From assembly GCF_000092465.1 (NCBI RefSeq), contig NC_014205.1:300001-332000 (forward strand): a stretch of DNA of 32,000 nt, given 5' to 3'. Numbering within the stretch: the stretch's first letter is position 1; the number at the start of each line of letters is the position of its first letter. Below the pieces are notes generated by a model. The model was given only the letters and a program-made list of their open reading frames with translations. It was not told the origin of the DNA and ran no database searches. The DNA comes from Staphylothermus hellenicus DSM 12710. Lineage in GTDB: Archaea > Thermoproteota > Thermoprotei_A > Sulfolobales > Desulfurococcaceae. Both the position numbers and the translations under genes were made by a program. Below, piece after piece: positions 1 through 32,000 of this stretch.

Positions 1-36
1 GTATTTTCCAGAAAAATTCTTCTCTAGAATAATTAT

Positions 37-552
37 TCATATTTCAAGCACTTCAACAGATAAATCCTTTGTATCTAGAAGTGCTATTGTAGATTTACCA
101 GTTAAATAACCACATGTTTCTCCAGGGTTTAATAATAGTTTGTTATTAATATATTGAACTAATACTCTATGAGTATGTCCAAACAATACAGCGTCAACCC
201 CCTCGATACTAAGCAGTGTTTTAGCTAGCTTTTCAGTGTGCTCAATCCCATCATATCCATGCATTATTACAAAGTTCCTATTACCCAGATTAATAATGGA
301 TGGCCCACTATATAGTTCCCAGTTATTAGCAGTAAATAACTTATTTAACAAATATATGTCGCCGTCATTGTTTCCGAGAACACCGTATACCTTGATATCT
401 TTCAATATATTCTTCATTCTCCTGACAATGAAGGGAGAAATAATGTCTCCTAAATGAATAATTGCTTCAACACGGTGTTCTATGAATTTATTTAATGCTT
501 TATCTACGGCGTATATATTATCATGACTATCGCTCATAACACCAATTAGCAT
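37..552 (-). CDS. MJ0936/YfcE-type metallophosphoesterase (phosphodiesterase)
   Basis: 171-aa ORF with all metallophosphoesterase motifs intact: MSDSHDN (DxH), LGDIISP (GD), LGNNDGD (GNxD), IMHGY (H) and FGHTH (GHxH). Size and motif spacing match the small MJ0936/YfcE family. Confidence 0.85.
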   Translation of the reverse strand: MLIGVMSDSHDNIYAVDKALNKFIEHRVEAIIHLGDIISPFIVRRMKNILKDIKVYGVLGNNDGDIYLLNKLFTANNWELYSGPSIINLGNRNFVIMHGYDGIEHTEKLAKTLLSIEGVDAVLFGHTHRVLVQYINNKLLLNPGETCGYLTGKSTIALLDTKDLSVEVLEI

Positions 553-597
553 GCCATGAATTCCCCCGAGAAAAACTATTAGTTAAGTAAGAGAGGC

Positions 598-1197
598 TTA
601 TTCTATTTTTACCTCGTATCCCTTCTTTTTCTCTGATCTCTTGATCTTCTTCAATGTTACCTCTAATACTCCATTTTTATATGTAGCCTTCGCTGATCCA
701 GGATCTACCTCTGCAGGTAGCTCTACTTCCTTATAGTATTTCCTGTTCGTATCGCTCGCACTTATAATGAGTTTTCTTCTATCATCGCTTACTTCTAGCT
801 TGATCTTATCTTTTTCTACTCCTGGAAGCTCTGCAATAACAGTTATACTGTCATCCTGTTCAAATACATCTACTAGAGGTTCTCTTTCTTCACTAATCAT
901 TCTTTTACCTTCAACCTTTTTCACATTACCGAATTCTTCAATCATAGGTTTACCATCTGGGCCTATTGTTATTCTAAAACCATATACATAAGGACCAAAC
1001 CTCCTTGTTGGGCCGGCTTCTTCTATAAATTCCCTTGGCTCCATTGTTTCGAATTCTCGCAGTAACCTATTCATTTCCTCCTCCATTTGCCTGAATATTT
1101 CATCAAATACGTCGAAGAACCCTCTTCTACGCCGCTTATTATAGTCGTCCCATCTACTCATATAGAATATCACCTCTTGACCTGTTTGTTCATTCAT
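598..1197 (-). CDS. hsp20: Small heat-shock protein, Hsp20/alpha-crystallin family
   Basis: 199-aa ORF. The C-terminal alpha-crystallin domain reads ITVIAELPGVEKDKIKLEV...YYKEVELPAEVDPGSAKATYKNGVLEVTLKK, preceded by a charged N-terminal arm. An alternative start at M13 (1161) is possible. Confidence 0.9.
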   Translation of the reverse strand: MNEQTGQEVIFYMSRWDDYNKRRRRGFFDVFDEIFRQMEEEMNRLLREFETMEPREFIEEAGPTRRFGPYVYGFRITIGPDGKPMIEEFGNVKKVEGKRMISEEREPLVDVFEQDDSITVIAELPGVEKDKIKLEVSDDRRKLIISASDTNRKYYKEVELPAEVDPGSAKATYKNGVLEVTLKKIKRSEKKKGYEVKIE

Positions 1198-1273
1198 TAT
1201 ACCTTATATTTTCTATTTATCTTAATATTTTTGATTGATTAGGGGATTGGAAATAATTGGTGTTTATTTGAAA

Positions 1274-1951
1274 ATGGAGAGACCATATATACTAGTGTTT
1301 TCAACGATTAGTGTTGACGGAGGATTATCTGTTAAAGGTAAAAGATACAGGCTGAGCAGTGATAGGGATATTTATAGACTGCATTATTTTAGATCAATTG
1401 TAGACGCTGTAATGGTTGGTGCTAATACTGTAATAATAGATGATCCATTGCTAACTGTGCGTTTACCCGACTATAAGGGTAAGCAACCATATAGAGTAGT
1501 TGTTGATGGTAAGCTAAGGGTTATGCCTGAGCTTAGAGTATTTGATACAAGACATGCTCCAACAATACTTATCACAAGCATCAATAATAAGGATAGAGAG
1601 ATGATTAGGAGGTTTCTATCAAGGGGTGTGAGGATATTATTTGTTGACACAGATAAATATGATCCCTCAAAAATTGATCTTAGAAAAGCTGTTGAAAAAT
1701 TATATCGCGAATTTTCTATTAGGAAAATACTTGTTGAGGGCGGGGGACAATTAATAGCTTCTCTATTCAAAAACAGATTAATCGACGAATTATATTTATC
1801 GATCTCTCCATTAATTATTGGATTAAACAAGACCTCGTTGATTGAAGATTTCCTTGATTCTCCGGTAAGGCTTGTTCTTAAAAACATATTTGTAGACCAT
1901 ATAACAGGAGAGATAATTGTTAATTATAAACCATTCTATGAAGATCATTGA
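1274..1951 (+). CDS. arfC: 2,5-diamino-6-(ribosylamino)-4(3H)-pyrimidinone 5'-phosphate reductase (RibD C-terminal domain type; archaeal riboflavin pathway)
   Basis: MERPYILVFSTISVDGGL...MVGANTVIIDDPLLTV...YRVVVDGKLRV...ILVEGGGQL matches the archaeal RibD_C/MJ0671-type reductase along its whole length. The track ORF begins at TTG 1235, but ATG 1274 fits the family N-terminus. Confidence 0.85.
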   Translation: MERPYILVFSTISVDGGLSVKGKRYRLSSDRDIYRLHYFRSIVDAVMVGANTVIIDDPLLTVRLPDYKGKQPYRVVVDGKLRVMPELRVFDTRHAPTILITSINNKDREMIRRFLSRGVRILFVDTDKYDPSKIDLRKAVEKLYREFSIRKILVEGGGQLIASLFKNRLIDELYLSISPLIIGLNKTSLIEDFLDSPVRLVLKNIFVDHITGEIIVNYKPFYEDH

Positions 1952-2032
1952 TCTATTCAGTTATTAGAAGAATATAAATTACTCGTAATACATTACACAA
2001 TCAATAGAGCCCTTGAAAAGGGGTAGGTTATA

Positions 2033-2449
2033 TTGAAAGTTTATACACGTGAAATAGTTCTATCAACAAATAAGAAGTTCCAACTAGTAGATATTACTTA
2101 TGAAGTTGAGAAAATCGTTGAAGATAGTGGTGTTAAGAACGGAATTGCCCTTGTTTTCGCACCCCACGCTACAGCGGCAATTATAGCTAATGAGCATGAA
2201 TCAGGTTTGATGGAGGATATAATTACTAAGATCAAAGAGTTAACAGAGCCTGGTAGTTCTAAGTGGAAACATAATCTCATAGATGATAATGCTCATGCTC
2301 ACTTAGGCTCTGCCCTGATTGGGGCGGATCGGGTTTTTCCAGTTATTAATGGTAGGCTGGTTAGGGGGACTTGGCAGAATATTTTTCTCGTAGAAATGGA
2401 TGGCCCTAGATCTCGTAGACACGTTATTGTAACTGTTATTGGTGAGTAA
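2033..2449 (+). CDS. YjbQ/UPF0047 family protein (secondary thiamine-phosphate synthase-like)
   Basis: 138-aa ORF with family hallmarks [27 protein letters not shown] and [21 protein letters not shown] start, preceded by a GGGGTAGG Shine-Dalgarno-like run. Confidence 0.85.
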
Positions 2450-2453
2450 AACT

Positions 2454-3629
2454 ATGAGACTATATGTTGCAAGTGAGAAGGAAATAGTAGATGGCGCTGT
2501 ATCTGATATATATTTTGTTAGAACAACTAGGATTCTCAGGGAGAAAGGTGTTCGTAGAAAGGTTAGAATGGAATACCACACAACCAGTCTCCCCAAAGGA
2601 TATGAGTGGGCGGTTTATGCGGGTCTAGAAGAGATCTTGTATGTTTTAAAAGATAAGCCTGTTACAGTATATAGTTTACCTGAAGGCACATTATTCAAGC
2701 CTGGAGAACCCCTCTTAATCATTGAGGGCTACTACGATGATATAGCAGTTTATGAAACGGCTCTCCTAGGAATTATGAGACACTATACTAGTATCGCTAC
2801 TAAGGCTGCCCGTATGAAGAGATTAGCAATAGATAAAACATTATTATTCTTTGGATTAAGAGCTCTTCACCCAGCACTCGCACCCATGGCTGATCGAGCG
2901 GCATATATTGGAGGCTTAGATGCTGTATCTGGAGCTATAAGTGAGAAATATCTTGGATTAAAACCTGTTGGAACAATGCCTCACGCATTAATAATAGTAT
3001 TCGGTGACCAAGTAAAGGCTTGGAAAGCATTTGACGAAGTTGTAGAGGAAGGTGTTCCCAGAATAATGCTTGTAGATACTTTCTGTGATGAAAGAATGGA
3101 GTCATTATTAGCGGCTAAAGTATTAGGTAAGAAACTATATGGTGTGAGACTAGACACGCCTAGTAGTAGAAGAGGAAATATGAGGAAAATTGTTGAAGAA
3201 GTAAGATGGACACTAGATATTCATGGCTATAAACACGTAAAAATAATTGTTAGCGGGGGTATAGGCGAGAAAGAACTTGTAGAATTGAGAGATATAGTTG
3301 ATTCATTCGGTATAGGCACATCTATATCTTTCCCGAAGAGCATCGATATAAGTGCAGATATTGTTGAAATATATGATAATGGTGAATGGATCCCTGTATC
3401 GAAACGTGGAAAACTGCCGGGAGCTAAACAATTATATCGTAGAAGACCAGGCCTAAACGATTATATTGGATTACTAAATAGAAGCACTCCTCCCTCACCA
3501 GACTATAAACCATTACTTAAAAAATATATTGACAACGGTGAATTAATAGAGAAACTACCCAGTATTCAAGAAATAAGAAACTATGTACTAGAACAATTAA
3601 GGGAAGTGCCTGAACCAGAACCTGTGTAG
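2454..3629 (+). CDS. pncB: Nicotinate phosphoribosyltransferase (archaeal ~390-aa type)
   Basis: Type II PRTase barrel motifs [14 protein letters not shown] and [18 protein letters not shown], similar to archaeal NAPRTases. ATG 2454 lies 5 nt after the yjbQ stop. TTG 2439 is an alternative start. Confidence 0.85.
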
Positions 3630-3632
3630 AGC

Positions 3633-4313
3633 TCAGCTAATTTCATCCAATAATTTTTCTAGCTCATACATGTTATGAATCACATGGATCCTGGAGGAAC
3701 TAACATGTTTTTCTAGGACACCATTGATCCATGAATACCTATACCATACCAATACTATGTTTTCCAGCTTCCCCAAGATCCTATATAGATTTTGGATTTT
3801 ATCATCTACATATACAATTGTTTTTGGCTTATATTTCCTAGCTAGGATCCTGATACCCTCTATTCTCGACGGCGCATCTTCCCCAACAACTATTATGTCT
3901 TCGAAAAGATCATGTAGTCCCGCATTCTTTATTCTCCATAGTTTCAATCCATAGATATCGTCTCTATAACTTACGCTTCCAATAATCCATCCTCTACTCT
4001 TCAAGTTCTTCAGGACACTTCTAGTTCCTGGTTCCAACTCGCTTGTCTCAGTTCTTATCTCCCAATACCTAGCTAGGAGATAGGTAAGCGTTTCTTCATT
4101 AATACTAAAATATTTAGGCCACCACTCTTCACGCAACGTGCCTGCTTGATCATATATATATTCCATATATAGGAGAAAACGAGAGTAATCCCTATCTATA
4201 CCAAGCATGTTTGGAAGTATCTTCTCATAAAATATGGGAATCCCCGAATAACTATCTATTAATACACCATCTATATCAAATATAATCAGCTTCTCTCCAA
4301 CCATCCCATCCAC
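3633..4313 (-). CDS. HAD-superfamily hydrolase (phosphatase-like)
   Basis: HAD motif I is IIFDIDGVLIDS (DxDG). Candidates for the later motifs are GSVSY, KPK and VYVDDK. The substrate cannot be inferred. Confidence 0.75.
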   Translation of the reverse strand: MDGMVGEKLIIFDIDGVLIDSYSGIPIFYEKILPNMLGIDRDYSRFLLYMEYIYDQAGTLREEWWPKYFSINEETLTYLLARYWEIRTETSELEPGTRSVLKNLKSRGWIIGSVSYRDDIYGLKLWRIKNAGLHDLFEDIIVVGEDAPSRIEGIRILARKYKPKTIVYVDDKIQNLYRILGKLENIVLVWYRYSWINGVLEKHVSSSRIHVIHNMYELEKLLDEIS

Positions 4314-4393
4314 ACCTGTAGAGATAGCTTAATCAACTGATAAATTAGATAAGATTCTACAAGATATATTTGAATACTGTATTTGGTGATATA

Positions 4394-4645
4394 ATGGTTA
4401 CAGTTAAGCTAAGAGCTTTCTCAATATTCAGCGATATCTTTGGGAAAGAAGAAATTCTGAACATAGATGGTAAGATAAGTGTTAAGGATCTTGTGGATTA
4501 TCTTAAGAAGAACAATAAATTATTTGAAGAAACCATTAAACAAATCCCAGTAATTATTTTAGTTAATGGCAAGTCTGTAAATGAAGAATATGTGTTGAAG
4601 GAGAATGATGAAGTAGCAATAATACCTCCCGCATCCGGTGGGTAA
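4394..4645 (+). CDS. moaD: MoaD/ThiS-family ubiquitin-like sulfur-carrier protein (C-terminal GG)
   Basis: Small beta-grasp-like ORF ending ...IIPPASGG immediately before the stop. It sits 2 nt upstream of moaE. ATG 4394 is preferred over the TTG 4370 used by the ORF track. Confidence 0.8.
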   Translation: MVTVKLRAFSIFSDIFGKEEILNIDGKISVKDLVDYLKKNNKLFEETIKQIPVIILVNGKSVNEEYVLKENDEVAIIPPASGG

Positions 4646-4647
4646 AC

Positions 4648-5112
4648 ATGCCATATATACGTGTTGGATTAACAGAGTCAATAATAGATGTGGATTCAAT
4701 AGTTAATGAGCTAATAGAGCATACAAAAGGTCTTGGAGGTGCTATAGTTTCATTTATTGGATATGTTAAAGGCATAGTTGATGATCATAGAGTTTACGAA
4801 CTACAATATACTGCTTATCAACCATATACGGAGGAGGTTATGGAGAAGATAGTTGTGGAAGAAGTTCGTAGAAACAATTTATTGGGTGCTATAGTTATTC
4901 ATAGAATAGGTAATCTAAAACCAGGAGATCCAACAATCTATATCTTTGTATCAGCTAATACTAGGAAAGAAGCTTTCAAAGGAGCATCAGAGATTCTGGA
5001 AAGAATAAAACATGAAGCACCGATCTTCAAGCTTGAAAAAAGAGATGATGGCGAATACTGGGTCATCGGTGATGGTAGAAGAGTTGCTAGGAGAAGAGCC
5101 AAGAATACTTGA
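4648..5112 (+). CDS. moaE: Molybdopterin synthase catalytic subunit MoaE
   Basis: GAIVSFIGYVKG, HRIGNLKPGDPTIYIFVSANTRKEAF and IKHEAPIFKLE are typical MoaE blocks. The gene is adjacent to moaD. Confidence 0.9.
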   Translation: MPYIRVGLTESIIDVDSIVNELIEHTKGLGGAIVSFIGYVKGIVDDHRVYELQYTAYQPYTEEVMEKIVVEEVRRNNLLGAIVIHRIGNLKPGDPTIYIFVSANTRKEAFKGASEILERIKHEAPIFKLEKRDDGEYWVIGDGRRVARRRAKNT

Positions 5113-6076
5113 TCATTTCTACTTGCTTCTTAAAAACTACTGTTACGCAGTCGTAGTAGGAAATATGCATTCAAATAGTTTTTTAATTGGATATGTAAAG
5201 TATTGTTTAGGGAAAAATAGTATTTGGAGAGATAATCTAGGATACTATGATAGAATAGTTAACTATTATTCTCCAAGAAAAGTATATGATTCAACTCCCT
5301 GGAAAACATATATACCTTGCTACGATTCCATCATCCCAGTTATTCCCAGATCAAAAATTATTAAAATATTTAATCCAATAAATAGATTAAATGAAATAAT
5401 TTCTATGCCAAAGGATCAATTGGAACAATTAACAGCTAATCTATCAAGCATACTGTATTCGTCCATTCACAGATATGCTTTAGGAGTAACAGGATCTTTA
5501 CTTATCAAAATACATAACCCGGTTATCAGCGATATAGACATGATTGTCTATGGTTGGAGAGAATCTCTAAACATAATAGAGTTTATTAATGAAAACAAAG
5601 ACGTTTTCCCCGGTTTTACAGGGGAGAGATTGAAAAGGTGGATTTACAGCAATGCGGAATCCTCAGGTCTTCCTCCCAGTAAGGTGGAGAAACTGTATCG
5701 TAGGTGGCGTAGAGGATCATTTATGGGGAGAGATTATTCAATAATATACAATAACGGCGTCTTCAAACATTTAGATACTTGTAAAGCATGGAGAACAATT
5801 GGGCATATAACAGTAAAGGCGTACTTGATGGGCGGATTAGATGCTCTAAATTATCCGTCAAGATCAAGTATAGATCAATACTACCTAGTTAAAAACAGGG
5901 AGGAGCTGCGCAGCGATATTGAATACGTTTTATCTTTTGACGCATTATATATTGGAAAACTATTTGACGGGGGCTGGGTAATTATTAGTGGTTTATTACA
6001 GCATGAACCTTTAGAGGATAGGTATAGAATACTTGTTGGTGGCAGGGAATATAAGGGATATATTGAGCCTCTATGA
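5072..6076 (+). CDS. Pol-beta-superfamily nucleotidyltransferase, conserved-archaeal type (COG1665-like), start uncertain
   Basis: The minimal NTase signature GVTGSLLIKIHNPVISDIDMIVYG (G-S ... D-x-D; the DID codons are at 5531-5539) sits mid-protein, followed by a beta-rich C-terminal region. Possible starts are 5012, 5045, 5072 and 5165. The first three overlap the moaE 3' end. Confidence 0.6.
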   Translation: MVEELLGEEPRILDHFYLLLKNYCYAVVVGNMHSNSFLIGYVKYCLGKNSIWRDNLGYYDRIVNYYSPRKVYDSTPWKTYIPCYDSIIPVIPRSKIIKIFNPINRLNEIISMPKDQLEQLTANLSSILYSSIHRYALGVTGSLLIKIHNPVISDIDMIVYGWRESLNIIEFINENKDVFPGFTGERLKRWIYSNAESSGLPPSKVEKLYRRWRRGSFMGRDYSIIYNNGVFKHLDTCKAWRTIGHITVKAYLMGGLDALNYPSRSSIDQYYLVKNREELRSDIEYVLSFDALYIGKLFDGGWVIISGLLQHEPLEDRYRILVGGREYKGYIEPL

Positions 6077-6687
6077 GAGGGACGGCTTATATGGTATCAA
6101 AAATACTAGCTATTTCAAATATTAATGGTAGAGAAGATCTTATCCCATACATTGTTTACCTTGCTAGTACCGAAAAAATCGATATAGTATTGTTTTGTGG
6201 AAACATTGTTTCTCCACTAATTATAGAGGAGATAAGTAAAAGAATAAAGGGCCGCGTACTCGGAGTTGCGGGTAATCTTGATGATCCCTCCGTGATAAAA
6301 ATGTTGAAATCTATTAATGGATTTATTGATGGAAGAATAGTTGAGGTATATGGATTAAATATTGGTGGGGTAGGGTTTAATCCAGAGCTATCAGTTAATA
6401 GGTTGTTAAGGGAAAATAAGGATTTAGATATACTTGTTTCTTTTTATCCAAGCATAAAAGCTTCTATTAACAACGGTGTTGGCATGATTGATCGCTTGAT
6501 TAAAACATTACATCCTCAAATAGTAGTTTTTGGTAGAGGATATAGGAAATGCTTAGTTAATGACAAATATGTTTTTCCAGGCGAAGGCCATAAAGGCTTT
6601 TACGCATTGATCAAGCTTGGAAAAAAAGATTATGAAGCTAAAATATACTGTCGTCATTTTCAAGATGTTGTTATGGATAATTATTAA
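6073..6687 (+). CDS. Metallophosphoesterase-fold protein with metal ligands replaced (predicted pseudoenzyme)
   Basis: It aligns block by block with the active MJ0936-type enzyme at 37-552, but the ligands are substituted: SDSHD->SNING, GD->GN, GNND->GNLD, MHGY->SFYP and GHTH->GRGY. The ATG overlaps the upstream stop (ATGA). Confidence 0.6.
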   Translation: MRGTAYMVSKILAISNINGREDLIPYIVYLASTEKIDIVLFCGNIVSPLIIEEISKRIKGRVLGVAGNLDDPSVIKMLKSINGFIDGRIVEVYGLNIGGVGFNPELSVNRLLRENKDLDILVSFYPSIKASINNGVGMIDRLIKTLHPQIVVFGRGYRKCLVNDKYVFPGEGHKGFYALIKLGKKDYEAKIYCRHFQDVVMDNY

Positions 6688-6726
6688 TATTTTCAGAAAT
6701 GATATTATTAATTCATAGGTGGGAAC

Positions 6727-7608
6727 ATGATATTGTTTGATTGGGGAACATATAATGCATTAAACACTTTAACTAAAGCTGCAGTACTTGGAATGAGACT
6801 AACAGAAATACCTCCACGGGATTTTTCAAGGAAAACTAGGGGTTTAGACTATTTTGAAGCTTACCGTGATTTTGCAACTAAAGCATTTACAACAATCATT
6901 GCTCACGGTCCATACTATAATCTAGTTAGTGATCATCCTGAGATCGCTAAACGTATATTGAAAGCTATGAGAGCAGCTGTTAAAAAAGCAGCTATGGCAG
7001 GAGCTTCTATATTCAATGTTCATCTTGGTTGGAGGGTATTTATGGATGATAGAGATTTGGAAGCAGTGGCTGATATGGTTAAGAAAATGTTGGAGGTTGC
7101 TCCTGAAAACATGTATATTAGTTTAGAAACAACCTATACTCGGAGACAAATAGGGAGTCTAGATGAAATTAAGTCGATTATAGAGATGGTCGGTAGTGAT
7201 AGGGTTATTCCAAGTGTTCAGCTAGAAAACATGTTCATGTATGAGACAAGAATTGATCAACATGGAAACTTTATTCAGGCTGATAAACAAGTCAACAAAG
7301 ACTTCTGGCTCAATGTACTGAGAAAAACACTTGAAATTAGCAAGGGGTATTTAAGCCTTAGATTCAGCCAGGTAACCGGTGTCTATTTCGGGAGGAGACT
7401 GCTTAAAAAGAGAACCCCGCTAGGTAAAGGTTATCCAAGCATACAACCGTTAGCAGAGGCATTGGCTCAATTCATGGTTAGAGAAGTTAGAGATAAAGGA
7501 TTATCCCTTAAAATGCACATAATATATACAGGTCCCCCGGAGACAAAATATGAGGATACAATAGATCTTTATGCATCGATTATGAGGAGAGTTGTTCAAT
7601 ACATATAA
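6727..7608 (+). CDS. Xylose-isomerase-like TIM-barrel protein (AP endonuclease family 2 / EndoIV-like)
   Basis: IIAHGPYYNLVS, ASIFNVHLGW and ISLETTY resemble the first three metal-ligand strands of endonuclease IV / sugar-phosphate isomerase TIM barrels. The C-terminal half is less recognisable. Confidence 0.55.
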   Translation: MILFDWGTYNALNTLTKAAVLGMRLTEIPPRDFSRKTRGLDYFEAYRDFATKAFTTIIAHGPYYNLVSDHPEIAKRILKAMRAAVKKAAMAGASIFNVHLGWRVFMDDRDLEAVADMVKKMLEVAPENMYISLETTYTRRQIGSLDEIKSIIEMVGSDRVIPSVQLENMFMYETRIDQHGNFIQADKQVNKDFWLNVLRKTLEISKGYLSLRFSQVTGVYFGRRLLKKRTPLGKGYPSIQPLAEALAQFMVREVRDKGLSLKMHIIYTGPPETKYEDTIDLYASIMRRVVQYI

Positions 7609-7655
7609 TAATCCATAAAATAATTATTTTTACACCAATCCACTATCCTATACTT

Positions 7656-9506
7656 GTGTGTAGAAAATTGACTGGTTTTAATCTTAAAGTAAAGCCGAGA
7701 GACTATCAAATAGAAGCTGCTAAGTGGGCATTATCAAACAAAAGATCAACAATTGTTATGCCTACAGGATCAGGTAAAACATTGATAGCAGTTTTATTCA
7801 GCAAAGAGCTTTTGGAGAAGAAGCTTGCAAATAAAGTGCTCGTATTAGAACCGACAAGAATACTGGTAGAACAAACGGCTCGATACTTTGAAAAAACACT
7901 AGGTATTAAAGCACTATCTATACATGGACGGTATCCGCCGGAGAAAAGAATCGAATTGTGGAGAAAAGCCAAAGTTGCTGCTGCAACACCTGAAACAGCA
8001 TTAAATGATGTAAAACAAGTTATCCAGAACAACTATGATGCAATAATTGTTGATGAATGCCATCACACAACCGGAAAAGATGCATATGCCAAATTCATGA
8101 AAATAACAGAAAAAGTTTTCAAGTGGAGACTAGGATTATCAGCTCATATCCCTAAATCACGCAGACATGAAATAGAAAGGTATATTGGAAAAATACGGAT
8201 ATGGAGCTGGGCTGATGAGAGAATAAGAAAGTATGTGCCTGATTGGATCGGTGAAATATATGAAGCAGAACTTAACGATGCTGAGAAACAAGTTCTAGAG
8301 GGGCTCGAGGAGGCAAGACTGGAATATACTGGTAAGTATAGAGGATTAGTAAATCTAGCTATTAGGTGGTTTGTAAGGGATGGAGCACTTGCTCTTAGGG
8401 AAAGCTTAGAGAAAGAAACACTGCTAGCGTCTATACTATCACATATTAAGCCCATGCTTGAAAACAGAAAGGTTAGGCCTTTACATAAACTAGATGCTTT
8501 GAAAAGGGTGCTAAATGATCATGAAGGCTTTAATAAAGCAATCATATTCGTTGATAGAGTTATTGTTGCTGAGTATCTTGGAAAGAAGCTAATGCATTAT
8601 AATCCCGTAATTATCGTTGGTAAGACCAGGTTAGGAACGGATCTTAGAGAGGTATTGAGGAGAGCGCATAGTTCGGAAACAAGAATAGTAGTTTCTACAA
8701 GTGCTGGTGAAGAAGGAATAGATCTTCCAGAAGCAGATCTACTTATAATATGGAGTAATGTAGCTAGCCCGTTAAGGTTTATTCAAAGACATGGTAGAAT
8801 ATTAAGGCTAACAGGGAAGAAGGGATTAAAATTTGTGGCATACATTGCTACACCCGATACACCAGACATGGATAGTTTATTGGATGCATTAGAGCTTGCT
8901 AGAAAGAATGGTGTAGATGTTCCTATCGATGAAGAAACATTAGAGGCTCTTTGGAGAAGAACCACGAGAAATAGGATACTAAGTGTTTTATCCGGGAAAC
9001 CAATGCCTCTTGAATGGATTAGTGAAATTACTGGTATGCCCAGAGACCTTGTTGAGAAAGCTATTAAGAGGTTGGAGGATAAGGGACTAGTTATATACAT
9101 ATATACCTTCCTAGGTAAAACCTATGCATTAGTAGATGACCTGTTTATTCTCAAAGAAAACTTTGAAGAATACTTAACCCCTGATACAAGCTTGGCAGCA
9201 AGAATTAAGCCATATGTGGAAAATAAGGAGTTAAGAATGGTTTCTGGCACTTATAACCAGGTTATAACAAAGCTTATTAGGCTTCTTAGAAGATACGGAG
9301 AATTCACAAGGATCTCGGCATCCCTACAAATACCCTTAGAAACAGGGGCTTTACAACAAATAATGCTTCACTATACTTTTCGGATCAATAATGAAGAAGT
9401 CCTTGAAGCTATAATAAGAAACATTTATTCAGCAAGCAAATACTATAGATTCATCACTAAGACACCCTGGCCTAGTAATAATGCTGAACATTATGGTGAA
9501 TCATAA
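7656..9506 (+). CDS. SF2 helicase, Hef/FANCM/MPH1-like core (COG1111-like) with C-terminal winged-helix and unknown tail; no nuclease domain
   Basis: Motif I is VMPTGSGKT, motif II is DECHH, motif III is LGLSAH, then STSAGEEGIDLPEADLLI and motif VI QRHGRILR. The N-terminal lobe closely resembles euryarchaeal Hef (PRDYQ..PTGSGKTLIA..VLVLEPTRILV..AKVAAATPET). A helical insert lies between the RecA lobes. A wHTH-like segment spans about aa 436-492 (nt 8961-9131). GTG start. Confidence 0.85.
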   Translation: MCRKLTGFNLKVKPRDYQIEAAKWALSNKRSTIVMPTGSGKTLIAVLFSKELLEKKLANKVLVLEPTRILVEQTARYFEKTLGIKALSIHGRYPPEKRIELWRKAKVAAATPETALNDVKQVIQNNYDAIIVDECHHTTGKDAYAKFMKITEKVFKWRLGLSAHIPKSRRHEIERYIGKIRIWSWADERIRKYVPDWIGEIYEAELNDAEKQVLEGLEEARLEYTGKYRGLVNLAIRWFVRDGALALRESLEKETLLASILSHIKPMLENRKVRPLHKLDALKRVLNDHEGFNKAIIFVDRVIVAEYLGKKLMHYNPVIIVGKTRLGTDLREVLRRAHSSETRIVVSTSAGEEGIDLPEADLLIIWSNVASPLRFIQRHGRILRLTGKKGLKFVAYIATPDTPDMDSLLDALELARKNGVDVPIDEETLEALWRRTTRNRILSVLSGKPMPLEWISEITGMPRDLVEKAIKRLEDKGLVIYIYTFLGKTYALVDDLFILKENFEEYLTPDTSLAARIKPYVENKELRMVSGTYNQVITKLIRLLRRYGEFTRISASLQIPLETGALQQIMLHYTFRINNEEVLEAIIRNIYSASKYYRFITKTPWPSNNAEHYGES

Positions 9507-10121
9507 TTGGTTTCCATTATAAGCATTGAAGATTTCATGAAATTAATAAGGAATTATAAATCAATATCCATGATTATTGGTTCAGGACTAGAATATTCTT
9601 TAGGTCTTAGCGGATTCTATGATTACAAACCTGCTAGACAGAAAATCATAAATGAAAACATTATTGTTAATTGTTCATCGCTTAATAAGAAGGTGCTTGA
9701 AATAATTAATTTATTTACTGAAACATTAAAAAGTGATCGTTTCCAATCAGCTATAATTACAAGCCCATACTGTCTATATAGATGCATGTGTGATCAAGAA
9801 AAATTGTTGAAAGACAAAATTATTCCGCTCATCGGCTGTTTTAAATGTAGTGATTGCTGCATAGACGAGCCAGAATATAAGGGATTAGGTGAAAAAGTTA
9901 ATTATAAATCACTAGCTAGAAGCATTGTCGAGGTTACTTCTGCTGAAGCCCTTATAATCACTGGCTTCACACCTACTCTATCCCCAGCGAACATGTTGCC
10001 GTTAATAGCTAAATTCGGTAAGCCAAAGATATTCTTAGTAGATACATTTAATAACCCATATATTTCTATTGTCGACTACTATGTTGAAACACCAAGTTAT
10101 AAGCTGTTTAAGGTTCTCTAG
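9507..10121 (+). CDS. Sir2-fold protein lacking canonical catalytic/NAD-binding residues (predicted inactive sirtuin homolog)
   Basis: 204-aa ORF. IIGSGLEYSLGLSGFYDY, AIITSPYCLY, IIPLIGCFKCSDCC and LIITGFTPTLSPANMLPL..KIFLVD follow the order and spacing of the sirtuin blocks GAGIS..GIPDFR, ITQNIDxLH, ELHG..CxxC and viGTSl.V.PA..L...iiN. TTG 9507 directly follows the helicase stop. ATG 9537 is an alternative start. Confidence 0.5.
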   Translation: MVSIISIEDFMKLIRNYKSISMIIGSGLEYSLGLSGFYDYKPARQKIINENIIVNCSSLNKKVLEIINLFTETLKSDRFQSAIITSPYCLYRCMCDQEKLLKDKIIPLIGCFKCSDCCIDEPEYKGLGEKVNYKSLARSIVEVTSAEALIITGFTPTLSPANMLPLIAKFGKPKIFLVDTFNNPYISIVDYYVETPSYKLFKVL

Positions 10122-10465
10122 GAAAATAGCTTATAACAAAAACTATTTTGATAATCATAGATGTATTTCCCGCATAAAAACCGGGTCTTTAATGAAAACA
10201 TAGAATTATGGATAAGTAGTAAATTAGTTACCGATAAGCTATGAAACAGGTTTAGGTAATAGTTAAGATTATAATTGTTGATGATGGCGTATTAGAGCCT
10301 TAATGTTCTTTCTATGTCTTAATCACGGGTAGCTCTAGAGATAATAGGAAATACACATATATCTAATAATGTATATGAAAACTATAACCTTAATATATAG
10401 AAACTCTATCAATACGATTTAGATATATACATGTGTTAATATTGGAGCGTAATTGGTGACAAGCC

Positions 10466-11869
10466 GTGGCAAACAATAATAGTTTGAAACCCTTGTTCGA
10501 GCCTAGAAGTATTGCGGTTATAGGGGCTAGTAGGAGTCCAGGCAAGATTGGTCACACTATTATGAAAAACATTATTGAATATGGCTATAAAGGTAGAATA
10601 TACCCTATAAACCCTAAAGCTGACAAGATACTTGGCTATAAAGCATACAAGTCCGTTCTTGAAGTGCCCGACGAGATAGATATGGCAATAATAGTTGTTC
10701 CTGAACAAATTGTCCTGAAAGTTGCTGAGGAATGTGGTAGGAAAGGTGTAAAGGTACTAGTTGTTATCGCGTCTGGTTTTAGCGAAGTAGGAAATATTGA
10801 GGCTGAGAGAAAACTTGTCGAAATAGCACGTAGGTATGGTATGAGGGTTCTTGGACCAAATATTTTCGGAATAACATATACTCCTGCAAAATTGAATGCA
10901 ACATTTGGTCCAAAAGATGTTCTCGAGGGTCCTATAGCATTCATTACGCAAAGCGGTGCTTTAGGAATAGCATTAATGGGATGGACGATAATGGAGGAGA
11001 TAGGCATATCAGCTCTTGTCAGTATGGGTAATATGGCGGATATAGATGTAATAGATGTTTCCAAATATTTAGCCGGCGATCCAAATACTAGAGTCATAAC
11101 AATTTATCTTGAAGGACTGAAACCTGGTACTGGTAGAAAATTCATTGAGGAAATGAAGAAAGTTACAGCGAAGAAACCGGTAATCGTAATTAAGGCTGGT
11201 AGGAGCAAACGCGGAGCAGCAGCTGCTGCAAGCCATACTGGGAGCCTGGCTGGAAGCGATAATTTATACCAAGCAGCATTCAAGCAAGCAGGAATAATTA
11301 GAGCATATACTACAGAGGAAATGTTTGATTGGGCTAGAGCATTTGCTTCACAACCATTACCTCGAGGCGAAGAAACAATTATTATTACGAATGGTGGAGG
11401 AGTAGGTGTTTTAGCAACTGATGCAGCCGAGGAACACAATGTTAAATTATTAGATCCCAGCCCTGAGCTTAAGGAGAAATTCAAGAAGGCTATGCCATGG
11501 TTTGGCAGTGCTAGGAACCCTGTTGATTTAACTGGTCAAGCTATTGTTGAAAACTATGTGGAAGCGTTAAGAATAGCGTTTGAATCCGGTGAAATCCATA
11601 ATATCATATTGTTATATTGTAGAACAGCTATTCTCGATCCCAGAGACTTAGCGAAAGCCGTTATTAAACTATATGAAGAATACAAAGAAACCAATTATAG
11701 TAAACCATTGGTTGCAGGATTTGTCGGCGGAGAAGATGTTCGGGAAGCGGTCAGGTTGTTGAATAAGAATGGCATACCTGCTTATCCAAGTGCTGAGAGA
11801 GCTGTAGCTAGTATAGCTAAAATGATCTGGTATATGAGGTATCTTAATAAAATAAAGTCTAGGAAATAA
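10466..11869 (+). CDS. acdA: Acetyl-CoA synthetase (ADP-forming), alpha subunit
   Basis: N-terminal CoA-binding domain (LFEPRSIAVIGASRSPGKIGH), a succinyl-CoA-ligase-like domain, and the phosphohistidine loop AAAASHTGSLAGS. GTG start. No beta subunit is adjacent. Confidence 0.9.
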   Translation: MANNNSLKPLFEPRSIAVIGASRSPGKIGHTIMKNIIEYGYKGRIYPINPKADKILGYKAYKSVLEVPDEIDMAIIVVPEQIVLKVAEECGRKGVKVLVVIASGFSEVGNIEAERKLVEIARRYGMRVLGPNIFGITYTPAKLNATFGPKDVLEGPIAFITQSGALGIALMGWTIMEEIGISALVSMGNMADIDVIDVSKYLAGDPNTRVITIYLEGLKPGTGRKFIEEMKKVTAKKPVIVIKAGRSKRGAAAAASHTGSLAGSDNLYQAAFKQAGIIRAYTTEEMFDWARAFASQPLPRGEETIIITNGGGVGVLATDAAEEHNVKLLDPSPELKEKFKKAMPWFGSARNPVDLTGQAIVENYVEALRIAFESGEIHNIILLYCRTAILDPRDLAKAVIKLYEEYKETNYSKPLVAGFVGGEDVREAVRLLNKNGIPAYPSAERAVASIAKMIWYMRYLNKIKSRK

Positions 11870-11884
11870 AAGAGTTTTACCTAT

Positions 11885-12238
11885 TTACCTAATTCTAGTT
11901 CCAGGCTTTACCGGTTTCTCAACACTTAAGAGAACTGGGACTCCATCCTCGCTATCAGCAGCCAACAACATTCCCTGACTCACTAATCCAAATATTCTCT
12001 TAGGCTTTAGATTAGCTACCACCACAATATATTTACCGATAAGATCATCTGGACTATACCAAGCACCTAGACCAGCTATTATTTGGCGCTCACCTAGCTT
12101 TCCAAGATCTACTTTCAACTTTAATAGTTTCTTGCTACCCTTAACTTTTTCAGCTTCCTTAACAAATCCTACTCTAAGATCTATACGCATGAATTCTTCA
12201 TAACTAACCTCACTACTAGACATAATTGCCACCTTCAA
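11885..12238 (-). CDS. tRNA-binding domain protein (Trbp111/CsaA/MetRS C-terminal-like OB fold)
   Basis: RIDLRVGFVKEAEKVKGSKKLLKLKVDLG..RQIIAGL......IGKYIVVVANLKPKRIFGLVSQGMLLAA is the canonical tRNA_bind domain pattern. Confidence 0.85.
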   Translation of the reverse strand: MKVAIMSSSEVSYEEFMRIDLRVGFVKEAEKVKGSKKLLKLKVDLGKLGERQIIAGLGAWYSPDDLIGKYIVVVANLKPKRIFGLVSQGMLLAADSEDGVPVLLSVEKPVKPGTRIR

Positions 12239-12344
12239 TATATTTGTTCATTTATCAATATAGGGTTGTTTACATATTTTATTTATTATGATTCAGTAAC
12301 ATCAGGGGTGTTGTAGTATACAATACGAGTTTAATACAGTAGTT

Positions 12345-13490
12345 GTGCGGCCAGGAGAGTTCATGGTTAGATATGGGTCGGTTACAACTAGATTTATGAT
12401 TTCAAGACTTAGAGATAGCATCGTGAAAGTCTTGAATAGGAATAATTATAGATATGAAAATGTCGATGTTGTCGGGGGATCTAGAGTAATCGTATCAGGT
12501 CTTAATAGTTCTGTTGCAGAAGAAGTTGCTGATAAGCTAGCTAAGATATTCGGGGTTAGTAGTACGAGTCCAGCAATTATGGTGGATTATGATTTATCAG
12601 TAATAATTGATGCTTTATTGGAGATGATCGCTCACGATAGACCGAAGAGTATAAGATTAAAGGTTATGGGGGGACCCGGATATAATAGGTTGTTTCTCGA
12701 AAAACTGCTTGCATCTATTATTATTAATGAGGCTAAAACATATATTGATCTACGATCTCCAGATAAGGAATACATTATTGATATTCGCCAAGGAAAAACG
12801 TTTATTATAAACAAGATCTATAGAGGGGTTGGAGGCTTACCATATGGAGTAGAAGGTTGCTTAGTTGTTTTATTATCCGGCGGCGTGGATTCCTCACTAG
12901 CAGCATGGTATGCATTGAAGAGGGGGACACGTATAATACCCGTATTCATTGATCTCGGAAAATACTGGTCTGAACAAGCTAGGAAGAGATTCTATGAATC
13001 AATCTCTTTAATATATGAATGGGTTCCATGGGACAAAATCAAGTTTTACATAGTTCGTGGAGCAGAGAAAATAGTTGAATCAGCCAATATACCTGCTCGT
13101 CTCAGATGCTTATTATGCAAAGCCAACATGTATAGAATAGCTTCTATTATTGCCGACAAAGAAAAATGCTTAGGGATCGTTACCGGTGAAGCCGTTGGCC
13201 AAGTGGCTTCACAAACACTGCGGAACCTGTATATATTATCTAGGCTATCACCTAAACCTGTATATAGACCGGTAGCGTTTATGGATAAGCTAGAAATAAT
13301 AGAGCAAGCACGAAAACTAGGTTTTCATATATTGTCACGGGATGTTGGAACATGCTTACTAAAACCGCCTCATCCAGAAACGAGTGCTAGTGAGAAAGAC
13401 TATTATATACTTAAAAAAGTTCTTCAAGACACTATGGATACAGCAGTTAAACTAGTGGAGCAGGCAAATATTAAGTATTATCCAACCTAA
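12345..13490 (+). CDS. thiI: tRNA 4-thiouridine synthase ThiI (THUMP + PP-loop; no rhodanese domain)
   Basis: N-terminal ferredoxin-like/THUMP region, PP-loop LLSGGVDSSLAAW, a CLLC (CxxC) pair and a downstream GTCLLKPPHPET cysteine. The ORF starts at GTG 12345. ATG 12363 is an alternative. Confidence 0.85.
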   Translation: MRPGEFMVRYGSVTTRFMISRLRDSIVKVLNRNNYRYENVDVVGGSRVIVSGLNSSVAEEVADKLAKIFGVSSTSPAIMVDYDLSVIIDALLEMIAHDRPKSIRLKVMGGPGYNRLFLEKLLASIIINEAKTYIDLRSPDKEYIIDIRQGKTFIINKIYRGVGGLPYGVEGCLVVLLSGGVDSSLAAWYALKRGTRIIPVFIDLGKYWSEQARKRFYESISLIYEWVPWDKIKFYIVRGAEKIVESANIPARLRCLLCKANMYRIASIIADKEKCLGIVTGEAVGQVASQTLRNLYILSRLSPKPVYRPVAFMDKLEIIEQARKLGFHILSRDVGTCLLKPPHPETSASEKDYYILKKVLQDTMDTAVKLVEQANIKYYPT

Positions 13491-14181
13491 TAATTTTCCC
13501 ATATATTTTGTAGGGATCATATTTATCGATATTAATCCCTCTATTCTTTAGATCGGATACTATATTGTTGTCAGGATTCCATGGAAGCTCTGAACGAAAC
13601 ACTTTAAACATCCTTATAAGTACCTTCTTACCCTCCAACAATACTTCGTTCGCTACATCTACAATTTCCCTTAGAGAATCTTCTTCAGCCAATAGGATTC
13701 CCCGGGATCTTAGTAGATGAGATACTTTAACTCCACTAGTAAGCTCTATAATATATCCCTTATCAGGATTCATCGATATTATTCCACTATGTTTTAAACC
13801 GGCCTTTCTCGCCAATGATAATATTTTGTCTGCATATTCTAAGCTATTTGTTGACAAGTGGAGTATGGGGCCGGTAGAGTTTAGCCAGAGTCTTCTCACA
13901 ACTGGTTTCTTTAATATATCCAGTATCTCATTAATTGTTATAGGGATATGTTTCTTGAATACAACGCTTGACTCTTCCCTGCTCCATGGATATGTTGAAT
14001 CGCTAATCGTTATTCTACCGCTACAACTGCTTAGTGTATAAATGTTTTTATCACTATTTAAGATCAGAAGAATACCTATGAGATCCTCATCTAAATATCC
14101 TATCTCTAGATCTTCCCATAACCTGTTCCAAAACTCTGTTTTTCTCCTTTGCCAAGCTGATAAGTTTATTTTGAAGCTCAA
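13471..14181 (-). CDS. taw3: tRNA wybutosine-synthesizing protein 3 homolog (Taw3/TYW3 methyltransferase)
   Basis: The TYW3-family hallmark LSSCSGRI follows an N-terminal helical region, and the ~236-aa size is typical of archaeal Taw3. The 3' end overlaps thiI convergently by 20 nt. Confidence 0.7.
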   Translation of the reverse strand: MSFKINLSAWQRRKTEFWNRLWEDLEIGYLDEDLIGILLILNSDKNIYTLSSCSGRITISDSTYPWSREESSVVFKKHIPITINEILDILKKPVVRRLWLNSTGPILHLSTNSLEYADKILSLARKAGLKHSGIISMNPDKGYIIELTSGVKVSHLLRSRGILLAEEDSLREIVDVANEVLLEGKKVLIRMFKVFRSELPWNPDNNIVSDLKNRGINIDKYDPYKIYGKIIRLDNT

Positions 14182-14267
14182 TTTTAACCCCTAGCTATGT
14201 AAATGCTATATTTTTATCTCAGCGGTAATGTATATTTAAGCTATAAAATATTATTTCATTGAAGGTG

Positions 14268-15107
14268 ATGTATGTATTGGAAATATATGGGATAGCTTAC
14301 AGCATTAATGACCCAGCTGGTTCGGGAATGGCTGAATACATTGTTAAGTATTATGGATTAGGGAAAAGTGATGTATGTAGAGATGCTATAACATGTTATG
14401 TAGGAGATAATTTTGTGTTGGCAGGGTTTAGAGAGGACGTTATATATTTTGACTTCTTAGATGATAGACTGCCAGAAAATGTTTCGAGATATATCATATT
14501 ATCTAGGCATTCTAGTGCTAAAAAAGTCCGCAGCTATACTGTTCACCACACAGGCAACTTTGGGCCAGAAGCCCCCTATGGTGGTAGGCCAAGGATTCTA
14601 TCCATAGCTAATCCGATCGTGTCACATAAGTTGCTTATCAATTTAAAAATGCTTGCTGAAGAATATGGAAGAATAAATGAATATGAAGTAAGCTATGAAG
14701 CAACACATCATGGACCTACAGATGTTAGAAAACCCCTTAATTTTATAGAAATAGGTAGCAGCATTGATGAATGGAAGGACCCGGTTAATCACGAAATTGC
14801 AGCTCTAGCAGTAATAAAGTTCTTGGAAAACCCCAGACATAAATGCGTTCCTGTCACCGGTATAGGTGGTGGACATTATCCTAGAAAACATACTAAAATG
14901 GCTTTTGAGAAAAACTATTGCTACGGACATATTATGGCTAAGTATGCTCTCCAGCATTTATCTCCGGAGATCCTGGAAGAAATGATTGTGAAAAGCGATC
15001 CTGTGCCGCAAAGAATTGTTGTTGAGAAGAAAGGTACTCGTCGAGAGCATAGGAGAGTTATTGAGCAGTATGTATTGGGTAAAGGAATTATTTTAGAATA
15101 TATCTAG
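14268..15107 (+). CDS. dtdA: D-aminoacyl-tRNA deacylase, archaeal type (DTD2)
   Basis: LSRHSS...YTVHHTGNFG, YEATHHGPT, FIEIGSS..EW and GIGGGHYPRKHTK closely match archaeal DtdA. The track ORF starts at TTG 14259. ATG 14268 is preferred. Confidence 0.9.
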   Translation: MYVLEIYGIAYSINDPAGSGMAEYIVKYYGLGKSDVCRDAITCYVGDNFVLAGFREDVIYFDFLDDRLPENVSRYIILSRHSSAKKVRSYTVHHTGNFGPEAPYGGRPRILSIANPIVSHKLLINLKMLAEEYGRINEYEVSYEATHHGPTDVRKPLNFIEIGSSIDEWKDPVNHEIAALAVIKFLENPRHKCVPVTGIGGGHYPRKHTKMAFEKNYCYGHIMAKYALQHLSPEILEEMIVKSDPVPQRIVVEKKGTRREHRRVIEQYVLGKGIILEYI

Positions 15108-15108
15108 T

Positions 15109-16173
15109 CTATTCTACCACTTTTACCCTATACCTGATATCTTTATACCATGTTTTGGATAATTTACCCCATATAATTCTAAATACTAGCTCGTATTCTC
15201 CTGGTTGCAGTTTTATTTTTATCTTTTCAGTAGTTTTCTCTCCCGGATCTAATTTTTTGATTTTTCGACGAGCAACCACGTTGCCTAGGCTCATTACAAC
15301 AATCATTGCTTTATCTGGTGTGCTTTCACCCTTGTTTGAAACAGTGATCTCTAATTCTTGTTCTTTATGGATAATTTCTGGAATATTTGTTTCTTCCATG
15401 CTAAGCTCTGGCTTCACATATTCTGTATTGTATAGTAGTATATTCGAGATCCTCATTTCTTTGGGGAAATATGTTGTATTTGTTTCTAAGTGTTTAAATG
15501 TAATAATGTTTTGTCTAGGTATACTTTTTAGTTCCATAATATGTTCATCCATTCCCTGCACATTTTCAATGTTTAATAATGAATTATTATTCAGAAGTAT
15601 CTCTCCTTTAGCAATTGTGCTGGGCATATATATTGTTGTTCTAAGCTTTCCATTGCCGCCTCCATAATTTATTTTTAGCGATGAAGATTCTCCGGGTTTT
15701 AAACTAAGTGCTCCACTATAATATGTTAATGTGGATTCTGCCTCACTACTACTGTAGAGTGCTAGAATTGCTAGTTGCTCAATAATTATATGATCTCCTC
15801 CTTCGAGTTTAAAAGTAATATTTGCCCTCCTCCTACGTAGTCCTTCAGGCGTTTTAATTATACTGGTTACATCATAGACTAGTTTTGCAAAGTATAGGTT
15901 TCCAGCGGGAGACATTATATGTGGTTTGAACTCCTTAGTAACACTAATACCGTTTAGTTTTACTCGCCAATTAATATGCTGGGAAGGCACCAATACTCCT
16001 ATATCTAGTAATGCATATTCTAGCTCAGCATTTTTAGGATGTACAAGGCTAAGCGGAATTGTTTGTCTAGAAGGTATTAACCCGCCTATTCTCGTATTTG
16101 GTATTGCAGACGTATATATTATGTCTCCACTAAACTTTTTCTCAACAAATTTCAACAATTTACCTTCAACCAT
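15109..16173 (-). CDS. Hypothetical beta-rich protein with C-terminal CARDB-like beta-sandwich
   Basis: Clean 354-aa ORF with an ATG start and no signal peptide or TM segment. The C-terminal ~85 aa (ELEITVSNKGESTPDKAMIVVMSLGNVV..KLDPGEKTTEKIKIKLQPGEYELVFRI) fit the CARDB/Ig-like pattern. The rest is unassigned. Confidence 0.6.
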   Translation of the reverse strand: MVEGKLLKFVEKKFSGDIIYTSAIPNTRIGGLIPSRQTIPLSLVHPKNAELEYALLDIGVLVPSQHINWRVKLNGISVTKEFKPHIMSPAGNLYFAKLVYDVTSIIKTPEGLRRRRANITFKLEGGDHIIIEQLAILALYSSSEAESTLTYYSGALSLKPGESSSLKINYGGGNGKLRTTIYMPSTIAKGEILLNNNSLLNIENVQGMDEHIMELKSIPRQNIITFKHLETNTTYFPKEMRISNILLYNTEYVKPELSMEETNIPEIIHKEQELEITVSNKGESTPDKAMIVVMSLGNVVARRKIKKLDPGEKTTEKIKIKLQPGEYELVFRIIWGKLSKTWYKDIRYRVKVVE

Positions 16174-16273
16174 TTATCACACCTAAGTCATATCTAGTTA
16201 GCACACGAATAAAAGATATTAAGTAACCTAGTTAAATAAAGTCTAATAGATGAAGACGCCCTGCCGCTGGCTA

Positions 16274-16302
16274 ACACCCCCCGCTGAAACAATGGGGGGT
16301 GT
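16274..16302 (-). other. Perfect GC-rich hairpin (9-bp stem ACACCCCCC/GGGGGGTGT, 11-nt loop) just 3' of the small membrane-protein gene; possible transcript 3'-end or stability element
   Basis: Read directly: 16274-16282 pairs with 16294-16302 without mismatch. It lies 7 nt past the TAG stop (16309-16311) inside a locally GC-rich island in an AT-rich genome. A T-rich tract follows on the minus strand. Confidence 0.35.
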
Positions 16303-16308
16303 GATGTG

Positions 16309-16548
16309 CTAAGGTGAACCCCTGGCTGATTCTTCTTTCTTCTCAGCTTTTTCAACATATCTAGCTAGGCTCCATGTTCTAATAAGTGATACTCCACCAC
16401 TTAACGCTACAAATCCTATTAATGCTGCTAGGAGACTACTGGGCACATCTCTATTGATCATCAGTTGTAGCGATATCAAGAAAACATACATGCTAAAACC
16501 AATCAATACGAATCCTGCAATAGCCGCAACTATATCTCTCGACGCCAT
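16309..16548 (-). CDS. Small two-TM membrane protein (last gene of the MoxR module)
   Basis: It has two hydrophobic helices (IVAAIAGFVLIGFSMYVFLISL and LLAALIGFVALSGGVSLI) and a charged tail. ATG 16548 lies 2 nt after the upstream stop. GTG 16560 would overlap it by 10 nt. Confidence 0.55.
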   Translation of the reverse strand: MASRDIVAAIAGFVLIGFSMYVFLISLQLMINRDVPSSLLAALIGFVALSGGVSLIRTWSLARYVEKAEKKEESARGSP

Positions 16549-16550
16549 TT

Positions 16551-17825
16551 TTAACCCCACAAGAAAACTATTAGCTCTCTTAACAGCTTTGATAACATTG
16601 AATATGCTTCTTCTATGCTATAAAAGTAGTTTTCAATATAATATATTAAATTATTGCAGAAAACGGTGTATAGCCGAGAAATAATAATGGTTGCTTGACT
16701 CCTTCCCCCCATATAGGTTGGGGGTTTTAAACCAAGCGAGGTGAATAGTAAATCCATTATGACTGAAGGATTTCTATCAACTACATATATAAAGCCTATG
16801 TAGAGAAAGAGTAATGTTAAGCTTAAATATAATCCTCTACGAGATCGTATATTATTAGTGATTTTTAAAGCTTTAAACCCGAGGCTTTGCCTAGGTATTA
16901 ATATATTAAGAAATCTATCTCTGAGAATACGATATATTATTGTTGATACAACAAACCATACTGTTATCCATACAATATATGAAAGCCATGTAATCTGAAT
17001 AATGTCTCTAATAATAGATATTACTGGATAAAGTAACCCGTATATATAGAAGAATACAACGAATAAGATCGATCTTACATAGATTTTCTGAAACGGATCT
17101 TTGCCTTTCAATAAATCATGGGCTTGCGAATATACTAGTGTTCTTATACGGTTTATAGCGAAATCAATGTTTAGGAATAAAGTATCGCTTATCAAACCAG
17201 TTATATAATTATCAATTATGTAGTAAATTACAAATATTATTAAGGAGAAAAGAATAAGTGATCCTACATGTGTAGAAATAAATACTTCATAAAATGTTTG
17301 AAAAATGCTCGGAGTTACAGATTCTATGTAGGAGTAAACATAAATGACCGTAGATGCTACAATATAGCTAATAAATAAATATGTAGCATAGATTCCCCCA
17401 ATTATCGTTATTGAAAGTAATAGTGCCTTAATAGATAATAAATGTCTTCTACGAATAGATCGTTTCAATAAGACATCTGTGAATGTATAAGAGAGCAATA
17501 ACCATATAGATGCTATAACAGCTGTTGTAAAGATACTAGGTCCTACGGCTTTTTCATATACAAGTAACCCACTTACTAAGACATAGTATAAGCTCGACAA
17601 ATATATTTTCCTAGCAGCAATACCTATAAACCATAAGAGGATCAATATAAACAATATTATTTGAATAATACCAGCTCTTATTATATAGCTGAGATTTACA
17701 AAAATATTTAAGAAATAAAGATTTAATAACAACACTACTACTATGCTTAGCCTCGACTGGAAAACAGGGTCTCCGAGTTTCTTTGAAAAGTTTTCAATTA
17801 ATCCTCTACTAATATTGTTTCTCAT
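16551..17825 (-). CDS. Polytopic integral membrane protein, family not recognised
   Basis: 424-aa ORF that is almost entirely hydrophobic I/L/F/Y-rich segments (about 10 predicted helices by eye). Its ATG overlaps the DUF58 stop (ATGA). Confidence 0.7.
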   Translation of the reverse strand: MRNNISRGLIENFSKKLGDPVFQSRLSIVVVLLLNLYFLNIFVNLSYIIRAGIIQIILFILILLWFIGIAARKIYLSSLYYVLVSGLLVYEKAVGPSIFTTAVIASIWLLLSYTFTDVLLKRSIRRRHLLSIKALLLSITIIGGIYATYLFISYIVASTVIYVYSYIESVTPSIFQTFYEVFISTHVGSLILFSLIIFVIYYIIDNYITGLISDTLFLNIDFAINRIRTLVYSQAHDLLKGKDPFQKIYVRSILFVVFFYIYGLLYPVISIIRDIIQITWLSYIVWITVWFVVSTIIYRILRDRFLNILIPRQSLGFKALKITNNIRSRRGLYLSLTLLFLYIGFIYVVDRNPSVIMDLLFTSLGLKPPTYMGGRSQATIIISRLYTVFCNNLIYYIENYFYSIEEAYSMLSKLLRELIVFLWG

Positions 17826-19165
17826 ACTATCACAGCCCTATAAGACTCTATTAACCTATAGATCATAACATATATATCATCAGGCCCTACACTAACCACT
17901 TTAACACCTCGACGCCCAAGATATTCTCGTATTTGCTTACTCAAAACATACCTATCAAGAGTTAAGCCCGAAAATATTGCAGATTCTAATCCTTTCAAAT
18001 ATTTCTCCTCATATAGTTCTGGAATCAATTGGACAATAAAGACTAGATGACCCAAGCTTCTAAGCTTGCTTGATGCATTAATAAGTTCGTCAGCTTCATA
18101 TTTATTGAGCAGTGTTGTTAAAACAAAAAATAATGTCTTAGCCCTCCTAGGCAGTTTTGATGCCTCATTCAATATTAGCTCACCTAGGCTTATACCTGGT
18201 TCTTTAATGTCCCAATCAATGTTTGATAAGGAATTAATTATTCTAGTAAAATGTATGCGTCCCCTGCCATAGCCTGATCTAACTATTTTTCCGCCACGAA
18301 TAACTACGCCGACCCAATCTCCTCTTTCTAATAGGATTTTTGAGAGGCCAGCAGATATTCTAGCCATATCTTCTAGAGGGGTACTACCTATTATTCCTCT
18401 CATAGAATCAGGAGATACATCTATAACGAATACTACACTCAGATTTGCTTCACGCTCGAATTCTTTCACATATAATTTTCTTAGTCGAGCAAAGCTTTTC
18501 CAATCAATTAATCTATAATCATCTCCTGGAAAATATTCTCTAAGCTCATAGAATTCCTGGCCAAGCCCTCTCATCCTCGCTTTACCCATCCCCAGCCCTC
18601 TTCTCGTCCAGACACTCAATACTCTCCTAGGAAAAGCTGCGGGTTTAGGTTTTATATTTACTATTTTCTTCTCTGGATCAATAGTGGTCTTATAATTAAA
18701 TAATCCAAGGGGATCCTTAACAATAATTTCTAAGCCGTGAAAGGTGTGTTTGCCAAGAATAGTTTCAACTATGTATTCATATTCAAATCCACTATATGGA
18801 AGAAGAGTTGCAGAAACAGTATTACTTCCCTCAACAAGCTTGAAAAGACTTGGATATAGATCATTTATGCTAACATAGAATAATGGTATACTTGAATTAT
18901 TTCTAAACACAATTTTTATCCTTACCTTATTTTTCTCGACGAGAGGATCAAGAAACTCTCGTCTAATCTCTAATCGATATATTTGACGAGCAGATAATTC
19001 AACTAGTAGTCTTGTTCCAAGAATAATCGCTATAACAATTCCAACAATATATAGTGTATAAGCCGTTATAGTTTTATTGAGCCAAATATCCAGAGATGCT
19101 AGGAGCCCTGCCAAACCCAGTAATACATATAGGTTAGATGTTGCAGAGATGCCGCTTTCACGCAT
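17822..19165 (-). CDS. DUF58 family protein (vWA-like), N-terminally membrane-anchored
   Basis: The DUF58 hallmark is GQEFYELREYFPGDDYRLIDWKSFARLRKLYVKEFEREANLSVVFVIDVS. Two N-terminal TM helices and a beta-sandwich-like segment precede it. The start overlaps the moxR stop by 1 nt. Confidence 0.85.
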   Translation of the reverse strand: MRESGISATSNLYVLLGLAGLLASLDIWLNKTITAYTLYIVGIVIAIILGTRLLVELSARQIYRLEIRREFLDPLVEKNKVRIKIVFRNNSSIPLFYVSINDLYPSLFKLVEGSNTVSATLLPYSGFEYEYIVETILGKHTFHGLEIIVKDPLGLFNYKTTIDPEKKIVNIKPKPAAFPRRVLSVWTRRGLGMGKARMRGLGQEFYELREYFPGDDYRLIDWKSFARLRKLYVKEFEREANLSVVFVIDVSPDSMRGIIGSTPLEDMARISAGLSKILLERGDWVGVVIRGGKIVRSGYGRGRIHFTRIINSLSNIDWDIKEPGISLGELILNEASKLPRRAKTLFFVLTTLLNKYEADELINASSKLRSLGHLVFIVQLIPELYEEKYLKGLESAIFSGLTLDRYVLSKQIREYLGRRGVKVVSVGPDDIYVMIYRLIESYRAVIV

Positions 19166-20145
19166 TAGCTCTGCACACCTGGTGTTGGGACAGGTGTTTC
19201 GTTTAATATATCTTCAATTATTTGATCCGTTGTTATACCTTCAAATTCAGCTTCAGGCCTCAATATTATACGGTGCCTGAGAACGGGTTTGGCAACAAAT
19301 TTAATATCGTCTGGAATAACATATGATCTTCCATCAATTAATGCATTAGCCTTACTTGTTAATAATAAGCTTATTGAAGCTCTTGGTGAACCACCTAAAC
19401 GTACATGTGGGTGTTCACGTGTTTTCTTAACTATGCTTACAATATAATCTATTAATTCTTCGCTAACATTAACTTTTGGAAGCATAGCCTTTATTGCTAG
19501 TATTTCCTCAGCCGATGTAACAGGTAAAATATTGAATTTTTCAATATAATGTATTCTTCTAAGAACTTCTTTTTCCTCATCAGTATCGGGATATGAAACA
19601 ATTATTTTTAAGAGAAACCTATCCAGCTGGGCTTCAGGCAGTGGAAAGGTGCCTTCCATCTCTATAGGGTTCATAGTTGCAATTACAATGAAGGGTTCGG
19701 GAAGCTTAAAAGTTATCCCTTCTATAGTAACTTGTTTCTCCTGCATTGCTTCTAATAATGCTGACTGGGTTCTAGGGCTTGCTCTATTTATTTCATCAAA
19801 CAATACTATGTTAGCAAATATTGGGCCTTTACGAGGCCTGAAATCATTAACTCTAGGATCAAACACTAGAGTTCCAATAATATCGCTTGGCAAAAGATCC
19901 GGGGTTGCTTGTATTCTTGAATATGATAAGCTAAGAGATCTAGCAATTGTTTTAGCAATAAGAGTCTTAGCTACGCCTGGAACCCCCTCTAATAATATGT
20001 GTCCCCCAGCATATATTGATATTAAGATGTACCGTATAACATCTTTTTTACCAACAATAATCTTCGATGCATTCTCTATTATTTTCCTAGATATACTTGA
20101 TGCAAAACCGGGATCAAAATCTTTATTTGATAAGGTATTTTGCAT
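19165..20145 (-). CDS. moxR: MoxR-family AAA+ ATPase
   Basis: Walker A is LEGVPGVAKT and Walker B is VLFDEINRA. RIQATPDLLPSDIIG, PRTQSALLEAMQEKQVTIEG, ATMNPIE..GTFPLPEAQLDRF and the C-terminal lid are also present. ATG 20145 is preferred. The track ORF starts at TTG 20181. Confidence 0.9.
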   Translation of the reverse strand: MQNTLSNKDFDPGFASSISRKIIENASKIIVGKKDVIRYILISIYAGGHILLEGVPGVAKTLIAKTIARSLSLSYSRIQATPDLLPSDIIGTLVFDPRVNDFRPRKGPIFANIVLFDEINRASPRTQSALLEAMQEKQVTIEGITFKLPEPFIVIATMNPIEMEGTFPLPEAQLDRFLLKIIVSYPDTDEEKEVLRRIHYIEKFNILPVTSAEEILAIKAMLPKVNVSEELIDYIVSIVKKTREHPHVRLGGSPRASISLLLTSKANALIDGRSYVIPDDIKFVAKPVLRHRIILRPEAEFEGITTDQIIEDILNETPVPTPGVQS

Positions 20146-21580
20146 CCCTGAACCCTTCCTTCTTAAGTATTGTATATCCAAGTAGGTTTAGTAAATCCTC
20201 AACTAATAAAACATATTTAATCATCGTTCTTCTCCAATTAAACACTATGGGTAAACGGCTTTTACCATTAATCTTTAAGTATACCCGGTACAGCCATAAT
20301 AGTTTTTTAAATTTCTTCCGATCAACTATGCCAAGTAATCGTAGTTTATCATAGGATTTACTAGCCAAAACTTCTTCGAGATCAAAATTCTTAACAATAA
20401 TAAATGCTTGTCTCAATAATTTCCAATATCTTTTTATTAGTATTTTCTCCCTATTCTTCAGAAACTTTTTATCTAAGAGGTTAGCTGTTATAATAGTCTC
20501 AATAATGATCTTATATTCCCTGACTTTCTCGTGTTTAAACTCTACTAATTCTTTAAGATCAAATACAGACTTCATCAGGCCGATCAAGCCTAATATAGTT
20601 AATAATAATGCGATAGGGCCTAGAATGCTGTATTGTGATATGATTGCATCTATGAATTGATCAGCTTGTTCAAGGAAATTAGCAAACAATAGGAAAAGTA
20701 TGCTTGAATGGAAAGGTATTGTTTGCTGAATATTTTTTCTACGATATAAATAATTAGGAATAATTACTCGTTTACTTTTTTCATCAGATAATTGTTTCAC
20801 ATAGTTATATATAATTTCTGAAACAGTTAAGTTTCGGCCTAGCTCAGTATTTATTAATGGAGAACTATCACTCATCACGAATAGTTTAGATCTAGGATAT
20901 ACTATAATAATTCCTGTTATCCATTCATTAAATCCAGTTTTTTCACGGGTTTTAATAAAATATGCTATTTCTTCATCATCGATTTTACCATTAGAGTTTA
21001 GATCGAGAATACCGTATGTGATAGAAATAATGTTTACAGGTCTATTTATTCTAGTATCATTAACGATGAAACTAGCCCAATTAAGACGTACATATTTCGT
21101 CTCGTTATCTAGAGATTTTATTATTGTTAATGGATATTGGGGATCTTGAGTTAACATCATATCTAGGATCATTGTTCCATTTACATGTATATGGAATCTA
21201 TGCAGTAAATTGTTGCTGGTAATGTTTTCATCTAGTACGGCAATATTTATTTTTCCGTTAAGGAAATATTTCTCTATTAAATCAAGATCTGTATTATTTG
21301 CTGATAATGATTTATCAGGACCTATAATAAGGAGCAATCCTCCCCTGTTCAGCTCATTTATTAATTCACTATTTTTGTTAACTATTACAACATTGTATCC
21401 TTCATTTCTAAGTCTTTGAACAAGTATGCTTGTGCCGGACCAGTCAAGGGATAGAGGACTACAGGTTCCAACATATAGTGAAGCCTCTACTTTTATAGTG
21501 ATTCCAGGTATGTAGAACGCTGCTAGTAATCCTATTATTAAAAGAAAAATTATGAATAGCTTAAGCCTCAACAGGATCAC
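20123..21580 (-). CDS. Membrane protein, DUF4350-like extracytoplasmic domain
   Basis: N-terminal TM, then LDWSGTSILVQRLRNEGYNVVIV, which resembles the DUF4350 core seen next to MoxR/DUF58 genes. Further TM helices and a cytoplasmic helical tail follow. The GTG start overlaps the upstream stop (GTGA). Confidence 0.55.
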   Translation of the reverse strand: MILLRLKLFIIFLLIIGLLAAFYIPGITIKVEASLYVGTCSPLSLDWSGTSILVQRLRNEGYNVVIVNKNSELINELNRGGLLLIIGPDKSLSANNTDLDLIEKYFLNGKINIAVLDENITSNNLLHRFHIHVNGTMILDMMLTQDPQYPLTIIKSLDNETKYVRLNWASFIVNDTRINRPVNIISITYGILDLNSNGKIDDEEIAYFIKTREKTGFNEWITGIIIVYPRSKLFVMSDSSPLINTELGRNLTVSEIIYNYVKQLSDEKSKRVIIPNYLYRRKNIQQTIPFHSSILFLLFANFLEQADQFIDAIISQYSILGPIALLLTILGLIGLMKSVFDLKELVEFKHEKVREYKIIIETIITANLLDKKFLKNREKILIKRYWKLLRQAFIIVKNFDLEEVLASKSYDKLRLLGIVDRKKFKKLLWLYRVYLKINGKSRLPIVFNWRRTMIKYVLLVEDLLNLLGYTILKKEGFRDAKYLIK

Positions 21581-22692
21581 CTATTTTTACTAATAAATAG
21601 ACTCCTCAGCTCACGTTCAACCTTACTAATTAATGCTTCATCAACCTCGTATTTACCATAAACATTTTCCTCATAGATCCTTGTTACATGTTCTCCGATA
21701 GTTCTCAGATCTTCAATTCTTATTTTACTTAATAATTCACGTGGTGTTTCAGAAGGTTTTCTCCTATATCCATGTCTCTTCGCAATACTATACCATTTAT
21801 AGTATAGCATTATTGCTCGAGATAATGTTGTTTTTCCTATTCTGGCCTTTATAATCATTTTTTTCTCATCTATTTTTGTAAATAATATATCTAAGTATTG
21901 TCTTATTGGTTGGCGAACATAGTATAATACGGCGAGAACAAGGGATCCCATAATTATATATAATATTATGTTGAAGTATTTGCTGAAATTAAATAATGGA
22001 ATAGTTGGGGGATTAAATACACTAGCATTGGAGACACCGATATTGGGGAAATTGAAAATATTAACAAGCGGATTTTCTTGGACTCCACCTTCAAGGGGAT
22101 TTCTTGGATTAATAGTCTCTGATCCGGATGTCTCTCTAACACCGCCCTTATATTGTTTCATATAATTAATAAGCTCTGAGATAAGATCATTATTTACCAC
22201 TTCTCCATGTCTAAGCTTATAAGCATCTTGGATTAGCGATTCATTGTTTAGTAGCTTGCCTAACTCGTATAGGTAACTAGTAAGATTAACTTCCACCCCA
22301 TTCTCAGTTAGATTTTGTATAGAATCGATTAACGAGATAGTTTTTGCTAAATCCATATTAGAGTTTAGATCACTATTGTATTTTGTTTTTAAATAATTAT
22401 TTAACTCGTTCAACAACATATATGCTTTTTCATAATCGCCATTCTGTATTGACTGATTTATTTCTGATACATAACTATTAACTATGGAGTCATTTAATTG
22501 TTTTAGCAAGGAGAGCTGTTGTAGTAGTTTATTTTCATCCATGGGATAGGTATCGGTAGGTACGTATTTATCGTTTCTTTGAACCTCTCCATATGTAATC
22601 ATGGATATGAGAGTCATAAATACAAATACTGTGAGAAAGAACCACACATATATTTTTTTCAATACTATTTTGGCCAACATTATATTTTTCAT
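21577..22692 (-). CDS. Membrane protein with C-terminal DUF4129 domain
   Basis: N-terminal TM, a long N/L/S-rich helical ectodomain, a second TM, then LSRAIMLYYKWYSIAKRHGYRRKPSETPRELLSKI....IGEHVTRIYEENVYGKYEV, the DUF4129 pattern. Confidence 0.7.
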   Translation of the reverse strand: MKNIMLAKIVLKKIYVWFFLTVFVFMTLISMITYGEVQRNDKYVPTDTYPMDENKLLQQLSLLKQLNDSIVNSYVSEINQSIQNGDYEKAYMLLNELNNYLKTKYNSDLNSNMDLAKTISLIDSIQNLTENGVEVNLTSYLYELGKLLNNESLIQDAYKLRHGEVVNNDLISELINYMKQYKGGVRETSGSETINPRNPLEGGVQENPLVNIFNFPNIGVSNASVFNPPTIPLFNFSKYFNIILYIIMGSLVLAVLYYVRQPIRQYLDILFTKIDEKKMIIKARIGKTTLSRAIMLYYKWYSIAKRHGYRRKPSETPRELLSKIRIEDLRTIGEHVTRIYEENVYGKYEVDEALISKVERELRSLFISKNR

Positions 22693-22705
22693 CGACTTAT
22701 TTTAT

Positions 22706-22726
22706 TCCTATATATATAAATAATTA
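22706..22726. promoter_or_regulatory. Shared divergent promoter core (TATA-like TCCTATATATATAAATAATTA) between the MoxR-module operon and btpA
   Basis: A near-palindromic TATATATATAAATA tract sits in the 79-bp divergent intergenic spacer and matches the archaeal TATA consensus TTTAWATA on both strands. A GGGGGGT run (22761-22767) lies 4 nt upstream of the btpA GTG. Confidence 0.3.
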
Positions 22727-22771
22727 TTTTATACAAGTTATAATGATTAATTTTTTATCAGGGGGGTCTAT

Positions 22772-23575
22772 GTGAAACTATACGGTATGGTTCATCTTCC
22801 ACCTCTTCCAAATTCTCCTCAATATCGTGGTGAGAAAATAGATGTTATATTGAAGTATGCGATTAATGAGGCTGAAAAGCTTGTAAAGGCCGGGTTTGAT
22901 GGTGTGGTTATCGAAAACTATATGGATTATCCTTTCCCAATATATGAGAAGGACCCTGTTAAGCTGAGGCTTATAGAATATATTGCTAGAAAAATTAGAG
23001 AGAAGTTTCCTAATGTATTGGTCGGCTTAAATATTCTGAGAAATAGTGGTTTAGAATCACTAGATATAGCTTGTAGGAATAACCTGGACTTTATACGTGT
23101 AAACGTCTATATGGAAACTGTTCTAGCACCTGAAGGCATAATTAAGCCGTTAGCCTATGAGCTTATAAAATATAAGGAGAGGAACGGATGCAATGTAAAG
23201 GTCTATGCTGATGTAAATGTGAAACATTCACAGCCACTTATGAGTTATACTATGGTTTTAAGAAATATGTGTAGTAGAGGATTAGTTGATGGAGTAATAG
23301 TTTCTGGTGAACATACAGGATACCCAACACCTGTATCAAGGGTTTATGTGGCTAAGAAGATTTGTAGTGATAAAGAGATCATTGTTGGTAGCGGAGTTAA
23401 TCATCAAAATATAGGATTATATATTGGTTTAGCTGATGCGGTAATTGTTGGAACAAGTATAAAGAATGAAGGTATCACATCTAATCCAGTAAATATTCAG
23501 AAAGCTATGAGTTTGGTGAAACGAGTTAGGCGGATTAAAAATAGATTATTTAAGGGTTTAGGCATAAATACTTGA
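22772..23575 (+). CDS. btpA: BtpA/SgcQ-family TIM-barrel protein
   Basis: The N-terminal GMVHLPPLPNSPQY signature and ~265-aa barrel-like alternation are typical of the BtpA family. GTG start. Confidence 0.8.
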   Translation: MKLYGMVHLPPLPNSPQYRGEKIDVILKYAINEAEKLVKAGFDGVVIENYMDYPFPIYEKDPVKLRLIEYIARKIREKFPNVLVGLNILRNSGLESLDIACRNNLDFIRVNVYMETVLAPEGIIKPLAYELIKYKERNGCNVKVYADVNVKHSQPLMSYTMVLRNMCSRGLVDGVIVSGEHTGYPTPVSRVYVAKKICSDKEIIVGSGVNHQNIGLYIGLADAVIVGTSIKNEGITSNPVNIQKAMSLVKRVRRIKNRLFKGLGINT

Positions 23576-24181
23576 TTCTGTTCTTCCAGTTACTTCTTTA
23601 AGCAATGCATCAATTATTTCTTCAGCTTGTTCCTTCTTGATCCTAGCATATTTTGTAAGATACTCAACCAATTTATTCCTGCCCCAGCCTTCCTCAAGAT
23701 GCTTCTTTACCAGGGATAAAAGTTCAAGGAATAATTTAGACTTATATTTCTCCTCTAATCCCAGCTCTCTAATAATAGCATTTACAGCTGCTAAATGCAT
23801 TGCCAAAGCATCATTGAACTCGTTTTTACCGAGTGTTTTAACACTTAGATCAACTATTACGGTTGGAACTGCTTCATCGCCTACCAGCACATATTTAATC
23901 ATTGGAGCAACACTTAATCTCAACAATTTATAGTATAGAAGCAACCTCTCGTTTTTAGACATAGTAATTGTTTCAAAATCTAGTGGCGTCTGCAGTCTCA
24001 CAACTCCTATTGTGTCATCACAGCTAATATATATTGATATAGGAAACATTGGATTAACTGCCTTATATACTCCATTTTCTTCCTCAACTTCCCATGGAAA
24101 ATCTATGAGTTTCTTAGAGTTGGGAGAACCTTGTTTCAACCATTGTATAATTTTTTCGAGCACCTTATTACAATCAGACAT
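23558..24181 (-). CDS. Hypothetical protein, YbjN-like (T3SS-chaperone-like fold) N-terminal domain plus helical C-terminal extension
   Basis: The pattern VLEKIIQWLKQ...ISIYISCDDTIGVVRLQTPL....ERLLLYYKLLRLSV.PMIKYVLVGDE..TVIVDLSVKTL..NEF resembles YbjN-family proteins. This is a weak by-eye assignment. The 3' end overlaps btpA convergently by 18 nt. Confidence 0.4.
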   Translation of the reverse strand: MSDCNKVLEKIIQWLKQGSPNSKKLIDFPWEVEEENGVYKAVNPMFPISIYISCDDTIGVVRLQTPLDFETITMSKNERLLLYYKLLRLSVAPMIKYVLVGDEAVPTVIVDLSVKTLGKNEFNDALAMHLAAVNAIIRELGLEEKYKSKLFLELLSLVKKHLEEGWGRNKLVEYLTKYARIKKEQAEEIIDALLKEVTGRTESSIYA

Positions 24182-24265
24182 ATTTTAACCACCACGTTGG
24201 AGAAACGGTTTATGATTTATATTTAATTCTTAATTGTAAAATATATGCTTATTCACAAATATAGG

Positions 24266-24853
24266 TTATCTATTATATAGTTTATCCAGATATTCATAAC
24301 TAGTCCATTCAGGATTATTCTCAGCTTCTCTGCATACTTCATCGATAAGTTTTTCTAACGCGTCTAATGGTTCATAGCCTTCTTTAAACACTAACTCATA
24401 GATTCTACTATAATGTTTTGTTACCTCCCAATAGTACTGGTGTAGTAGTTTCCATGGAGGCTCTATTTCTTCGCCTACCCCGACTCCTGGACAGTAAGGG
24501 TCTACATATATCTTGTTAGGATTGCTGGGTGAAGCTGGAATGAATGGGTAAAGGCGGCATCTAAGCGGTCTAGCAGGGTATATTTTACATGTAGGAACAC
24601 CATTTTTGTATTGAAGGAAAGCACATTTGCCATCTCCCATTCCCCTAAGTGCCGGTATGGCGATCATGTCTGCTATAATAGCTATAATATATTTACCTCT
24701 AAGCTCTCTCCAATCAACATTCATGTATCTAGCTATTCTACATATATCATATGCTGTCAAAGCAACATTTGGCCCGGTACTACAGCATCTACCGCTTCTT
24801 CTACATGTATAACGTATTTTATCTCCAGGTTTAAGCACGTAATACCTAGTCAA
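24266..24853 (-). CDS. YkgJ/UPF0153-family cysteine-cluster protein
   Basis: YTCRRSGRCC is a variant of CxxCGxCC. It is followed by DGKCAFL...GVPTCKIYPARPLRCRLYPF, the characteristic second block of the family. The TTG start lies 5 nt after the upstream small-ORF stop. Confidence 0.7.
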   Translation of the reverse strand: MTRYYVLKPGDKIRYTCRRSGRCCSTGPNVALTAYDICRIARYMNVDWRELRGKYIIAIIADMIAIPALRGMGDGKCAFLQYKNGVPTCKIYPARPLRCRLYPFIPASPSNPNKIYVDPYCPGVGVGEEIEPPWKLLHQYYWEVTKHYSRIYELVFKEGYEPLDALEKLIDEVCREAENNPEWTSYEYLDKLYNR

Positions 24854-24858
24854 AACAA

Positions 24859-25071
24859 TTACCTCTCTCGTTTTCTCTCACGTAATTTTCTAAAAGGACA
24901 GAATTTTCTAAAGGGACACGTGCTACATCTTGATCCATATTGTTCCTCCGAGTAAATAATCGTTAGTTCTTCGTCATCGTCAAGAAGAACTCCGGGAGGA
25001 GCCTTGTTTTCATCAGTATTTACCTTACTATTTTCTTTTTTCTTCTTTTTCCTAGTGAGAAGTTTAAACAT
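24859..25071 (-). CDS. Small basic/acidic protein with C-terminal CxxC-x5-C motif and an internal CPFRK(F/L) duplication
   Basis: 70-aa ORF with an ATG preceded by a very strong Shine-Dalgarno sequence (GAGGAGGGAG, plus-strand 25078-25087, 6-nt spacer). It is positioned to couple translation into the TTG-initiated ykgJ-like gene. Confidence 0.55.
   Translation of the reverse strand: MFKLLTRKKKKKENSKVNTDENKAPPGVLLDDDEELTIIYSEEQYGSRCSTCPFRKFCPFRKLRERKRER
24883..24918 (-). repeat. In-frame 18-bp tandem duplication (2 copies, 16/18 identical) encoding CPFRKF-CPFRKL
   Basis: Read directly: 24883-24900 is taattttctaaaaggaca and 24901-24918 is gaattttctaaagggaca. Confidence 0.9.
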
Positions 25072-25077
25072 AGAATA

Positions 25078-25087
25078 CTCCCTCCTC
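25078..25087 (-). promoter_or_regulatory. Shine-Dalgarno sequence GAGGAGGGAG for the 70-aa ORF
   Basis: The plus strand reads ctccctcctc, whose reverse complement is GAGGAGGGAG, 6 nt upstream of ATG 25071. AT-rich TATA-like tracts lie 25-45 nt further upstream. Confidence 0.5.
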
Positions 25088-25141
25088 AGATTGTGGTATT
25101 ATTTTAAACCCATAATATATCATGTTTAAACTTTAATCGTA

Positions 25142-28100
25142 TCAATTATTACCTAAATCCTTTCCCTTAGAGGTCTTCTTCCTTATATAAACATAGAAAA
25201 ATATAGTTATTGGAAGAATTACTAGAAGTAATAAAAGTAATAAATTATTTTGATCAAATATATTGTTAGAATTAATGTTTTCCTCTATATATTTTACTTT
25301 GACATAGTTGCTAAGTGTTTTTTGATACTTGTTTGTACCATTGAAAACAGAAATAAATGTTGTTGTATCTGAAAAGTTATATGTTATCGCTAAGACTGCG
25401 TATCCAGTTGAATTAGTTATTGCTGTTCCAATATATACTAGCCTACTATTATTGATAATATAGAAATCTATTGTAGCATTAACGATGGGTAATAGTTTGT
25501 AATCCACTAGTCTTGCAGCTAACAATATTGTTTCATGTTTCCCGGCTCTGGTTGTATTGGTGAATAATAGTAGAAAAGTTTGTATCTTTAATACTTTTAA
25601 AATTATAGTATCGCTGTGTGTATCACTATAAATTTGTCTATAATTGTTTTTTCCGGGAGCACTATATACTGCTTTAATAAGGTATGTTCCAGAATTATTG
25701 AAGGATATATAAAAATATGCTATACCATATTGATCAGTGTAGTTTACGGCGAGCTTGCTCCAATCAGCTCCTTTCGTATTAATCCATAATTCAACTGGTT
25801 GTTGAGAGAGTGGTTTAATAAATGGAAAGAGAGTATTTAACCTGGCTTTAACAAGTATTCTCTCCTTTACATAGGCACTCTTTGGAGCTTCAAGGAGTAG
25901 AAAAGTTTCCACAGGAACTATTCTGATTTCGACGTAATTGCTTATTGTTCCACTAAAGGTTAGGTTTCCATAGTATACAGCTCTATAAGTATAATTGCCT
26001 GCATAGGGCTCATATATCTTGAAAATAGTGTGGCCTGTTGTATCAGTAATATTTTTCCCAATAGTTATCCAAGTATTATTAATACGTTTCTGGAGATAAA
26101 CAGTGGCTTGTCTAATAGATTTTTTATTTGAATATAAATATGCAGCCAATGTAAAAGTTGTGTTAACAAGTATTTCTTTACTACTGCTCACTAATGATAA
26201 TTTTGTAGATGTTGATGCTATTGTTAAACTGAAATTTCTTATGGAAGGATTATATACATAGTCTTTACCCCCATATAATAGCCTATAATTAAATATTCCG
26301 CTTTTATCTTCGATCCATGATAAATATACTATACCGTTTTCATCGGTTGTATTATAGGATATTTTAATCCATGTGTCATTAACTAGTTTTTCAAGCCAGA
26401 CAATACTTTTTCTTATAGGTCTATGTTTTTCATCTACAAGTTTCGCTAATATATGGATTGGTTCTTCAGTTGCTCCGCTGATTGGTTTATTTATGATTAT
26501 AAATTGTGTATTTAGTTTTTTAACATGTATAGTTATAGTGTTTGTGGCTGCTCCTATAAACGTCGTGTTTCCTTCATAGCGGGCCCTGAAAATATAGGTT
26601 CCATTCCTTGTAAACCTATAAGTTATTGATGCATAGCCGTTGGAATCTGTAGTTGACATATTTGTTATTATCCATGAATTCCGGGTCTTATTATATATTT
26701 CCAAATATACTTTTGCATTTCTTACTGGACGAACTATTTTATTACATGTATGGTTAAGACTTATTGTAAATATTGCGGATTCATAAACTTTTACATTTGT
26801 ACTATTTGTTTCAGCTTCTATACGTGTTGGGGCTCTATGTATTGATAGAGATACTATATTTGATTCTGCATCGAATAATAAGTGTTTAAAGCTTCCACTA
26901 TAGTTTGCCTTCAACAAGTATTCGTTGCTGGATAAGAAGATATGGGTATAGTTTAGAAATCCGTTTTTATCAGTGATTCCTGAAAAGATCTTATGCCAGG
27001 TTACCCCGTTATCAGAGCTTAACCAGACATCTATTTTTTCTCCGCTTACTGGGATACCGCTGTTCTTCAAAAATAGTTTAATAGAAATATTGACTGGTTC
27101 GACAGTGTATAGACTGGTTTTTGATACATTAATATATAGTGCTGTTACCCCGTATACTCTTACTTGTAATATATTATTTGTCAGAGTGTATTGTGACATG
27201 TTATCTCCAGGGTATACTGCGATATAATAGTATATTTCGTTCATTGGTTTTGCAAGGACTATTTCGGCTGAGCCATTCATATCAGTAATTGATGAACCTA
27301 TATATGTCCAGTTCACACGATTACTGCTTTCGTAAAAAAGGATCTGTTTATTGGATAGTGGTTGTCTAGTATCATTAAGATATAGAGTTGCGGTTATTCT
27401 AAACGATTCATTATCCATTACCATGTGTGGACCCGATAAATACAGTTTTACAGGTTCCCCTATGGATACTCTTACATATACAGGTCCTTCAACAATGTTT
27501 TCCTGTGTGATATTATATGTGTCCCTAGGATCTCGAGTATATATTATGCTAACATACCATTGCCAGTCATCTTGTAGAGAATAATTGCCATTGATTATAT
27601 TAATATACTTCGAGATATGTGCTAAGCCATTTAGATTAGTTGTTGTGGTTATGACGTGCTTATACAGATATACTCCACTGCTATTCCTATAATATATGAT
27701 TATAAGACCATACTTTGCAGTATCGGGGGGAGATGCTGCAGTTGTGTTTATCCATATATAGCTACCATTAACAAATTTCGCTGTAAGACCCGGTCCTATA
27801 ACTAGTCTAAACCTTCCACCAGCGGAATCCTCTGTTGCTCGTTTAACTGCTACATAGTAAATATGGTTATCCATATTTTCGGTTGGAGGAGGTGTTATGT
27901 AGGTTATTTTATCTAGAACCCCATATGTGCTCACTGTATGATTCAATAATTGTGGATCCCAACCACTAGTATTTAGTAAATATATATAGGCGTCAAGATC
28001 CGTCCTCAAAGGATCATTTGAGTAAGAAGTTATTCGAACGCCAAACCTAGATAAAAATTTGTGTCCGTTAATTGTCAATATAAATCTTTCAAAATGCGCG

Positions 28101-30250
28101 GGGATCCCGGCTACAGAGTTTCCAAATAATAAACTATTCTTCATAAAATACTTTGTAGCATTATATATTGTCCCATTTCTAAGATCGCCATTGTATATTA
28201 TCAGGGGAGCATTATCTTTGTTTAAGCTGTAATCGTATGTATAATTATTTCTTAACCCATAAAGGTATAGAAGATAATCTTTCAGCATAAAAGTATAGTT
28301 AACCGCTGCATATGCATCTAATACGCCAAAACCTTCATGGATATCTTTTAATCCATGATCAAGACTTGGACTATACTGGTTTCTAACTAAATCATAAGAT
28401 AATGTACCATTTAATGATCTTATTAGAGGATATGTTTCGTAACAAGAACTCTCCATTATTTCCTTAATCAACATAGTTGCTCCAATACCATAATCCTCAA
28501 CTACTCTATCCCAAAGACTAAGATTTGGAGATATATTGGTTGATTTAAGAATGCTTATAAGTATTGCGGCAACTCCAGCCACTATTGGTGCTGAAATACT
28601 TGTACCCATAGATGATTCATAATCTGATGGTTCAATATCAATAATGGATAAGTTCTTATCTATTATGCTATAGAATGGAGTATCTCCTTCATTGTTTGAG
28701 TCACTTGTATATATTGTGTGATCATAGTCTCCTCCAGGCGCTAATAGATCAGGTTTTATCACCTTATAAATAGAACTATATCCTCCTATGGTTGTATAAT
28801 ATGTTATATTATTGAATCCATTAACAGCTCCAACACTTATAACCCATGGAAAACCTGCTGGATAAATACTGGTAGCGTTTAAGTCTTCTCTTACACCATA
28901 ATTTCCAGTAGAAGCCACGATCACTATGCCTTGTTCAGCCAAGTTCTTTGTCGCTTCTTCGAGGGATGCCGAGTATTTTGTTGAGGATAAGCTAATGCTT
29001 ATAACACTAATATTATATATGTTTTTAACCCTGCTTATCTCGTCTAATGCGTTTAGAACATATGAAAGATAAATGTTTCCCTGATCATCGGCTACTCTGA
29101 ATATAGCAATATTTGCTTCTGGAGCGACACCACTGCTAATTGGGTATTTGTCTCTGGATATTATTGATGGAACACTTGCATTGAACCATAAATATATGTT
29201 TGACGAATTATGACGTAATCCTATGACGTAGTTTCCATAGTCATCTTTGCTAGTTATATTGTATGATAATAGTGTTTCAGCATTTATGTACTGGTTTCCG
29301 TCGAGATCACTTATATATTTGGTTTCCCAGGAACTATTTGAGCATACATATTCTAAGTCATTGTTCTTAATCGCGTCTAAGACGTTTTCGTATTTTATCG
29401 TCTTGTACAGGTATGCTTCATATGTATAGTTATTATTATAGGGAGCAATGTATATCTTAACCTTCAACTCTCCCATACTATATACCGGGATAGGAGTTAA
29501 CAAGAATGTTATGTGGTCTTGGCTCCCTGTATTTGTAATAGTGAAGGGCCCTTTAGACAATACTAGGTTTCCATTGGATCCATTGTTTTCTCCTATAATA
29601 ACTGATGCTACATGTGTTCCATGATCTAGTTCGTCTCTTAACGGATCAATACCTGTTAATGTTGCATCATAAGAATAAATTATTCTGCTACGATTAATTC
29701 CTGGAGCATCTACGTCTATACCAGTATCTATTAATGCCACAGTAACATATTTACCCTTAAAACCTAGATCCCATATTCTCGGTCTAATATTTATCTGCCT
29801 AGTAGCATAATGCAGGTCCGGATTCATTCTAGTATCTTCTTCAATAAACAATAGGTCTGAGTATCCATCTAAATCATAATCTGTTCTGAGAAGAGCTTCT
29901 CTGAGTAATTGGAGATTATAGTGGGGAATCTCTACTGCGACACCGTTTAAAACATTTCTCCACGGTCCACCTATTATTTTCCCATCTAGTGTTTGGATTA
30001 GTTTTAGATGATAACTACTAATTCTCGACGAGAACACAATTATTGCTCTAACAATTTTGTTTCGGGTATTGAGAAGATTATCACTAATATAGTCATGATC
30101 CTTATCTTTCAATGTGAACCAAGCCTGGGACAGGTATTTTTTATGAATAGGTTTCCCGTTATCTACAATGTAGTATGTAGGAGATATGATGCTGTGAATA
30201 ATTATGGTTATGATCAATATTGTGGAGGCTAGACCCATATTAAAACGCAT
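25142..30250 (-). CDS. Giant membrane-anchored subtilisin-like serine protease (peptidase S8, pyrolysin-like)
   Basis: 1702-aa ORF. It has an N-terminal signal/TM segment and a propeptide-like region. The catalytic residues are D175 (VALIDTGID), H210 (DHGTHVAS), N450 (ASTGN) and S551 (MGTSISAPIVAG; codon 28598-28600). A PPC/P-domain-like beta-sandwich, seven Ig-like repeats and a C-terminal TM (LLLLLLVILPITIFFYVYI) with an RKK stop-transfer follow. N-x-S/T sequons are numerous. Confidence 0.9.
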   Translation of the reverse strand: MRFNMGLASTILIITIIIHSIISPTYYIVDNGKPIHKKYLSQAWFTLKDKDHDYISDNLLNTRNKIVRAIIVFSSRISSYHLKLIQTLDGKIIGGPWRNVLNGVAVEIPHYNLQLLREALLRTDYDLDGYSDLLFIEEDTRMNPDLHYATRQINIRPRIWDLGFKGKYVTVALIDTGIDVDAPGINRSRIIYSYDATLTGIDPLRDELDHGTHVASVIIGENNGSNGNLVLSKGPFTITNTGSQDHITFLLTPIPVYSMGELKVKIYIAPYNNNYTYEAYLYKTIKYENVLDAIKNNDLEYVCSNSSWETKYISDLDGNQYINAETLLSYNITSKDDYGNYVIGLRHNSSNIYLWFNASVPSIISRDKYPISSGVAPEANIAIFRVADDQGNIYLSYVLNALDEISRVKNIYNISVISISLSSTKYSASLEEATKNLAEQGIVIVASTGNYGVREDLNATSIYPAGFPWVISVGAVNGFNNITYYTTIGGYSSIYKVIKPDLLAPGGDYDHTIYTSDSNNEGDTPFYSIIDKNLSIIDIEPSDYESSMGTSISAPIVAGVAAILISILKSTNISPNLSLWDRVVEDYGIGATMLIKEIMESSCYETYPLIRSLNGTLSYDLVRNQYSPSLDHGLKDIHEGFGVLDAYAAVNYTFMLKDYLLYLYGLRNNYTYDYSLNKDNAPLIIYNGDLRNGTIYNATKYFMKNSLLFGNSVAGIPAHFERFILTINGHKFLSRFGVRITSYSNDPLRTDLDAYIYLLNTSGWDPQLLNHTVSTYGVLDKITYITPPPTENMDNHIYYVAVKRATEDSAGGRFRLVIGPGLTAKFVNGSYIWINTTAASPPDTAKYGLIIIYYRNSSGVYLYKHVITTTTNLNGLAHISKYINIINGNYSLQDDWQWYVSIIYTRDPRDTYNITQENIVEGPVYVRVSIGEPVKLYLSGPHMVMDNESFRITATLYLNDTRQPLSNKQILFYESSNRVNWTYIGSSITDMNGSAEIVLAKPMNEIYYYIAVYPGDNMSQYTLTNNILQVRVYGVTALYINVSKTSLYTVEPVNISIKLFLKNSGIPVSGEKIDVWLSSDNGVTWHKIFSGITDKNGFLNYTHIFLSSNEYLLKANYSGSFKHLLFDAESNIVSLSIHRAPTRIEAETNSTNVKVYESAIFTISLNHTCNKIVRPVRNAKVYLEIYNKTRNSWIITNMSTTDSNGYASITYRFTRNGTYIFRARYEGNTTFIGAATNTITIHVKKLNTQFIIINKPISGATEEPIHILAKLVDEKHRPIRKSIVWLEKLVNDTWIKISYNTTDENGIVYLSWIEDKSGIFNYRLLYGGKDYVYNPSIRNFSLTIASTSTKLSLVSSSKEILVNTTFTLAAYLYSNKKSIRQATVYLQKRINNTWITIGKNITDTTGHTIFKIYEPYAGNYTYRAVYYGNLTFSGTISNYVEIRIVPVETFLLLEAPKSAYVKERILVKARLNTLFPFIKPLSQQPVELWINTKGADWSKLAVNYTDQYGIAYFYISFNNSGTYLIKAVYSAPGKNNYRQIYSDTHSDTIILKVLKIQTFLLLFTNTTRAGKHETILLAARLVDYKLLPIVNATIDFYIINNSRLVYIGTAITNSTGYAVLAITYNFSDTTTFISVFNGTNKYQKTLSNYVKVKYIEENINSNNIFDQNNLLLLLLLVILPITIFFYVYIRKKTSKGKDLGNN
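25286..27457 (-). repeat. Seven tandem ~100-aa Ig-like domain repeats (protein-level only) forming the stalk of the protease
   Basis: A recurrent block [V/I]x[V/L]x...W..I....TD.NG.a......G.Y...A.Y.G occurs at about aa 932-1035, 1036-1139, 1140-1245, 1246-1346, 1347-1446, 1447-1554 and 1555-1655. Examples are WTYIGSSITDMNGSA, WHKIFSGITDKNGFL, WIITNMSTTDSNGYA, WIKISYNTTDENGIV, WITIGKNITDTTGHT, WSKLAVNYTDQYGIA and LVYIGTAITNSTGYA. Confidence 0.75.
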
Positions 30251-30333
30251 TATATTGCATCCCCAACCATGTCAGCGGACAATTTCACTGATTTCCCTAG
30301 AATTTTATTATGATATAAAAATGTAAAAACTGT

Positions 30334-31863
30334 TTATTTGTTTAAGTATGTCTTCATATGAACCTCTAAAGGATTGTTTATTGTATAGTTTAGAGCTTTT
30401 ATAATGTTCATTGGTGAAACAGTTTTCTTCTGATGTAGAAGATGGTCTCCCACTAATCCATTAATGTATGCTCCTATACATGCGGATATGAATGGATTAT
30501 TAGTTTTAGCCAGCATAGATGCAACTATACCTGTTAGAACATCTCCTGTTCCACCGATTGACATGTATGGATTTCCTGTTTTGTTAAGCTTTGTTTGATG
30601 CCCATTACTTATGATGTCTATTGGTGCTTTTAGAAGGATAGTGGCGTTTAGTGTTTTAGCGGCTTCAACTACTTTTTCTACATCCTCTGCGGGTTTCCCG
30701 GATAAAGTTATATTTGTAAATGCTTTGAATTCTCCTCTATGAGGGGTTAGGACTGTTTTTCCATTAAACATTGTTTTTCCATATTCTATAGTGCGTAGTG
30801 CATCAGCATCTATTACGAGACTAATGTTTTTCTTCAGTAATTCATCAATAATCTTCTTAGCTGCTTCGAGTGTTTCAGGTAATCTGCCAAGACCAGGACC
30901 TATGACCACTACATGTGGACGTACCTCCACAATATATTCCAGAATGGTTTCAACATGTCTTGGCTCCAAGTATTCACCATTATAGGGGAGCGTTATTAGC
31001 TCTGGTGAGTATGATGCTATAATTTTTCTTACACTGCTCGGAACTATTATAAAAGCTAGATCAGATCCTGCCTCTAACGCGGCAAGGCCTGATAGGGCTG
31101 GTGCACCAGTAAATCTGTAGCTTCCACCTATAACCACTATTTTCCCAGCCATCCCCTTATGAGTATCTGGTTTACGTGGAGGAATACTGTATAAAACATC
31201 TCCCGGCCCAACATATGTTTGTGCATCCGGAGGAATACCAATATTTGCAACAACTATTTCACCAGTTATATCAGGTTTTTTTAAGAGACCGAGTTTAACA
31301 TCGTGGAATGTTACAGTGATATCTGCTTTGAAAGCTACTCCATGGATCTCGCCGGTATCAGGATTTAAGCCTGTAGGAGTATCTATTGATACTTTAAGCC
31401 TTGCACTAGTCTTATTTGCTTCTTCAACAAGTGTTTTTATAGGTTCTCGAAGAGCGCCCTTAACTCCTGTCCCTAATAATCCATCAATTATTACACCAGC
31501 ATCTCTAATAGGATCAATAATTCCCGGTTTATGAATAGTTATTGAGTTCATTCTAGAAACTATTTGGTAGTTTTCACGAGTATCCGGGTGATTAATTAGT
31601 TCAGGTCTATATGCTGGAACGATTTCTACATGGTAACCCTTACTGGCTAGGTATCTTGAAGCTACTAGTGAATCGCCGCCATTTCCGCCTCTACCCATCA
31701 GTACAACTATTTTTCCAGCCTCCTTTGGAGATATGCGCGAAGCAATTGTATCAGCTATGCTTTTACCAGCAGCCTCCATTAACCTAATGAGAGGAATACC
31801 TAATCCGATAGTGTTTGTTTCAAGAATTCTCATCTCATTAACTGTTATAACCAAGGAGATCAA
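30334..31863 (-). CDS. nnr: Bifunctional NAD(P)H-hydrate repair enzyme Nnr (YjeF_N epimerase + ADP-dependent dehydratase)
   Basis: YjeF_N blocks are EMRILE...LMEAAG and GRGGNGGDSLVASRYL. The carbohydrate-kinase-like C-terminal domain shows KGMAGKIVVIGGS..FTGAP, VIDADAL and GGTGDVLTG. The track ORF extends to TTG 31944. The family N-terminus favours TTG 31863 or 31854, or ATG 31833. Confidence 0.9.
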   Translation of the reverse strand: MISLVITVNEMRILETNTIGLGIPLIRLMEAAGKSIADTIASRISPKEAGKIVVLMGRGGNGGDSLVASRYLASKGYHVEIVPAYRPELINHPDTRENYQIVSRMNSITIHKPGIIDPIRDAGVIIDGLLGTGVKGALREPIKTLVEEANKTSARLKVSIDTPTGLNPDTGEIHGVAFKADITVTFHDVKLGLLKKPDITGEIVVANIGIPPDAQTYVGPGDVLYSIPPRKPDTHKGMAGKIVVIGGSYRFTGAPALSGLAALEAGSDLAFIIVPSSVRKIIASYSPELITLPYNGEYLEPRHVETILEYIVEVRPHVVVIGPGLGRLPETLEAAKKIIDELLKKNISLVIDADALRTIEYGKTMFNGKTVLTPHRGEFKAFTNITLSGKPAEDVEKVVEAAKTLNATILLKAPIDIISNGHQTKLNKTGNPYMSIGGTGDVLTGIVASMLAKTNNPFISACIGAYINGLVGDHLLHQKKTVSPMNIIKALNYTINNPLEVHMKTYLNK

Positions 31864-32000
31864 CCCTATAATCTCGTCTATATATATCTTATTCCATACG
31901 ATTCCTATATAGAAGCAAATATATAATGATATACTTCGCAGCAAATTCTTATTGATAATGAAAATACATGTTAAAACTAGATATTTATTGATCTATTTTT

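What the first reader, a model, noticed from the sequence alone, without database searches (positions are those of the whole stretch)
5012..6687. Pol-beta nucleotidyltransferase translationally coupled to a metallophosphoesterase pseudoenzyme
The ORF at 5012/5072-6076 carries an intact minimal NTase signature, GS...DxD (GVTGSLL...ISDIDMIVYG). Its stop overlaps the ATG of the next gene (ATGA at 6073-6076).

The downstream protein aligns block for block with the active MJ0936-type phosphodiesterase in this same window (37-552). Almost every metal ligand is substituted:
- D-x-H becomes N16-x-N18.
- GD becomes G43-N44.
- GNND becomes GNLD.
- The His of MHG becomes Phe.
- GHTH becomes GRGY.

An active nucleotide-transferring enzyme paired with a catalytically dead phosphodiesterase fold suggests a writer plus binder/regulator arrangement, or an obligate heterodimer. 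This would parallel the inactivated phosphoesterase B-subunits of replicative polymerases.
Basis: partly seen in the sequence, partly recalled or inferred. Interest (0 to 1): 0.65.

Follow-up and report, generated by a model that had tools for sequence, protein, structure and literature searches.

The report
Nucleotidyltransferase paired with dead phosphoesterase-fold partner
A heat-loving archaeon keeps an apparently active nucleotide-transferring enzyme of unknown function next to a phosphatase-like protein that has lost its metal-binding residues; the pair is conserved across its order, and relatives of the enzyme sit in clusters for one-carbon cofactor metabolism.

Summary
Window 5072-6076 encodes a 334-aa protein whose GxTGS...SDxD pol-beta nucleotidyltransferase (NTase) signature is conserved family-wide. 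Window 6073/6091-6687 encodes a Metallophos_3-type metallophosphoesterase (MPE) fold lacking every His/Asn metal ligand.

One caveat: the ATGA overlap exists, but the ATG at 6091 is at least as likely the true start. That gives a 14-nt gap.

Both proposed refutations fail:
- Ligand loss is clade-wide (35 distinct orthologs). The gene is under purifying selection (dN/dS 0.13-0.23).
- The MPE-like gene directly follows the NTase in 30 of 31 informative Desulfurococcales loci, spaced -11 to +27 nt. The genes on either side of the pair vary.

New findings:
- The NTase belongs to an uncharacterised archaea-wide family (818 cluster representatives; Thermoproteota, Bathyarchaeia, Nitrososphaerales, Asgard).
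- Outside Desulfurococcales it never has the MPE partner.
- There it sits among methanofuran/tetrahydromethanopterin genes, most often CitG, and often as 2-4 tandem paralogs.

Best reading: an active small-molecule NTase plus a non-catalytic MPE-fold subunit, co-transcribed here with moaD-moaE. Physical association, substrate and the polymerase B-subunit analogy remain untested.

The parts
4370..4645 (+). moaD (ThiS/MoaD-family sulfur carrier). First gene of the co-directional run moaD-moaE-NTase-MPE-like.
   Evidence: PF02597 at 1.9e-12; TIGR01687 moaD_arch at 58.6 bits against a cut-off of 49.5. MoaD-MoaE lies directly upstream of the NTase in the window and in 13 of 32 related Desulfurococcales loci.
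4648..5112 (+). moaE (molybdopterin synthase catalytic subunit). Its 3' end overlaps the NTase start by 41 nt.
   Evidence: PF02391 at 7.6e-28. The same kind of overlap (38-56 nt) is called in L001, L004, L006 and L007.
5072..6076 (+). 334-aa pol-beta-type nucleotidyltransferase of an uncharacterised archaeal family. It has three predicted domains. Alternative start: TTG at 5084. The ORF extension back to 5012 is not supported.
   Evidence: 23 close homologues of 318-347 aa plus one 186-aa fragment. 818 cluster representatives at E<=1e-3. AF2 model pLDDT 92.6. PF01909 NTP_transf_2 is hit by 5 of 18 close members and 7 of 10 distant ones, three of them above the cut-off. The window protein itself has no Pfam or meaningful NCBIfam hit.
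5108..5371 (+). N-terminal beta-rich domain (residues 13-100). It carries the family-wide conserved D14, H33, K43, Y44, W52, R61 and Y66. Presumed substrate-binding.
   Evidence: Secondary structure of the model; conservation over 67 sequences.
5483..5539 (+). NTase catalytic signature: G138-V-T-G-S142 ... H148 ... S153-D154-I-D156.
   Evidence: Read directly. Invariant or >=93% conserved in 67 sequences. Also present in all 140 family members of at least 300 aa in the clade-B loci.
5792..6070 (+). C-terminal five-stranded barrel with an OB-like strand order (b1-b3, helix, b4-b5; residues 241-333). Conserved P262, D/E290, G307, G323, E326.
   Evidence: Model secondary structure. Foldseek gives only weak domain-level matches to SSB, Rrp4/Csl4/Rrp40, Stn1 and editosome OB folds.
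6073..6687 (+). MPE-fold protein without metal ligands (Metallophos_3-like). 204 aa from the ATG at 6073 (ATGA overlap), or more probably 198 aa from the ATG at 6091.
   Evidence: PF14582 at 38.2 bits. AF2 pLDDT 81.6. Foldseek 2yvt 9.1e-10, 1uf3 9.7e-8, 1s3l 2.3e-6. 35 orthologues carry no His at any ligand position. dN/dS 0.13-0.23.
6118..6126 (+). Degenerate motif I: N16-I-N18 in place of D-x-H.
   Evidence: Across 35 orthologues position 18 is never His. Position 16 is Asp in only 5.
6199..6204 (+). Motif II: G43-N44 in place of G-D.
   Evidence: Asp in 24 and Asn in 11 of 35 orthologues.
6271..6282 (+). Motif III: G67-N-L-D70 in place of G-N-H-D/E. D70 is invariant.
   Evidence: position 69 is never His; D70 is present in 35 of 35.
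6532..6543 (+). Motif V: G154-R-G-Y157 in place of G-H-x-H. Motif IV His is replaced by F124 (6442-6444).
   Evidence: no His at positions 124, 155 or 157 in any of 35 orthologues.
37..552 (-). Comparator only, not part of the module: canonical YfcE/MJ0936-type phosphodiesterase with DSH, GD, GNND, MHG and GHTH.
   Evidence: PF12850 at 5.6e-32; TIGR00040 at 106.5 bits; sequence.

Best explanation
This is a conserved two-gene module of Desulfurococcales archaea. By sequence identity the window is Staphylothermus-like.

Gene 1 encodes a pol-beta-type NTase with its catalytic signature intact. It belongs to an uncharacterised, archaea-wide, three-domain family: an N-terminal beta domain rich in conserved polar and aromatic residues, the NTase core, and a C-terminal OB-like barrel.

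Gene 2 starts within -11 to +27 nt of the stop of gene 1. It encodes a Metallophos_3-like MPE fold that cannot build the canonical two-metal centre, because all four His ligands and the Asn of GNH are gone. It is nevertheless kept under purifying selection. I therefore read it as a non-catalytic subunit that binds a ligand or scaffolds the NTase.

Shown:
- The signature, the fold and the ligand loss.
- Purifying selection on both genes.
- Conserved adjacency and spacing.

Inferred:
- The two proteins are co-translated and associate physically.
- The NTase acts on a small phosphorylated metabolite, a cofactor precursor, rather than polymerising nucleic acid. It would do so by attack of a hydroxyl or phosphate on the alpha-phosphate of an NTP or triphospho-ribosyl donor, releasing pyrophosphate.

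Two observations support the small-molecule inference. Sister clades of the family sit next to CitG, RimK-type ligases and methanofuran/tetrahydromethanopterin genes. In this genome the pair is the tail of a moaD-moaE-NTase-MPE run.
For: NTase:
- GS...DxD is read in the sequence.
- It is invariant across 67 relatives.
- NTP_transf_2 is hit in relatives.
- Weak Foldseek matches go to CdnE, TUT4, PAP, Tailor and the CCA-adding enzyme.

MPE fold and ligand loss:
- Fold support.
- No canonical ligand His in any of 35 orthologues.

Selection:
- dN/dS is 0.13-0.23 for the MPE-like gene and 0.12-0.29 for the NTase, over 7 pairs.

Pairing:
- The MPE-like gene directly follows the NTase in 30 of 31 informative Desulfurococcales loci.
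- Spacing is -11 to +27 nt.
- The upstream neighbour varies (MoaE, HAD or QRPTase) and so does the downstream one (CoA ligase or AP-endonuclease-like), but the pair is never split.

Family context:
- 35 of 55 dereplicated clade-B loci carry Ftr, MCH, FwdA, FwdC, MTD, MtdB, MfnB or CitG within 6 kb. CitG is present in 18.

Mobility and defence:
- No PADLOC hit and uniform base composition.
Against: - No direct evidence of a complex.
- The whole neighbourhood is broadly syntenic in Desulfurococcaceae, so some of the adjacency is inherited gene order rather than functional constraint.
- One lineage (L014) has moaD-moaE-NTase without the partner downstream.
- None of the cofactor-pathway genes that flank clade-B members occurs in 282 kb of clade-A loci. 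The cofactor link therefore reaches the window protein only through 21-30% sequence identity to those members.
- No family-wide third catalytic carboxylate could be placed on the NTase core.
- The OB-like barrel and the tRNA-related genes a few kb downstream would fit a nucleic-acid substrate.
- D70 (invariant), D140 (at least 90% conserved in 11 orthologues) and Asp at motif II in 24 of 35 orthologues leave room for a non-canonical metal site.
Confidence: 0.55

Rival explanations
1. The NTase is an RNA or tRNA 3'-end modifying or repair enzyme. The OB-like domains hold the nucleic acid, and the MPE-like protein is a degenerate end-processing partner that only binds phosphorylated ends.
For: - Foldseek domain-level matches to OB folds of SSB, exosome cap proteins and Stn1, and to terminal uridylyl/adenylyl transferases and the CCA-adding enzyme.
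- tRNA_bind, ThiI, TYW3 and D-aminoacyl-tRNA deacylase lie 4-9 kb downstream in the same syntenic block.
Against: - All those Foldseek matches are weak (E>=0.08, probability <=0.41).
- The tRNA genes are not adjacent, lie on mixed strands, and are separated from the pair by a variable cassette.
- In 35 of 55 loci of the sister clade, the family sits among C1-cofactor genes rather than RNA genes.
Confidence: 0.15
2. The NTase is a molybdopterin-related nucleotidyltransferase, doing MobA/MocA-like or MPT-adenylylating chemistry. That would explain the moaD-moaE-NTase operon here and the proximity of sister clades to tungsten/molybdenum formylmethanofuran dehydrogenase genes.
For: - moaE overlaps the NTase start in the window and in 13 of 32 related loci.
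- FwdA, a FwdB/D-like cluster (that label is my guess; its representative had no Pfam hit) and FwdC are neighbours in 10-14 of 55 clade-B loci.
Against: - More than half of the clade-A loci have no moaDE next to the pair.
- In clade B the closest and most frequent neighbours are CitG, RimK, MCH and Ftr, which do not use molybdopterin.
- No similarity to MobA, MogA or MoaB families was detected.
Confidence: 0.12
3. The MPE-like protein is still an enzyme. It would use a non-canonical, perhaps single-metal, site built from the retained Asp residues. It would hydrolyse the pyrophosphate or a phosphoester product of the NTase.
For: - D70 is invariant, D140 is at least 90% conserved in the 11-orthologue alignment, and the motif II Asp is kept in 24 of 35 orthologues.
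- Its nearest solved relatives, aq_1956 and TT1561, show the same degenerate motifs I and II in the aligned stretches.
Against: - None of the four His ligands is present in any of 35 orthologues, and the Asn of GNH is kept in only 10.
- The residues at those positions are not conserved among orthologues, which argues against a replacement catalytic site.
Confidence: 0.12
4. The adjacency is only inherited gene order within a very syntenic region, and the two proteins work independently.
For: - A block of about 15 genes is collinear across most of the loci.
- One lineage lacks the partner at this position.
- The wider NTase family works without any MPE partner.
Against: - Gene gain and loss happened repeatedly on both sides of the pair but never between the two genes.
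- The spacing stays at -11 to +27 nt over NTase divergence down to about 40% identity.
Confidence: 0.06

Closest known systems
Pol-beta-like nucleotidyltransferase superfamily (Pfam NTP_transf_2, PF01909)
   Same: - hG[GS]x9-13Dh[DE]h signature.
- Predicted alpha/beta core.
- Relatives reach the Pfam cut-off.
   Different: - The three-domain architecture, with a conserved N-terminal beta domain and a C-terminal OB-like barrel, matches no solved structure as a whole: best Foldseek E = 0.076.
- No curated family covers it.
- A third catalytic carboxylate could not be located.
CitG plus CitX/MdcG: triphosphoribosyl-dephospho-CoA synthase and the NTase-fold transferase that attaches the product with release of pyrophosphate (my own knowledge of the citrate lyase and malonate decarboxylase systems)
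   Same: In sister clades the NTase is next to a CitG homologue in 18 of 55 loci, and the two overlap in Vulcanisaeta. This suggests the same two-step logic.
   Different: - No CitG in the window or in any Desulfurococcales locus.
- No detectable sequence match to the CitX or MdcG families.
- Here the partner is an MPE-fold protein.
Metallophos_3 proteins aq_1956 (PDB 2yvt) and TT1561 (PDB 1uf3)
   Same: - Best sequence and fold matches.
- In the aligned stretches they likewise have Asn-x-Lys or Asn-x-Met instead of DxH, and GN at motif II.
   Different: - They are bacterial structural-genomics proteins of unknown function, 228-260 aa.
- aq_1956 still has His in the motif V region (VGHVGKGH).
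- No NTase partner is known to me for either.
MPE-fold pseudoenzymes: Vps29, and the B-subunits of eukaryotic DNA polymerases alpha, delta and epsilon
   Same: - MPE fold with lost metal ligands, used as a protein-binding subunit.
- Both appear among the Foldseek matches: Vps29 at 1.2e-4 and the Pol alpha B-subunit at 0.02.
   Different: - B-subunits carry their own OB domain and bind B-family polymerases. Vps29 is a retromer scaffold.
- Here the partner is a pol-beta NTase and the OB-like domain is on the NTase chain.
- The resemblance is by analogy, not by descent.
MJ0936/YfcE phosphodiesterases (TIGR00040), such as the window's own gene at 37-552
   Same: Same fold, and a shared G[DN]xxSP...GNxD block.
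   Different: TIGR00040 scores 20.3 bits against a cut-off of 56.25, and all catalytic His residues are missing.

Membership tests
Pol-beta-like NTase superfamily | hG[GS] motif followed 9-13 residues later by [DE]h[DE]h | tested here: met
   G141-S142, then 11 residues, then D154-I-D156-M. Conserved in 67 relatives.
Pol-beta-like NTase superfamily | Third catalytic carboxylate on a neighbouring strand of the core sheet | tested here: inconclusive
   D221 is acidic in 17 of the 18 clade-A sequences aligned but not in other clades. The family-wide conserved acidic residues are D14, D115, E118, D/E290 and E326, all outside the expected strand.
Pol-beta-like NTase superfamily | Significant match to a curated NTase profile (PF01909) | tested here: inconclusive
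   The window protein has no hit. Five of 18 close relatives hit, best E = 4e-5. Three distant relatives score above the 21-bit cut-off.
Pol-beta-like NTase superfamily | NTase core fold | tested here: inconclusive
   The model is confident (pLDDT 92.6), but Foldseek matches to CdnE, TUT4, PAP, Tailor and CCA enzymes have E = 0.2-1.5.
Calcineurin-like metallophosphoesterase superfamily, Metallophos_3 (PF14582) | Profile score above the curated cut-off | tested here: met
   38.2 bits against 28.2.
Calcineurin-like metallophosphoesterase superfamily, Metallophos_3 (PF14582) | Beta-sandwich MPE fold | tested here: met
   Foldseek 2yvt at 9.1e-10 (TM 0.70), 1uf3 at TM 0.72 and rmsd 3.1-3.2, 1s3l at 2.3e-6.
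Catalytically active metallophosphoesterases | Metal-ligand motifs DxH, GD, GNH[DE], H, GHxH | tested here: not met
   The window has NxN, GN, GNLD, F and GRGY. In 35 orthologues there is no His at any of the ligand His positions.
YfcE/MJ0936 phosphodiesterase family (TIGR00040) | Score above the curated cut-off | tested here: not met
   20.3 bits against 56.25.
DNA polymerase B-subunit / PolD DP1 type | OB domain and PDE domain on one chain, bound to a replicative polymerase catalytic subunit | tested here: not met
   The MPE-like chain has 198-204 aa with no extra domain. The neighbouring gene is a pol-beta NTase. The Pol alpha B-subunit appears only at Foldseek E = 0.02.
CitG plus CitX/MdcG-type prosthetic-group or cofactor tail system | CitG homologue encoded with the NTase | tested here: not met
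   No CitG in the window or in the 32 Desulfurococcales loci searched with it (282 kb in all). It is met only in the sister clade, in 18 of 55 loci.
Minimal NTase toxin-antitoxin or anti-phage defence NTases | Match to defence-system models, a HEPN or other known partner, and a mobile or variable location | tested here: not met
   No PADLOC hit. The position is a conserved core-genome one and the base composition is uniform.

The most novel reading that the evidence does not exclude
The NTase family would be the missing phosphodiester-forming enzyme of methanopterin-type (or methanofuran-type) cofactor tail synthesis. It would work after a CitG-like triphosphoribosyl transferase, coupling for example hydroxyglutarate to the ribose 5-phosphate with release of pyrophosphate. 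In Desulfurococcales, which lack the C1 pathway genes at this locus, the same chemistry would build a lineage-specific modified pterin. There it would need a dedicated, catalytically dead MPE-fold subunit that binds the phosphorylated intermediate. That would make an obligate NTase-pseudophosphoesterase heterodimer, a kind of complex not described before.
Probability: 0.2. Interest if true: 0.85.

Novelty: new variant of a known kind. Interest (0 to 1): 0.55.

Why it matters
To my knowledge, MPE-fold pseudoenzymes are known mainly from eukaryotes (Vps29, polymerase B-subunits). A clade-wide, selected, ligand-free MPE protein tied to an NTase would be a prokaryotic example with a different partner.

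More broadly, the NTase belongs to a large archaeal family (818 cluster representatives). Its members are named only 'hypothetical protein', 'predicted nucleotidyltransferase' or 'nucleotidyltransferase domain-containing protein'.

Its repeated placement beside CitG, RimK-type ligases and methanofuran/tetrahydromethanopterin genes gives concrete candidates for biosynthetic steps of these C1 carriers. As far as I know, the enzymes for those steps are still unassigned. My literature searches found no paper that treats the family.

Tried and rejected
- **Wide genome scans.** The search for related loci with the broader alignments A6 and A7 failed because no stretch was conserved enough. The genome scan therefore used A1 and reached only Desulfurococcales.
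- **Solved structures.** Sequence and profile searches with the NTase gave only chance hits. Whole-chain Foldseek found no significant match.
- **Curated families.** NCBIfam has nothing meaningful for the window NTase or for 10 distant members.
- **Literature.** Searches for COG1665, COG2129, TT1561, aq_1956, Metallophos_3, CitG with methanopterin or H4MPT, and hydroxyglutarate with methanopterin found nothing that bears on this family. The 2005 paper on methanopterin gene islands is not held.
- **Defence or toxin-antitoxin reading.** Rejected.
- **Inactive tandem paralogues.** Rejected. The idea was that tandem paralogues in other clades play the role the MPE protein plays here, but all of them keep GS...DxD.
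- **Strain-specific decay of the MPE gene.** Rejected.
- **Promoter/terminator scanner.** Not used, because it models bacterial sigma-70 sites.
Full report
**1. What is in the window**

The region is a co-directional gene run:
- moaD, 4370-4645
- moaE, 4648-5112
- an ORF at 5012/5072-6076
- an ORF at 6073-6687
- a xylose-isomerase-like TIM barrel, 6727-7608
- an XPB/Rad25-like helicase, 7656-9506

The NTase is 87% identical to a Staphylothermus marinus protein. The protein identical to the second ORF lies on a 1,580,347-bp contig. The window therefore comes from a Staphylothermus-like genome.

**2. The NTase**

The start is at 5072.
- Homologues are 318-347 aa long.
- Conservation begins at L13-D14 counted from 5072.
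- The start is thus 5072, or possibly the TTG at 5084. Either overlaps moaE by 29-41 nt.
- The 5012 extension has no support.

The signature is GVTGS (5483-5497) and SDID (5528-5539).
- In 18 close relatives, G138, T140, G141, S153, D154 and D156 are invariant.
- In 67 relatives down to 21% identity, G138, G141, S142, S153 and D154 are invariant and D156 is kept in 93%.

The window protein has no Pfam hit and no meaningful NCBIfam hit. PF01909 NTP_transf_2 is matched over exactly this region by 5 of 18 close relatives and 7 of 10 distant ones. Three of those score above the curated cut-off.

The AF2 model is confident (pLDDT 92.6) and shows three parts:
- a beta-rich N-terminal domain (about residues 13-100);
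- the NTase core (about 102-230);
- a C-terminal barrel with OB-like strand order (about 241-333).

Foldseek finds no whole-chain match in the PDB. It gives only weak domain-level hits, to OB folds and to CdnE, TUT4, PAP, Tailor and CCA-adding enzymes.

Family-wide conserved polar residues cluster in the N-terminal domain: D14, H33, K43, Y44, W52, R61 and Y66. Others are H148, D/E290 and E326. I could not place a third catalytic carboxylate.

**3. The MPE-like protein**

Family and fold:
- PF14582 Metallophos_3 scores 38.2 bits against a cut-off of 28.2.
- The nearest solved sequences are aq_1956 (2yvt) and TT1561 (1uf3).
- The AF2 model (pLDDT 81.6) matches 2yvt at 9.1e-10, 1uf3 at TM 0.72 and MJ0936 at 2.3e-6.
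- Further down the Foldseek list are the known MPE pseudoenzymes Vps29, GAP50 and the Pol alpha B-subunit.

All listed substitutions are present. Over 35 distinct orthologues:

| Canonical ligand | Window residue | Across 35 orthologues |
|---|---|---|
| His of DxH | N18 | never His |
| His of GNH | L69 | never His |
| His of motif IV | F124 | never His |
| Both His of GHxH | R155, Y157 | never His |
| Asp of DxH | N16 | Asp in 5 |
| Asn of GNH | N68 | Asn in 10 |
| Asp of GD | N44 | Asp in 24, Asn in 11 |
| Asp after GNH | D70 | Asp in 35 |

The canonical two-metal site therefore cannot form anywhere in the clade. In the aligned stretches shown, aq_1956 and TT1561 also lack DxH and carry GN at motif II.

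The gene is not decaying. dN/dS is 0.13-0.23 in seven close pairs, the same range as the NTase at 0.12-0.29.

**4. Start codon and coupling**

ATGA at 6073-6076 exists. Three things favour the ATG at 6091 instead:
- The public protein for this gene has 198 aa.
- Orthologue N-termini align to the methionine at 6091.
- GAGG lies about 10 nt upstream of 6091. Reading this as a Shine-Dalgarno-like site rests on my own knowledge.

Either way the genes are 4 nt overlapping or 14 nt apart. In 30 related loci the best candidate start lies -11 to +27 nt from the NTase stop. Co-transcription is very likely. Strict translational coupling is plausible but unproven.

**5. Synteny**

- Nine loci were fetched by exact protein (eight distinct neighbourhoods; L002 repeats L001), and 23 more by a genome scan. 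All are Desulfurococcales.
- A profile of the MPE-like protein finds it directly downstream of the NTase in every informative locus but one. That is 30 of 31.
- The two loci without it are L023, whose contig ends at the NTase stop, and L014, which has unrelated small ORFs downstream.
- The region is a long collinear block. Even so, the upstream neighbour varies (MoaE, HAD or QRPTase), and so does the downstream one (CoA ligase, or the AP-endonuclease-like/helicase/204-aa cassette).
- The pair itself is never split.

**6. The wider family (new)**

- A profile search of 1.84 billion cluster representatives gives 818 hits at E<=1e-3 and 459 at E<=1e-10. Nearly all of the 150 listed span the full length.
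- Named members come from Desulfurococcaceae, Vulcanisaeta, other Thermoproteota, Bathyarchaeia, Nitrososphaerales and Promethearchaeota.
- They are named 'hypothetical protein', 'predicted nucleotidyltransferase' or 'nucleotidyltransferase domain-containing protein'.
- Sequence motifs split the family into clades. The window belongs to the YRRWRRG clade.

Members of the largest other clade ('clade B') never have an MPE-like neighbour. Their contexts are:
- **Vulcanisaeta:** FwdA- and FwdC-like genes, MCH, a RimK ligase, a CitG homologue overlapping the 3' end of the NTase, an ATP-grasp gene, MfnB, an AA-kinase gene and a Hydantoinase_A gene.
- **A Thermoproteota locus:** an MtdB-like gene, an F420_ligase-like gene, MfnB and an AA-kinase gene.
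- **A Promethearchaeota locus:** an F420_ligase-like gene overlapping the NTase start, and MCH downstream.

I then analysed 80 metagenome loci. I called ORFs, clustered them by BLASTP and labelled the clusters by Pfam. Of 55 dereplicated loci of at least 5 kb:
- 35 carry at least one of Ftr, MCH, FwdA, FwdC, MTD, MtdB, MfnB or CitG.
- Individual counts are CitG 18, FwdA 14, Ftr 13, MCH 12, RimK 10 and FwdC 10.
- 32 hold 2-4 diverged paralogues of the NTase side by side. All of these keep GS...DxD.

None of these pathway genes occurs in 282 kb of Desulfurococcales loci, including the whole window.

**7. Interpretation**

Solid:
- An intact NTase signature.
- A ligand-free but selected MPE fold.
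- A conserved, tightly spaced pair in one archaeal order.

Inferred, step one: the MPE-like protein is a non-catalytic subunit. Its likely role is to bind a phosphorylated ligand or to stabilise the NTase.

Inferred, step two: the NTase acts on a small molecule.
- CitG with an NTase-fold transferase is the known logic for making and attaching a triphosphoribosyl-activated group. This is my own knowledge of CitG/CitX and MdcB/MdcG.
- Tetrahydromethanopterin carries an alpha-ribosyl 5-phosphate that is esterified to hydroxyglutarate.
- The trio CitG-like, NTase and RimK-type ligase would fit synthesis of that tail.
- This is a hypothesis for the sister clade. It reaches the window protein only through homology.
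- In the window, the operon link to moaD-moaE offers a second pterin-related reading.

Rivals are given with their weights in the rival explanations: an RNA-end enzyme, residual MPE activity, and adjacency without function.

**8. Comparison and novelty**

- The NTase is a new, uncharacterised family within a known superfamily.
- The partner is a Metallophos_3-type MPE fold that fails the active-site test.
- The polymerase B-subunit parallel fails as membership and holds only as analogy.
- I know of no described system that pairs a pol-beta NTase with an MPE pseudoenzyme, and the searches in the held literature found none.
- I rate it a new variant of a known kind, of moderate interest. Interest would rise if the cofactor link or an obligate complex were confirmed.

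Noticed in passing
Metagenome loci L039-L118, e.g. L100 2419-7053, L061, L072, L094: In Bathyarchaeia-type contigs the NTase family occurs as 2-4 diverged paralogues (about 30% identity to each other) side by side, in 32 of 55 dereplicated loci. All of them keep GS...DxD.
   Followed up: partly
L010 4001-6062 (Vulcanisaeta); clade-B loci generally: A CitG (triphosphoribosyl-dephospho-CoA synthase family) homologue overlaps or flanks the NTase. RimK-type ligases, MCH, Ftr, Fwd subunits, MfnB and an ECF S-component recur nearby. This suggests a role in methanopterin or methanofuran tail synthesis.
   Followed up: partly
window 6727-10121: A cassette of an AP_endonuc_2-type TIM barrel, an XPB/Rad25-like helicase and a 204-aa ORF with no Pfam hit lies between the MPE-like gene and the CoA ligase. 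It is present in the window and in ten of the related Desulfurococcales loci, with one further locus cut off after the first of the three genes, and absent from others.
   Followed up: partly
window 37-552 (-) and 598-1197 (-): A canonical YfcE/MJ0936 phosphodiesterase with all five motifs sits next to an HSP20 gene. The same pair lies about 3-4 kb upstream of the NTase in many related loci.
   Followed up: partly
window 16551-22692 (-): A MoxR-type AAA_3 ATPase (19165-20181), a DUF58 protein (17822-19165), a DUF4129 protein (21577-22692) and two ORFs without Pfam hits form one co-directional cluster.
   Followed up: no
window 25142-30250 (-): A 1702-aa S8 subtilase with Ig-like domains. From memory, it may be related to the S-layer-associated protease described for Staphylothermus.
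   Followed up: no
Alignment A6, proteins P0050, P0058, P0062, P0071, P0099: Some family members have SDIN instead of SDID, so the second catalytic Asp is replaced by Asn. They may be inactive or use a different metal geometry.
   Followed up: no
L014 3296-6151: One Desulfurococcaceae lineage has moaD-moaE-NTase followed by three small unrelated ORFs instead of the MPE-like gene. Whether the partner sits elsewhere in that genome is unknown.
   Followed up: partly
PDB 2yvt (aq_1956) and 1uf3 (TT1561): In the aligned stretches shown, the two solved Metallophos_3 structures lack DxH (KNFKE and SNPMG) and have GN at motif II. Degenerate sites may be widespread in that Pfam family.
   Followed up: partly

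Follow-up and report, generated by a model that had tools for sequence, protein, structure and literature searches.

A gene encoding a protein of 204 amino acids was analyzed in the window (the whole 32-kb stretch of DNA under study). The protein is a genuine but shortened sirtuin relative. The DNA is from Thermoprotei, order Desulfurococcales. The protein is probably a pseudo-sirtuin, i.e., the positional ortholog of the CobB-type deacylase Sir2 found in this order, in which NAD-dependent catalysis has been lost, and we assign a probability of about 70% to this reading.

Results

Coding region and start codon

In the original prediction, the open reading frame was placed at 9507 to 10121 with a TTG start abutting the stop codon of a helicase gene, and both are present in the sequence: the TTG at 9507 lies directly 3' of the helicase TAA (9504–9506). 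The GGTGA sequence upstream of the TTG is found in identical form before the start in locus L002, and other G-rich purine motifs of a similar kind are present in L001, L009, L010, and L016. An ATG is located at the equivalent position in the ortholog P0003 (65% identical), and residues 1–21 are conserved in both P0003 and L002. In the AF2 model described below, residues 1–20 have pLDDT values of 92–94. The start at TTG 9507 is thus supported by the upstream GGTGA, the conservation of the N-terminus in P0003, and the high pLDDT of the N-terminal residues. Public gene calls start at the ATG at 9570 to give a protein of 183 amino acids (P0001), by which the N-terminal helix is clipped, and the short family is labeled as hypothetical. 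The direct abutment probably results in co-transcription or translational coupling with the helicase gene, in line with the co-translation originally proposed. A scan for promoters and terminators gave nothing beyond the level of shuffled sequences, and the consensus sequences used are bacterial and uninformative for an archaeon. The features are listed in Table 1.

Table 1 Positions of the Sir2-derived gene, its sequence features, and its neighbors in the window
Feature	Position	Strand	Remark
Metallophosphoesterase gene	6073..6687	+	In related genomes, a homolog lies directly before, sometimes overlapping, the full-length Sir2 gene
AP_endonuc_2 (xylose-isomerase-like TIM barrel) gene	6727..7608	+	Usual upstream neighbor of the helicase gene; forms a two-gene cassette with it
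SF2 helicase gene, 616 aa	7656..9506	+	Hef/XPB-like core and winged-helix region; upstream neighbor
Shine-Dalgarno-like GGTGA	9495..9499	+	7 nt upstream of the TTG, within the helicase gene at its 3' end
Sir2-derived open reading frame, 204 aa (stop included in span)	9507..10121	+	Open reading frame call, Sir2 homology, sirtuin fold, dN/dS 0.12
N-terminal 21 residues (strand and helix) omitted by public calls	9507..9569	+	Aligns with the Sir2 N-terminal helix
GSGLE, remnant of the GAGxS dinucleotide-binding loop	9579..9593	+	GxG kept, Ser replaced by Glu
YDYKPAR, family-specific, replacing the cofactor-binding loop (GIPxFRG...) of sirtuins	9618..9638	+	D39 and Y40 96%
Cys56, no counterpart in canonical Sir2	9672..9674	+	Invariant, 100% of 26 sequences
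TSPYCLYRC in place of TQNxDxLHxxAG	9759..9785	+	Cys89 and Cys93 invariant
Ile109 (ATC) in place of the catalytic His of sirtuins	9831..9833	+	Aligned with Af1 H116
CFKCSDCC, collapsed zinc module	9837..9860	+	hhalign; one Cys of the cluster invariant in the family
GFTPTLSPANMLP, corresponding to the GTSxxVxPAxxLP strand and loop of sirtuins, Rossmann core	9963..10001	+	G153 and P160 invariant, N162 96%
Asp190, corresponding to Asp of the C-terminal '(I)AD' motif of sirtuins	10074..10076	+	Invariant
Acetate-CoA ligase (ADP-forming) alpha gene	10466..11869	+	TIGR02717, 588.6 bits, above cutoff

Homology to sirtuins and predicted fold

The 204-aa protein used as a single sequence matches Sir2-Af1 in the PDB with an E-value of 7e-5 (phmmer), and the profile of the short family to which it belongs matches the same protein with 1.6e-11. 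A mixed profile of short and full-length sequences gives an end-to-end alignment with Sir2-Af1 (E = 1e-28), from which the residues were mapped. Comparison of the short family with the full-length Sir2 proteins of Desulfurococcales by hhalign gives a probability of 99.8% with an E-value of 1.6e-28. The CobB models of NCBIfam match residues 95–199 with an E-value of 7e-7 at scores far under their curated cutoffs (top score, 28.7 bits; cutoff, 320). Pfam SIR2 (PF02146), named in the original prediction as a check, itself gives no match to the 204-aa protein even at E ≤ 10. This Pfam model matches all five full-length relatives and none of the nine short-family members.

The AF2 model is template-free and derives from 11 sequences of the short family; its pLDDT and pTM are 86.2 and 0.86, respectively. 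In the Foldseek search of this template-free model against the PDB (best E-value, 1.2e-10), all 50 of the matches listed are sirtuins, with query TM-scores of 0.57–0.72. The predicted structure is a Sir2 fold composed of a Rossmann domain and a small domain, the latter being reduced. The profile alignments, hhalign, and Foldseek all point to sirtuins, as expected for the Sir2-fold protein that had been proposed.

The best matches in both sequence and structure are CobB-type class U/III sirtuins (Sir2-Af1 and Sir2-Af2 from Archaeoglobus fulgidus and Sir2Tm from Thermotoga maritima; PDB 1ICI, 1M2G, 4TWI, and 2H4F). They share the Rossmann core and the order of elements with the short protein, which also retains the GxG loop, the C-terminal Asp, and the strand-loop G(T/S)xxxxP. 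CobB-type sirtuins have approximately 245 residues, whereas the short protein has 204, with approximately 18 and 17–27 residues deleted, and scores below every curated family threshold.

Replacement of the catalytic and zinc-binding residues

Residues were assigned by hmmsearch against Sir2-Af1 and by hhalign against the full-length Sir2 proteins of Desulfurococcales. G20-A-G-V-S24 in Af1 is aligned with G25-S-G-L-E29, and Ser24 corresponds to Glu29, so that the computed alignments agree with the change of GAGxS to GSGLE noted originally. Gly25, Ser26, and Gly27 in this loop are found in 100%, 96%, and 96% of the 26 family members, respectively. The deletion of approximately 18 residues lies after YDYKPAR. 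Q98-N99-V100-D101 in Af1 is aligned with T85-S86-P87-Y88, and the Gln, Asn, and Asp residues of the nicotinamide-ribose pocket are lost. As for this segment, SPYC had been placed opposite QN.D; the replacement itself stands, while the register is off by one, the computed counterpart being TSPY.

The 204-aa protein contains no His and eight Cys residues, and the absence of His from the sequence leaves no candidate for a catalytic histidine. The assignment of Ile109 (codon 9831–9833) to the position of the catalytic His is in agreement with both the alignments and this composition, and neither His nor Asn occupies the catalytic positions in the computed alignment. In the hhalign result, C114-x2-C117 corresponds to the first CxxC of the zinc module, and the remainder of the ribbon (17–27 residues) is deleted together with the second CxxC; the module is collapsed as had been described, with only the first CxxC kept. 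Through the two deletions, the helical module is shortened and the zinc ribbon largely removed. It should be noted that in the local HMMER alignments, IPLIGCFKC falls opposite the second CxxC of Sir2-Af1, irrespective of whether the query is the single sequence or the profile of the short family. The gapped alignments via closer full-length relatives were preferred to these, and His is absent in either case.

Thus, the short protein differs from the CobB type in lacking Ser in GAGxS, Gln98, Asn99, Asp101, His116, and the second CxxC, and in possessing four invariant cysteines at new positions. The Asp residue of the '(I)AD' motif, whose counterpart is Asp190, is presumably an adenine contact in sirtuins. 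The possibility of an ordinary sirtuin was rejected, since the catalytic positions are all replaced, and the residue losses predict that NAD-dependent deacylase and ADP-ribosyltransferase activities are absent.

Range and conservation of the short family

The short family is defined by the two shared deletions, the motifs GSG...YDY...C...SPxCxxxC...C...G...P.N...D, and the four invariant Cys residues. Its members are unannotated, have 179–215 residues, and were found only in Desulfurococcales in the searches performed here; a genome scan with a closer alignment (A3) gave two loci, both from Desulfurococcales MAG. The short family is not described in the literature searched on inactive or pseudo-sirtuins in archaea, Sir2 of Desulfurococcales, and Sir2 with ADP-forming ACS. 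Gly25, Gly33, Cys56, Pro87, Cys89, Cys93, one Cys of the zinc remnant, Gly153, Pro160, and Asp190 are invariant in the alignment of 26 distinct members, and the 204-aa protein has all ten of these positions and both deletions. YDY, SPYC, and NPY are conserved motifs specific to the family.

The dN/dS value is 0.12 at an unsaturated dS of 0.71, compared with 0.03–0.13 for the neighboring genes, and the reading frame is intact in all 26 distinct sequences, the lowest identities among the members measured being 22–28%. The dN/dS value indicates purifying selection on the short family, and a chance open reading frame or a pseudogene was rejected on account of it and of the conservation.

The Sir2-like protein evolves much faster than its neighbors (41% identity versus 72–85% in the same genome pair), and one subfamily lacks the strand bearing the former His position. 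The fast divergence and the strand loss are equally compatible with slow decay and with a new function.

One explanation to be weighed is that Sir2 is no longer needed and that the reading frame persists at the tail of the operon as a functionless relic heading for loss. The stepwise loss of catalytic residues with accumulating deletions across the lineage, the divergence far above that of the neighbors, and the failure of Pfam to recognize the protein are all consistent with decay. However, the low dN/dS at unsaturated dS, the reading frame kept intact even in sequences with 22–28% identity, and the ten invariant positions, four of which are cysteines new relative to the canonical set, argue against it, as do the retained Shine-Dalgarno-like motifs and the fold confidently predicted from family covariation alone. 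We consider a relic unlikely.

Purifying selection would also be compatible with a protein that is still an enzyme, with a chemistry independent of the sirtuin His/Asn/Asp set, e.g., cysteine- or metal-dependent catalysis on the Rossmann scaffold. The four invariant cysteines, the CxxCxxC string in the subtype of the window protein, and the new motifs YDY, SPYC, and NPY could be taken in the same way. Contrarily, sequence searches of Pfam, NCBIfam, and the PDB detected no similarity to any non-sirtuin enzyme family. An entire subfamily has lost the CxxCxxC string, of which just one Cys is invariant, a pattern more in keeping with a structural site than with a catalytic cluster. Conservation is lowest at the positions that shape the active-site cleft in sirtuins. 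An alternative enzyme is therefore regarded as highly improbable.

Gene slot shared with full-length relatives

The closest relatives of the pseudo-sirtuin are the full-length Sir2 proteins of Desulfurococcales (P0012/P0022 and P0013–P0016; the hhalign comparison above). P0012/P0022 is WFO75058.1 from Desulfurococcaceae archaeon MEX13E-LK6-19. Unlike the short form, these proteins keep the full length and a cysteine-poor zinc-ribbon segment, and match Pfam SIR2. P0015 and P0016 are full-length proteins with the canonical motif set. In the other full-length proteins, GAGxS or Asn/His is already replaced (GSRIA and TTGVDC in P0013, ELSG in P0012, and EIYG in P0014). Hence, one gene slot is occupied by proteins in a range of states: those with canonical motifs, those of full length with the catalytic residues replaced, and those shortened by deletions.

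The full-length genes are in the equivalent slot directly upstream of the gene for acetate-CoA ligase alpha (ACS alpha), and three of the four loci also have them directly after the metallophosphoesterase gene. The order in L019, L020, and L021 is metallophosphoesterase, SIR2 (244–248 aa), and ACS alpha, while L017 has SIR2 and ACS alpha with no phosphoesterase gene. Acetate-CoA ligase alpha is the nearest same-strand downstream gene of every Sir2 or Sir2-like gene examined. ACS alpha shows 71–81% identity across the loci, and the metallophosphoesterases are homologous end to end. The upstream gene for a 354-aa protein is also present in L021. PDB sequence searches with this protein and with the metallophosphoesterase gave nothing useful. 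Among the short-family loci, L009 contains a 328-aa gene, a gene for a 205-aa metallophosphoesterase-like protein, the short Sir2-like gene, and ACS alpha. The ancestor was probably the usual housekeeping sirtuin of this archaeal lineage.

Adjacency to the helicase gene

The helicase and the dead Sir2 had been proposed to be a functional or immune pair. According to this explanation, the short protein would serve the upstream Hef/XPB-like helicase as a dedicated subunit or sensor, and the two would form a module that may be involved in immunity. The two genes are adjacent in every genome of the subclade possessing the cassette, down to 22–28% identity in the Sir2-like protein. In most of these genomes, the start of the Sir2-like gene directly adjoins the helicase stop or overlaps with it (0 nt in the window, a 16-nt overlap in L001, and 8-nt overlaps in L010, L012, L013, and L016), and the Shine-Dalgarno-like motif lies within the helicase gene near its 3' terminus. 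Such start/stop contact across the subclade is compatible with selected co-expression.

However, the helicase is absent from L009, where the Sir2-like gene is present, and from all four full-length relative loci looked up (L017, L019, L020, and L021), unlike in the locus studied here. The helicase orthologs are metagenomic (44–71% identical to the helicase of the window) and were regarded as informative when at least 700 nt of downstream sequence was available (n = 11). A downstream Sir2-like gene is lacking in 7 of these 11 (44–64% identical). L024, whose helicase is 64% identical, has no Sir2-like gene, and L025–L027 at 59–61% have one. Tight coupling to any upstream gene is a property of the locus rather than of the helicase, since the full-length Sir2 gene overlaps the metallophosphoesterase gene likewise in L019 and L020. 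The conserved adjacency is also little informative because the whole surrounding block is syntenic and of housekeeping nature. The comparison of neighborhoods suggested in the original prediction thus gave a divided result, adjacency holding within the cassette subclade and linkage being lost in L009.

The difference from the helicase-free loci is exactly one two-gene block, AP_endonuc_2 and the helicase, between the metallophosphoesterase and Sir2 genes. AP_endonuc_2 is located upstream in 9 of the 16 helicase ortholog loci. This block may be read as a local insertion. The helicase is probably a neighbor through this insertion, not a conserved partner of the Sir2-like gene, and the proposed pair is not supported. 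Together with the lack of a PADLOC match and of any defense or mobile-element family among the larger open reading frames scanned, these data make a role as a dedicated helicase subunit or sensor very unlikely.

Comparison with defense-associated SIR2 systems

PADLOC assigned no family to the 204-aa protein and none to its canonical relative P0016 either. None of the larger open reading frames scanned in the window matches a mobile-element or defense family, and the 32-kb window contains only housekeeping genes. The syntenic block around the gene includes those for MoaE, NAPRTase, ACS alpha, ThiI, TYW3, and D-aminoacyl-tRNA deacylase. Rfam and tRNA scans of the window detected no RNA family and no tRNA gene.

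In SIR2-HerA, DSR1/DSR2, ThsA, and SIR2-pAgo/SPARSA, a Sir2-fold gene adjoins an ATPase or helicase gene as in the locus studied here. The SIR2 domains in these systems are active NADases retaining the catalytic Asn and His residues (PMC11472057, PMC11514289, and PMC10981675). These domains fall into other SIR2 subfamilies and occur in defense islands, whereas the present locus shows conserved housekeeping synteny and its protein has no PADLOC match, catalytic Asn/His, or conserved helicase partner. A defense SIR2 was rejected on account of the absence of a model match and the housekeeping context.

Discussion

The short protein would no longer deacylate or cleave NAD. From the sequence pattern, Cys56, Cys89, Cys93, and one of Cys114 and Cys117 may form a rebuilt structural metal site, probably for zinc, and this putative site would anchor the reduced small domain to the Rossmann core. 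The short protein may survive as a non-catalytic binding or regulatory module, whose ligand might be an adenine nucleotide (NAD, ADP-ribose, or CoA) or a former substrate or partner of Sir2. The gene abutting the helicase stop would be co-expressed as the last gene of the operon, and the abutment does not point to a function specific to the helicase.

A more specific proposal, made tentatively and with rather low confidence, is a working pseudo-sirtuin, i.e., a small regulator that would sense NAD, ADP-ribose, or CoA, or bind substrates, remodeled after the loss of catalysis to have a rebuilt four-Cys metal site and a new YDY-x-P-x-R loop instead of the cofactor-binding loop. Its target might be the ADP-forming acetyl-CoA synthetase encoded next to it, or chromatin proteins and other former clients of Sir2. 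The alanine-dehydrogenase-like protein ADLP from Thermus thermophilus senses NAD+ and regulates CoA transferase (bioRxiv 10.1101/2025.10.31.685773). ADLP is a dead descendant of an NAD-dependent enzyme that keeps nucleotide binding and regulates an enzyme metabolizing acyl-CoA, and serves as an analogy for the proposed mode only. Its fold and family differ from those of the short Sir2-like protein, whose nucleotide binding and interactions are putative.

The finding explains the identity of the protein and is of moderate significance. It also provides a warning for annotation, as Pfam and gene callers miss the short family. In compact archaeal genomes, abutment with a helicase gene is weak evidence for functional or immune pairing.

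Sirtuins are normally treated as uniformly catalytic, and the biology of Alba and Sir2 was first defined in an order related to Desulfurococcales. The three Sir2 states in the slot provide a natural series from an NAD-dependent enzyme to a non-catalytic protein, and raise the question of how these hyperthermophiles manage protein deacylation. If the regulator reading is true, the short family would be, as far as we know, the first case of a conserved sirtuin without catalysis to be described from prokaryotes.

Sir2 descent and start of the short protein

The 204-aa product gave no Pfam match even at E ≤ 10, and NCBIfam CobB models cover its C-terminal half at E = 7e-7 with scores far under their cutoffs. 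A phmmer search of the PDB returned Sir2-Af1 at E = 7e-5. When 1.8 billion representative proteins were searched, a small family of 179-215 aa (the short family) came out first, followed by proteins of 244-248 aa; Pfam SIR2 matches all five of the longer relatives but 0/9 short members. Sir2-Af1 was also matched, at E = 1.6e-11, by a profile restricted to the short family, and hhalign aligned this family with the full-length relatives over residues 6-201 (probability 99.8%, E = 1.6e-28). The AlphaFold2 model, calculated from 11 short-family sequences with neither a template nor a canonical sirtuin in the alignment, has a pLDDT of 86.2 and a pTM of 0.86. All 50 matches listed by Foldseek against the PDB are sirtuins (best E 1.2e-10; query TM-scores 0.57-0.72), among them PfSir2A, Sir2Tm, Sir2-Af1/Af2, SIRT5, and SIRT6. 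The Sir2 fold put forward in the original prediction is thus recovered by profile searches, hhalign, and the AlphaFold2/Foldseek comparison, and these homology and model data indicate that the protein is a Sir2 derivative. The short-family profile (positions 89-198) also matched residues 102-216 of PDB chain 9t1s_L, an F420-dependent formate dehydrogenase, at E = 2.8e-5; this match may come from a common Rossmann-like or cysteine-rich segment.

The start codon should be noted. As had been read from the sequence, a TTG directly abuts the helicase stop codon. This TTG is favored over the downstream ATG, because a Shine-Dalgarno-like GGTGA lies 7 nt upstream, residues 1-21 are kept in the short orthologue P0003 (65% identical, with ATG at the matching position) and at the short-family locus L002, and the AlphaFold2 model is highly confident for the N-terminal strand and helix. 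The public gene calls P0001 (183 aa) and P0002 use the internal ATG and lose these 21 conserved residues, which form the N-terminal strand and helix. Genes of the upstream string are 0-47 nt apart, whereas the AT-rich gap before the acetate-CoA ligase (ADP-forming) alpha subunit gene (ACS alpha) reaches 344 nt. Rfam has no match in this gap, which presumably holds the ACS promoter.

Coordinates of the features discussed (window numbering)
Feature	Position	Strand	Remark
Nicotinate phosphoribosyltransferase (NAPRTase)	2439-3629	+	
MoaE	4648-5112		
354-aa protein gene	5012-6076	+	
AP_endonuc_2-helicase unit	6727-9506	+	two genes
SF2 helicase	7656-9506	+	616 aa; stop TAA 9504-9506
Sir2-like gene	9507-10121	+	204 codons; start TTG 9507
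N-terminal segment lost in public calls	9507-9569	+	P0001 begins at ATG 9570
Ile109 codon	9831-9833	+	ATC
Intergenic gap	10122-10465		344 nt
ACS alpha	10466-11869	+	
Bifunctional NAD(P)HX epimerase/dehydratase	30334-31944	-	

Loss of the catalytic residues

Residues were mapped through three agreeing gapped alignments (MAFFT, hmmsearch against Sir2-Af1, and hhalign). G20-A-G-V-S24 of Sir2-Af1 corresponds to G25-S-G-L-E29, Q98-N99-V100-D101 to T85-S86-P87-Y88, H116 to I109, and the first zinc CxxC to C114/C117. The predicted changes of GAGxS to GSGLE and of the catalytic His to Ile109 therefore hold, and both the ATC codon and the cysteine string C111-x2-C114-x2-C117-C118 are present in the sequence. 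Replacement of QN.D also holds, but the proposed SPYC is shifted by one position: TSPY is what the alignments place there. As for the suggested collapse of the zinc module, C114/C117 is the first CxxC, and the remainder of the ribbon (17-27 residues) is deleted. A second deletion of ~18 residues follows the cofactor-binding loop. The protein contains no histidine, so no other alignment could recover the catalytic one.

Of the defining sirtuin features tested, five are missing: the protein does not reach curated sirtuin family thresholds, has no Ser in GAGxS and none of the QNxD residues Gln, Asn, and Asp, and possesses neither the catalytic His nor the two-CxxC zinc ribbon. Residues for nicotinamide cleavage and general-base catalysis are thus missing in the alignments from a protein of Sir2 fold, which is a superfamily member by descent and should not be classed as a sirtuin enzyme.

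Conservation of the short family

Compared with the 83%-identical L002 orthologue, dN/dS is 0.12 at dS 0.71; neighboring genes give 0.03-0.13. G25, G33, C56, P87, C89, C93, one zinc-remnant Cys, G153, P160, and D190 are invariant in 26 distinct family members, and S26, G27, D39, Y40, S86, N162, and N183 are conserved at 96%. Divergence is nevertheless fast: in one genome pair identity is 41% between the Sir2-like proteins, but 72% between the helicases and 85% between the AP_endonuc_2 products, and ACS alpha is 71-81% identical even where Sir2 homologues share only ~23% between genomes. In P0010 and P0017-21, which make up one subfamily, the strand bearing the His position is gone as well. Such fast evolution and further deletions are consistent with a decaying relic, a reading contradicted by the dN/dS values and the invariant residues; the sequence comparisons argue for a constrained gene, not a pseudogene.

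Gene order around the Sir2-like gene

Short-family loci with context all belong to Desulfurococcales or hot-environment MAGs. Where the locus reaches far enough, the window and L001-L008 and L010-L016 share the order 330-354-aa gene, metallophosphoesterase, AP_endonuc_2, helicase, Sir2-like gene, ACS alpha, tRNA-binding-domain gene (opposite strand), ThiI, TYW3 (opposite strand), and D-aminoacyl-tRNA deacylase. Contrarily, L009 has neither AP_endonuc_2 nor helicase: a 328-aa gene and a 205-aa metallophosphoesterase-like gene are followed by the short Sir2-like gene and ACS alpha. Full-length relatives (L017, L019, L020, L021) lie upstream of the same ACS alpha gene, with no helicase at these loci. 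In L019, L020, and L021 a metallophosphoesterase gene is directly 5' of SIR2, overlapping it by 26 nt (L019) or 14 nt (L020); L017 has SIR2 and ACS alpha without the phosphoesterase gene, and in L019 a single opposite-strand gene separates the two. BLASTP shows homology among these loci for ACS alpha, for the metallophosphoesterase, and, in L021, for the upstream 354-aa gene.

A metagenome scan with the helicase alignment gave 16 loci with full-length orthologues (44-71% identical to the window helicase), 11 of which extend for 700 nt or more beyond the helicase. A Sir2-like gene follows the helicase in four of these 11 (L022, L025-L027) and unrelated genes in seven (L024, L028, L030, L032, L033, L034, L036). 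The L024 helicase is 64% identical to that of the window, versus 59-61% in L025-L027, yet L024 has no Sir2-like gene. AP_endonuc_2 is immediately 5' of the helicase in 9/16 loci. The proposal of a helicase paired with a dead Sir2 as a new system, whether as helicase subunit or immune pair, is contradicted by this synteny: the linkage is broken in L009, the full-length loci, and seven of the 11 helicase loci. Close stop/start coupling is seen with any upstream gene, and is therefore a property of the locus rather than of the helicase. The simplest reading of the gene orders would be an older arrangement of metallophosphoesterase, Sir2, and ACS alpha, with later insertion of an AP_endonuc_2-helicase cassette between metallophosphoesterase and Sir2 in one sublineage. 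In L014 (GCA_013154205.1, 5177-7001) the NCBI gene table lacks a helicase entry between the AP_endonuc_2 and Sir2-like genes, whereas one is called in L013, a JGI record with the same contig region, locus length, and gene coordinates; an annotation gap or pseudogene flag may be responsible.

This locus is not a defense locus. PADLOC models matched neither the Sir2-like protein nor its canonical relative P0016, and matched the helicase through generic SF2 cores only. The window carries RibD_C, YjbQ, NAPRTase, HAD, MoaE, ThiI, TYW3, a MoxR/DUF58 cluster, BtpA, a large S8 protease, and NAD(P)HX repair; no Rfam RNA family or tRNA gene was found in it, and no mobile-element or defense family among the larger ORFs scanned. 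Membership of the Sir2-like protein in a defense SIR2 family was ruled out.

Neighboring genes

Among solved structures, the helicase comes closest to the Hef helicase domain of Pyrococcus (E = 5e-26) and to XPB-II of Sulfolobus (E = 5e-24), so the label Hef-like is fair for its core. It carries a C-terminal winged-helix region, and the AP_endonuc_2 product is a xylose-isomerase-like TIM barrel, weakly Nfo-like. The two-gene unit recurs in varied genomic contexts (L023, L024, L028-L031, L033, L035, L037; helicase identity 44-64%). The genuine functional module would appear to be AP_endonuc_2 with the helicase, rather than the helicase with the Sir2-like protein, and it may be a pair for DNA repair.

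The 354-aa protein, found beside the metallophosphoesterase gene in L009, L010, and L021, has no Pfam, NCBIfam, or PDB sequence match; its GVTGS...SDIDMIVYG stretch resembles by eye a Pol-beta-type nucleotidyltransferase motif. Its true start is probably 3' of the annotated one, since BLAST alignments begin at residue 32, and the overlap with MoaE may be an artifact. In all four full-length loci, CoaBC and a gene for a GNAT acetyltransferase (177-184 aa, opposite strand) are situated 3-5 kb 3' of Sir2, close to its pair with ACS alpha; no GNAT gene was found among the annotated neighbors of the Sir2-like gene in the window or at the other short-family loci. This hints at an ancestral acetylation/deacetylation neighborhood. 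The window has two NAD-related housekeeping genes besides the dead sirtuin, NAPRTase and the NAD(P)HX epimerase/dehydratase gene. Of these, NAPRTase is syntenic in short-family loci but absent near the loci with full-length Sir2, and probably occurs here by coincidence.

Probable change from enzyme to pseudoenzyme

Full-length proteins that still match Pfam SIR2 have other residues at the key motifs: ELSG and TTSIDG in P0012/P0022 (L019; P0022 is WFO75058.1), EIYG and SADIAC in P0014, and GSRIA and TTGVDC in P0013 (L020). Catalysis therefore seems to have been lost before the deletions in this lineage. The window protein would no longer perform deacylation or NAD cleavage. Canonical Sir2 has no zinc ligand at the positions of C56, C89, and C93, three of the four invariant cysteines. 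The four may form a rebuilt structural metal site, probably for zinc, that would tether the shortened small domain to the Rossmann core. Alternatively, they could be joined in pairs as disulfides, bonds that occur commonly in hyperthermophilic crenarchaea. A less likely reading is a new enzyme with cysteine- or metal-based chemistry.

The protein retains the glycines of the dinucleotide loop, the strand-loop G153...P160.N162, and Asp190 near the C terminus, the counterpart of the last being an adenine contact in sirtuin-NAD structures. We propose that the protein would survive as a non-catalytic binding or regulatory module. An appealing idea is that it may regulate the ADP-forming acetyl-CoA synthetase encoded next to it, by analogy with ADLP in Thermus, an NAD-sensing pseudoenzyme regulating a CoA transferase (bioRxiv 10.1101/2025.10.31.685773). 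ADLP would be a precedent in kind.

The window protein resembles no demonstrated mode of action. Named database members of the short family are labeled "hypothetical protein", and we found no description in the literature of a conserved catalytically dead archaeal sirtuin or of this short Sir2-like family. The series that leads, at a single locus, from an enzyme to a probable pseudoenzyme is real, and both it and the putative rebuilt cysteine site can be tested.
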